64,000 nt of DNA from Squalus acanthias (taxonomy: Eukaryota), in NCBI GenBank assembly GCA_030390025.1, contig CM059432.1, positions 26,414,001 through 26,478,000 of the forward strand. The letters run 5' to 3'. Shown here piece by piece: positions 1-64,000 of this stretch; position 1 is the first letter of the stretch; the number at the start of each line of letters is the position of its first letter. The translations under genes and the position numbers were made by a program. The notes beneath the pieces were generated by a model. The model searched no databases. It was given only the letters and a program-made list of their open reading frames with translations, and had not been told where the DNA came from.

Positions 1-300
1 AAGATGTTAAACTGAGGTCTTGCCTGCTGAATGTTGAAGATCCCATGATGTTATTTCTCTTGCTGTACTGGCCAAAGTTATTTCTCTTGCTGTTACTGGC
101 CAAAATTCCTCCCTTAACCTACAAAAAGAGTGCTCATTTGTCTCTTTTCTTTTTGTGGGATCTTTCTGTGTGCTGATTGCTGCCCTGTTTGCTTATGTAA
201 CAATAGTCACTGCAGTTCCAAAAGTAACTCATTGTGTAGCACTTTAGGTATTTTTGAGAGATGTGCTAAGTTATCATGTAAATTCAAGTCATACATTCTT
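1..300 (+). mobile_element. Degraded DeuSINE/SacSINE1-like SINE, 3' part
   Basis: Order of motifs gaagatcccatg...ctggccaa...tttgtgggatcttt ctgtgtgc...aaaagtaactcatt...gcacttt matches the recalled Deu-domain SINE. Small tandem duplication of ttatttctcttgctg(t)tactggccaaa at about 51-106. Confidence 0.6.
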
Positions 301-424
301 TTTAACCTTTAACAGTTGGCTGAAATGATAAATGAGTATATGTTTACCTTTAGCTTAGCGACGGCATAAAATTACAATGCGTGAATATGAACTGTGGTGT
401 GTTTACAGACCAGCATTCACCCAG

Positions 425-520
425 CAGACCTGCTGAGTATTTCCAGCATTTTCTGTTTTTATTTTGAAAGTACTTCATTGGCTGTAAAGCACTTTGGAAT
501 GTCCTGAGGTCATGAAATGG
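425..520 (+). mobile_element. Penelope pLTR 3' tail remnant joined to a DeuSINE 3' fragment
   Basis: gacctgctgagtatttccagcattttctgtttttattt is the same tail seen at 33898-33935 (reverse complement). It is followed by aagtacttcattggctgtaaagcactttggaatgtcctgaggtc. Confidence 0.6.
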
Positions 521-629
521 TAGCTGCACACCCACATTATACCAGTATGTGGCACAATGTATTGAAGTGCTGACAGTGCACAAGACAGCACTTTAATGAC
601 CAAGTGAATATGAGAAAAATTTACGGTTC

Positions 630-950
630 TGCCCCCAATGGCACAGTTGCTAAAAATCCTACCCATTGTGTCACTGAGCCATACAGGACAGGAAGGTCCC
701 AGATTTGGGCTGAGTTAGCTGATCTCATTGGCAGTTGGATCACTACAATTCACCTCAGTGCCTCTAATCTAAGGAGGTAGGGGCAAATCAAAAATCAGCT
801 TTTGTTCCCACTCCTGATTGTCATCCAGTAACTTCAGCTGTAAGGTATACATGCATGCACACTAAGTGAGGACAAGATAGAGCTGAGCTGTGGTATTCCC
901 ACACTGTTGAATAGCCTGCTAATACTCACTGCCTAGACTTGTGAAGATGT
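630..950 (+). mobile_element. Old SINE-like repeat, family S1
   Basis: Shares actgagccata...gctgagttagctgatctc...cactacaatt...aatcagc...ctcctgat...gaggacaag...gaatagcctg with four other copies in the window. Confidence 0.6.
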
Positions 951-2909
951 ACCAGCTGGCTCTGCTGACCAGGGAGCCAGCCAAGGAAATAAATGGTGGA
1001 AGAGTGGGTGAGGATAAATTCAAGGCTCTCAGTAACATCCTTTTAATCAACAGAACATTCTCCTGATTTCTAATTCCGAGCACTAGCTCATTTTTGTACA
1101 CTTTATCTAGAGGAGTGAAAACAAATTTCAAAGTGGATATTTTCCAATTACTCGCAGGCATCCATTAGGGAGATCATTAGTGGCCATGTGTCACCAGATG
1201 CTGATGGTGATTGGGTTTTTACTGCTGGCTGGTTGAGCCTGCACGCATGGGAAATAAGAAATATCAACCACACCTGATTTATCAGGGCATCAAAGATTTT
1301 TGTTCTGCAGGAACACAGACTTCTCTCACCTCTAGCCTCAAGTCTCATTCCCTCTGCCTCACGCTTCCCTGTCTTTCTCCATGTTATTAATGCTGCTGTG
1401 GTCATTGGGTGTGAGCCTTTGGCTTTGTGGTAGTATTCCCACCTCTGAGTCAGAAGGGAAAGGTTTGAGCCCCTCTCCAGACAGTCCCAGTGAGTGAAGA
1501 CTAGAATATGGGCCTGGAATTTCCTGGGGATTTGCATCCAAAGACTCGTGCAATCGTGGCGTAAAGACGATTTCCGGCATAAAAAGATTGAGGAAGTTTG
1601 GACGCAAGTGTGTTACGCATATACTTATTGTATGGCCAAATGTCTTAATCTATTCTGGCCGTTCACCAAGACCTTCACATGATGACTCATTATCATGGCT
1701 CTGCCCCCCTGGTAGAGAGCAGTACATGCGAATGTTATGGGATTACATCGGTTCAAAACAGGTGTAAATTTACACCCAGAATTTTAGGTGCAGCATTTAC
1801 ATTTCTAACATTTAATGGCAATTTTTTCAGCGGTTTTCTTGATTTCCCGTCACTGACATCTGAATACATTTTTATGGCATCAGAATGAGTTACATTAAAG
1901 ACTGCAAAGCTTTCACAATTGCATTTTTGTAAACATGCTGCGTCTAATGTGGATAAATGATAGTTAGATGGCTTCAAACTTCAATGTTCATGCTTGAAGA
2001 AAGAATATAGGGCGTGTTTCCCATGCTTTTCTCGGGCCCTGATTGTTTAAGCTGATTTCTGCTTGTTTACGATGATTTTATGTTCCGGCTTATGCTATTG
2101 AAATTGGCAGGAAATTTCAGCATAAGTTAAGGTCAACAAAATGGGCATAACAACGGGCATACATTTTGGTGCAACTAGCCAATTATGCCGCCACAAGAAA
2201 CTCAAGGCCATGGACTCTAAATATTGGATTGACATCTAGCAGGGTACTCATGTCTGGACAGAATGACCACTTATTCAATGGTCGTATTCCCGCCTCTAAC
2301 TCAGAAGGGTTGGGCTTGGAGCACTGGCTATGAATACTGGGATGAAATCCATTGGGGGCACTTGTTTCCAATGTGTACGTTAACACCACCCCTTTCATAA
2401 AAGGTAGATGGGGCTCTTTAGCCTTGGTTGCAGCCCATCTAGAAGTTATACCAAAGATAAAAGCCACAAGGAAGGCAATGGGAAATCAGGTCAACTACTC
2501 TTCCCTAGTTGGCTCAAAAATCTAATGTATAAGACTTGTTAGGACCTTCCCTAGGGAATAATGCAACGGTGGTCATTGCTTGTCTGCACTTTCTTCATTC
2601 TCCTAAGTTTCAATTACATTACCATACACACTCTTCCTCCCTAGATCCTCATCACAACATCTCCTACTCCAACTCATTTTTTTCCCAAGACCTCCTTACT
2701 TCCCTCAGTTTCTCCTTCCTCTTGCGGTCAATGGGGTGTAGAAACTCCAGCTTGGTGCCACCTTCTCACCACTTACTGATTTACTGGCTTTTCATCTGCT
2801 TCTCTCTTCTTTCCATCCTTGGTGGTGACCTCTGACTTGGGTCTTTACCCTTCATGTATAGGTCTCAATAAAAATTATACTTTTCAGTAATTGATAGCCA
2901 CCCTTCTCA

Positions 2910-3012
2910 CTGGCCAATATTTATCCCTCAACTAACATCACTTAAAACAGATTATCTGGTCATTATCGCATTGTGAAAGGCACAATATAAACAAAGGTCT
3001 TTCTTTTCTTTC
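2910..3012 (+). mobile_element. DeuSINE/SacSINE1-like fragment with internal deletion
   Basis: ctggccaatatttatccctcaactaacatcacttaaaacagattatctggtcattatc joined to gtgaaaggc...gtctttctttt tail. Confidence 0.65.
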
Positions 3013-6000
3013 TTGGTGAAAGGAATAGGGAAAAAGGGAGAAAATTGGAAAAGAAAATACAGGAATTCCCTTGGAAAAGGAACCATCGGTATGAACTTCA
3101 AAGGCAACTAGCAGAACGATTCAATGTGCCTCCGACAGCAGAGAGCACTGTCAAGATCAGAAATAAAAAGAAAAATGGGGGGTGATTTTCCGCTGTAGCA
3201 TTCCTGGCGCATGCAAGGAGCACATCTTGGGAAATTGTGCACACCATTCATGAGATCAGAAGAAGAAAATCTCCCTGATAGTAAAAGCCTGAAATCTGAA
3301 ATAAAAAGAGAAAATGCTGGAAACGCACATCAAGACAGTCAGCATCAGAAAGATAAAGACAGGTTAACATGCTGGGTGAAAAGAGGATAGCTAGTGTCCC
3401 TCTACAAAGCAGTTATTGGCAAATAAAATTGAAAACAATTCATTTGAAACTCGTCATCGCTGAGAATATCCCAATGGACTAGTCTGGGATCTGGGCAGTG
3501 GTGTAGTGTTTATTGCCTGAAGCCAGTCCTGTCATTTCATGAATGGTTCCTTAAATGATTAGGTTTACTCTTCCTCTTCCAACATAAACAGCAGGCAGTC
3601 CATCTATTTAATCCTGGTTCTTTTCCTTTTAAGGAGGTGATCCACTAGCTACAATTTCTTTGCTGCAGCCCGCAGCAACTTTAGCACTGTGCACTAATAG
3701 TCAGCCCCTAGGGTGCTGCGGAATTTGCCAGGCATCTGTGGGAATATGGTCGTCAGAATGGGTAGTATACAGACTCTGCCTGAAACTCCAAAACTACTAA
3801 GCAGACTGGATCCTTTCCCCTCCCTTTCACAAACTAACAGCCTCCTCCCAAAGTCCCACAAAGAACGACAACTCGGTTGAACCCAAGGAACCATTGCTAA
3901 ATTATCTCGACCTGCAAATGTTGGACAACCGAACGGGTAGCTCTAATGTGTCAATGTATTCTTTTGTAACTACTGTGTGTCAAACTGTGCAGTAACTGCA
4001 CTGTATATGGATTCTTCCGCCTGAAAGTCTTTAAAAACTTAAAAAGAAATGTTATGTACTATAGTTATTGTGATCAACTACCAGCTACTTATTTTGTTAC
4101 TTATTTGATTATTATTGGTTAATTGGACATGGAGGTTGTAGAGTGAATCAATAAAGAATACAGTGCATATGGAAAAAAAGTCATCAAGTGCCCTGGGGAT
4201 GAGTAACTTGTGATGGGTATAGGTATGGTTGATTTATTGCCTGTAATTCATCACCAAATTGATATCAATTAAATGTGTTGCTGGAGAGAGAAGGGATCGA
4301 GAGATATGATCAGGAGACATGCAGGGGACGTTGATCTGAAAATGGACAACATTGTTGGAATTAATGTCCTTTTCCTGTTTATGTTCTTTTGAATTTTGCT
4401 AATATCTGAATTTGTTTATTTTTTTATATGAAAATTACTGCATTTAAAGGAACTGAAATGACAGGGTTTGAAACAAGAGATAAGGGTAGGTGAAAGTTCC
4501 AGCAGAGGCGCAGGAACATAAGAACTTAAGAAATAGGAGCAGGAGGCCCTTCGAGCCTGATCCGCCATTCAATAAGATCCTGGCTGATCTTCTACCTCAT
4601 CTCCACTTTCCTGCACTATCCCCATATCCCTTGATTCCCTTAATATTCAAAAATCTAGCGATCTCTGTCTTGAATATACTCAACGACTGAGCCTCCACAG
4701 CCCTCTGGGGTAGAGAATTCCAAAGATTCACCATTCTCTGAGTGAAGAAACTTCTCCTCATCTCAGTCCTAAATGGCCAACCCCTTATTCTGAGACTGTG
4801 ACCCCTGGTTCTAGACTTCCCAGCCAGGGGAAACATCCTCCCTGCATCTACCCTGTCAAGTCCTGTAAGAATTTTGTATGTTTCAATGAGATCACTCATT
4901 CTTCTAAACTCTAGAGAATATAGGACTAGTCTACTCAATCTTTCCTCATAGGACAATCCCCCCATCCCAGGAACCAGTCTGGTGAAGCTTTGTTGCACTC
5001 CCTCTATGGCAAGTATATCCTTCCTTAGGTAAGGAGACCACAACTGTACACAATACTCCAGCTGTGGTCTCACCAGGGCCCTGTTTAATTGCTGTAAGAC
5101 GTCTTTACTCTTATACTCAAATCCTCTTGTAATAAAGGCCAGCATACCATTTGCTTTCCTAATTGCTTGCTGTACTTGCATGTTAACTTTCAGTGATTCG
5201 TGTACAGGACACCCAGGTTCCTCTGAACACCAACATTTCCTAATCTCTCACCATTTAAAAAATACTCCGCTTTTCTATTTTTCCTACCAAATTGGATAAC
5301 TTCACATTTCTCCACATTATATTCCATTTGCCATGTTCTTGCCCACTCACTTAGCCTGTCTATATCCCCTTGAAGCCTCTTTACATCCTCCTCACAACTT
5401 ACATTCCCAGCCAGCTTTGTATCATCAGCAAACTTGGATATATTACATTTGGTCCCCTCATCCAAATCATTGATGTAGATTGTGATTGCTGAGGCTCAAG
5501 CACTGATCCTTGTGGTACCCTATTAGTTACAACCCGAAAATGACCAGTTTATTCCTACTCTCTGTTTTCTGTCCATTAACCAATCCTCAATCCATGCTAG
5601 TATATTACCCCCAATCCCATGAGCCCTAATTTTGTTTAATAATCTCTTGTGTGGCACCTTATCGAATGCCTTCTGAACATCCAAATACACCACATCCCCC
5701 TTATCTATTCTGCTAGTTACAACCTCAAAAAACTCTAACAGATTTGCCAAACACGATTTCCCTTTCGTAAATCCGTGTTGACTTTGCCCAATCCTTTTAT
5801 TATTTTCTAAGTGCCCTGTTACCACGTCCTTAATAATAGATTCTAACATTTGCCCTACTACTGATGTCATACTAACTGGGCAGTTTACCCAGTTTCTCTC
5901 TTCCCTCCTTTTTTAAATAGTGGGGTTACATTTGCTACCTTCCAATCCACAGGAACCATTCTAGAATCTATGGTATTTTGGAAAATGACAACCAATGCAT

Positions 6001-6208
6001 CCATTATCTGTATAGTCCCCTCTTTCAAAACCCTAGGATATAGGCCATCAGGTCCAGGGGATTTATCCGCTTTCAGTCCCATTAATTTCTCCAGTACTAT
6101 TTTTTTACTAATACTAATTTCTTTCAGTTCCTCCTTCTCGCTAGAGCCTTGGTTCTCCACTATTTCCGGGAAGTTTTTTGTGTCTTCTTCCGTGAAGACA
6201 GACACAGA

Positions 6209-7072
6209 GGGCTGGATTTTACCACCCCTGAGGAGGCGGGTTTGGAGGCGGGACTGCTGGCTAAATCAAAAAGAATGGGGGCGGGTCCTGAACCCGCTCC
6301 CAACCCGCCTCCAAACAATCTTCCTGGGAGTCGGGTCCCCGATCTGCGCAGGGACCCGACTCCTAGTGGCAGGAAGAGGATTATAGCCATTTAACTGCCT
6401 GTTAATAGGTAGTTAACAGGCAGTTAAGAGGCTTTTTCCCATTTTGAGACTTGTGCTGCAGGCTTCCCGAGGTCGGGGAACCCCGCCAGGGTAAGTGAGG
6501 CATGCTGTGGGTCTGTTCTAATGTTTGTGTAGAGATGACAGCTGCAGAAGTGGTGTGAAGGATCCAATGGGACACTGGTGAGTATCAGATGTAAGGAGAT
6601 GTTGGGAAAGTCATTTTTAATGTGTTTAGATTTTTCTGTAGGTGACAAGCTTTGAAGTGTTTGTGTGGCCTCACTTCATTGGGAGAAGTGACAGATCGCT
6701 TCTGTAACCTCACCTGCAGCTGCCATCTGTTTTATCCTAAGGAGAAGTCAGTGGAGAGCCTGGGTGAAAGGGCTCACCTTTGTACAGTGATTGTCAGTGT
6801 TTGACAGCACCTCAATGCTGTCAAACACTGACAAATCATCTGTCAAAAATAAATGCTACATGTCCCTTTAAGAAAACTGACAGTGAAGCATCATCAATTG
6901 ATGTCATTTGACATCGATTTTCCCTTAATTGGCCGGCAAGCCCGCAGGGCGGGCCTAACAAGGCCAATCGGGAAAATAGCGTCTGTGCGTCGGACATCGC
7001 TGGGGGGCGGGACTAGAACCCGGAAGGCAGCAGTCCCGCCCCCAACTCATCTCGGCAGGTAAAATCCAGCCC
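6209..7072. mobile_element. Non-autonomous Harbinger-like MITE nested in CR1 ORF2
   Basis: Perfect 15-bp TIRs gggctggattttacc / ggtaaaatccagccc; CR1 sequence resumes on both sides; imperfect 3-bp TSD aga/agt. Confidence 0.8.
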
Positions 7073-7745
7073 AGTGTATTTGTTTAATTTCTTCGCCATT
7101 TCCTTATTCCCCATTATAATTTCTCCTGTCTCAGCCTGTAAGGGACCCGCATTTACTTTCGTTAATCTTTTCCTTTTTACATACCTATAGAAGCTTTTAC
7201 AGTCTGTTTTTATGTCACTCACTAGTTTACTCTCATATTCTATTTTTCCTTTCTTTATCAATTTCTTGGTCCTCCTTTGCTGAATTCTAAAATCCTCCCA
7301 ATCCTCAGGCTTACTACTCTTTTTGGCAACATTATAAGCCTGTTCCTTTGATCTAATACTATCTTTAACTTCTCTTGTTAGCCACAGTTGGACCACTTTT
7401 CCTGTGGGGCTTTTGTGCCTTAAAGGAATGTATATTGTTGCAAATGATGTATTAATTCTTTAAATGCTAGCCATTGCTTCTCTACCATCATACCTTTTAA
7501 TGTAGTTTCCCAATCTACCTTCGCCAACTCTCCCCTCATACCTACGTAGTCTGCTTTGTTTAGATTTAAGACCCTAGTTTCGGATTTAACTAAATCACTT
7601 TCAAGCTCAATATAAAATTCTATCATATTATGGTCGCTCTTCCCTAAAGACCCCTTTACTACAAGGTTATTAATTAACCCTTTCTCATTGCACAATACTA
7701 GATCTAAACTAGCCTGTTCCCTAGTTGGTTCCGCAACATACTGAT

Positions 7746-8737
7746 CTCCTCAGGGCAGTGTCCTAGGCCCAACCATCTTCAGCTGCTTCATCAATGACCT
7801 TCCCTCCAACATAAGGTCAGAAATGGGGATATTCGCTGATGACTGCACAGTGTTCAGTGCCATTCACAGCTCCTCAGATAATGAAGCAGTCTATGCCCGC
7901 ATGCAACTAGACCTGGATGACGTTTGGCTTGGGCTGATAAGTGGCAGGTAACATTCGCGCCACAGAAGTACCAGGCAATGACTATCTCCAACAAGTGAGA
8001 GTCTAACTACTGCCCATTGACATTCAACGGCATTACCATTGCTGAATCCCCCATCATCAACATCCTGGGGGTCACCATTGACCAGAAACTTAACTGGACC
8101 AGCCACATAAATACTGTGGCAGCAAGAGCAGGTCAGAAGCTGGGTATTCTGCGGCGAGTGTCTCACCTCCTGACTCCCCAAAGCCTTTCCACCATCTACA
8201 AAGGCACAATTAAGGAATGTGATGGAATACTCTCCACTTACCTGGATGAGTGCAGCTCCAACAACACTCAAGAAGCTCGACACAGTCCAGGACAAAGCAG
8301 CCCGCTTGATTGGCATCCCATCCACCACCTTAAACATTCACTCCCTCCAACACCGGCGTACCGTGGGTGCAGTGTGTACCATCTACAAGATGCACTGCAG
8401 CAACTCGCCAAGGCTTCTTCGGCAGCACCTCCCAAACCCGCGACCTCTTCCACCTAGAAGGACAAGGGCAGCAGGCGCATGGGAACACCACCACCTCCAA
8501 GTTCCCCACCAAGTCACACACCATCCTGACTTAGAAGTATATCGCCGATCCTTCATCATCGCTGGGTCAAAATCCTGGAACTCCCTCCCTAACAGCACTG
8601 TGGGTGTACCTTCACCACACGGACTGCAGCTGTTCAAGAAGGCGGCTCACCACCACCTTCTCAAGGGCAATTAGGGATGGGCAATAAATGTTGGCCTTGC
8701 CAGCGACGCCCACATCCCATAAACGAATTAAAAAAAA
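7746..8737 (+). mobile_element. 5'-truncated LINE, family B (CR1-group RT, A-rich tail), nested in CR1
   Basis: PQGSVLGP, FADDC and MEYSPLTWMSAAPTTLKKLDTVQDKAARLIG; 3' end gggcaattagggatgggcaataaatg...cccacatccc plus A-run. Confidence 0.88.
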
Positions 8738-9008
8738 GAAAACTATCTTGCATACATTCCATGAATTCGTCCTCCACACTAGTACTGCAAATTTGGATGC
8801 CCAGTGTATATGTAGATTAAAGTCCCCCATGATTACTGTATTATGCTTGTTACATGCGCCTCTAATTTCCTGATTTATACTCTGCCCTACATTACAACTA
8901 CTATTTGGGGGCCTATAAACAACTCCCACCAATGTTTTCTGTCCCTTGCTGTTTCTTAGCTCCACCCAAACTGATTCTACTTCTTCATTTTCGGAGCTAA
9001 GACTCTTT

Positions 9009-9781
9009 GGGGGAAAAATTCAGCTGCTTGCGCCTCCTGTTAGCGCCTTAAGAGGGCGCTAATGGGGCGTAAAGCAGCTAACGCCCGGGCGCAGCGCCGC
9101 CCACGCCTCCCGAAAAATTTAGCGGGAGGTTAGCGGCGGCGGCAGCCGGTAGCGCCCTGTGGCGCTGCGCCGCCGGCGATGACGTCATCGCCGTGCGCAG
9201 CACCCCGCTCGCGCCCCGGCCGTGATCTTCAGTCACGCCCCCTGATTTACCGCCAGACGCTATGTCCGACGGGTTCAGGGAGGCGTACGTGCGGCCGGGG
9301 CGGCGATATTTAAAGGGGAGGTGGCAGGCGGCCATTTTTGTTGCTGGCCGCCTGCCAGCACCTGCCCCCGTTGCTGTCCCCGGCCCCTGTGAAGCCCCCC
9401 CACCGTGAAGTGCCGGCTGCGCTCCAAGAGCCCGGCACTTCTCTTGAGTGCCGGGCTCTTTTGCCGGCACTCCCGATCCCTGGGGGCCCAGCTGGGCCCC
9501 GGTTCGCGCTGCGCAGGGTCCCTCCCCTTTAAGAAGGGGAGGAAGGCCTGCAAGACCGCGGCGCGATGTGCCGCAGCGCGTGGCGCTGCGGCACGTAGCG
9601 CCAGGATATTCCCTCGCAGCGCCCCAAGAGGGATGCGGGGTGCTTCCAGTGGCGCCCCGCTTCCCTCTTGGGGCGCAACCACTGAAGTACCGGCGCGGGG
9701 CCGCTAATTTTTTCGGGGCGCTAAAAGTCGCGCCCCGGCGAGGTTAGCGCCCCAAATGGGGCGCGACTCAATTTTTACCCC
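9009..9781. mobile_element. GC/CpG-rich Harbinger-like MITE nested in CR1
   Basis: TIRs gggggaaaaattcag / ctcaatttttacccc; TTT on both flanks (3-bp TSD); ends homologous to MITEs at 49929 and 57054. Confidence 0.85.
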
Positions 9782-10207
9782 TTTCTCTCTACTGTCTTTA
9801 ACCCATCCTTTATTGTCAGGGATACCCCTCCTCCTTTCCCATTTTGCCTATCTCTTCTATAAGTTAAGTATCCAGGAATATTTAGTTCCCAACCGTGGCC
9901 ACTGTGCAAACACGTCTCTGTTATGACTATTAGATCAAAACTGTTCATTTCTATCTGAGTTATTAATTCATCTATTTTGATGCAAATGCTTCGCGCATTC
10001 AGATATCGTGCCTTTAGCTTTGACTTATTTCTATTTTTCCCTGATGTCACCTCAGTCACTGATGCCTTATTACTTTTGTTACTCTCTCTGTCCCTACCTG
10101 ACCCACTCTGCTTATTTTTACCCAAAACTTTACTCTGCTCGAGAGCCTTGACATTTCTCTCGCTGCTTTTAAATTTACTTTTTCCTGAATCCTCCCACCC
10201 CGCTTCA

Positions 10208-11100
10208 TTAGTTTAAAGCCCTGTCTACTGCCATAGTTATTTGGTTCGCCAGGACACTGGTCCCAGCCCCGTTTAAGTGGAGCCCATCCCAACAGAGCAG
10301 CTCCCTCTTTCCCCAGTACTGGTGCCAGTGCCCCATGAACTGAAACCCCTTCCTCCCACACCACTCTTTGAGCCACGCATTTAAACCTCTAATCTGTTCG
10401 TCCCTATGCCAATTTGCGCGTGGCTCAGGTAACAATCCAGAGATTATTACCTTTGCAGTACTGCTTTTTAATTTGGATCCTAGCTCCTCAAACTCCCTCA
10501 GCAGAACCTCATTCCTAGTTCTACCTATGTCATTGGACTCCAAGTTCTTCTCCAGCCACGAGGAGATATCTTTAACCCTGGTCGCGGCTGCAGAGAACAG
10601 TATCTATCCCCCTGACTATACTGTCCCCTACCACAACTTCATTCCCTTTCACTCCCCCCACTTGAATGGCCTCCTGCACCATGGTGCCATGGTCAGCTTG
10701 CTCAACCATCCTGCAGGCTTTTCCCTCATCCACACAGGCAGCAAGAACCTTGTACCTGTTGGACAAGGGTTAAAGGCTGAGGCTCCTCCAGCACTGCATC
10801 TGGGGTTCCCTTACCTGCCTGAGTTGCAGTCACACCCTCCTGTCCCTGACCACTAACCAGACCTGTACCACTACCTAACCTAAGGGGTGTGACTGCCTCC
10901 TGGATCAAAGTGTCCAGGTAACTCTCCCCATCCCTGATGCCCCACAATGTCTGCACCTCAGACTCCAACTCAAAAACTCTGAGCTGAATTTCCTCAAGAT
11001 GCAGGCACTTACTGCAAATGTGGTTATCTGGGATCACAATGCTCTGCACAAACTCCCACATGCTGCAGTTGCGGCACACCACCTGCACTGCCATCCCCAT
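10208..11100 (-). pseudogene. CR1 ORF1 (Cys-rich N-terminus, coiled coil, SGNH/GDSL esterase), frameshifted
   Basis: CRNC...HICSKC, VVVGDSIVRG, SNDIG and DGLHLN motifs across ORFs 10726-11100, 10572-10766 and 10208-10543. Confidence 0.85.
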
Positions 11101-11930
11101 ATGACCTTGTTTTAATTAATTAAATTTGTATTTCGGTAACTTAGTTTACAGTGTAATTTCCTGATTACTTACTTGATCTAGATTAAGTTAAGGGTACTGA
11201 AATTAAATATCTACCTATAACACAAAGCACTACAAATAGTGTAGGCAAAAAGCAACTACTCCTTCCCTCTCTTCTCCAAATTCCCACTCTTTCCAAATTC
11301 CCAAATAAAACACTCTGTTCAAGTCCACTCCATTTAATCCCGCTCTGTGCTCTGCAGAAATGTTTACTTTTATACACTCGGAGCCTCACCCAATTTACAA
11401 GTGTTGACTCAACTCCCCTGCTCCTGGTGATTAGCGCCGATTCAAGATAAACACTTACATCTGACTGACAGTTAACTGCCACTGGCACTCAGCTTCTGTT
11501 AACTACAGTTTTTAAAGTTCTAGGTGAAAATCAAAATCTTAAACTAAATTTCACTTTTTACTGCTTCTATAACAAAGCGTTCTGCACAGAGCGGGATTAA
11601 ACGGAGTGGACTTGAACAGAGTGTTTTATTTGTGAATTTGTAAAGGTTGGGAATTTGGAGAAGCGAGGGAAGGAGTAGTTGCATTTTGTCTACAATATTT
11701 GTAGTGCTTTGTGTTACCCAATACTTACCAGAAATTCCCACTCTATCCAAATTCCCAAATAAAACACTCTGTTCAAGTACACTCCGTTTAATCCCGCTCT
11801 GTGCAGGAGCTCCACAAGCCACATTTGTGATTTAAATAGAGGATATTTTACTGGTGAGAGTGAACAACTGTTGTTCTTCCACCTCAAATGATGCCCTCTT
11901 GCAGGTAAGAGCACAAAAGATAGTCTTTCA

Positions 11931-12440
11931 CATAGAATCATAGAACTTTACAGCACAGAAGGAGGCCATTCGGCCCATCGTGTCTGTGCCGGCTGAAAAA
12001 GAGCCATGCAGCCTAATCCCACTTTCCAGCTCTTGCCTTGTAGGTTGCGGCACTTCAAGTGCATATCCAAGTACTTTTTAAATGCGATGAGGGTTTCTGC
12101 CTCTACCACCCTTTCAGGCAGTGAGTTCCAGACCCCAACCACCCTCTGGGTGAAAAAGGTTCTCCTCACCTGCCCTCTAACCCTTCTACCCATTATTTTA
12201 AATCTATGCCCCCTGGTTATTGACCTCTCCGTTAAGGGAAATAGGTCCTTCCTATCCACTCTATCTAGGCCTCTCATAATTTTATACACCTCAATTAAGT
12301 CTCCCCTCAGCCTCCTCTGTTCCAAAGAAAACAACCCCAGCCTATCCAATCTTTCCTCATAGCAAAAATTCTCCTGTCCTGGCAACATCCTCGTAAGTAT
12401 CCTCTGTACCCTCTCCAGTGCAATCACATCTTTCCTGTAA
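11931..12440 (-). mobile_element. CR1 3' fragment
   Basis: ORF 11948-12454 LERVQR...RLRGDLIEVYKIM...VWNSLP; ttctatgattctatg tail. Confidence 0.9.
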
Positions 12441-12590
12441 TTTTTTTTATTCATACACGGGATGTGGGTATCGCTGGCAAGGCCAGCAATTATTGTTCAT
12501 CCCTAATTTCCCTCGAGAAGGTGCTGGTGAGCCACCTTCTTGAATAAGTGGTATTTCAGAAGGCACTTAAGATTCAACCACATTGACCTT
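12440..12590 (-). mobile_element. Family B 3' tail with a short piece of SINE core
   Basis: gggatgtgggtatcgctggcaaggccagc...gagaaggtg, then agaaggcacttaagattcaaccacattg. Confidence 0.7.
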
Positions 12591-14141
12591 TATATAAGAA
12601 TACAAATGTCAGGGTTGAATTTTTTTGCTGTTAAGGAGTATATAAACAGCACAGGCATTTTATTTTAGGCAGGAAAATCAGGTGCAAGTGGTTTCTACCT
12701 GCTTCGTACCCATTAAAACACTTCTCTCTCGTTATCCTCCTGCCGAGTCCTCACTGACCTGATCTGCATATGACACCATGTGATGGCCAGTGTTACAGTG
12801 GCTGAAAGTGCACTCTGAGTAGTTAATGCACTCTGAGTATGTTAGACATAAGAGGTGCAGCAGCTATTAGAATCATCTGATCAAGGTGGAAGTGAGGAGG
12901 CTTTGAGCCTGAAGAGATTAAACACTAATTTATTCATCTAGGAAACACACTTTAAAGTGGTTTTTTTTCAGCGGGGTGCAGGGGGGGGATTTCTGACTGC
13001 AAATATCTGCACTTGCTTATGATTACTTCTGTCAGGGTCAGCCCACTGGCATATTTTCAGACTCCCCTACACCCACTACCCGCTGCCTTCTTGGTGCTGA
13101 TGTTACTGATGTTGTCATACTTCTTGAAAAGTATGCTAAAACATATTGAGGAGACACGCAGTGAACTTATGTGAGAGTGAAGTGAGAGAGGCAAGGACTG
13201 CTCTTTTCTTAGCTAGTTGTCTCCCAGTCTGCTGCTGGTGTGCAGACTGAAGAGTGTTTATAGAGGTTGCACCTGAATTTCCATGCGGTTCAGCTACTTA
13301 CATCTGTTTTACATGGGTTTTACTCCAACGCCGACCTTACCCCAGTGCCAATCTCCAATGCAATCTCTTTTATGTTTAATTCGGTGATTAATGACTGATG
13401 TCATCATCATTAAGAGGTAACCAGTGCCCTCTTAAAGGGGTACCACCAATAAACTGTAAATTAAGCATATTTTAAATGAAACTTATCAAATCAGAATAAA
13501 ATTTGGTCCCAGGGGGTGATGAAGCACTCCAGTCCAGTGCCCACCAGTCTCGGAAGCCCTCAAGTGGCCGGTGAAGACCGCGTGCTCCCTCTCCAGGGAC
13601 ACCCGGGCGTGGAGGTAGCCGCGGAAGAGATGCAGTCGGGTTGAATGACCCCCTCGACTGCCCGCTACCTGGACCTGACCTCCAATGCAAGTGAGCAGAT
13701 GCAGAAAACCCGAGTGTAACTCCCTCTACAGGCCACTGGCTGGCATAACAGGTTTTTAAGAGCTGCAACAGCAGCGAACTCACTTCGAGGAAATAGCCTC
13801 ACACCGTGTTGCTTAGGAATTTGGGTTACTACAGGGGTATTATATATGTTAAAAATGCTATTATTAAGCTAAACTTAGCTCTCAAGGGATTATATTCACA
13901 GGCTAGCAATCCGGGCCAGTATGCATTAGGTTTCAGATGGGACAATGAAAGATAGTTTGGCATAACATTGATTGTTCACATTCATAGCTGCCGTGACAAC
14001 TTTATTCATTAGAATTACTCAGAAGTCATTGCCAAGTTAAGCTAGTGGTTTCAGCTTTGGAAGGGGGGGTGGGTGTTGACAATTTGACTAAAAGCTGACA
14101 CTGGAGTCAGGCTTTTTAAAACAGAGCTGCAATCAAGCAGC

Positions 14142-14543
14142 TTTTTTTAATTTATTCGTTCACAGGATGTGGGCGTCGCTGGCAAGGCCAGCATTTATTG
14201 CCCATCCCGAATTGCCCTTGAGAAGGTGGTGGTGAGCCACTGCAGTCCTTTTTTGTAGCGGTTTTTTACAACTGAGTGGCTTGCTAGACCATTTCAGAGG
14301 GCAGTTAAGAATCAACCACATTGCTGTGGGTCTGGAGTCACATATAGGTCAGACCAGGTAAGAACAGCAGATTTCCTTCCCTAAAGGACATTAGTGAACC
14401 AGATGGATTTTTACGATAAGCTGATAGTTTCATTCCAGCTTTTTATTCCAGATTTATTTAATTAACTAAATTTAAATTCCCCAGCTGCCGTGGTGGGATT
14501 TGAATTCATGTCTCCTGATCATAACCACTATGCTACCGTACCC
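14142..14543 (-). mobile_element. tRNA-headed SINE sharing its head/core and 3' tail with LINE family B
   Basis: On minus: A box TAGCATAGTGG (14525-14535), B-box-like GAATTCAAATCCC (14495-14507), core ctggttcactaatgtcctttagggaagg..., then the family B tail and an A-run. Confidence 0.85.
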
Positions 14544-16844
14544 AAAGCTTAGTATTGTGAGAAGTATTTAAAAACAGGAGAGAGGAATTAGAAAATTATC
14601 TTTAAATCAAGCAAGGCAGCCCACTGAAATGGGATATCGTATCAAGATCACAAGGTTTGTTATTGTTGCATCCCTGGGTTATGGTATTGTACATGCAGAT
14701 ATGGGGCAGTCTGAGTTAATTCCCATAAAAGTAAGATGCTGGACCACTTAAGAGAATGACCCATTCCACTGAACCTGAGAAAGTATCCAGGAAAGACCTA
14801 AGTTTGTAACAAGAACAAAGCATAAAATGAGAAAGGCCATTTAGTCCATCAAGCCTATTCTTTCCACAGATGATGTACAATTTATTCTATCGTGGCCTCT
14901 ATCCCACCCATTTAATCTCCGGATTATACTTCAGGATAAGCAAGCAGAAGTCCAGAATATCCCTCATCCTCACATCCCTACTGTTCAAACTGGGCCTTGT
15001 ACAGACATTCCCAGGTATTCATTATTCTATGTATGACCATCTGCACCCTTCAACTGTATTCCACCCTGTAACTCACTCCCAAGTGTGAATTATTTTATAC
15101 TTACATAAACCATCTGAACCTAATGATTAGATTCAAGTCCATAACTCACTCTTGGGTATCCCATCTAATTATCTCTTTATTTTTACTTAGCATAATTTAG
15201 TCATTTTGGATGCAGGTTTGGCAATCTCACACTTAATCACCCCGAAGAAGGAAGATAAAATATTGCCGCTCGTTCACAATTTAATGATTTATACGGATCA
15301 CATTTTTCCAGGAACTATTCAGACACTTCAGCCATCATACCAATATGCTCAGCATGTGTTGGTAGTTGTACGTGAGAAATTCTAAAATGTAGGTGATGAA
15401 AAATGTATAAAGATTTTATTGTTAACTATAAATTCCTGCTGTATATTTTTAATATTTACAGGAGTGTAAGTGATTTTTCAATAAAAGCCATTTGTTTGGA
15501 AACATGTAAATAGGTCAACTCCTGCAGGCTGCAATCTGTAAGAGTTATTAATGTAATATCCAATAGGGCAGAACAATAGGGGGCCTCCAGTACAGCAGGA
15601 CGTCTCTGATCTCGTAACTCTAATGCAGTAACTTATGCAGAGCTCAGAGAACAGACGTGAAGGGGATAGTAAAATTCAGTAGGAGTGTTTGTTTGATAGT
15701 ATGCAAAGCTGTGGAATTTCAACCATTTTTTTACCCTCCCTTGCTCCAAATTTCCTCCCTCATATCCTGGACTCACTAACCCGCACTTGGGTTGCAATTT
15801 CTCAAGTGCTGGATGCCATCCCGTACCTTGCTGAAGTGGTACCTCGAGCATTTTGTGTTTGGCTATAATACATCCTCCAGCTCCCAGGAGGCAGTTGGTT
15901 CTAATGTGTTCAAATGTGTTCTATTTCTGCTCAATCTTGCCCAGCGTGTTTACTGAGTCAGTCTCTCCCTGTGAACCTGTTCAGCCAGTAACTACCTCGT
16001 AACTATTTATTGTTGATAGAGGCCCAAGAATTAGGTGCCTCCTTTTACTAAATTCATACAGGATGGAGTGGGAGACTGGGTTAGTAGCTTGAAATTTGAG
16101 GTCTTATCTTTGCTAATGATGAAAATTAATTGAAAATCTTAATAATTAATCTCTCCCCTTCATTGGACACAAGTGAATGGTTGTTACTTTCTTTTGTCTT
16201 TTGATGTCCAGTTCTGCATTTTGGAAATTCCCAGTTCAAATAGAGCCTGTCCAGTCCAATGCCCTATGCCAGCAGTTGGGCTCCCAGATTCCTGTACGCA
16301 TGGATAAAACTAACCAGTGTGAACCATTCCCCTCTCGGTAGATGAATGCTCTCCACAGGAGAGCAACAGAAGGGTGGTGCATTCTATCGTAAGTTAGCTG
16401 TGAACATTAACTAGCTATAACACAACCCAATATTAATTAGTTAGCAAAACAGTAGCTCAATTGCAGTTTTCCTATACTTCTTTAGGCTACGTTTAGTTTT
16501 TGACAGCATGCAGGAGCAGTTTGTTAGAAGACTGATCAGGAGCTGGAAGCCTTGCAGCTGTATTGGGAATATTAGTTTATTTTCCTCCCAGTATCTTGCT
16601 GCCCTTTCCACACAGTAGCAGTGAAGTGGTACGATTTGCCAAGTGCCTGACATTGATGAATGCAAGCTGCACTGCCAACTCCAAAGGAGATAAAATTAAA
16701 TCTAAACTAGATCGCCATAAAGAACCCCATTTACTGTAATGTTTGACTGAATGAGGTCCAGCTCATCACATCAAAGAGAATCATCAGCTTCCCTCTCACC
16801 CCACCCTCCCCCGCCCTTGCTCAGTTGCTAAAGGCACAGTCTAA

Positions 16845-17170
16845 TGTGAACTAGATAATGCCAGCTCTGTGCAGAATTAGTTGAAGTCAGCCAGGGAAGT
16901 GGCAAGGGCACTACAATTGGCTTCAGCATGACAGGCCTAAAACAAGATCAGCCAAAGTTCGTGCTCCTAAACGGGACCAGTGACTCGTGCTGGATATCAG
17001 ACAAGGGCTCAGTAGTGATGTTCAAATGGGTGATCAGCAAGTCTTGACTTACATATGAAGAACAGAACGTGGACGATCTACTGGAGGGCAACTAGTGCCT
17101 GTCAAACCACACCACAACATAAGTAAAACCCTTCCTGAGAGAAGGGAAGAAAATTGGAGGGAGAAAATTG
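16845..17170 (+). mobile_element. Old SINE-like repeat, family S1
   Basis: gggcactacaattggc...atcagcca...gctcct...catatgaagaa...gaaaattggagg, homologous to 630-950. Confidence 0.55.
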
Positions 17171-17629
17171 GTCGGAAAATTGTAGAACCTAGGTTAGCTG
17201 TTGGACTTTGGAAAGCTTAGACACCAGGATGAGAGAATTGTGAATGATCAGCACTGTATAGATGGCTGTTGGGAATATATCAGAAGGGCAGCACCTGGGT
17301 CACCAGTGTTGTACTCAAGTATACAAGCAGCGAGAGGCATGCTTCTATACATGTTTTAGCATTGTAGCTTAGATAAAAGTATAGGTAGTATTGAAGGATA
17401 GGACCGAGAGTGTCCAAGGAGATCCCTGGCTGCATGGCCAGGCTATTTGCTTAGGATTGCATTTTCAAAATACACAAAATGCATTGTCATTTGTTTGGAC
17501 TCGGATGCATGCTATCAGGTTAAGTTCTGAACTGTTTTATTTAACCTCAGCCTGTAAGTGGCAGGCCCTCAGCAGACTCATGGTCCTCAATAGTAACCCC
17601 ACCACGACCGGTGGGAAGAGGTCGGGGGC

Positions 17630-17970
17630 GGGGGGGGGGTGGTGGTAGGTGGGTTAAACCCTAGGAAACAGGGAACACGTCCTCAACCCGACACGCACAT
17701 GGCTGTTGCTGTTTTTATGGCTGCGGGTAACGAGATGTGAGAGTGTCCCGTCTTGGAGAGGTGGGAAACTTCATTATCATATTTAAATCAGGCTCCCGCA
17801 GTGCAATTGAAAGCCTGATTTAAATTAACTCCTGCCAGCTGGGTTTCCCAGTGCTCGGGAAACCCGGCAGCAAAATGGAGACCTGAGCTGCCGGCTCCAG
17901 AATGTAATTGCTTTTTATAACACTCCTTGTGGGCCACGAGGAGCAGGAGTGCTCCCCCCAGCTCCTCAAG
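17630..17970. mobile_element. Probable decayed MITE fragment
   Basis: Motifs such as gggtttcccagtgctcgggaaacccggc resemble subterminal motifs of the MITE at 6209; no clear TIR pair. Confidence 0.35.
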
Positions 17971-18767
17971 CAAACCTTTGGCCTCCCCTCTGCCGATCGT
18001 GGCCTCTCTCTTGCCCCTACCACAATCGGCAGCCCTCCTCCCTCCAAGTCTCGATTTGAAGCCTGCCCGCCATTGTAAGGTCCTGCTGACTCTCTCCCTT
18101 TCTCCTACCCCTCAACCCCTCCAAACTCCACATCAATAAATTCTCCTAAGCTCCCAGCAATAAGCACAGCAGAGATTTCTGGCAGCAAATGTATAAAAAG
18201 TTTGGCAGTAAGAGAGTGAGTGGTCAGGATTCTTCTCCCGACGGCAGTGTTCCAGTGGGGTGGGATGTCCTCCGACCTCTCAGACACAGACAGAATTTTG
18301 ACCCATTTCCTTGTTTTGGATTCATCAGCTGTGCATGACAGGCTCATAGTGGAATTCCCATCACTAAGGGAGCCTGCCATTGACAAACTGTAAAATCCCT
18401 AAAGGACTGCTGTAGCACCAGAAGAGCTGGAACGCCATTAAAGGGGCAGAAGTATCCCGAAAATTGAACCAGCTGTCCCACTGAAAGCCTCAGCCAAGAC
18501 TGATGCCTTCACAGGTCAGGACTGGGGGAGGAATAGAGGGATAGGATGCCAATACAAGAACCCCTTCCCTCATGGGGGCTGTTATCACCGCTTTTAAGGG
18601 CCTACTGTCACCGTGGCTCTCGGAAGCAGCGGTAACAGGTGGATGGTAGGTAAGTCCATGGGAAACCTGCCTCCTGCCACCATTTACATGCAGTAGGTGG
18701 GGAAGGAGAGGTCAGCAAAAATCTCAGTGAGATGGGGGAGGTAAATGTAGGTTGAGCAGTAAGATGG

Positions 18768-19146
18768 CTCTACTCGGAGCTCCGACACGGCAAGAGAGCC
18801 CCGGGTGGGCAGAGGAAACGCTTCAAGGACACCCTCAAAGCCTCCTTGATAAAGTAAAACATCCCCACTGACACCTGGGAATCCCTGGCCCAAGACCGCA
18901 TAAAGTGGAGGAGAAGCATCCGGGAAGGCGCCGAACACCTCGAGTCTCTTCGCCGGGAGCAAGCGGAAGCCAAGTGCAAGCAGTGGAAGGAGTGCACGCC
19001 AACCCAAGCACCCCACCCACCCGCCCCTTCAACCACCGTCTGCCCCATCTGTGACAGAGACTGTAGGTCCCGCATTGGACTCATCAGTCACCTGAGAACT
19101 CATTTTTAATGTGGTTCTGAGGGACTGCCTAAGAGAAGAGAAGAAA
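18768..19146 (+). mobile_element. RTE-clade LINE 3' fragment
   Basis: LYSELRHGKRAPGGQRKRFKDTLKASL...CPICDRDCRSRIGLISH; tail gagggactgcctaagagaagag; same family as 28513-29697. Confidence 0.85.
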
Positions 19147-19427
19147 GTAGTCCTCAGCATCTGAATTCTTCCTCATTCTCCACTGCAATTTCACCCAATT
19201 TCACAGAGGAGAACCCAGAACAATGTCTTTGTCTGCTAGGATAACAGGCTCCCCCTTTAATAGACGTCTGTGATTTGAGCAAACTACCAGACTATGTGCA
19301 AATACAGTAAGGAATGCCTTAAACTGCAATAGAGCTTCACCACCATGCATGACTCTGGGGATCAAAGTAGGGTTCATCTTTGCTTTTATTATTGCTTCAT
19401 TCTGTCTGTATAGAAGAGAACAACCAG

Positions 19428-20035
19428 CATGATTGAGGGGATGGAGGAATTGGATTATGAGGAGCAATTATGTAAATTGGGCATGTTCTCACTAGAAAAG
19501 AGAAGGTTGAGAGGTGATACGATTGCGGTTTTTAGGATTCTAAAGGGACTAGATGGTGTAGACCATGACAAGCTATATCACCTTGTCCAGAACAGTACAA
19601 CCAGAGTGCATGACCTGTGCTTGAAGGGAAGTAAATTCTAAACTAATCTGCAGAAACAACATTTCATCGAGCGAGTGGTCAATCTATGGAATAGACTCCC
19701 TAGGGAGACGGTGGAGGCAGTTAATATTGATTCATTCAAATACAAATTAGATAGATTTCTTTCAGAAATAATATTTTTAGATACAGTATATGAGTAATTT
19801 GAGACATGACACGTTGTAATGCTTGGGAGGCAAAAAATAACTGGATCTATGGTTCCCAAAGCTCTCCACCACTGGGGCTTTCCTCATGTCATTTCTGGGT
19901 CTGTTATAGACGAATTGAGAGACTGATTGCTATGATTATCAATAACTCCATTATTATTGCATTATGCAACTACCAGGACAAACTAGATGGACATTGGTCT
20001 TTTTTATCTAGCAATTCCTATGTTCTTATGTTTAT
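19428..20035 (+). mobile_element. CR1 3' fragment with long 3' UTR
   Basis: GMFSLEKRRLRGD...NLWNRLP; ends in cctatgttcttatgtt. Confidence 0.75.
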
Positions 20036-20104
20036 ATAGGGGATAGGTGCACTGAATAAGGAGGCTGGGACAGATATATATTTAAGAAGGGGGATAGAAC
20101 ATGT

Positions 20105-20985
20105 CCAGGGAATTATAGACCAGTCAGCTTAACATCGGTGGTCGGAAAAAGTAATGGAATCCCTCCTAAAGGGGAAAATAGAAGAACATCTAAAAACCAA
20201 AAACATAGTAATGAATAGTCAGCATGGATTTCAAAAGGGAAAGTCTTGCTTGACCAACCACATTGAATTTTTTGAAGAGGTAACAGCGAGATTAGACAAT
20301 GGTAATGCAGTAGATGTAATTTATCTAGATTTTTCAAAAGGCCTTCGATAAGGTACCCCATAATAGACTGATGAACAAGGTCAGAGTATGTGGAGTCAGG
20401 GGACAAGTAGCTGTCTTCAAGACAGAAAGCAGAGAGTCGGGATAAAGGGTAGCTATTCACAGTGGCAGAAGGTGGGTAGTGGTGTTCCACAAGGATCAGT
20501 GCTGGGACCACTGTTGTTCACAATTTATATTAACGATTTAGACTTTGGATCAAAAACACAATTTCTAAATTTGCGTATGACACCAGATTGGGGGGGATAG
20601 TCAATACTGAGGAATTACAAATTACAGGAAGACATTAATAAATTTGCAGAATGGGCATTTAATTGGCAAATGAAATTCAACACAGATAAATGTGAGGTAT
20701 TACATTTTGATAGGAAGAACAGGGAGGGTGCGAATCTAGGTGGGGTAGGGGAATAAAGGGATCTCGGAGTACAAATACACAAATCACTAAAAGTTCTGAC
20801 ACAGGTTAGCAAGGCCATTAAAAAAGAAAACCAAGCACTAGGGTTTATTTCTAGAGGTATAGAATTGAAAAGTAGGGGAGTTATGCTAAACCTGTATCGA
20901 ACCTTGGTTAGACCACGCTTAGAGTACTGCGTACAGTTCTGGTCGCCATATTATAAAAAGGATATAGAGGCACTGGAGAGGGACA
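20105..20985 (+). mobile_element. CR1 RT fragment
   Basis: QHGFQKGKSCLTN, GVPQGSVLGPLLF and LEYCVQFWSP. Confidence 0.88.
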
Positions 20986-21308
20986 GTGCGAGGTTATGGT
21001 TTTAAATAGTTTCAGTTAACATCCAAGCCTATTGTAAGGATATTAATGAAACAACTGTCTATAATCTGGTAATACTAAAGATCCCAATTAGATGATGACT
21101 TCCATCTCTGTCTATTTCTGTTGTTAGCTCACACTATAACATGTAACAATTTGTCTGTAGCCTCTCATCATTGTACAATCTATTGTTCTGAACCCTTTCT
21201 CCACCATTATGGACAGTTCATTTGTTCTGACGTAAATAAAAGATTATGATTTAACCTTTAATATTTACACAAATGTGTTGTAAAAGGAAAAATATAGTCC
21301 TCAAAAGA

Positions 21309-22360
21309 TTTTTTTTAATTAATTCTCGGGATGTGGGTGTCGCTGGCAAGGTCGGCATTTATTACCCATCTCTAGTTGCCCTTAAGAAGGTGGTAGTGGA
21401 AGTTCTTCTTGAACCACTGCAGTCTGTGTGGTGAAGTTGCTCCAACAATACTGTTAGGTAGGGTATTCTAACTGGGTTTTGACCCAGTGGCAATGAAGGA
21501 ACAGTGATATATTGTGTGACTTGGAGGGAAACTTGAAGGTAATGGTGTTCCCATGCTCCAGATTCCCTTGTCCTTCTAGGTGGTGGAGGTTGCGGGTTTG
21601 GGAGGGGCTGCCGAAGAAGCCTTGGTGAATTGCTGCAGCACATCCTATAGATAGCACACACTGCAGCTATGATATGCTGATGATGGAGATTTAAGCTGGC
21701 AGATGGGGTGCCGATAAAGCAGACAGTTTTGTCCTGTATGGTGTCGAGCTTCTTGAGTGTTGTTGGAGATGCAGTCATCCAAGTAAGTATTCCATCACAC
21801 TCCTGACTTGTGCCTTGTAGGTGGTAGAGAGGCTTTGGGGAGTCAGGAGGTGAGACACTCAAAGAAGAATACTCAGTCTCTGACCTGCTCTTGTAGCCAC
21901 AGTATTTATGTGGCTGGTCCAGTTAAGTTTCTGGTCGATGCTGACCCCCAGGATGTTCATGGTGAGGGACTCAGCTATGGTAATGCCATTGAATGTCAAG
22001 TGGAGGTGGTTATGCTCTCTTTTGTTGAAGATGGTCATCGCCTGACACTTGTGTGGCGCAAATGTCATTTGCCATTTATCACTCCAAGCCTGGATGTTGT
22101 CCAGATCTTGCTGCCTGCGGGCATGGACTGCTTCATTATCTGAGGAATTGCGAATGGAACTGAACACTGTAACCTTCAGCAAACATCCCCACTTCTAATC
22201 CTATGATTGAGGGCAGATTATTAATGAAGCAGCTGAAGATAGCTGAGCCTAGGATGCTGCCCTGAGGAACTCCTGCACTGATGTCCTGGGGCTGAGATGA
22301 TTGGCCTCCAATGACCACAACCATCTTTCTTTGTGCCAGGTATGACTCCTGCCACTGAAG
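21309..22360 (-). mobile_element. 5'-truncated LINE, family B
   Basis: GVPQGSILG, QDLDNIQAWSDKWQMTF and the family B tail at 21309-21400. Confidence 0.85.
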
Positions 22361-23339
22361 AATGAGTTACTACAAACAACGTATGATCAAGCCAAACATT
22401 ACAGCGACTACAGATGGCACTATTTCAGATTATGTTATTGAGAACCTTAGGGTGAAGGGCCAAATCCCATAGAGCAAGACACCACCAAAATCAAATAGAG
22501 CAGGAGAGAAGACAATCATGAAGAAATGATCAGATGACAAATTGGGTTTTGAAAACCTGCAAATTGCAAAAGGAAGGAAAGGCTAACAGAGGTAAAGAGG
22601 GGCACAGCTTTGAAGTTGTGGCAAAGGGCGAGTTAGAGACTGAGGATGCAGAATGGAGGATAGGTGTGTAAGACAGTAAAAATAAATGAGAAAAACTCAC
22701 TTAGCCATGTTGGGAGAAATGGAATTTTCAGAGCAACGCTTTTATGTTCCTGATCATATTGGAGGAAAGGGGAAAGGTCCAGTCGACGATCTGAACCTTG
22801 TCTGACCCATCCTGGTTTTGGGCAGACAGTGCACAATGCTATCAGTTGGTGTGAGGGGGAAAAAAAACATGTTGTGGAATACAAATTAAAAAGAATATCA
22901 AACCAGACCTCCAAACAAAACACGCTGGAAAAAGCAATTGTAGCATTGCCAACCTAATCAAAGCATTGATAGCACTGAGTGGTACCAGGGCACAAATATA
23001 TTGAAGCATTCAGTAATATGAGCAGTCAGCATCTTGCTGCAATGTCTCGTTCAGCTACATCAATACAAAAGATTGGAAGCAATTGAGGAAACGTCCTTTA
23101 GATTCTTCCTCTCTTAGCCTGGCTTTAGAAATATAACAAAACCCACTGAGAATCAATTCTGCAAGATCAAATCATTATTTTCTTACAAAATGTTACAGTT
23201 TCCTCCCCATTGTTTTTTTCTCTTGCGCCACATAACTTCTGCGACCAATCAGATACTGCCTCAGAATTTCCCCAAAGCTCCGTTATAGCCAATCGACTGC
23301 CAGAGATAGAATTCCAGGCATTACCTTCCTGGTGCTGGC

Positions 23340-23580
23340 CCCCTCCCTCCGGTGATTTGGTGAGTGAAAGTATCATCCAGTGTGCGACTGAGCTATGCAA
23401 ACCAAGATAGTCCCAAATTCAATCACAGTCTGTACTGATCCCCCGAGCCAGCTGTAAAGGGGCACCACAATTAACCACAACCCCCCCTGGAGGTCAATTG
23501 TGCTGCCCCTTTATATCTGGCCCAGGGGTTTCAGTACAGACTGTGGAGAGGAAACCTCTTATCAATATCCTGCTCCTGAT
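23340..23580 (+). mobile_element. Old SINE-like repeat, family S1 (5' part)
   Basis: actgagctatgcaaaccaag...ggggcaccacaatt...gctcctgat. Confidence 0.45.
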
Positions 23581-23587
23581 CCATTTT

Positions 23588-23790
23588 GTTTTATGCAGCA
23601 AGTTGTTATGATGTGGAATGCACTGCCTGAAACGGTGCTGGAAACAGATTCAATAGTAACTTTCAAAAGGGAATTGGATAAATACTTGAAAAGGAATAAT
23701 TTGTGGGGCTATGGGGAAGGAGTGTCGGAGTGGGGCTAATTGAATAGCTTTTTCAAAGAACCAGCACCGGCCAACTAGCCTCCTTCTGGA
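23588..23790 (+). mobile_element. CR1 3' end fragment
   Basis: MWNALPETVLETDSIVTFKRELDKYL. Confidence 0.8.
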
Positions 23791-23792
23791 GG

Positions 23793-26700
23793 GTTAATAA
23801 CCTTGTAGTAAAGGGGCCGTTAGCGAAGAGTGACCATAATATGATAGAATTTTATATTGAGTTTGAAAGTGATTTAGTTAAATCCGAAACTAGGGTCTTA
23901 AATCTAAACAAAGCAAACTACGTAGGTATGAGGGGCGAGTTGGCAAAGGTATGTAGAGTTTCGCAATTATCGCGATTCTAATAATATGAGAGAAGCAGGT
24001 TCAATTGAACATTTTTATTGAACGGAAAGCTGCTTTTAAAATAAAGGGTACAGAAGCCTGGAGAATGGCCACCGAGCATCGTGGCAGAAGTTTCCAGAGA
24101 CACAGTGGGCAGACAAGATGGCGTTGAATATACATTCATTATGAGACCATACCCGGTACGAATTGAAAAGGCAGGATGCAACCCATTTGCATTTTGAACA
24201 AAAACAATGATATAAGTGCTTGAATCGTTTCATACGCACAGTAAGAATCATTGAACTGGACAATCGGGGGCCCATCCAGACACATCAATACACAAATACC
24301 CCCCCCAGCTCAACAATGAGAGAGACATTGGCGGGTGATTGGGCCAGTTTTCAGGGGGTCCCAAAACCAGTTGAGGAGACGATTTATACACATCCTGGCT
24401 GGCTCAACAATGAAGAAGGCATTAACGGATAGTTGGCCAGTTTCAGGTGATCCCGAAACCAGTTAAGAAGATAATTACCCCATGCTGGGAATTTTGGGTG
24501 CCAAAATCAAACAAAGGACAACACTTTGATTTGAGCGGGAGATAAGGTCGACAAAACAGTATAACTATAGAGAACAAATGTTCCTCAAGGAGATGAAGCA
24601 GTTACAGTGACGAGTTACGGTCAGTTACGGAGAAAAGAGGAATCAGGTCGTGTCTTGTGCGTGTCCTGCCCGCGGGGCTGTGCTGGTCCGGTGTTCGAGT
24701 GTTGGGTGAAGTCCGAGTTCGTTGTTTGTGGTCCGTGTCGGCCAGAAACGGAACCTCAGAGCGAGCCACCTCGACACGGCAGGCAGTAGGGTACACCATC
24801 CCGATTGTTGGTAAACGGTGTCCGGACCCATCAGGGCAACGCAGCGGTGTGTTCCCGAGCGACCAGCCGTCGGTGGCGAGGAAGAAGGGAATCTCGGCCA
24901 AGCGAGGCCCGAGTGACGAGAAGAAAGACGAGAAGAAATTCCACGTGGCGCTACGGTCAGTAAAACCCCGACCGCACCCGAAGATAAACGGCGGAGTCCA
25001 CCTCTTTGAATTCTACCGAATACTTCATGATATCAGGGAGACAGGCCTACCCTCTGGTTCTTTGAGCGGATAGCCTGGGTCATCCGCGATGGATATCCAT
25101 CGGGGCTGTCTCAAGTGGATCCATCGCGGCAACGAGTGTAAACAAGTCGGGCGCAGAAACCCTTACAGCCACGTGACAGCCAGGCGCTGCAGCGAAAAAC
25201 TGAGAGCCTCATTTTAAATTCCGAAGTAAGCCGAGCGGTGAGCATACTTCCGATCCTACAAATCCAGACATAGTTTAGGTATTCTAAGGGAGGGTGGTTC
25301 CTAGGGTTAATGTGTAATGTGTTCCCCCTTTTTCGATGTGTCGTGTGTTCCCCATTTGTATAGACCAAGTTTTATAGACGTGTGTATACTTTTAATTTCT
25401 TTGATCTGCGCATATGACATGTATTTCATTATTTTGGACACCATACAATAAAGGCATTCATTTCGTGCTATTCAACCAGGTCTATTTGAGTTTTTCTCTG
25501 CATTACTGCTCCTTTGCATCTAAGTCCAGGTGTCAGAACCGTAAGGGCGAGTGGGTCGAACCACTCACAGGTGATTATTGCAAAAGTCTGGCCGGAGACC
25601 AGAGCAAGCAATAGTACAGGCAACGAAAGCCTCACCTCGCACGAGCCCCCCTTACAGGTAGATTGAGAAACTACATTAAAAGGAATGACGTTAGACAAGC
25701 AATGGCTAGAATTTAAAGAATTAATATATAATTTACAACAAATATACATTTCTTTAAGACACAAAAAGACACAGAAACCCACAGGAAAAGTGGTCCAAAA
25801 GATTAGCAAAAGTAAATGGGGGTCCTTTACAGGTTGAGACAGGAGAAATTATAATGGGGAATAAGGAAATGGCAGAGAAATTAAACAAATTCTTTGTATC
25901 TGTCTTCATGGAAGAAGATGCAAAAAACTTCCCAGAAATACAGGCTCTAGTGAGAATGAGGAAAGTACTGGAGAAATTAATGGGACTGAAAGCCGATAAA
26001 TCCCCTGGACCTGATGGCCTACATCCTAGGGTTTTGAAAGAGGCGGCTATAGAGATAGTGGATGCATTGGCTGTCATTTTCCAAAATTCCATAGATTCTA
26101 GAACGGTTCCCACAGATTGGAAGGTAGCAAATGTAACCCCGCCATTTAAGAAAGGAGGGAGAGAGAAAACAGGGAACTACAGACCAGTTAGCAAGACATC
26201 AGTAGTAGGGAAAATGCTAGAATCTATTATTAAGGACATGGTAACAGGGCACTTAGAAAATAATAATAGGATTGGGCAGAGTCAACACAGATTTATGAAA
26301 GGGAAATTGTGTTTCATGAATCTGTTAGAGTTTTTTGAGATTGTAACTAGCAGAATAGATAAGGGGGAACCAGTGGATGTGGTGTATTTGGATTTTCAGA
26401 AGGCATTCGATAAGGTACCACACAAGAGGTTATTAAACAGAATTAGAGCTCATGGGATTGGGGGGCAATATACTAGCATGGATTGAGGATTGGTTAACGG
26501 ACAGACAACAGAGAATAGGAATAAACGGGTCATTTTCGGCTTGGCAGGCTGTAACTAGTGGGGTACCGCAAGGATCAGTGCTTGGGCCTCAGCTATTCAC
26601 AATCTACATCAATGATTTGGATGAGGGGACCAAATGTAATATATCCAAGTTTGCTGATGATACAAAGCTGGCTGGGAATGTAAGTTGTGAGGAGGATGCA

Positions 26701-27245
26701 AAGAGGCTTCAAGGGGATATAGACAGGCTAAGTGAGTGGACAGGAACATGGCAAATGGAATATAATGTGGAGATATGTGAAGTTATCCACTTCGGTAGGA
26801 AAAATAGAAAAGGAGAGTATTTTTTAAATGGTGAGAGATTGGGAAATGTTGGTGTTCAGAGGGACCTGGGTGTCCTTGTACACAAATCATTGAAAGTTAA
26901 CATGCAGGTACAGCAAGCAATTAGGAAAGCAAATGGTATGTTGGCCTTTATTATGAGGGGATTTGAGTGTAAGAGTAAAGATGTCTTACTGCAATTATAT
27001 AGGGCCCTGGTGAGACCACACCTGGAGTATTGTGTACAGTTTTGGTCTCCTTACCTAAGGAAGGATACACTTGCCATAGAGGACGTGCAACAAAGGTTCA
27101 CCAGACTGGTTCCTGGGATGGAGGGATTGTCCTCTGAGGACAGATTGAGTAGACTAGACCTATATCCTCTGGAGTTTAGAAGAATGAGAGGCGATCTCAT
27201 TGAAACATATAAAATTCTTATAGGGCTTGACAGGGTAGATACGGG
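23793..27245 (+). mobile_element. CR1 ORF2 fragment interrupted by a solo LTR, 3'-truncated
   Basis: SDHNMIEF end of the endonuclease at about 23830; ORFs 25854-26486 and 26452-27245 carry RT motifs. Confidence 0.9.
23952..25656 (+). mobile_element. Solo LTR, 1705 bp (ERV or Gypsy type)
   Basis: Starts TGTA and ends TACA; GGTA on both sides (4-bp TSD); CR1 resumes in register; TATA-like 24560 and AATAAA 25447; homologous copy at 56697-59205. Confidence 0.9.
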
Positions 27246-27294
27246 GAAATGGAGGGAGGTGGGGGGGGGCGGTGGCGGGGGGTGGGGGGGAGGA

Positions 27295-27480
27295 GGCGAG
27301 GACAGGATTAAGCTCAGCTGTCCCCAGTCAATTAGCCTAATGATGCTCACTGTTGAGGCTCACACTTGAACAACGGCCGCTTGGGTGATGTATCTGTTGA
27401 GGTGGAGTATTGCCAGCACCCATGGAAACACTACCTTCAAGAAAGAAGGAAGGAAAATTGAGCTGGAGGAAAATTAAATA
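27295..27480 (+). mobile_element. Old SINE-like repeat, family S1 (3' part)
   Basis: gaggacaggattaagctcagctg...ctcactg...ggctcacac...gaaaattg. Confidence 0.55.
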
Positions 27481-27899
27481 TGAACACAACTCAGTAGAAT
27501 ATCATAACTGTATTTCATGGGTTTGCGTTTGAGTTTTATTGTAATAGCTAATCTGTTGCTAAGTGAACCAAATTAACTTAGGATTGTCCAGCCACAGTTC
27601 AATCATCAGCAGGAATGCAACACATTGGTTGATGCAGGATCTTGGCTCATCTCATCTCATATCAAGGACTGACAACACAATTTGAATATGTAACTAAAAA
27701 ACATTTTGTTTCATTATTTCTAAAACAGGCAAAAAAAAATACATGTGCCAGCTTAACCATCACAAACAATAATTAGGTCTTAACCACTGCTCCCATTTTC
27801 TCAGACTGCCGGCGGGGTGGTCCACACCCCTGAGGTCTACCCACCATTCCCTGCCACCTTCCTGGGCCATGGCAACCCTCTCCTCTTTCTCAGATCTCC

Positions 27900-28206
27900 A
27901 TGCTTCCCTACCCCTTTGTTATTCTGCTGTTACCATTTACACCTCCTCTGAACCCATCTTTTGTTTCTTTGCTTGTACCCTTTTGCCTTGTACTTTTGAC
28001 ATTTAATCACTCCTGCCCTCCACTATATTGCAGACCATTTCCTTTGTTCTTTCCTCCCCTCCTTCCCCCCCCCCCCCCCCCCCCCCCCCCCCGACACCCC
28101 CACCTCCCCCCATTTCCCTGCCTTCTGTACTTGCTTAAAAATTGTTAATCAACAACATCTTCCAGTTTTGAGCATCATTAACTCTCCACAGATGCTGCCT
28201 GACCTG
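27900..28206 (+). mobile_element. Penelope-like 3' UTR/pLTR remnant, continues at about 31858-31910
   Basis: Pyrimidine-rich UTR like the reverse complement of 60905-61140; ctctccacagatgctgcctgacctg breaks at the CR1 and cagcattttct resumes after it. Confidence 0.65.
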
Positions 28207-28512
28207 GTCAGGGGTCCTTTAGGGAAGAGTGACCATAACATGGTAGAATTCTTCAATAAGATGGAAAGTGAAGTAGTCCAATCCGAAACTAGTGTCCTAA
28301 ATCTAAACAAAGGAAACTACAAAGGTATGAGGAGGGAGTTTGCTATGATAGATTGGGGAGCTTCATTAAAAGGCATGATGGTGGATAGGCAATGGCTAAC
28401 ATTTAAGGAACGAATGCATGAATTGCAACAGTTATACATTCCTTTCTGGCGCAAAAACACAAAAGGAAAAGCGGTCCAACCATGGCTAACAAAAGAAATT
28501 AAGGATAGTATT

Positions 28513-29697
28513 CTCTCTCTTAGGCAGTCCCTCGGAACCGAGGATGACTTGCTTCCACATTAAATATGAGTTCTCATGTGACTGATGAGTCCAATGCGGG
28601 ACCTACAGTCTCTGTCACAGGTGGGGCAGATGGTGGTTGAAGGGGCGGGTGGGTGGGGTGCTTGGGTTGACGTGTGCTCCTTGCGCTTGGCTTCCGCTTG
28701 CTCCCGACGAAGAGACTCGAGGTGTTAGGCGCCTTCCCGGATGCTTCTCCTCCACTTTGTGCGGTCTTGGGCCATGGATTCCCAGGTGTCGGTGGGGATG
28801 TTGCACTTTTTCAAGGAGGCTTTGAGGGTGTCCTTGAAGCGTTTCCTCTGCCCACCTGGGGCTCTCTTGCCGTGCCGGAGCTCCGAGTAGAGCGCTTGTT
28901 TTGGGAGTCTCGTATCGGGCATGCAGACGATGTGACCCGTCCATCGGAGCTGATCGAGCGTGGTCAAAGCTTCGATGTTGGGGATGTTGGCCTGAGCGAG
29001 AACACTGACATTGGTGCGCCTATCCTGCCAATGGATTTGCAGGATCTTGTGGAGGCAGCGTTGGTGGTACCTCTCCAGTGCTTTGAGGTGCCTGCTGTAC
29101 ATGGTCCATGTCTCTGTGGCATACAGGAGGGCGGGTATCACTACTGCTCTGTAGACCATGAGCTTGGTGCCGGGTTTGAGGTCCTGGTCTTCAAACACTC
29201 TCTTCCTCAGGTGACCGAAGGCTGCACTGGCACACTGAAGGCGGTGTTAGACTTTGTCATCGACGTCTGCCCTTGTTGACAGTAGGCTCCCGAGGTATAG
29301 AAACATAGAAACATAGAAACATAGAAACATAGAAACATAGAATCTAGGAGCAGGAGTAGGCCATTCGGCCCGTCGAGCCTGCTCCGCCATTCAATATGAT
29401 CATGGCTGATCATCCAAATCCAGTACCCTGTCCCTGCTTTAATCCCCACAGTACACATATCCCACCCTACCCCCGTAACCCCACATATTTAATTCCCCCT
29501 AACATATCCCATCCTATCCCCATAACCCCACATATTTAATCCCCCCTAACACTAAGGGTCAATTTATCATAGCCAAATCAACCTAACCCACACATTTTTG
29601 GACTGTGGGAGGAAACCGGAGCACCCGGAGGAAACCCACGCAGACACGGGGAGAATAGAAAGTGGTCCGCCTTGTTGTGGATTTTGATAATCGGGGG
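28513..29697 (-). mobile_element. 5'-truncated RTE LINE flanked by a 166-bp duplication
   Basis: ORF 28725-29198 KLMVYRAVVIPALLYATETW...QLRWTGHIV; 29656-29697 continues the frame (PPIIKIH...DHF|YLGSLLS) across the nested SINE. Confidence 0.88.
29299..29655 (-). mobile_element. 5'-truncated HE1-type V-SINE nested in the RTE
   Basis: V-core tctccccgtgtctgcgtgggtttcctccgggtgctccggtttcctcccacagtcc; CR1-derived tail with (tttctatg)n. Confidence 0.88.
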
Positions 29698-32689
29698 GAT
29701 AGACTGGGGAGCTTCATTAAAAGCCATGCCGTTGAATAGGCAATGGCTAACATTTAAGGAACGAATGCATGAATTGCAACAGTTATACATTCCTTTCTGG
29801 CGCAAAAACACAAAAGGAAAAGCGGCCCAACCATGGCTAACAAAAGAAATTAAGGATAGTATTAGATCCAAAGAGGAGCCATATAAAAATAGCAAACCTG
29901 AGGATTGGGAGCAGTTTAGAATTCAGCAAAAAATGACCAAGAGATTGATTAAAAGGGGAAAAATAGAGTATGAGAGTAAACTTGCAAGGAACATAAAAGC
30001 GGACTGTAAAAGCTTCTACAAGTATGTAAAAAGAAAAAGATTAGTGAAGACAAATGTAGGTCCCTTACGGTCAGAAACGGGAGAATTTATAATGGGGAAC
30101 AAGGAAATGGCATGCAATTAAACAAATATTTTGGTTCTGTCTTCACGGTAGAGGACACAAATAACTTCCCAGAAATGCTAAGGAACCAAGGGTCTAGTGA
30201 GAAGGAGGAATTAAAGGAAATTAGTATTAGTAAAAATATAGTGCTAAAGAACTTAATGGGACTGCAAGCTGATAAATCCCCAGGGCCTGATAATCTGCAT
30301 CCCAGAGTACTAAAAGAGGTAGCCATGGAAATAGTGGATGCATTGGTTGTCATCTTCCAACAGTCTATAGCTTATGGAACAGTTCCTGCAGATTGGAGGG
30401 TGGCAAATGTAACCCCACTATTTAAAAAAGGAGGGAGAGAGAAAACAGGGAACTACAGACCGGTTAGCCTAACATCAGCAGTAGGGAAAATGCTAGAGTC
30501 TATTATAAAGGATGTGATAACAGGACACTTAGAAAATATCAATGGGATTAGACAAAGTCAACATGGATTTATGAAAGGGAAATCGTGTTTGACAAACCTA
30601 CTGGAGTTTTTTGAGGATGTAACTGATAGAATAGATAAGGGAGAACCAGTGGATGTGGTGTATTTGGATTTTCAGAAGGTCTTTGATAAAGTCCCACATA
30701 AGAGGTTAGTGTGCAAAATTAAAACACATGGGATTGGGGGTAATATACTGGCATGGATTGAAAATTGGTTAACAGACAGGAAACAGAGAGTAGGAATAAA
30801 TGGATCTTTTTCGGGGTGGCAGGCAGTGACTAGTGGGGTACCGCAGGGATCAGTGCTTGGGCCCCAGCTATTCACAATATATATCAATGATTTGGATGAG
30901 GGAACCAAATGTAATATTTCCAAGTTTGCTGACGACACGAAACTAGGTGGGATTGTGAGTTTTGAGGAGGATGCAAAGAGGCTTCAAGGTGATTTAGACA
31001 AGTTGAGTGAGTGGGCAAATACATGGCAGATGCAGTATAACGTGGATAAATGTGAAGTTATCCACTTCGGTAGGAAAAACAGAAAGGCAGAGTATTATTT
31101 AAATGGTGATAGATTGGGAAATGTTGATGTACAAAGGGACCTGGGTGTCCCTGTACACCAGTCACTGAAAGCAAACATGTAGGTGCAGCAAGCAGTTAGG
31201 AAGGCAAATGGAATGTTGGTCTTCATTGCAAGAGAATTTGAGTACAGGAGCAAGGATGTCTTACTGCAGTTGTACAGGGCCTTGGTGAAACCACACCTGG
31301 AATACTGTGTGCAGTTTTGGTCTCCTTACCTAAGAAAGGATATACTTGCCATAGAGAGAGTGCAGCGAATGTTCATCAGACTGATTCCTGGGCTGGCAGG
31401 ACTGTTGTATGAGGAGAGATTGAGTCGACTAGGCCTGTATTCACTAGAGTTTCGAAGAATGAGAGGGGATCTCATTGAAATGTATAAAATTCTGACAGGG
31501 CTAGACAGACTGGATGCAGGGAGGATGTTTCCCCTGGCTGGGGGGTCTAGAACGAGGGGTCACAGTCTCAGGATACGGGGTAGGACATTTAGGACTGAGA
31601 TGAGGTGAAATTTCTTCACTCAGAGGGTGGTGAACCTGTGGAATTCTCTACCACAGAAGGCTGTGGAGACCAAGTCACTGAATATATTTAAGAAGGAGAT
31701 AGATAGATTTCTAGACGCAAAAGGCATCAAGGGGTATGGGGAGAGAGCGGGAATATGGTATTGAGATAGAGGATCAGCCATGATCATATTGAATGGCGGA
31801 GCAGGCTCGAAGGGCCGAATGGCCTACTCCTGCTCCTATTTTTCTATGTTTCTATGTCACAGCATTTTCTTCTTTTAATTCAGAGATCCACAGTATTTTG
31901 CATTTGTTTTATCACAAACAATAACTTGGATTTTCAGAACTACAGAGGCATAGCAGTGGCTGGGTTAAAGTGAATGTACTATGACTCCATTCCAGCATTA
32001 CAGTATCACAGCCTTAAATAAGTTCAACCTAATGCAGCGTAACACCTTCTTTCAATGGGCAATGTTCGTCTTTGTAGTCTATGGAACGATTTCACTCTAA
32101 GCTATGCCAGTTGTGCAGCTATAAAACTTATCCAGAGGAATCAGAGCAAACAGGCTTCAGGCATTTTTTTGCCCAGTTTCTTCTGCACACAAATTTACAG
32201 TTGCAATCGGTCATTGCAGCTGGGAATCGATCTGGAGTTATTATCTCAGCATCACACATAGCCCAGGGGGAGATGGTGTGCTAAAGATGAAATTTTACCT
32301 TTGTATCACCTTTGTGAAGTGGTCTGATAAGCGTCAACACTATTTACTTGCAGGTGTAGGCCTGGATTTTTCTGCGCTCTACCGCCCAAAATCAGGCAGT
32401 GTAGGAGAGAAAATGGAGCAGGGCCCAGAGGAGGTGTAAATGGTTACAGCAGAACAGCAGAGGTATAGGAAGCATGGAAAATCTGGCAAAGACGAGAAGG
32501 CTCCCGTGGCTCAGGAATGTGGCGCAGAAAAGTGGGTACCTGCCCCAAAATAGGTTTCACCACAATCTCTACCCAGCTGTCTGACCTTTGGCCACCTCAC
32601 TGCATTTAAACTACAGCAGGGGGCAGATTAGGGAAAAGAAAACCACTCCATGCCCCCTCCTTCCCACTAAAGTGCTGCCAACGTCAGAT

Positions 32690-32792
32690 ATCGGCTCCAC
32701 CATTGGTGGCCGTGCCTTCAGTTGCCAAGGCCCTAAGCTCTGGAATTCCCTCCCTAAACCTCTTCGCCTCTCAACCTCTTTTTTCTCCTTAA
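32690..32792 (+). mobile_element. L2-like LINE 3' fragment
   Basis: STIGGRAFSCQGPKLWNSLPKPLRLS. Confidence 0.65.
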
Positions 32793-33897
32793 AAGGTCGC
32801 ACTCAAAGGAATTTGTGGCCAGCTCAGTACAAGAAAGAAATTAGAGGGAACATTAGTGCTGACTACCTCCCCCAATTCTCTGATCTGCACTGCCTTTAAG
32901 TGAGACTCCCGCAGTGGGAACAGTCTCAGAATTTCAGGTCTGCAGTGCCAGCATTTCATTTCGTTTTGCAGCTTCCGCCTTACAATGTGCTGACACTTTA
33001 ATTCCCACTTTCTACTGTCTTTTCCTTATTCACTCTCTAACACGATACTTCTCACTTTTTATATTAGCTATTTTTAGTATCAATAGGCATTACTTGACAA
33101 TTGTAAGATTACATTCTATTTGTGGTTCATTTGTCTAGTTTCTCTGGGGGTAATTTTAACACGGGCGTTGGTTTGGGTGCGGGTGGGGGGTTAAATTTGG
33201 CAAAATTCCAAGTGGGTCGGGAAGCCGTCTCCAGCCCGCTGACTTCCGCATTTCACTGCAGCGCGTTCAGCTGCGAGCGCGCAACCCCCTTGGGAGAGGT
33301 GGGTTGTCAATTGAGATATGTTAATCGCTCAATTAGAGCGATATTGACACAGGTTTTGCAGTTTAACTTTGACTTCACAGGTTTCCCGAGCTTCCTGAAC
33401 TCGCCAGTGAAAGCAAAGCGAGAGCACAGTGGCAATTGAGGAGGCTAAAGCCATGACAGGGAAATATGCAAATAGGTACTCAGTACCAATGGCGCAGTGT
33501 TCTGGAGGTCTCGTGCAGGCCGCTAACCGGCTTTTAAATGGAAAAAACGCGTATGCATGGAAATTTGAATCGGCCGTTCAACCACACACCCAAAAACAAA
33601 TTAGAGGGAATACTGCTCAGTACTCACAGCTGCTTTCTTACCTGCTTGTGGGAAAGGATTTGTTCATGGTACTTGTGCTGAGAGGTTACTCTACACACTT
33701 TGGAGGTTACTTCACACTTTGGAGGTTGGAAGTCTGATCTGCCCTTTGAAACTCTGATCTATCAGATCAGCACGGGTGCCGCATACGCTGTGTTACTTTG
33801 GACCACAGATGAGGACCAAGATGACCACCAGCAGCAGGAGCAACATCCTACTGCTCACAGACCTGCAGCTTGCAGAGGCCATTCAAAAGATACTATT

Positions 33898-34153
33898 TGA
33901 AATAAAAACAGAAAATGCTGGAAATACTCAGCAGGTCAGGCAGCATCTATGGAGAGAGAAACAGAGTTAACGTTTCAGGTCGATGGCCTTTAATCAGAAC
34001 TCTGACACCTGCACCCTCTCAATTGCTGCTGTGTTCTCACTTTGCTTTCACTGACGAGTTCCAGGAAGCGTCAGTTCTGACGAACGGTCATCGACCTGAA
34101 ACGTTAACTTTGTTTCTCTCTCCACATTATTTCCAGCATTTTCTGTTTTTATT
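33898..34153. mobile_element. Inverted pair of Penelope pLTR/hammerhead tails inserted in the transposase gene
   Basis: 33898-34000 is the reverse complement of 34072-34153 apart from a short deletion. Confidence 0.8.
34072..34110 (+). ncRNA. Minimal hammerhead ribozyme
   Basis: CTGACGA (34077-34083), stem II ggtc/gacc, GAAAC, palindromic AACGTT stem III. Confidence 0.7.
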
Positions 34154-35515
34154 GCAGGAGGCCATACCCAGCACACAGGATCTACAGTCAGAGGATAAGC
34201 TTCCTCGACATGTTGGAACATCAGTGTATCAGGAGGCTAAAGTATCATGTCAGGTGGTGGCAGACATTTGCAGCCTGCTGGAACAAGACCTGCTGCCAAC
34301 TGGAGCTGGTGGCCACGCTTTACCAGTGGCTGTCAAAGTTACCACTGCCCTCAACTTCTTTGCCTCTGGATGCTCCCAGGGCTCTGCCGAAGACATTTGC
34401 AGGATCTCGCAGTCGGCGGAAGACAAAGGCTTGACAGATGACCGATGGCTTCTTTGCCAGGGCCGGTAATTATGTCAACTTTTCCTGCGATGAAGCCAGT
34501 CAGAAAGAGCGGGTGCTTGGGTTTGCGGCTCTGGCTGGCTTCCCACAGGTGCAGGGTGTCATCGACGGCACACTTTTGGCAATTAAGGCACCCATAGATC
34601 ACCCAGGAGTGTTCATCAACCGCAAAGGCTTCCACTCCATCAATGTGCAGCTGGTGTGCAACCACAAAAAGAAGTTTATGCAGGTGTGCGCAAGATTCCT
34701 GGGTAGCTGCCGCAGTCCACCCTCCCTGATCTCTTCGCACCTCGAAGCAGAGTTACCGGCTGGCTGCCTGGAGACAAAGGATACCCACTTAAAATGTGGC
34801 CAATGACACCTCTCAGAAACCTGAGGAATGAGGCCCAGGAGCAATACAATGAATGCCATAAGACCACCAGATGTGTAATCGAACAAGCCATCAGCATGCT
34901 GAAGGTGCGCTTCAGGTGCCTGGACAGATCTGGAAGCGCCCTTCAGTACACACCAGCCAGGGTCTCCAGAATGGTCGTGGTGTGCTTCGCTCTACACAAC
35001 ATTGCGCAGCAGCAAGGTATGGACCTGCAGGAGGAACAAGGCGAAGAGCACAGAACCTTTTCAGATGATTCCGAGGAGGAGGGGGAAGAGGATGGGGAAG
35101 AGGAGGGGAGGAGGAGGAGGTGGAAGGTGATGCGGGCAATGCACCACCTGCGGTGCACATTGCTGCCCAGAATACCCGGGATGTCCGCATTATTAAGAAC
35201 TTAGGTTCCACCAGCGCACCCATCTAACAACCCCATGCAAATGCCACATTTGCACCCCCACACCCCAAAGCCACTAACACAAAGCAGTCCTGCAAACAAC
35301 CAAGCCTCCCTTTCACAGCCCCCTATTGCTTGGCATCAATTCATGTCTTGCCATTCTTCATCACACAACTGAAAAGGCCACAGGCCAGCCAGCAACCAAG
35401 AATAGGCAAGACAGGAAAGTGGTGCAAAGGAATAACATCTATGTGGCTCAACTATAAAACAGAAACTTAACATTCTAACAATGTGTAACACACCCATGTG
35501 CTTTCCCTTGTGCAA

Positions 35516-37372
35516 CTATAAATCTTTACTCTTCCTTTTCCTAGCACTTCTACGTGTTGCAATCCCTGTGGCTTCAGCAGAGGGAGAGGCAGGCTGCTCA
35601 GAACCCTGCCCTGATGGCTGAGATGCTCTTCGCCGACCTCCTCTGAGTTTTAGAGCCCATGAGGGCCCCACCAAAGACTGCCCCACCTGCACCTGTACAG
35701 GGACAGACTCAGCCATTGGGAGATGAGGCAGCATGTAGGGCACTGACTGAGGAAGTGAGGGGGAAATGGGTAAGAAGTGGGAGCACTTTGAGCAGAGTCC
35801 CCACTTTTATGTCCCCTCAAACCATCATCCCTCTCAAGGCCCAGCCGCACTTCCCTGCTAGCAATGTGCTAGAGAACACTTTGCTGCAGATTAGTCGGGT
35901 GATGAATGGCCAAGGCTAGGGTATCATTCATCCTGTTCAAGGTGCCATTCATAGAGTGCAAGCATTGGTGAAGGCCTAAATGGACTCTTTTAATTGCCGC
36001 ATTTGATGCTCCATGCAGTTGGCCACTCTTTCCATGGAAGAAGACATCATCGCAAAGGCCTGCCACTTATGCTTGAGACAGACTCATTCAATCTCTCTGC
36101 AATCATGCACAGTGCAGCTGGAACACCTACCAGTACATCGCACATTCTCTGCTGCTGCTCAAGAAGTATCCAATTCGTTGACGGCCCCCTAGGTACAGCA
36201 TCTGCGTCCATCTGAGCATAGTTTGCAGAGTCCTGCGCACTCCAACACGGACTCTCCACTGCTATCCCTGGCTCCACCATCTGCCCTTGCTCACTTGTGA
36301 AGTGCGAGTCCCCACGTGAAAATCCAACTATTTCTCTAAGTTCTCCCACCGAAGTACCAGAATCTGAGTTGGTGCATGGTCTGCATAAGTCGTGTGATGG
36401 TGCACCCTCAGAGTGAGTGAGCTTCTCTGAGAAGTTGTTGTTGAGGTGGGTGACCTCGACCACCTCCTGAGGGATGCGTGAAGGCCCTGTAGAAGATAAA
36501 AGACATGAATGAGTACTGTGAAGGTAAGCATGCTTGAAGTTATCATTACGCACATGATCATATTCCAGTGGCTGTTGATATCAAGTCAGTGTGGCTTTGT
36601 GTTGTATGCCATGTGGCTGGCTGATATTTAATTCTGTCACCAGGTTGCTGGCTGGACCCCATCTCCGACGGCCAGGCACGCCAACCCTCCGCTAATCTCC
36701 AGCGCCTCCTTCTCTGCAGTTATCAATTGAGAGATGGCTGGAGGGCCACCTCTGGTTCTCTGCCCCTCCCTGGTGTTCTCTGCTCTCTTCTCCTGCAAGG
36801 ACAGAAAGAAGAGACCCGTGAGTGAGAGTAATGGCACGTGTTCACCCGATGGATGGACAGCATTTATTGAGGGTGACTGAGGTATAGGCATAACATTGCA
36901 TAAGGATGAGTGTGATGCACTGGGAGCGGTGTCAGTGGTGGATGGGTAGATGGGTATGTGAGTAAGTGCATAGACAGAGAAGGATGGGTGCACCTGCAAA
37001 GTAAGTTGGTGTGAGGAGTGATGTGCTACAGTAGGCTTGAGAAGGCAGAGTGAGGGGGTTAGGAAGATACACACATCAGGATGTAGTTAAATGGGGCACT
37101 GTACTCATCTTTCCTGCCCTGATTAGGTCATTAAACTGCTTTCTGCATTGAATTCAGGAGTTTGGCACCACACTCCTGCTGCTGAACTCCTGGGCAACCT
37201 CCAACCCCACCTTCTTTGTGTCGCCTGCAGGCTTCTTCCTCCTGTCACGAGGGAAGAGTATCGCCCTCGGGGCCCTTACAGCCCCCAACAGCACATCCAG
37301 GGAGGCGTCGCTGAAGCGGGTCGCAGCCTTTGCCTGTCTCGACTCCATACCAACAGGTCTGTGTCTCGCCAT
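35516..37372 (-). pseudogene. Harbinger Myb/SANT DNA-binding gene, 3 exons (37372-37109, 36792-36641, 36486-35516), decayed
   Basis: RFSDASLDVLLGAVRA...LEVAQEFSS...NS*IQCRKQFNDLIR; acceptors ccttgcag and cttctacag; first donor reads atgagt; C-terminal RRSARKRK. Confidence 0.8.
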
Positions 37373-37645
37373 GCCAACTCCCAACTCCTTCAACTTAGAT
37401 GTTTGGAGTGTTCCATTAAATACTGGAGTTGAAATCGCGTCATGCGCGTCGTCATCATGCCCGCTGACGCTAATCAGAAGCAAAACCCGGAAGTAAATTG
37501 ATATTGAGATGGCTCAGTTAAAAGCCACTGACAGACACGCTGCACTTACTTAACATAGAAACATATAAGATAGGAGCAGGAGTAGGCCATTCGGCCCCTC
37601 GAGCCTGCTCCGCCATTCAATGAGATCATGGCTGATCATCCAAAC

Positions 37646-40502
37646 TCAGTACCCTGTACCTGCCTTCTCGCCATATCCCTTGATACCTTTAGCTTTAAGA
37701 AATATATCTAACTCATTCTTGAATATATTTAATGACTTGGCCTCAACTACCTTCTGTGGTAGAGAATTCCACAGGTTCACCACTCTCTGGGTGAAGAAAT
37801 TCTTCCTCATTTCTGTCCTAAATGGCTTACCCCTTATCCTTAGATTATGACCCCTGGTTCTGGACTCTCCGACCATCGGGAACATTCTTCCTGCATCTAG
37901 TTTATCCAGACCTGTCAGAATTTTATATGTTTCGATGAGATCCCCTCTCATTCTTCTATACTCCAGCGAGTATAAGCCCAATCGACCCAATCTCTCCTCA
38001 TATGTCATTCCTGCCATCCCAGGTATCAGCCTTGTGAATCTTCGCTGAACTCCTTCCATGGCAAGAACATCCTTCCTCAGATAAGGCGACCAAAACTGCA
38101 CACAATACTCAAGGTGTGGTCTCACCAAGGCCCTGTACAACTGCAGCAGGACATCCCTGTTCCTATACTCAAACCCTTTCGCTATGAAGGCCAACATACC
38201 ATTTGCCTTCTTCACCGCCTGCTGCACCTGCATGCTTACCTTCAGCGACTGGTGCACAAGGACACCCAGGTCTCGTTGCACTTCCCCTTCTCCCAATCTA
38301 TTGCCATTCAGATAATAGTCTGCCTTTCTGTTTTTGACACCAAAGTGGATAACCTCGCATTTATCCACATTATATTGCATCTGCCACGCTTCTGCCCACT
38401 CACCCAACCTGTCCAAATCATCCTGGAGTTTCTCAGTATCCTCCTCGCAGCGCACACGCCCACCCAGCTTTGTGTCATCTGCAAACTTGGAGATATTACA
38501 TTTAGTTCCCTTATCTAGATCATTAATGTATATTGTGAATAGCTGGGGTCCAAGGACCGAACCCTGCGGTACTCCACTAGTCACTGCCTGCCACTCGGAA
38601 AAAGACCCATTAATTCCTACTCTCTGCTTTCTGTCCGCCAACCAGTTCTCTATCCAAGTCAATACCTTGCCCCCAATCCCATGTGCCTTAACTTTACACG
38701 CTAATCTCTTATGCAGGACCTTATCGAAAGCCTTTTGAAAGTCCAAATGCACCACATTTACTGGTTCTCCCTTATCTATTTTCCCAGTTACATCCTCAAA
38801 AAATTCCAGTGGATTAGTCAAGCACGATTTACCTTTTGTAAATCCATGTTGACTTTGTCCGATCCTGTCACTGTTTTTCAAGTGCTCAGCTATTACATCC
38901 TTTATAATGGACTCTAGCATTTTCCCCACTACCGATGTCAGGCTTACTGTAATTCCCCGCTTTCTCTCTACCACCCTTTTTGAATAGTGGGGTAACATTA
39001 GCTACCCTCCAATCCATGGGTACAGTTCCAGATTCCATTGAATGTTGGAAGATGATCAGCAATGCATCTACTATTTCTAGGGCTACTTCCTTAAGTACCC
39101 TAGGATGTAGATTATCAGGCCCTGGGGATTTATCGGCCTTCAATCCCGTCAATTTCCCTAACACCATTTCCCTGCAAATACTGATTTCTTTCAGTTCCTC
39201 CCTTTCATCAGACCCTATATTCTCCAACATCTCTGGGAGGTTATTTGTGTCCTCCTTTGTGAAGACAGAACCAAAATATGCATGTAATTGGTCTGCCATT
39301 TCTTTGTTCCCCGTTATAACTTCCCCCACTTCTGACTGCAAGGGACCGACACTTGATTTCGCTAATCTTTTTCTCTTCACATATCTATAAAAGCTCTTAC
39401 AGTCAGTTTTTATGTTCCCTGCAAGCTTACTTTCATATTCTATTTTCTCCTTCTTAATTAATCCCTTTGTCCTCCTTTGTTGAATCCTAAACTGCTCCTA
39501 ATCCTCAGGGTTACCGTTTTTTCTGGCAAATTTATATGCCCTCTCCTTGAATCTTATGCGATCCCTAATTTCCCTTATTAGCTACGGTTGAGTCACCCTT
39601 TTTGTTTTATTCTTATGCCACACTGGGATGAACAAATTCTGTAGTTCATCCATGCAGTCTTTGAATGTTTGCCATTGCCTATCCACCGTCAACCCTTTGA
39701 GTGACATTCCCCAATCAATCCTACCCAATTCGTGCCTCATACCATCGTAGTTTCCTTTATTTAAATTCAGGACCCTAGTCTCTGATTCAACTACTTCACT
39801 CTCCATCCTAATGAAGAATTCTATCATATTATGATCACTCTGACCCAAGGGGCCTCGTACAACAAGATTGCTAATTAATCCTTTCTCATTACATAATACC
39901 CAGTCTAAGATGGCCTGATCTCTGGTTGGTTCCTCGACATATGGTTCCAGAAAACCATGCCGTAAACATTCTAGGAATTCCTCCTCCACAGTATTTTTAC
40001 TAATTTGGTTAGCCCAATCTATATGTAAATTAAAGTCACCCATGATGACTGCTGTGTCCTTACTGCATGCTTCTCTAATTTCCCTTTTAATGCCGTCCCC
40101 AACCTCCGTATTACTGTTTGGAGGTCTATATACCACTCCCACTAACGTTTTCTGCCCCTTGTTATTTCTCAGTTCTACCCATACAGATTCCGCATCATCA
40201 GAGCTAATATCCTTCCTTTCAATTGTGTTAATTCCCTCTTTAACCAGCAATGCTACCCCACCTCCCTTTCTTTTTTGCCTATCTTTCCTAAATATTGAAT
40301 ACCCCTGGATGCTGAGTTCTCAGCCTTGGCCACCCTGGAGCCATGTTTCTGTAATCCCAATCAAATCATATTCATTTACCTCTATTTGCACAGCTAATTC
40401 ATCCACCTTGTTCCGAATGCTCCTTGCATTAAGACATAAAGCCTTCAGGCTTGTTTTTTTAACGCTCTCAGAACTATATGAATTATTATTTACTGTGACC
40501 AT
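37646..40502 (-). pseudogene. CR1 ORF2 (APE + RT) with a few stops and frameshifts
   Basis: ORFs 40320-40502 (CLNARSI, GITETWL), 39582-40250, 38886-39380 and 37646-38998 (450 aa, FADD). Confidence 0.93.
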
Positions 40503-40626
40503 GTTTGATTTAAACTGTTGAGTTCTTTGCCTTCTACTTTTGTTTTTCTCCTTCCTGTCTTTTGCTTTTATCCTTGTTTCCCTTTCCTCTGTCTCCCTGC
40601 TCAGGTTCCCAACCCCCTGCCACTTT

Positions 40627-41575
40627 AGTTTAAACCCTCCCCAACAGCACTAGCAAACAGTCCCCCTAGGACATCGGTCCTGGCCCTGCCCAGGTGCAGA
40701 CCATCCTGTTTGTACTGGTCCCACCTCCCCCAGAACCGGTTCCAATGTCCAAGGAATTTGAATCCCTCCCCCTTGCACCATTCCTCTAGTCACGTATTCA
40801 TTTGAACTATCCTCCTATTTCTACTCTGACTAGCACGTGGCACTGGTAGCAATCCTGAGATTACTACCTTTGAGGTCCTATTTTTTAATTTACCTCCTAA
40901 CTCCCTATATTCTGCTTTTAGGACCTCATCCCGTTTTTTACCTATATCGTTGATGCCTATGTGCACCACGGCAACTGGCTGTTCGCCCTCCCCCTCCAAA
41001 ATGTTCTGTAGCCGCTCCAAGACGTCCTTGACCCTTGCACCAGGGAGGCAACACACCATCCTGGAGTCTCGTTTGCGGCCGCAGAAACGCCTATCTATTC
41101 CCCTTACAATTGAGTCGCCTATCACTATAGCTCTTCCACATTATTTCCTCCCAGCCTGTGCAGCAGAGCCACCCATGGTGCCAGGAAGTTGGCTGCTGCT
41201 GCCTTCCCCTGATAAGTCATCCCCCCCAACAGTATCCAACGTGTTATATCTGTTTGAGAGGGGTATGGCCACAGGGGACCCTTGCACTACCTGCCTGCAC
41301 CTCTTACTCTGCCTGGTGGTCACCCATTCACTTCCTGCCTGTGCACCCTTTACCGGCAGTGTGACCAACTCGTTAAACATGCTATCCACGACGTTCTCAG
41401 CATCGCGAATGCTCCAATATGCATCCATCCGCAGCTCCAGCGCCGCAATGCGGTCTATCAGTAGCTGCAGCTGGATACACTTCCCACACACATGGTCGTC
41501 AGGGACACAGGAAGCGTCCCTGATTTCCCACATATAGCAGGAGGAGCATATGACGGGGTGGAGCTCTCCTGCCAT
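40627..41575 (-). pseudogene. CR1 ORF1 with SGNH esterase domain
   Basis: CSSC...HVCGKC, IGDSIVRG and VHIGINDI; in-frame stops. Confidence 0.88.
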
Positions 41576-41664
41576 GACTTACCCTTTAACTAATTAATTA
41601 AAATTAAATTAAATGAATCCCACCAATTTCACTTCAATTAAATGATATACTCAAGGGCCCTTTC

Positions 41665-41912
41665 CCGACACTGCTCTCTGTAAAAAGCCCACAAAAGTGA
41701 GTTTAACTACTCACTGTGCTGCTGCTCTCTCCGCTCCCGGCACTGGCCTCTGGAAAAAAGCCCGCGAAAGTGAGTTTAACTACTCACTGTGCTGCTGCTC
41801 TCTCCACTGCCGACACTGGCCCCTGTAAAAAAGCCCGCGAAAGTGAGTTTAAATACTCACTGTGCTGCTGTTCTCTCCGCTCCCGACACTGGCCTCTGGA
41901 AAAAAGCCCGCG
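41665..41912 (-). repeat. 73-bp tandem monomers in the CR1 5' UTR (about 3.4 copies)
   Basis: tcactgtgctgctg recurs at 41711, 41784 and 41857. Confidence 0.9.
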
Positions 41913-42199
41913 CTATAGGAAACCCCTGCTCCCAGTGTGTCTGCGCTTTAAAATCCAGCCCTATGTGTATGTGCATTTCTATCCTCCAAACTAATTGCCT
42001 TTTCATACAGCTAGTTACTAAACTTTCTTCATAGGCGCGTCTCGGGTTCAAATCCACTTGAGAAAGATATATTTCTGAGTTGGTATAGTGGAAATAGACT
42101 TATGGGCCTTCTTCAACTGAATCAATCTTGTGACATCCTGGAATTGTCTGCAAGCTTAGATATTTTGCTTTTAGTACCTTCATTCAGATCATTTACAAA

Positions 42200-42830
42200 T
42201 TTATTTAGATCTTTATAAATATTTTGGACAGCACAGGTCCCAGGACTGACTCCTAGAGTTCTCCACTGGCCACAACTATCCAATTAGTTGCTGCCATTGA
42301 TCATTATCCTCTTTTTCCTGATATTTTGCCAATTTATTATCCTATTTATTGCTTCCTCTTCTATCCCCAAGAGTTCTCACTTTAGCCACATGTCTCTCGA
42401 GAAGCATGGTATTAAATGTCTTCTGAAAGTCTTAGATATATGATATCCATTGCATTATACTCAACCACCAATTCTGATACATCCTCAAAGAATTCTGATA
42501 AACTTGTTTGGCATGAGTGACCTTTTCTAAACCTATGTTGGCTTGGAAATACTGCCTTTTTACTCTTCTTAAATGCAACTTGAATTACTTCCTTTGTAAC
42601 TGATTCCAGTGTTTTTTTTCTACTGTAGATATTAAGCTGACAGAATTGACCAAAGTTTGACCTTTAAAAAAAAACCTGCAAGAACATTTGCTTTTTTGTC
42701 ATCGTCTTGTACTACCCTCTGAACATAATGAGCGTGAACATTTTCAGCAGGGCATTCTTCTTGCCTCATGCTTTTAAATGTTTCTGGATGTGCTCCACCG
42801 GGTCTTGTTGTCTTCTGACATTATACCATG
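42200..42830 (-). mobile_element. Old, highly decayed CR1 RT fragment
   Basis: Reverse complement resembles SPGP, QHRFRKGHSC, IYLRLSEDI and QESVLGPVL segments. Confidence 0.5.
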
Positions 42831-42944
42831 TAATTTGTACTGCAATGTTCTCATAAATTGAAGTACAGCGATATTAACAGCTTTTATTTCACAGGGAAAT
42901 AACATACTCTGTATTTTATGCCATGAACTCATCATTACTTCTTA

Positions 42945-43305
42945 TTTCTTTTCCTTCAAATTTTCTCCCATTCCCTCCCTTCCTTCCCCACCTGAAGGCG
43001 TTAACCAATTGCTGTGGTAGTTTCGCAGACATTGTTTGTCATGCCTTGCTTCTAGCCAAGTGGTCATGTTCACGTGTGAGTCTTGTTAAGGAATCTTGGC
43101 AGGTTATTCAACTGTGTGGGCATCACAGTTGAGGCCCGAACCTGTCCTGGATAGCAATCAGAAGCGAAAACTTTGGGTGACTTTTCTCCGCTCTGCATTA
43201 ATGGCAATTGTAGCTGAGATCAAATGGCTCAGCACAGACTGAGATCAAACAATGGACTTTCTTGGTCTGTGTGGTTCAGCTATTTGCTGTCTTAATCAAC
43301 TCAGC
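42945..43305 (-). mobile_element. Old SINE-like repeat, family S1, head split by the Penelope insertion (continues 44574-44605)
   Basis: Reverse complement homologous to 630-950 and 16845-17170. Confidence 0.6.
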
Positions 43306-44223
43306 ACTTCACTCTACCGCAAGCCCACGGACAACCTCACGATGCTCCACTTCTCCAGCTTCCACCCTAACCACGTTAAAGAAGCCATCCCCTATGGACA
43401 AGCCCTGCGAATACACAGGATCTGCTCAGACGAGGAGGAACGCGATGGACACCTACGGACACTGAAAGACGCTCTCGTAAGAACGGGATATGACGCTCGA
43501 CTCGTCGATCGACAGTTCCGACGGGCCACAGCGAAAAACCGCATAGACCTCCTCAGAAGACGAACACTGGACACAACCAACAGAGTACCCTACGTCGTCC
43601 AGTACTTCCCCGGAGCGGAAAAACTACGCCATGTTCTTCGCAGCCTTCAACATGTCATCGATGACGACGAACACCTTGCTAAGGCCATCCCCACGCCTCC
43701 ACTACTCGCCTTCAAGCAGCCGCCTAACCTCAAAAGTACCATCGTTCGCAGCACATTACCCATCTTTCAGGAGAACAGCAACCAAGACACCACACAACCC
43801 TGCCACGGCAACCTCTGCAAGACATGCCAAATCATGGACACAGATACCATCATTACACGTGAGGACACTACCCACCAGGTACACGGTACATACTCATGTG
43901 ACTCGGCCAACGTTGTCTACCTGATACGTTGCAGTAAAGGATGCTCCAGAGCATGGTACATCGGCGAGACCATGCAGACACTGAGACAACGTATGAACGG
44001 ACACCGCGCAACAATCGCCAGGCAGGAGGGTTGCCTCCCAGTCGGGGAACACTTCAGCAGCCAGGGGCATTCAGCCTCGGATCTGCGGGTAAGCGTTCTC
44101 CAAGGCGGCCTTCGAGATACACGACAGCGCAAAATCATAGAGCAGAAACTGATAGCCAAGTTCCGCACTCATGAGGATGGCCTCAATCGCGATATCGGGT
44201 TCATGTCACGATACAGAACGTGA
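43306..44223 (+). CDS. Penelope-like ORF C-terminal part: RT thumb, Cys linker, GIY-YIG endonuclease (partial, no real start)
   Basis: LYRKPTD...HP...IPYGQALRIHRICSD; PCHGNLCKTC; VVYLIRC...YIGET...LRQRMNGH...E...GLN; uninterrupted frame. Confidence 0.88.
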   Translation, partial: TSLYRKPTDNLTMLHFSSFHPNHVKEAIPYGQALRIHRICSDEEERDGHLRTLKDALVRTGYDARLVDRQFRRATAKNRIDLLRRRTLDTTNRVPYVVQYFPGAEKLRHVLRSLQHVIDDDEHLAKAIPTPPLLAFKQPPNLKSTIVRSTLPIFQENSNQDTTQPCHGNLCKTCQIMDTDTIITREDTTHQVHGTYSCDSANVVYLIRCSKGCSRAWYIGETMQTLRQRMNGHRATIARQEGCLPVGEHFSSQGHSASDLRVSVLQGGLRDTRQRKIIEQKLIAKFRTHEDGLNRDIGFMSRYRT

Positions 44224-44449
44224 CTTGACATCATGGCCGGTCTTCCCAGGTGTTTTTTTTTGGTTTTTTTTTTTTTTAAAAACACAAGAACACAAATTGA
44301 CAGGATATGCAGCCAGCAGGTGGTTTGACACGCTGGACCCCCTGGGACACATCTCATTGTCTTGGCTGTGCTCTTTGTTGTAGCGAATAATGTGAATAGA
44401 TTTTGTCTGGGTTTAAATTGTGAATTCTGGGAGATTCTCTCATTGCTAA

Positions 44450-44490
44450 CTTACCTGACGAAGGAGCGATAGCTCCGAAAGCTTGTAAAA
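44450..44490 (+). ncRNA. Minimal hammerhead ribozyme
   Basis: CTGACGA 44455-44461, stem II ggagc/gctcc with gata loop, GAAA 44477-44480, palindrome AAGCTT. Confidence 0.75.
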
Positions 44491-45284
44491 TTAAATAAAT
44501 CTGTTGGACTATAACCTGGTGTTGTGCGACTTCTCATTTTTGTCCACCCCAGTCCAACGCCGGCATCTCCACATCTTAATCAACTCAGCCATTGTGGGAG
44601 CCTCCAGGAATTCAGATATAACACACAATATTAAATGCCCTGTCTGCAATATGCTCCTCATAATAGCATTCTATTATCACAGCCTCTCAGATGATATACA
44701 CTGGATCGAAGGGATAATTCTTTGATCAAACACTCCTAGCAACGAACAGCACTTGCAGAGAGCTGGTAAGGAAATCAAGGGGCTTCCAGGCCCTGATATT
44801 CCATCTATTGATTTAAATGGATAGAAAATAAGGGCTGCAAGCCCTTAATTTCCTAATTAGCAGTCCCTGTGAACACTGTTCCTCATCCGGAACATCCAAC
44901 TGGGGAATCATCTCTATAGTTCCTTGATTAATGGGTGATAGGGCCTTCTACTATCTCCACAGTGTCTCTAACCCAGGGCAGGCTTTGTTCAGATGGCCCA
45001 TTTTAATATTCTCCATAACCCTTGTCCCCTTCATCTTCACTTTTAGATGGAGTACCAGTTGATACAAACAAAAGCATTTTCATTAAAACACAAACAAGGC
45101 AGATAATTCAGATATACGCAGCTTCGGTACAAGTGAAATTCATCTATTGATGGTGGGCAACATAATTGGCAATTTACCAGTGTTAGGATAAATAGTCCTA
45201 AAAATCCAGCAATGCTGGCAGTCATATTGGGATACTTCCCTCCAGCACTGACCCTGCTCAAATTTGTGGGTTGAATGGGAATTT

Positions 45285-46778
45285 TCTTTTTATCTGTTTT
45301 TTTACAGGATGTGGACGTCGCTGACAAGGCCAGCATTTATTGCCCATCCCTAATTGCCCTTGAGAAGGTGGTGGTGAGTTGCCTTCTTGAACTGCTACAG
45401 TCTGTGTGGTGAAGGTACTCCCATTGTGCTGTTAGGTAGGGAGTTCCAGGATTTTGACCCAGCGACGATGAAGGATCGGCGATATACTTCTAAGTCAGGA
45501 TGGTTTGTGACTTGGAGGGGAACTTGGAGGTGGTGGTGTTCCCATGCGCCTGCTGCCCTCGTCCTTCTAGGTGGAAGAGGTCGCGGGTTTGGGAGGTGCT
45601 GCTGAAGAAACCTTGGCCAGTTGCTGCAGTGCATCTTGTAGATGGTACACACTGCAGCCACAGTATGCCGGTGGTGGAAGGAGTGAATATTTAAGGTGGT
45701 AGATGGGGTGCCAATCAAGCGGGCTGCTTTGTCCTGTATGGTGTTGAGCTTCTTGAGTGTTGTTGGAGCTGCACTCATCCAGGCAAGTGGAGAGTATTCC
45801 ATCACACTCCTTACTTGTGCCTTGTAGATAGTAGAAAGGCTTTTGGGAGTCAGGAGGTGAGACACCTAGCATCTGACCTGCTCTTGTTGCCACAGTATTT
45901 ATGTGGCTGGTCCAGTTAAGTTTCTGGTCAATGGTGACCCCCAGGATGTTGATGGTGGGAGTTTCTGCGATCGTAATACCATTGAATGTCAAGGGGCGGT
46001 GGTTAGACTCGCGCTTGTTGGAGATAGTCATTGCCTGGCACTTCTGTGGCGCGAATGTTACCTGCCACTTATCAACCCAAGCCTGAACGTCGTCCAGGTC
46101 TTGTTGCATGCGGGCATGGACTGCTTCATTATCTGAGGAGTTGTGAATGGCACTGAACACTGTGCAGTCATCAGCGAACATCCCCATTTCTGACCTTATG
46201 TTGGAGGGAAGATCATTGATGAAGCAGCTAAAGATGGTTAGGCCAAGGACACTGCCCTGAGAAACTCCTGCAGCGATGTCCTGGGGCTGTGATGATTGAC
46301 CTTCAATCACCACAACCATCTTCCTTTGTGATAGGTATGACTCCAGCCAGTGAAGAGTTTTCCCCCCGATTCCCATTGACTTCAGTTTTACTGGGGCTCC
46401 TTCATGCCACACTCGGTCAAACGCTGCCTTGATGTCAAGGGCAGTCACTCTCACCTCACCTCTGGAATTGAGCTCTTTTGTCCATGTTTGGACCAAGGCT
46501 GGAATGAGGTCGGGAGCAGAATGGTCTTGGCGGAACCCAAACTGGGCAACAGTGAGCAGGTTATTGGTGAGTAAGTGCCACTTGATAGCACTGTCGATGA
46601 CACCTTCCATCACTTTGCTGATGATTGAGAGTAGACTGATGGGGTGGTAATTGGCCAGATTGGATTTGTCCTGCTTTTTGTGGACAGGACATACCTGGGC
46701 AGTTTTCCACATTGTCGGATAGATGCCAGTGTTGTAGCTGTACTGGAACAGCTTGGCTAGAGGCGCAGCTAGTTCTGT
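45285..46778 (-). mobile_element. 5'-truncated LINE, family B, with most of the RT
   Basis: ORF 45567-46841 NYHPISLLS, QFGFR, LDIKAAFDRVWH, QGSVLG, FADD; ORF 45395-45865; family B tail. Confidence 0.92.
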
Positions 46779-48319
46779 AATTCTAGGGAATGCGTCTAAT
46801 TGCATGGGACAAGGTAGGCGCAAATTCCACTGTGGGCACATCTCTGGTGTTCATCTGTCCCATGTAGCCGGAAAATCTGGGGCCTGCTCGCCACTGGGGG
46901 TTTTCCCTATTCCCCCTCCCAGACGAGTTCTCCTTTGATCCTATGCGTAAGGAGGCCCATCAAGATTTTTTTCAAAATTTTACCTATTTTGCGAATCCAG
47001 GTTGCTTGCTTCCCCTGAACCTCCCAGTGGGGCCCACCTCTGCCTATTGGAGATTGGCATGCCTCATCTCATTAGGAGTACTTGACTCCAGTACACGGGG
47101 TCCTGAATGAGTTAGGGAAGTAAGAGCTCCTGGCTCCGCCTCCGTCTTGCAAATGTTGGAAGCAGTGGGGATCTGATGCAAACGGGGCCCTGCCATTTTC
47201 CAGTGGTTTATGCCGGTCTGCTGCCAGAGATTTAGCGGGAGTCCAACGCAACCTTTGTGGATCTATTGGCCAATGTCATTACTTAAAAGGTGACAGCGCA
47301 ATGTAACCTCACCCTCTCTACCTCTAACATGAACCTTTGTCGTGGTTCCCCCTACTCTCTTTTCTTTATTTTCTATGCTTTAAGAATTTCAAGGATTTCT
47401 AACAACACTGTGTAGGCAGCAGTTCAAGGTGCAATATCACATCAAACACAGGCGGAGAGAGGCTTAGAGAAAAATTAAACAAAGATTTAATCTGGATGGG
47501 TTTCAATTCAAAATTGTTATTTTCTACAAAGGCTCAAAAGACTAAATCCATCATGGAATTTGTTTTACTTCATGCCAGTGCAGGTCAGCATCTTGGTGCC
47601 CGTTCTGCTCAGTGTTAATTTATGGCTGTTCTATTGTCCCTGTATTGAACACATTTTTCAAGTAATGCATGAAGGTGAAGTGGGCCAGATAACATTTCTC
47701 TCAGGTCCTCTTTACTCACGGGGTTCTTTGTCGTCTTGTCTTTCGTTCAGAAATATATTTTCCTTTTGCGACCCTTATCTTGAAGGCAATGACTTATGTT
47801 GGGTTATAGTTCCACAATGGAGAGCAGCCCTCTCATACTTCACCCTAGTGCCCTTTCTTCACCTGTGTGATAGTCAGTGAATGTTGGCACACTATTAGAC
47901 CATGAAACACGCACACCCTTCAAAAGTATTTGATTATAGAATCATAAAAGTTACAGCGCAGAAACAGCAATATCATTACTTGTGCTAATATTAGTTCCTC
48001 AACTGGAGCTATCAGCTCTAATCCCATTTCCCCCTCAGTTGGTACTTAGGCTTTCATTAGCCTTTGTGCCACTTATAATTATTTATTTATTTTCCTCTAA
48101 ACTCTCTTTACTGGCCCTGGAGGGTTTGCCACCTGAAATCCTGTGTTTGGAGAAAAAGGGGAGCAGTGGAATGATGCCAGGCAGGTCAGGCTGCACCCCC
48201 GCCTCACTGTGGCAGATGTTGCTGGTGGAAGGCCCTTTTTTCAATGCACCAGAGGACCTCCTAGTGGTATCACCATGAGATGTGAATGCCTGTCTAACCC
48301 TTATGCTAGAGGGTTCATC

Positions 48320-48553
48320 AGAATCAGAGAATAGCACAGCACAGAAGGAGGCCGTTTGTCTCATTGAATCTGCGCCGGCTCTTTCAAAGAGTTAGTCCCA
48401 CTTCCACTCTCCTTCCCCATATCCCTGAATATTTTCTCCTTCAAGTATTTATCTAATTCCCTTTTAAAGGCTGCTACTGAATCTGTATCCAACACCCTAT
48501 CAGGCAGTGCATTCCAAATCCTAACCACTCGTTGCGTAAAATAGTTTTTCCTC
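48320..48553 (-). mobile_element. CR1 3' fragment, continues at 49872-49927
   Basis: FTQRVVRIWNALP...FKRELDKYL; split by the family B element. Confidence 0.8.
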
Positions 48554-48559
48554 TTTAAA

Positions 48560-49871
48560 AAAAAAATCATTTATGGGATGTGGGCGTCGCTGGCAAGGCC
48601 AGCATTTATTGCCCATCCCCAATTGCCCTTGAGAAGGTGGTGGTGAGCCGCATTCTTGAACCACTGCAGTCAAGGTACTCCCACAGTGCTGTTAGGTAGG
48701 GAGTTCCAGGATTTTGATCCAGCGACGATATACTTCAGGATGGTGTGTGACTTGGAGGGGGTGGTGTTCCCATGCACCTGCTGCTCCTGTCTCTCTAGGT
48801 GGAAGAGGTCGCGGGTTTGGGAGGTGCTGCCGAAGAAACCATGACGAGTTGCTGCAGTGCATCTTGTAGATGGTACACACTGCAACCACGGTGGAGGGAA
48901 TGACTGTTTAAGATGGTGGATGGGGTGCCAATCAAGCAGGCTGCTTTGTCCTGGATGGTGTTGAGCTTCTTGAGTGTTGTTGGAGTTGCACTCATCCAGG
49001 CAAGTGGAGAGTATTCCATCACACTCCTGACTTGTGCCTTGCAGATGGTGGAAAGGCTTTGGGGAGTCAGGAGGTGAGACACTCGCCACAGAATACCTAG
49101 CCTCTGTTGCCACGGTGTTTACGTGGCTGGTCAATGGTGACCCCCAGGATGTTGATGTGGGGGATTCGCCGATGGTAATGCCATCGAATGTCAAGGGGAG
49201 GTGGTTAGACTCTCGCTTGTTGGAGATAGTCACCTGGCACTTCTGTGACACGAATGTTACCTGCCACTTATCAGCCCAAGCCTGAACATCGTCCAGGTCT
49301 TTTTGCATGCGGGCATGGACTGCTTCATTATCTGAGGAGTTGTGAATGGCGCTGAACACTGTGCAGTCATCAGTGAACATCCCCATTTCTGACCTTATGT
49401 TGGAGGGAAGGTCATTGATGACACAGCTAAAGATGGTTAGGCCTAGGACACTGCCCTCAGCAATGTCCTGGGACAGCTCTCCCAATTTTGGCACAAGACC
49501 CCAGATGTTGGTGAGGAGGACTTTGCAGGGTCGACTGGGCTGGGTGTCCGTAGCTGGTGCCGACGTCAATGCCGGGTGGTCCGTCCGGTTTCATTCTTAT
49601 TATTGCGTTTTGTAGTGGTTTGTTACAACTGAGTGGTTTGCTAGGCTGTTTCAGAGGGCAGTTAAGAGTCAATCACATTGCTGTGGCTCTGGAGTCACAT
49701 ATAGGCCAGACCAGTAATGACAGCAGATTTCCTTCTAGCTTTTTATTCCAGATTTATTTAATTAACTGAATTTAAATTCCCCACCTGGGATTTGAACTCA
49801 TATCTCTGGATCATTAGTCCAGGCTCGCTGGATTACTAGCCCAGTGACATTACCACTACCCTACCATTCCC
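48560..49871 (-). mobile_element. Internally deleted family B LINE with intact tRNA-like 5' head
   Basis: A-box-like 49853-49863, B box GAGTTCAAATCCC 49787-49799, SINE core, KVLLTNIWGLVPKLGEL endonuclease start, jump to the RT at about 49468, family B tail. Confidence 0.85.
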
Positions 49872-49928
49872 TTCATGTCACCTCTGATTATTTTGCCAAT
49901 CACCTTAAAGCTGTGTCCTCTGGTTATC

Positions 49929-50759
49929 CCCTGGCGCTAATTATCGGCACTGACGGGAAACTTCACTTTTACCGCCCCGGGAGGTGAGTGGAGCGCTAAA
50001 GCAGGCGCTGCACACCTCTCTTAAGGCGCAAAGGCCGAGCAGTGAGGCGCTAACTCGGAGCGCTGGCGAAGCTCATGTAATGTCAGTCAGCAATGGAACA
50101 CACACACAATGGCACGGGCCAGTTCTTAAAGGGGAAGGTTAATCTTGCTTTCCATCCACATCCTGTTCATTGCTGCCTTGAATCTCGGCCTGGAGAGACT
50201 TGCACATCAAATGTGCTGGAAAGAACAATGGAGAGTACCAGGCAAAGAGCTCAGAGTGCAGCTCCCACAGTCTCTGCTAAATCGATACAAGGAATGGCAA
50301 ATTAAAATGAACCTGCAAAGTGCTGCTCAGTACCCAAAACTCCTTCACACAACATTGAATCTCTCCAGAAGTCTCTCCCTCTCTCTCTCAGAATGCGTAG
50401 TTCAAAAATGCCACCAACAATAAAAGACAGGAAGAGGCCCCCTTTAAATAGCGCCCCCCCCAGCCCCACAGCAATTGATAGTGTTCCAGTCTTCTGGTCG
50501 TTGGAAGCGCCAGGCGGTAAGGCAGGGGGCGCCACTCAATTTCCGCTACGGGGCGCCACAAGGGCGTTGCACCATGGAATGACGTCACAATCTGCGCGCG
50601 CAGGTGGTCGCAGCGGTAAGTTTTAGCGCCGCCGCACAATCTCAAGTTAAGTTCTCGAGCGGCGCAAACATCGCTGCGCCCGGGCGTTAGCGGCTTTGCG
50701 CCCCATTAGCGCCCTCTTAAGGCGCTAACGGGAGGCGCAACCAAGTGAATTTTTACCCC
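49929..50759. mobile_element. Harbinger-like MITE, left TIR deleted
   Basis: Colinear with 57054-57942; right TIR gaatttttacccc. Confidence 0.85.
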
Positions 50760-51382
50760 TCAATATATAATTTTAGGAGCCCTTTCAAAATACATAATCT
50801 GGAATTGATAATGCCCGATGTGATGTGAAGGTCCGAATTGATCAGTTCTGCCGAACACGCAACATAAAGTTTTTTGCTGGTGATCAATGGAAATGATAAA
50901 TATTCTTTTCTGAAATGAAAGAGAGAAAACATCACTGAACACTTTTGTCCCAGGTGCCAATGCTAACCACAAGTAACTGATCCACTGCGTGGAGCCCCTG
51001 CAACTCATTTCAGTTGGACACAATCACTTAGCAGTGGCAGATGTATTGATTTTTCCTCATGAAATGCCGCTCACAACACAATCGTAGCTTGATCCAATTC
51101 CAGGCTGGCAATGTCATTTACCTGAAGACGAAGATGAAGAGCAAGAAGACAGGAAGGGAAAGAAAAGGAAAGGTTGCCTCTTTAATTGCTGCTTGTTTCC
51201 CGCTAGCTGCAGATCCTGACATACGAATTAGGTTCACTTCTTATCCTGATGGGATTGTATTTCTTTAGAAGCCAGACAGGGTATTAAGTTTTCTCAGTAC
51301 TGACTCCAGTGAATAATACCTCGACTAGGCTCTGTAGCAGAAGAAAGCATTAGTAACTGGAGCAATGATTTGACTGCAGGCA

Positions 51383-51384
<2 letters not shown>

Positions 51385-51413
<29 letters not shown>
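51385..51413 (+). repeat. (TG)n microsatellite
   Basis: Perfect tg run. Confidence 0.95.
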
Positions 51414-51415
<2 letters not shown>

Positions 51416-51678
51416 ATTAACAGCCTGTTCTGTCAAGTCGAAATTTGTTTTGGGGTGGGAGTGTGGTCGAAATGACTCTTTGCTACTCTTAGGAATATAA
51501 GCAGGTATGATTTAATTTACCAATCTTCCAAAAGATTCCCCTTGTACGAATAGAAAATGAACAAAATACACCCTCTCCAAAGAATGACAATCATGAAAGA
51601 CTTGTGGCCCCATTTGTATTCTTCTAATACTGCTCCAAAAGATCAATTACAGCATCTTTCGGTGTAAATATATATAAA

Positions 51679-51891
51679 ATGATAGCAGTGATGAGGGACT
51701 TCAGTTATGTAGAGAGACTAGAGAAGCTGGGATTGTTTTCCTTTGAGCAGAGGAGGTTAAGGGCTGTTCAAATTATGAGGGACTTTGACAGAGTAAATAA
51801 GGAGAAACTGTTTCCAGTAACAGAATGGTCAATAACCAGAGGCTTTAAGATAATTGGCAAAAGAACCAGAGGGAACATGAGGAGAAATTTT
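51679..51891 (+). mobile_element. CR1 3' fragment, continues at 55861-56068 and 56516-56555
   Basis: SYVERLEKLGLFSFEQRRLR...MRRNF | VTQRVVMIWNALP. Confidence 0.85.
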
Positions 51892-52149
51892 GGCCGGAAT
51901 TTTCTGTACCTGGGCGGGTCGGGTGCGGGCAGTCGGCGTGGCGGGTCGCGACCCCGTTGTTGCTTCCATCCTGCTGCAGAAATCAACTTTGCGCTAATGG
52001 GGCCTATTAAGCCCGCCCTGTGCGTTACCCAGCCCTATTAAATGGTGACGTCAGTGCTGACTCGTTTTCAGCTGGGATATTTAAAGGGGCCATGGACACA
52101 TTGCATTTGAAGGTTCATCTAGGATAGTGCAAGCAGCACACTGCACAAT

Positions 52150-54012
52150 TGGACTGCTACAAAGAGTGCCACACTGAGACAGAGGGCTGCACTCAGGTTC
52201 TCCAATGACTCCCTCCATATGCTTGTGGAGGGAGTGAGAGCACGCAGGGAGGTCCTCTTCCCTTCTAATGGGCGGAAGAGACCTCCCCAGGAGACAAAAG
52301 CAGCCTGGCTCCAAATAGCCGAGGAGGTGAACAGCAGGGATGTGGTCAGGAGGACCTGAATGCAGTGCCGCAAACATTTCAATTATCTCATTAGATCAGG
52401 AAAGGTGAGTGCAAAGCCACACTCAACTTCATCCTGCTGTGCCTCTCATCACATCCCCATCACTTTGCCTTCCCAACCCTGCTCCTGCACTTCCTTACTC
52501 ACACCAACATACCTTGCACACCCACCCATCCCTCTCTCTCTCCATCTATATTATCACATCCCCATCTGACTAGCCACCCCTCACACTCACCCTCATCCTA
52601 ATGCAATCATACCAACTAACAACACACAAGGAGGTCACTTGGCATTGGTACCCCACTCCATTATAGACTCCCTCTAAAGATCTAACCCATCCATTGCTTA
52701 CACTCATTGCATCACTCTCACTCAACCTTCTTTCCCTCTTGCAGGAAAAGAAAGGGAGAGAATCGGCAGTGACCCTCCATCATTTGCAAATCTTGCAACA
52801 GCAGAGGAGGCTGCCTCAGAAGTATCTGGGGTCACCGAGCACCTGGAGGTGAGAGACAGAGAGAGGGGGACACTTCAGCAACCTGGTGACAGAATTACAT
52901 ATCATACAGCTACATGGCATACACCAGTCACTCATATGGGGACTGATGTCAGCAGCCAGGGAATGGTCACCATGCGCATAATGGTATCTGTACCCATTCG
53001 TCATACGACATATCTAACTCATCTCTTTACTCTCCTACAGCTCCATCAAGAGCCCACCCCTACTGTTCAGGACGAAGAGGAAGATGACTCCTCAGAGGAG
53101 CCTCCAGCCTCTGAGGGCGCACCGTCACCAGACACAAGCGCACCCAGTACCAGAGCAGATATGCACACCTCAGTGGGTGCCATGCGAGATAGAGTATTGT
53201 TGTCACCTAGTGTCTCACAACTCACAAGTGAGCAAGAGCAGATGGTGGAGACTGGGATAGCAGTGGAGACTCCTCGCTGGAGGGCGCAGGATGCTCCCAG
53301 CTCTGCTCCGCTGCATGCAGACGCTGAGCTTCGGGGGCCATCCAGAAAGAGGGCGTTCCTGGAGGTGGAACAAGAAGTGCAGGGGGCTCTGACAGGTTTT
53401 GCAAGAGCGCTGTCTGCAAATGTCCAGAGAATGGAGGAGTCCATCTCCAACATGAGCACCACCGTGTCGCAGGCGATGGTGACTGTAGGCTCCTCCATGG
53501 ATAGGATGGCCACCTACATGGAGCAGCTGATGCACCACTCGCAGGAGCACATAGTATCTGTGGAGAATAGATGGCAGAGGCTCATAGACCTCTTCTCTAG
53601 GAGGGATGTCAGCATAGACGTGGGTCCTCGTGGCCCAACTGATGTGCAGCAAGGTGCTGTCCAGCTCCTTGCTAGCAGGTAAGTGCAGGTGACCCATGAG
53701 AGGGATGATGGTGAGAGGGGACATGGAAGTGGGGGTTCCTCTCAAAGCGCTCACACTTCTCCCCTATTGCCACCCCCTCAGTCAGAGTTCCAGATGCCTC
53801 CTTGGACAGCGATGGCCAAGTCTGCCCCTGCACAGTCGCAGGAGGAGCAGACTTTGGCGGGGCCACCAGAGGCTCCAAAACCCAGATGACATCTGCGAAG
53901 AGTGTCTAAGCAGGCACAGCAGGGAAGTGAGCAGGCTGCCTCTACCTCTGCTGAAGCCATAGGGGTAGCAACTCGTAGAAGTACGCGTAAGAGAAAGATG
54001 GCAAATAAGTAG
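52150..54012 (+). pseudogene. Harbinger Myb/SANT gene, 3 exons (~52150-52404, 52745-52885, 53041-54012)
   Basis: RFSNDSLHMLVEGVRARREVLFP...AWLQIAEEVNS...RT*MQCRKHFNYL; GTGAGT donor at 52405; acceptors cttgcag and cctacag; C-terminal RRSTRKRK. Confidence 0.85.
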
Positions 54013-54305
54013 ATTCCCAACGGTAGCCACATAGGTGTTTTATTCAATGTTTAGGTAACATTTCCGTTAATGTGCAGTCAAACATAAAAATCTTTATTTT
54101 CACCACTTTCCGGTCTTGGTCAAATTTGTGTGCACCTTTGGGAGTGGCTTAGTGAGTTGCAGTGAATGGTGAGATATAACGGTACCTCCAGCATTGATGG
54201 TCAGTATGAATGGCTTGGGCATTGTAGGGATGCTTTATGGTGTTGGTGTGGGGTGGTGCCAACCTTGTGCAGCATGTGGCAGCGATATAGGTGTACTGCG
54301 TAAAG

Positions 54306-55460
54306 TTAAGTAAATCTGGCCATGATGGGGCCATCCCTGGCCTCCTGGGCAGCAATGTGCTCGGGTGCTGGTGGGATCTGGTCCGCCGGTTCCTCCAGCT
54401 CCTCCTCCTCCTCCTCGTCTTCCAGTTGATGCTCCTCCTCCTCTGAAGAGACTGTGCGCTCAGTGCCTTGCTCCTCATGCAGCGCTAATCCTCGCTGCTG
54501 CGCTATGTTGTGCAGGGCACAGCAGACCACGATGATTCTGGATACCCTGTCTGCAGGGTACTTAAGGGCTCCTCCAGATCTGTCAAGGCATCTGAAGCAC
54601 ATTTTGAGCATGCCTATTGTCTGCTCTATGACACATCTGGTGGAAATGTAGCTTTCATTATATCTCTCCTCGGCCTCAGTACTTGGCCTCCTCAAGGGTG
54701 TCATGGGCCATGTCGTCAGTGGATAGCCCTTGTCTCTAAGCAGCCAGCCGGAAAGTGAGTTTGGAGGAGTGAAGAGCTGAGGGAGGGTGGACTGGCACAG
54801 GACGAAAGAGTCATGACAGCTGCCAGGGAAGTTGACACACACATGCCTGATGATCTTCCTATGGTTGTAGACCAGCTGCACATTGAGGGAATGGAAGCCC
54901 TTGCGGTTGACAAAGACTCCTGGGTTATAATAGGGTGACCTGATGGCCACATGTGTGCAGTCGATGACGTCCTGCACCTGTGGGAAGCCAGCCAGAGTGG
55001 CAAAGCAGAGCGCCCACTCAGTAACACTGGCTTCATCTGTGGCAAAGTTGATATAATTGGCTGACTTGTCAAAGAGGGCATCAGTGACCTGTGTGATGCA
55101 TCTGTGGGCAGCTGACTACAAGATGCCACAAATGTCTGCTGCAGATACCTGGAAGGAGCCTGAGTCTAAGAAGTTGAGGGCGCTGGTGACTTTGACAGCC
55201 AATGGTAAGGCATGTCTACCCGCTCCTCTGGGCTGCAGGTCTTCCTCCAGCAATGTGTATATATCTGCGACGACCTGGCGCAATAGCCTGAGCCTCCTTT
55301 GGCACTGCTGCTCAGTCATGTTGAGGAAGCTCATCCTCTGCCTGTATACCCTGTGTTGGGGATGCGCTGATGCCCTCTGTCCTGTGCAGCATCAGGTGGT
55401 TGAGGAGAAGGTTGGTGGTGTTGTTGTTGGTGTGCCTGGTGATGCTGGTGTTGGGGCTCA
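54306..55460 (-). pseudogene. Harbinger DDE transposase (HARBI1-like)
   Basis: ORFs 55116-55334 and 54306-54977: [49 protein letters not shown]. Confidence 0.92.
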
Positions 55461-56068
55461 TCGTGTTCCTATTCTACCTGAGGAAAGTGATCAGCTGTGA
55501 GGTCGGAGCTTTTATAGTACATTTCATGCTGTCAACTAATCAGCTGAATCAATGGCCATTCAACTCCCACCTCAGGTTGACAGACATGGTTCCCAAGCTG
55601 CGTGAATCCTGTGGTCATGCAGGGAAATTTGAAAGGTAGGCTGTAAAAGGCGCTTAAGGGTCTGACAACAAGCTGAGACTGATTTCAATTAGGTCGCCTG
55701 CCTCTGCCTTTCGGGTCGCTGCTGCACCGGCATATTCACCTGAGGGAAAAGCACGTGGGGGCGGGATGATGGCAGGTTCACGACCAGCGCCAACCTATTT
55801 CAAATTTCCCACCCGACTCGCCTCTGATCGCGCCCGCACGGACCCCAGAAAATTCCGGCCTTTGTTACACAGCGAGTTGTTATGATCTGGAATGCTCTGC
55901 CTGAAAGGGTGCTGAGAGAAGATTCAATAGTAACTTTCAAAAGGGAATTGGATATATACCTGAAAAGGAAAAAATTGCAGGGCTTTGGGGAAAGAGCAGG
56001 GGAGTGGGACTAATTGGATAGCTGTTTCAAAGAACTGGCACAAGCACGATGGGCCAAATGGCCTCCTT

Positions 56069-56515
56069 ATAGAAACATAGAAACTAGGAGCAGGAGTAGG
56101 CCATTCGGCCCGTCGAGCCTGCTCCACCATTCAATACGATCATGGCTGATCATCCAAATCCAGTACCCTGTCCCTGCTTTCTCACACAGAATCCCCATCG
56201 AGCCTGCACCGACACATATCCCACCCTATCCCCGTAACCCCACGTATTTAATTCCCCCTAACATATCCCATCCTATCCCTGTAACCCCACATATTTAATC
56301 CCCCCCTAACACTAAGGGTCAATTTATCATAGCCAAATCAACCTAACCCGCACATTTTTGGACTGTGGGAGGAAACCGGAGCACCCGGAGGAAACCCACG
56401 CAGACACGGGGAGAATGTGCAAACTCCACACAGACAGTCACCCGAGGCCAGATTCGAACCCGGGTCTCTGGCGCTGTGAGGCACCAGTGCTAACCACTAT
56501 GCCACCGTGTTGCCC
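56069..56515 (-). mobile_element. Full-length HE1-type V-SINE
   Basis: A box TGGCATAGTGG, B box GGTTCGAATC, V-core and CR1-derived tail. Confidence 0.92.
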
Positions 56516-56696
56516 AGTTATGTGTTATGTGTTCTATGATTCTACGAATTCTAATATCCTATTACCTTTGCCGTTTTTCTGCCACCATTGGTGATATTAA
56601 AGCAGTGCTGGTGCCGTTGGGGATGATGTGTACCATGAGAGATGAGTTAGCCTCTGCCAGTAACACTGGTGCTGCCTCTAGTGACAACATGAAGGA

Positions 56697-59205
56697 TGTA
56701 AGGGGGACGTGTCTCAGACAGTGCTGGTGTGAGGTTAGGCCTTCGTTGCCTAATACTATTGCTTGCTCTGGTCTCCAGCCAGCCTTTTTGCAATAAGCAC
56801 CTGTGAGTGGTTCGACCCACTCGCCCTTACGGTTCTAACACTGGACTTAGGTGCAGGGAGCAGTAATGCAGTGAAAAACTCAAATAGACCCGGTTGAATA
56901 GTACGAAATGGAAATCTTTATTGCATGGCGTCTAAAATCATGAAATACATGTCATAGGCGCAAATCAACGATAGTACAAGTATACGTACATTCATAAAGC
57001 TTGGTCTGTGGAAATGGAGAACACACGGCACATCGTAGAAAGGGGAACACATTGGGGGAAAAATTCAGTCGCGCCCCATTTGGGGCGCAAATATCGTCCG
57101 GGCGCAAAAATTAGCGCCTGGCGCAAATTATCGCCACTGACTGGAAACTTCACTTTTAACGCCCCTGGAGGTGATTGCAGCGCTATATCAGGCGCTTCAC
57201 ACCTGTCTGAAGGCGCAAAGGCCGAGGAGCGAGACGTTACCTCAGAGCGCTGGCGAAGTTCAGGTAATGTCAGCAATGGAACACACACACAATGGCACGG
57301 GCCAGTTCTTAAAGGGGATGGTTAATCTTGCTTTCAATCCACATCCTGCTCATTGCAGCCTTGAATCTCGGCCTGGAGAGAACTGCACATCAAATGTGCT
57401 GGAAAGAACAATGGAGAGTACCAGGCCAAGAGCTCAGAGTGCAGCCCCCACAGTCTCTGCTAAATCGATACAAGGAATGGCAAATCAAAATGAACCTGCA
57501 AAGTGCTGCTCAGTACCCAAAACTCCTTCACACAGCGTTGAATCTCTCCAGAAGTCTCTCCCTCTCTCTCTCAGAATGCGTAGTTCAAAAATGGCACCAA
57601 CAATAAAAGGCAGGAAGCGGTCACCTTTAAATAGCACTCCCCCTTTCCCTTCATGACTGCAGAACGCTCCCCTCAACCTGTCGTTGCTAGCGTCAGGCGG
57701 TAAGGCAGGGGGCGCCACTCAATATCCGCTCCGGGGCGATACCAGGGCGTTGCGCACTCGAGTGACGTCATGATCTGCCGGCGCAGGAGATCGTGGCAGT
57801 AGTGTTTAGCACCGCCGCAAAATGTCTAGTTAATTTCGCGATCGGCGCAAACTTCGCTGCGCCCGGGCGCTAGCTGCTTTGCGCCCCATTAGCGCCCTCT
57901 TAAGGCGCTAACGGGAGGCGCAACCAACTGAATTTTTCCCCCATTATATCTTAACCTTAAAAACCACCCTCCCTTAACAATACCTACACTACGTCTAGAT
58001 TTGTAGGATCGTAAAACATGCTCACCACTCGTGTTACTTCGGAGATTTTTAAAGTGGGGCACTCAGCTCGTTTCGCTGCAGCGCCTGACTGTCACGTGTT
58101 TGGAAGGGTCTCTGCACCCCACTTGTTTACTTTCGCTGCTGCGAAAAGCAGGCCAGACTCCCTGTTGTCATGAAGAACTCGACGGACCTCGGACACAGTT
58201 CAAAGAAGAGTCTTCCTGTGCTCGATACAGGTTGTCGGGAGAACTCAAAGAAAAGTTCTTTATTTATATTTTCGGGCGCGGTCGGGGTTTACTGACCGTG
58301 GCGGCACGTGGATTCTTCTCCTCTTCTTCTCGTCTCATCTTGTCTCTTCGGGCCTCCGGGTCCAGACACCATTTACCGACCCTCGGGATGGTGTACCCTG
58401 TTACTTGCCCTTGTCGGGGCGGCTTGTTCCGATTGAGCTCCACCCAACACTTGAATAAACCGACCAGTACGGCTAAGAGTCAAGAGTCAACAAAGTCCAG
58501 AGAGAAAATCAAAAGGCTGCAAGTCAAGCGAGTTCATGAAGAGGCAAGCGAATAAGAGAGCGATGGACATTTGTTCTCTATAGTTATAGTGATGTGTCCT
58601 CCTTATCTCCCGCTCGAATCTTAATGTTTGTCCTTTGTGTAATATTGGCGCACAAAACTCCCAGCATGGGGCGGTTGTCTTCTTTAACGGGTTTCGGTAG
58701 CACCTGAAACTGGCCAACTATCCGTTAATGTTTTCCCCATTGTTGACCCAGCCAGGATGTGTATGAATCGTCTCCCTGACTGGTTTTGGGGGCCCCCGAA
58801 TACTGACTTAATCACCCGTCAATGTCTCTCTCATTGTAGAGCCGGGGGGGTATTTGTGTATTGATGTGTCTGGATGGGCCTTCGATTGCCCAGTACAATG
58901 ATCCTTTCTGTGCATAGGAAAATGATTCCAGCACTTATATCTTTGCTATTGTTCCAAATGCAAACAGGTTGCATCCTGTCTTTATCAGTGTTTACCGAGT
59001 ATGATCCAATCTTATACTAAATGTATATTCGACGCCATTTTGTCTGCCCACTGTGTTTCTGGAAGCTTCTGCCACGATGCTCGGTGGCCATTTTACAGGC
59101 TTCTGTGTCCTTTATTATCAGGACAGCATTTCGTTTAATAAAACTGATCAAACGAATCTGCTTCTCTTGTGTTATTTTGAATCGCGATAATTGCGAAACT
59201 TTACA
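56697..59205 (-). mobile_element. Solo LTR, same family as 23952-25656, with nested MITE
   Basis: TGTA...TACA ends; AGGA TSD on both sides; reverse-complement homology along its length. Confidence 0.9.
57054..57942. mobile_element. Harbinger-like MITE nested in the solo LTR
   Basis: TIRs gggggaaaaattcagt / actgaatttttccccc; ATT TSD. Confidence 0.92.
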
Positions 59206-59984
59206 AGGAGCAAGTCTTTCCTCTTAAGCACTTGGGCGCAAAGCATTTCCTGGGTGGGAGCACACAGAGGAAGATCAGGCGAGAAGCATCACACCAAAGA
59301 GCACACCCAATTCTCCATCTATTTAACTTCAAACCTCGTGAACTGACTGCTTTTATTTCTCTCTTCTTTCATTCTTTTAACACTTTCAAGTTTCCATTTA
59401 GTAATGTTATTCAAATTGTGATTGACTTAAAAAAATGTATATTTATTAGTGCATTTTCTGCCGTTGCTCAATGTCAAAATGCTGTGCTGTTGTTGGGAAG
59501 GATGCTGAGGTGTGGAAGCAGGGAAGGGGAAGGATGCAGACCTCCAGTTAAAGAATTTAGAAAGACATTTTCAAGAGGTCTCCCTAAAGAGAGCGAAGTA
59601 AGGGTTTTTTTAATCGTTCTGGAAAATAAATAGTTTTTCGTACCCACTGCTGGTAGTTAAATAAAACCTCTATTGTGTTAATAAATCTCTGCATTTAAAA
59701 TGGGGAGCAGCTGTTTCTTGTCTCTCTATTTAAGATATAGCTTTTAATAGTTAAGGCCTAAACTTATATAAAAACTAAATTATTTGCATCTTTCCTTCTT
59801 TATCAAATATCTCTGCAACTGTATTTTTGTATTTAAGCAAAACGTTTTGGTAAAGCATCTTGGCCTAGAAATTGGATCATGTAGCACCTGCCTGAAACCA
59901 ACGCTAGGCCCATTTCCTATGCAAATACAGAGTCTAAAGTCGGTTTCAGGCTCTTCACCATATTGGATCATGCCTCATTCTGCA

Positions 59985-60815
59985 GAATGTGGAGTCAGGG
60001 GACTAATAGCAGAATGGATAGCTAGCTGGCTTCAAGACAGAAAGCAGAGAGTAGGAGTAAAGGGTGGCAGAAGGTGGGAAGTGGTGTTCCACAAGGATCA
60101 GTGCTGGGAGCACTGTTGTTCACAATTTCCATTCACAATTTAGACTTTGGAATCAAAAACACCATTTCTAAATTTGCGGATGACACCAAATTGAGGGGGA
60201 TAGTCAATACTGAGGAGGACTGCAACAAATTACAGAAGGACATTAATAAACTTGCAGAATGTGCATATAATTGGCAAATTAATTTTAACACAGATAAATG
60301 TGAGGTATTATATTTTGGTAGGAAGAATAGGGAGGTCACTTATTACTTGGAGGGTGGGAGTCTGGATGGGGTAGAGGAGCAAAGGGATCTCAAAGTACAA
60401 ATACACAAATCACTAAAAGTAGCAACACAGGTTAACAAGGTCATAAAAAAAGCACTAAGGTTTATTTCTAGAGGGATAGAATTGAAAAGTAGTGAAGTTA
60501 TGCTAAACTTATATTGAACCTTGGTTAGACCACACTTGGAGTACTGCATTAAATTCTGGTCACCATATTATAAAAAGGATATAGAGGCACTGGAGAGGGT
60601 GCAGAGAAGATTTACAAGGATGATACCACAAATGCGAGGGTATACATATCAGGAAAGGATGAACAGGCTGGGTTTCTTTTCTCTTGAAAAGAGAAGGCTG
60701 AGGGGTGATCTAATAGAGGTCTTTAAAATTCTGAAAGGTTTTGACAGAGTGGATACAAAGAGAGTGTTCCACTTGTGGGGAAAAGCATAACTAGAGGCCA
60801 TCAATATAAGATATA
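59985..60815 (+). mobile_element. CR1 RT fragment, same subfamily as 20105-20985
   Basis: ORFs 60074-60517 and 60521-60790. Confidence 0.88.
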
Positions 60816-62316
60816 AAAACAGAAAATGCTGGAAACACTCAGCAGGCAGCATCATGGAGAAACAGAGTTAACGTTTCAGGTCGATGACTCTTCATCAGAA
60901 CTGGAAAAAGTTAGAGATGTAACAGATTTTTAAGCAAGTGTAGGGGCAGGGAAAGGGGGGAGGGGAGGAAAGAACAAACGGGAAGGTCTGTGATCGGATG
61001 GAAGGCAGGAGAGATTAAAAGACAAAAGGGATGATGGTGCAAGGCAAAAGGAGATGGTAATGGGACAAGTTAAGAAACAACAGATGACTCTAGATGAGGT
61101 GTAAATGGCAATGGCAGAATCATCAACAGCTGCCATGTGAGAGAAAAAAAATATAGGGGTTGAGGTTATAGACTGAAATTGTTGAACTCGATGTTGGGTC
61201 CAGAAGGCTGTAAAGTGCCTAATCGAAAGATGAGGTGCTGTTCCTCAAGCTTACGTTGAGCTTCATTGGAACAATGTAAGAGGCCGTATATGGGAAGATC
61301 AGTGTGGGAGTGGAGCGGAGAATTAAAATGACAGGCGACCGGAAGCTCGGGGTCACGCTTATGGAATAAACAGAGGTGTTCTGTAAAGCGGTCACCCAAT
61401 ATGTGGAACATTCTTTGTTCTAATCCTACTCAGGTCACCTCCCTCACCTCTTTTTCCAGGACATTGATGACTGTTTCCTGCTCTCACCCTGAACTAGAAA
61501 ATTTCATTCACTTTGCTTCCAATTTCTACCCTTCCCTCACTGACTCTTCCCTTCCTCGACTTCTCTGTCTCCATTTCTGGGGATAGGCTATTGACAAACA
61601 TTCACTATAAGCCCACTGACTCCCACAGCTACCTGGACTACACTTCCTCCCACCCCGCTTCCTGTAAGGACTCTATTCTATTCTCCCAGTTTCTCCATCT
61701 CCGTCGCATCTGCTCTGACGATGCCACTTCCAAACTAGTGCTTCTGATATGTCTCCTTTTCCCTCAACCGAGGTTTCCCCTCCACCATGGTTGACACGGC
61801 CCTTGACCATGTCCGTTCTATTTCCCACATTTCTGCTCTCACCCCTTCCCCTCCCTTCCAGAACCACGATAGGGTTCCCCTTCTCCTCATCTTTCACCCC
61901 ACCAGCCTCCACATTCAACGGATCATCCTCGCCATTTCCGGCACCTCCAGCGTGATCCCACCACCAAACACACCTTCCCCTCCCCTCCCCTTTCAGCATT
62001 CCAAAGGACCGCTCCCTCCGCAACATCCTGGTCCACTCCTCTATCACCCCCAACACCCCTTCCCCTTCACCCGGCACCTTCCCATGCAAGCACAGGAGAT
62101 GCAACACCTGCCCTTTTACTTCCTCCCTTCCTACTGTCCAGGGCCCCAAACACTCCTTCCAGGTGTAACAGCGATTTACTTGTACTTCTTGCAATTTAGT
62201 ATACTGTATTCACTGCTCACGATGCGGTCTCCTCTACATTGGGGAGATCAAACGCAGATTGGGTGACCACTTTGCGGAATACCTCCGTTCAGTCCGTAAG
62301 CGTGACCCCGAGCTTG
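60814..62316. mobile_element. Penelope-like element with internal inversion (3' end on minus 61400-60814; RT to GIY-YIG on plus 61401-62316)
   Basis: Plus: IDD, HYKPTDSHSYLDY, RRICSDD, LYIGE. Minus: EHL...VACHFN...RKLEEQHLIFRLGTLQP. Confidence 0.85.
60865..60902 (-). ncRNA. Minimal hammerhead ribozyme
   Basis: Minus strand reads CTGATGA agagtc atc gacct GAAAC GTT. Confidence 0.7.
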
Positions 62317-63119
62317 AGGGAAAGGGAGAGCTGAAAGAGCCGAGGGGAATGAGTCCCAAAATTCTGTTTGCCCCTCTTGGAACATCAGGTCCCCCACCCC
62401 CTGCAGTTCTGCCTGACAGCCTCCTCTTTTGGGCCACTGCTTTTCCCATCATCAGCATCAATCAGTTCCTGTCTTAAAGCACTTAGTGCACTACTAGTTA
62501 GTTTGTAAACTTATGCAATATTTAATTAACATAAATTTCTATAGACAAGCAAATATTACCTCATAAAATGTTCAAAAGTTTATGCAGCTTGCAAAAAAAA
62601 TTACTTCAAACCCCAAAATAGGTTTTTTTTTAAGAAAAGAACTGTTTTGAATTGGAAGCCAAACTGAAAAAGCAAGGGAATTGCTGTGATTGATATTAGG
62701 CAAGGAAGAATATTAAGATATTAATATGAGGAACCTAATAATTTAAATTTATCTTCTGGCTGGGTTTAAATTGCTTAGAAAACAAACTGAAATATAGTTT
62801 CACTTTTTTACTGAGAAAAAGAAGTCCATTCTTGATAAACAAAACAGAAAAACCTATTAATCCATGCACACTGCGGTGCACAGATGTGATTGGTAACTCT
62901 TTTCAACCTACCGGGAGAACAATATCTAATTGATGTCTAGGCTTTATAGACAGAATGAGGCCTTGAAATAAAAAATGTAATTATGTTACTGTAAAACATG
63001 CAGTTTTTGGAAATGCATGTAAGTTTCAAGGCTGCATGTCAGAAGCACCCAGCATTAAGTGATTAGCTTTCTCTCTTTTTTTTTAAAGGACTGTTTGTGT
63101 CTGTAACAGTGTGATATCT

Positions 63120-63395
63120 GGAGTATGACATTATTCCCTGTGACCCAGCAAATTAATTTCAAGATCCTTGTCCTCACCCTTAAATCCCTCCATAGGCTTC
63201 TTCCATACTACAGTACCTTGGAAATTTTCTCCAAATCTATGTCACAACTTGTAATCACTGTTCTGACACCTAATAAATGTGTGCTTCCCATTCCACTATT
63301 GTAAGTTGACCTTTCAGCAGTTACTTCTTTTCCCTCTGGAACCCTCTTTCAAAACCGCTTTTCCTTGCTATCTCTCTGCCGACCTTCAAAACCAG
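63120..63395 (+). mobile_element. Old L2-like 3' fragment
   Basis: INFKILVLTLKSLH...LWNPL. Confidence 0.5.
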
Positions 63396-63404
63396 AGTCT
63401 ACCT

Positions 63405-63575
63405 CAGCTTTTGAGGAAAGTTTAGATAGATGATTGAAGGAAAGGGGGAATAAAGGGATATGGGAACAGGGCAGGTACGTGGGATTAGGACTACTGCGTG
63501 TGTGGAGGTTAAACACCAACTAATCGGGCCAAACATACTGTTTCCATCTTGTAATTTCTATGTAATTTTATGTAA
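63405..63575 (+). mobile_element. Old CR1 3' tail
   Basis: ttagatag...aagggatatggg...tttctatgtaattttatgt. Confidence 0.55.
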
Positions 63576-64000
63576 AACCTATATACACATGTAATCTTCA
63601 ATCATACATTTGGTCCCCGCCTTTGAAATTCTTCACTTCCTTTGGTGGAAGCCTCTCCACCTTGTAAAGCATTCTGGGATGTTCACCACTCAAGGAATGC
63701 TACATGTAAGTGATTGCAGCCTTTCAAAGGTTAACATATTCTACAATCAACTGGAAGAAGCTTTATGTGTTTTTAGAACATATCCTGCAGGGCAAACTGT
63801 AAATCCTCTTGGATTTCTGTTTAGGAGAATGCCAAACAAACTTAATCCTATAGAGTTTTTGATATGTCCTATTTGTTCTTATAGGATCTCCCAAAGCAAA
63901 TTGCAAAGCTGGTAGCCTGTTTTGTAGGATTACAAAGGGTGAAATTCAGTTGATGTACAAATCAGTTTTTTTTTTGGTTTTATATGCTGACCATGTTGTA

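Follow-up and report, generated by a model that had tools for sequence, protein, structure and literature searches.

The minus-strand element at positions 48560-49871 of the window (the whole 64,000-nt stretch of Squalus acanthias DNA that was analysed) is a decayed copy, shortened by internal deletion, of a 3.3-kb Zenon LINE of elasmobranchs. In its full-length relatives a tRNA-like head is followed by a core, a linker, an endonuclease–reverse transcriptase (RT) frame that runs from the first endonuclease motif, and a tail. As judged from these sequence features, the tRNA head likely drives Pol III through an element free of T runs, and the AUG-less endonuclease–RT frame is presumably reached by a non-standard route. 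Textbooks assign LINEs to Pol II, as capped and coding transcripts, and SINEs to Pol III, as non-coding ones; the family described here is abundant, and its Pol III hallmarks span the whole coding element. Because these hallmarks extend along a coding element that has no start codon, the family could be used to ask directly whether RNA made by Pol III in nature can serve a mobile element as its mRNA.

Anatomy of the window copy

Read on the minus strand, the head of the element starts at 49871. Together with an A-rich spacer, this tRNA-derived head forms the 5' end (49736-49871), as indicated by a start common to 20 genomic copies, relaxed ARAGORN calls and a sub-threshold Rfam tRNA match. The A-box-like and B-box motifs reported in the initial annotation were found at 49863-49853, here one base away from the family form of the A box, and at 49799-49788; the Rfam alignment places between them an anticodon-arm-like hairpin with a Thr-like AGT loop (49828-49844). 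Next comes a conserved core (49611-49735), common to a partner SINE elsewhere in the window and 90% identical to 14251-14379. The initial annotation had put the stretch shared with this SINE (14142-14543) at about 200 bp, and alignment recovers ~220 bp in two blocks, one of 95 bp (83%) and one of 129 bp (90%). The core has lost ~70 bp at its 5' side when set against a natural full-length copy. The linker (49525-49610), which contains an out-of-frame AUG (49594-49592) and a 6-bp minisatellite, is 13 nt short, with an AUG-to-K distance of 70 nt versus a mode of 83 among copies.

The first 18 codons of an APE endonuclease follow at 49469-49524. The motif likened initially to the first APE signature, KVLLTNIWGLVPKLGEL, does start at 49524 on the minus strand after the linker, and other copies carry the full endonuclease domain. 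From here the frame passes into the RT across a CCCA microhomology at 49472-49469. This jump, also described initially, holds as a microhomology but not as a family trait: it is a private deletion of the window copy, which has lost ~1.8 kb relative to a natural full-length copy, and 39 other matches to the junction query end at query positions 150-152, where the deletion begins. The second half of the RT and the C-terminal region (48619-49468, minus strand) are decayed by frameshifts and small deletions; they were recognised by translation and by 84% identity to a full-length copy, PF00078 being found in other copies. The element closes with a 3' tail common to the SINE and a T10/A remnant of the tail (48553-48618). 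Runs of at least four T in or beside the A tail occur in the window copy (48553-48567) and in 6 of 29 tails, and could represent either a built-in Pol III terminator that not every copying event includes or a product of tail decay.

Four long pieces of this family, here family B, had been counted in the window. All four are present, but the head is found only at 48560-49871, the other three being 5'-truncated: a copy running from RT to tail at 45282-46780 on the minus strand (92% to positions 1814-3285 of the full-length copy), an older one at 21309-22363, also minus (79% to positions 2240-3304), and a third at 7747-8742 on the plus strand (92% to positions 2325-3301). RT copies of the canonical CR1 type, belonging to two or more subfamilies (family A; 4515-7740, 25797-27247, 29697-31857, 37552-39941, 20084-20982 and 60023-60768) served as controls. 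Two further repeat pairs were noted in the window. A GC-rich pair of 836 bp lies at 49924-50759 and 57111-57942 with 88% identity, its first member a short way upstream of the head, and parts of it recur at 9008-9286. A 2.5-kb inverted pair (34163-36650 and 52876-55364; 68% identity), in which no LINE RT motif was found, is probably another old element.

The headed unit and its family

A junction query covering core, linker and endonuclease was searched against the window's own 3.7-Gb genome. It returned 2081 candidates, and all 40 scored matches span core, linker and endonuclease. We fetched 40 loci, 20 of them junction matches and 20 taken from 40 matches to a full-length query, picked for their 5' reach. 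Among these selected loci, 18 (the reference copy counted in) align unbroken from position 64 or earlier to position 3250 or later, and head, core and APE–RT frame thus recur as one unit of ~3.3 kb, as had been proposed. The 20 headed copies share their start base, nine being identical over 12 nt and the rest one to three letters off. Comparison of 21 upstream flanks gave two pairwise matches, neither of them a shared sequence adjoining both heads; an ORF1 hidden upstream of the head was rejected, the flanks being unrelated. A chance chimera, in which a SINE inserted beside a truncated LINE at this one locus, could be imagined in a genome so dense in both SINE and LINE repeats. It retains next to no probability, however, given that the junction recurs in 40 of 40 matches and, by eye, in the published consensuses of four other elasmobranchs, that full-length units lie at unrelated sites, and that the order of parts is kept in five species.

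The unit comprises 3302 columns, made up of a 440-nt leader, a single majority frame of 936 codons and a 50-nt tail followed by an A tail; the tails of copies are A-rich at their ends, as for the Zenon poly(A) tail. In copies other than that of the window, the frame carries PF03372 and PF14529 (APE endonuclease) and PF00078 (RT). The initial claim that there is no ORF1 holds for the full-length copies: only 440 nt separate +1 from the first endonuclease codon, and the longest frame upstream of the endonuclease is ~48 codons. Divergence from the column majority is 2.5-4.6% among the 24 near-full copies, and no intact copy was seen among those fetched, the longest pure frame being 815 codons. 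No clear target-site duplication was found, although AT-rich matches of 5-6 nt were present in 6 of 12 copies. Depth in the genomes of close relatives is ~tenfold higher at the tail than at the linker, as expected from 5' truncation.

The family is a known one. According to the available text of PMC13343379, Zenon elements of sharks and rays are always without an ORF1 and carry a poly(A) tail. Its Table S2 contains a SquAca_Zenon-1 consensus of 3314 nt (3302 in our unit), whose first 400 nt are by eye near-identical to the 5' end of our family, and a text search located three core motifs in that consensus. Inspected by eye, the CarCar, HypSab, RhiTyp, ScyCan and SquAca Zenon-1 consensuses all open with head, core and linker, the core being near-identical across the five and the B box canonical in three. 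All seven elasmobranch Zenon consensuses inspected in this way (SquAca-1, -2 and -3, white shark, catshark, whale shark and stingray) are headed; by eye, the coelacanth and two hagfish consensuses show no head in their first 400 nt, and T runs are present in them. In a quick tree of 43 RTs, none of them a named Zenon RT, family B falls outside the clade of 98 support that holds the CR1 of this genome, and lies beside metagenome RTs; a metagenome scan yielded distant relatives only.

Both the family as such and its lack of an ORF1 have therefore been published (PMC13343379). That lack had at first been taken as a departure from the CR1-group norm; it is real but normal for the Zenon clade, as far as the available text of that paper describes it, and is thus no surprise. 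Nor does the loss of ORF1 support Pol III, because Zenons are without ORF1 even where they have no head. Searchable papers appear to make no remark on the tRNA head, on the loss of T runs or on the absence of a start codon: in the available text of PMC13343379 the terms tRNA, promoter, Pol III and translation occur 0 times, its preprint has none of tRNA, promoter or polymerase III, and no description of a tRNA-headed Zenon was found in the literature searched, which did not extend to Repbase, Dfam and most subscription journals.

Several other groups of loci came up in these searches. In three (L102, L105 and L113; G000 C53, C3445 and C29) a headed Zenon breaks off at ~2636 and continues in frame into the endonuclease region of a CR1, with frames of 688-971 codons, and L107 is similar. 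A chimeric Zenon–CR1 subfamily was considered and rejected: one breakpoint is common to the three, and because their satellite and CR1 flanks are common as well, they look like a single insertion amplified by duplication, and were left out of the T-run counts. Five near-identical 5'-truncated copies within 120 kb (L010, L020 and L028-L030; G000 C12, 90.56-90.69 Mb) probably reflect local duplication. A young Tx1/L1-like LINE family (L101, L103, L104, L115-L118 and further matches) has open frames of up to 1306 codons, and the spacing of some of its copies, ~7.2 kb apart on one contig (C4, C11), suggests tandem arrays. Four shark proteins (P0002, P0075, P0085 and P0097) carry pieces of the Zenon frame at 75-87% identity; the LINE-bearing proteins are annotated as aldo-keto reductase-like, SVEP1-like, LRRC32-like and others, and the pieces are probably gene-model errors or exonised copies.

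Transcription and translation of the unit

ARAGORN at default settings finds no tRNA in the head of the window copy. At an 80% threshold it calls a tRNA in 15 of 20 heads, compared with two calls each among 20 flanks and among 100 shuffles and one among 20 ORF pieces, while the Rfam tRNA model aligns to the head at 17.9 and 15.5 bits (gathering score 29). The exact A box, TRGCNNAGTGG, is present in 13 of the 20 heads and the exact B box, GTTCRAATC, in 11. By these measures the head is tRNA-like beyond chance and is a degenerate tRNA, with an insertion of 22-25 nt between the A and B boxes that counts against the Pol III reading. Its parent tRNA is uncertain because the ARAGORN types are split between Thr, Ile and others. 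Two head-less relatives, L121 and L122, gave one ARAGORN call each at 80% and none at 90%; they are without a B box and have no BLAST match to the head.

A run of four or more T terminates transcription by Pol III. In the 24 near-full copies, trimmed ahead of the A tail, the sense strand has no T4 in 16, one in seven and two in a single copy. No T4 site is present in more than 2 of the 24, A4 sites are common to up to 24, and the longest majority T run is 3. A control Tx1-like LINE of the same genome and T content has 2.1-2.7 T runs per kb (7 loci), control CR1 has 2.1-7.2 per kb, and the head-less L121 and L122 have 20 and 36 T runs in 3 kb. The observed/expected ratio of TT is likewise 0.59-0.78 in five pieces of the family, compared with 1.05-1.19 in six controls. 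A third-base codon null gave p values of 0.004-0.08 for T runs in five pieces; dinucleotide-preserving shuffles (p 0.09-0.54) were not significant and within-gene codon shuffles (p 0.03-0.31) mostly not, because such nulls absorb the TT deficit. All T-run tests come close to one observation, since the copies represent one lineage. The leader carries AATAAA signals at ~122 and ~133 in three of four copies checked (one signal in the fourth) and 8-10 AUGs in four copies, an arrangement ill matched both to a plain Pol II unit and to scanning.

The first in-frame Met of the enzyme frame is codon 250 counted from the first endonuclease motif, past the endonuclease domain, whereas L121 and L122 have a Met just ahead of that motif. 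With no AUG before codon 250, the enzyme needs a non-AUG start within ~38 codons or a -1 shift, and we favour the non-AUG start. An in-frame TAA lies three codons ahead of a GCT at the end of the core. This GCT position is in the enzyme frame in 40 of 50 copies, and by eye the stretch from GCT to linker keeps that frame in the published consensuses of four other species despite a change in length; the published SquAca_Zenon-1 is 1 nt shorter there than the modal copy. Folding gave no structural support for an IRES in the core, with a candidate helix probability of at most 0.11 in six copies and a core folding z-score of -0.54. A dicistrovirus-type IGR IRES pseudoknot ending just before the non-AUG start was also considered and found no folding support, pseudoknots being invisible to the nested folding used. 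Frame selection could not be read from within-genome variants, as the signal is swamped by CpG decay. Non-AUG internal entry has been raised as a possibility for LINE ORF2 in the available text of PMC3894237.

Initiation might instead take place at the AUG of the linker, followed by a -1 shift around the first codons of the endonuclease, with no non-AUG start at all. In 49 of 58 copies (AUG-to-K distance 2 mod 3), as well as in the ray consensus, this AUG keeps the same out-of-frame position, and it opens 48 codons; of ~11 linker changes between dogfish and ray, judged by eye, five are silent in the AUG frame and three in the enzyme frame, a difference that is not significant. However, AUA replaces this codon in 13 of 58 copies, as it does in ~99% of the depth in one related species, whose other linker changes are, by eye, silent in the enzyme frame at three places and in the AUG frame at one, and no canonical slippery heptamer is present. 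We therefore regard initiation at the linker AUG as the less probable route.

Because a tRNA head, an absence of T runs and the want of a normal start codon coincide, Pol III copying with unusual translation is likely, and we consider it probable that Pol III transcribes the whole element. Alternatively, the head could be the true 5' end and yet serve as a Pol II promoter or operate alongside one, or host read-through could copy the element, the lack of T runs then being a matter of lineage composition. RNA made by Pol III carries no cap and is difficult to translate, which would favour such an origin, as do the dinucleotide-preserving nulls that fall short of significance. LINEs are also regarded as transcribed by Pol II (Kojima 2018, PMC5786205, available text). 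Against this stand a start fixed to the base with which the tRNA-like head begins, boxes kept by eye across the published shark and ray consensuses, the AATAAA signals and upstream AUGs of the leader, and the T runs that other LINEs of the genome keep at equal T content, so that we find a Pol II or read-through origin unlikely. A further alternative accepts the Pol III purge of T runs and denies the coding role: the long unit would be a non-autonomous Pol III SINE with LINE cargo, moved in trans by a head-less, AUG-bearing Zenon, its frame not being translated from the headed RNA. The missing AUG start, the lack of an intact copy among those seen and the dispensable linker AUG would agree with this. 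Yet the majority frame stays open over 936 codons and keeps its endonuclease and RT motifs intact, proteins of other elasmobranchs match it at 75-87%, the published elasmobranch consensuses all carry the head, and no head-less full-length form was among the loci fetched, which makes a non-autonomous unit quite improbable. Transcription of a coding unit by Pol III accordingly remains our preferred reading; in a human L1 assay, Pol III transcripts needed no ORF1p (PMC2666806, available text).

Under Pol III transcription, a Zenon in the shark–ray ancestor would have gained a tRNA-derived head, after which selection for Pol III read-through would have removed U runs. Ribosomes would enter the uncapped RNA internally, at a non-AUG codon immediately past the core, or, as an alternative, would reach the frame by a -1 frameshift from the linker AUG. 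In its fullest form, this would be an autonomous coding retrotransposon, transcribed by Pol III since before sharks and rays split, with an uncapped 3.3-kb RNA and non-AUG internal entry on a SINE-like core; we put this whole chain forward tentatively, as a possibility that has clearly less than even prospects.

Partner SINEs and known systems

The partner SINE (14142-14543, minus strand) joins element positions 1-345, less a deleted portion of the head, to the final ~100 nt of the LINE, and its tail is this Zenon's own. At 30 loci retrieved by a search with the junction of the window SINE, the first 329-346 nt of the LINE are joined to tail positions 3140-3208; the constancy of the breakpoint near 344 in these loci is partly an effect of the query, and other core-to-tail joints, at about positions 254-333, occur in related genomes. 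A few diagnostic columns distinguish SINE heads from LINE heads. Only the partner SINE is short and non-coding, the long unit being 3.3 kb and coding. These features fit an origin of the partner SINEs as repeated internal deletions of the headed LINE: the LINE protein would reverse-transcribe any RNA bearing the LINE tail, and deletions that keep head and tail could thereby have become SINEs. A captured SINE is a plausible source of the LINE head itself, and a gain before sharks and rays split would fit the absence of the head in the outgroup Zenon consensuses.

Where head and core are matched in a shark genome, the sequence may thus be the 5' end of a LINE instead of a SINE, a point of relevance to annotation. 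The origin and retention of conserved SINE bodies are an open question in the available text of Kojima 2018 (PMC5786205), and the headed Zenon bears on both their source and their upkeep. If internal entry does take place on the core, the conserved SINE body would be a ribosome-entry element derived from a LINE, which would give it an origin as well as a function. The body of the SINE shows no likeness by eye to two UCON3 rows, and may resemble the CORE/Ceph part of OegopSINE over a short stretch of ~20 nt.

Parts of this arrangement are familiar from elsewhere. Bov-B is a LINE with SINE-derived ends, and R2 has an uncapped RNA with a non-AUG start; both belong to clades other than Zenon. Canonical CR1, represented in the window by family A, shares with family B its place in the CR1 group and its APE and RT, but occupies a separate RT branch in the quick tree and has T runs; it also encodes, or descends from elements with, an esterase ORF1 (PMC13343379, available text), which family B lacks. 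SacSINE1 and the Deu-SINEs of cartilaginous fishes (PMC5499810, available text) include a tRNA-headed SINE of sharks, like the partner SINE. Identity with it was rejected, as the SacSINE1 head in the portion of the Kojima 2018 supplement consulted is a different sequence, and the SacSINE1 tail is of the L2-2_CM type whereas that of the partner SINE is a Zenon tail. RTE-1_DAn and elements related to it (Kojima 2018, PMC5786205) are LINEs with a tRNA-like sequence, but belong to the RTE clade; RTE-1_DAn does not occur in the available supplement text. A parallel in design is offered by the bipartite SINEs of the same study, which combine the 5' and 3' ends of a LINE, just as the partner SINE combines the first ~345 nt with the last 100-160 nt. 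As described in the available text, however, bipartite forms derive only from RTE, Ingi, Vingi and R2, whereas the donor here is a Zenon of the CR1 group, and their head was added after the deletion, whereas here it is already carried by the coding LINE.
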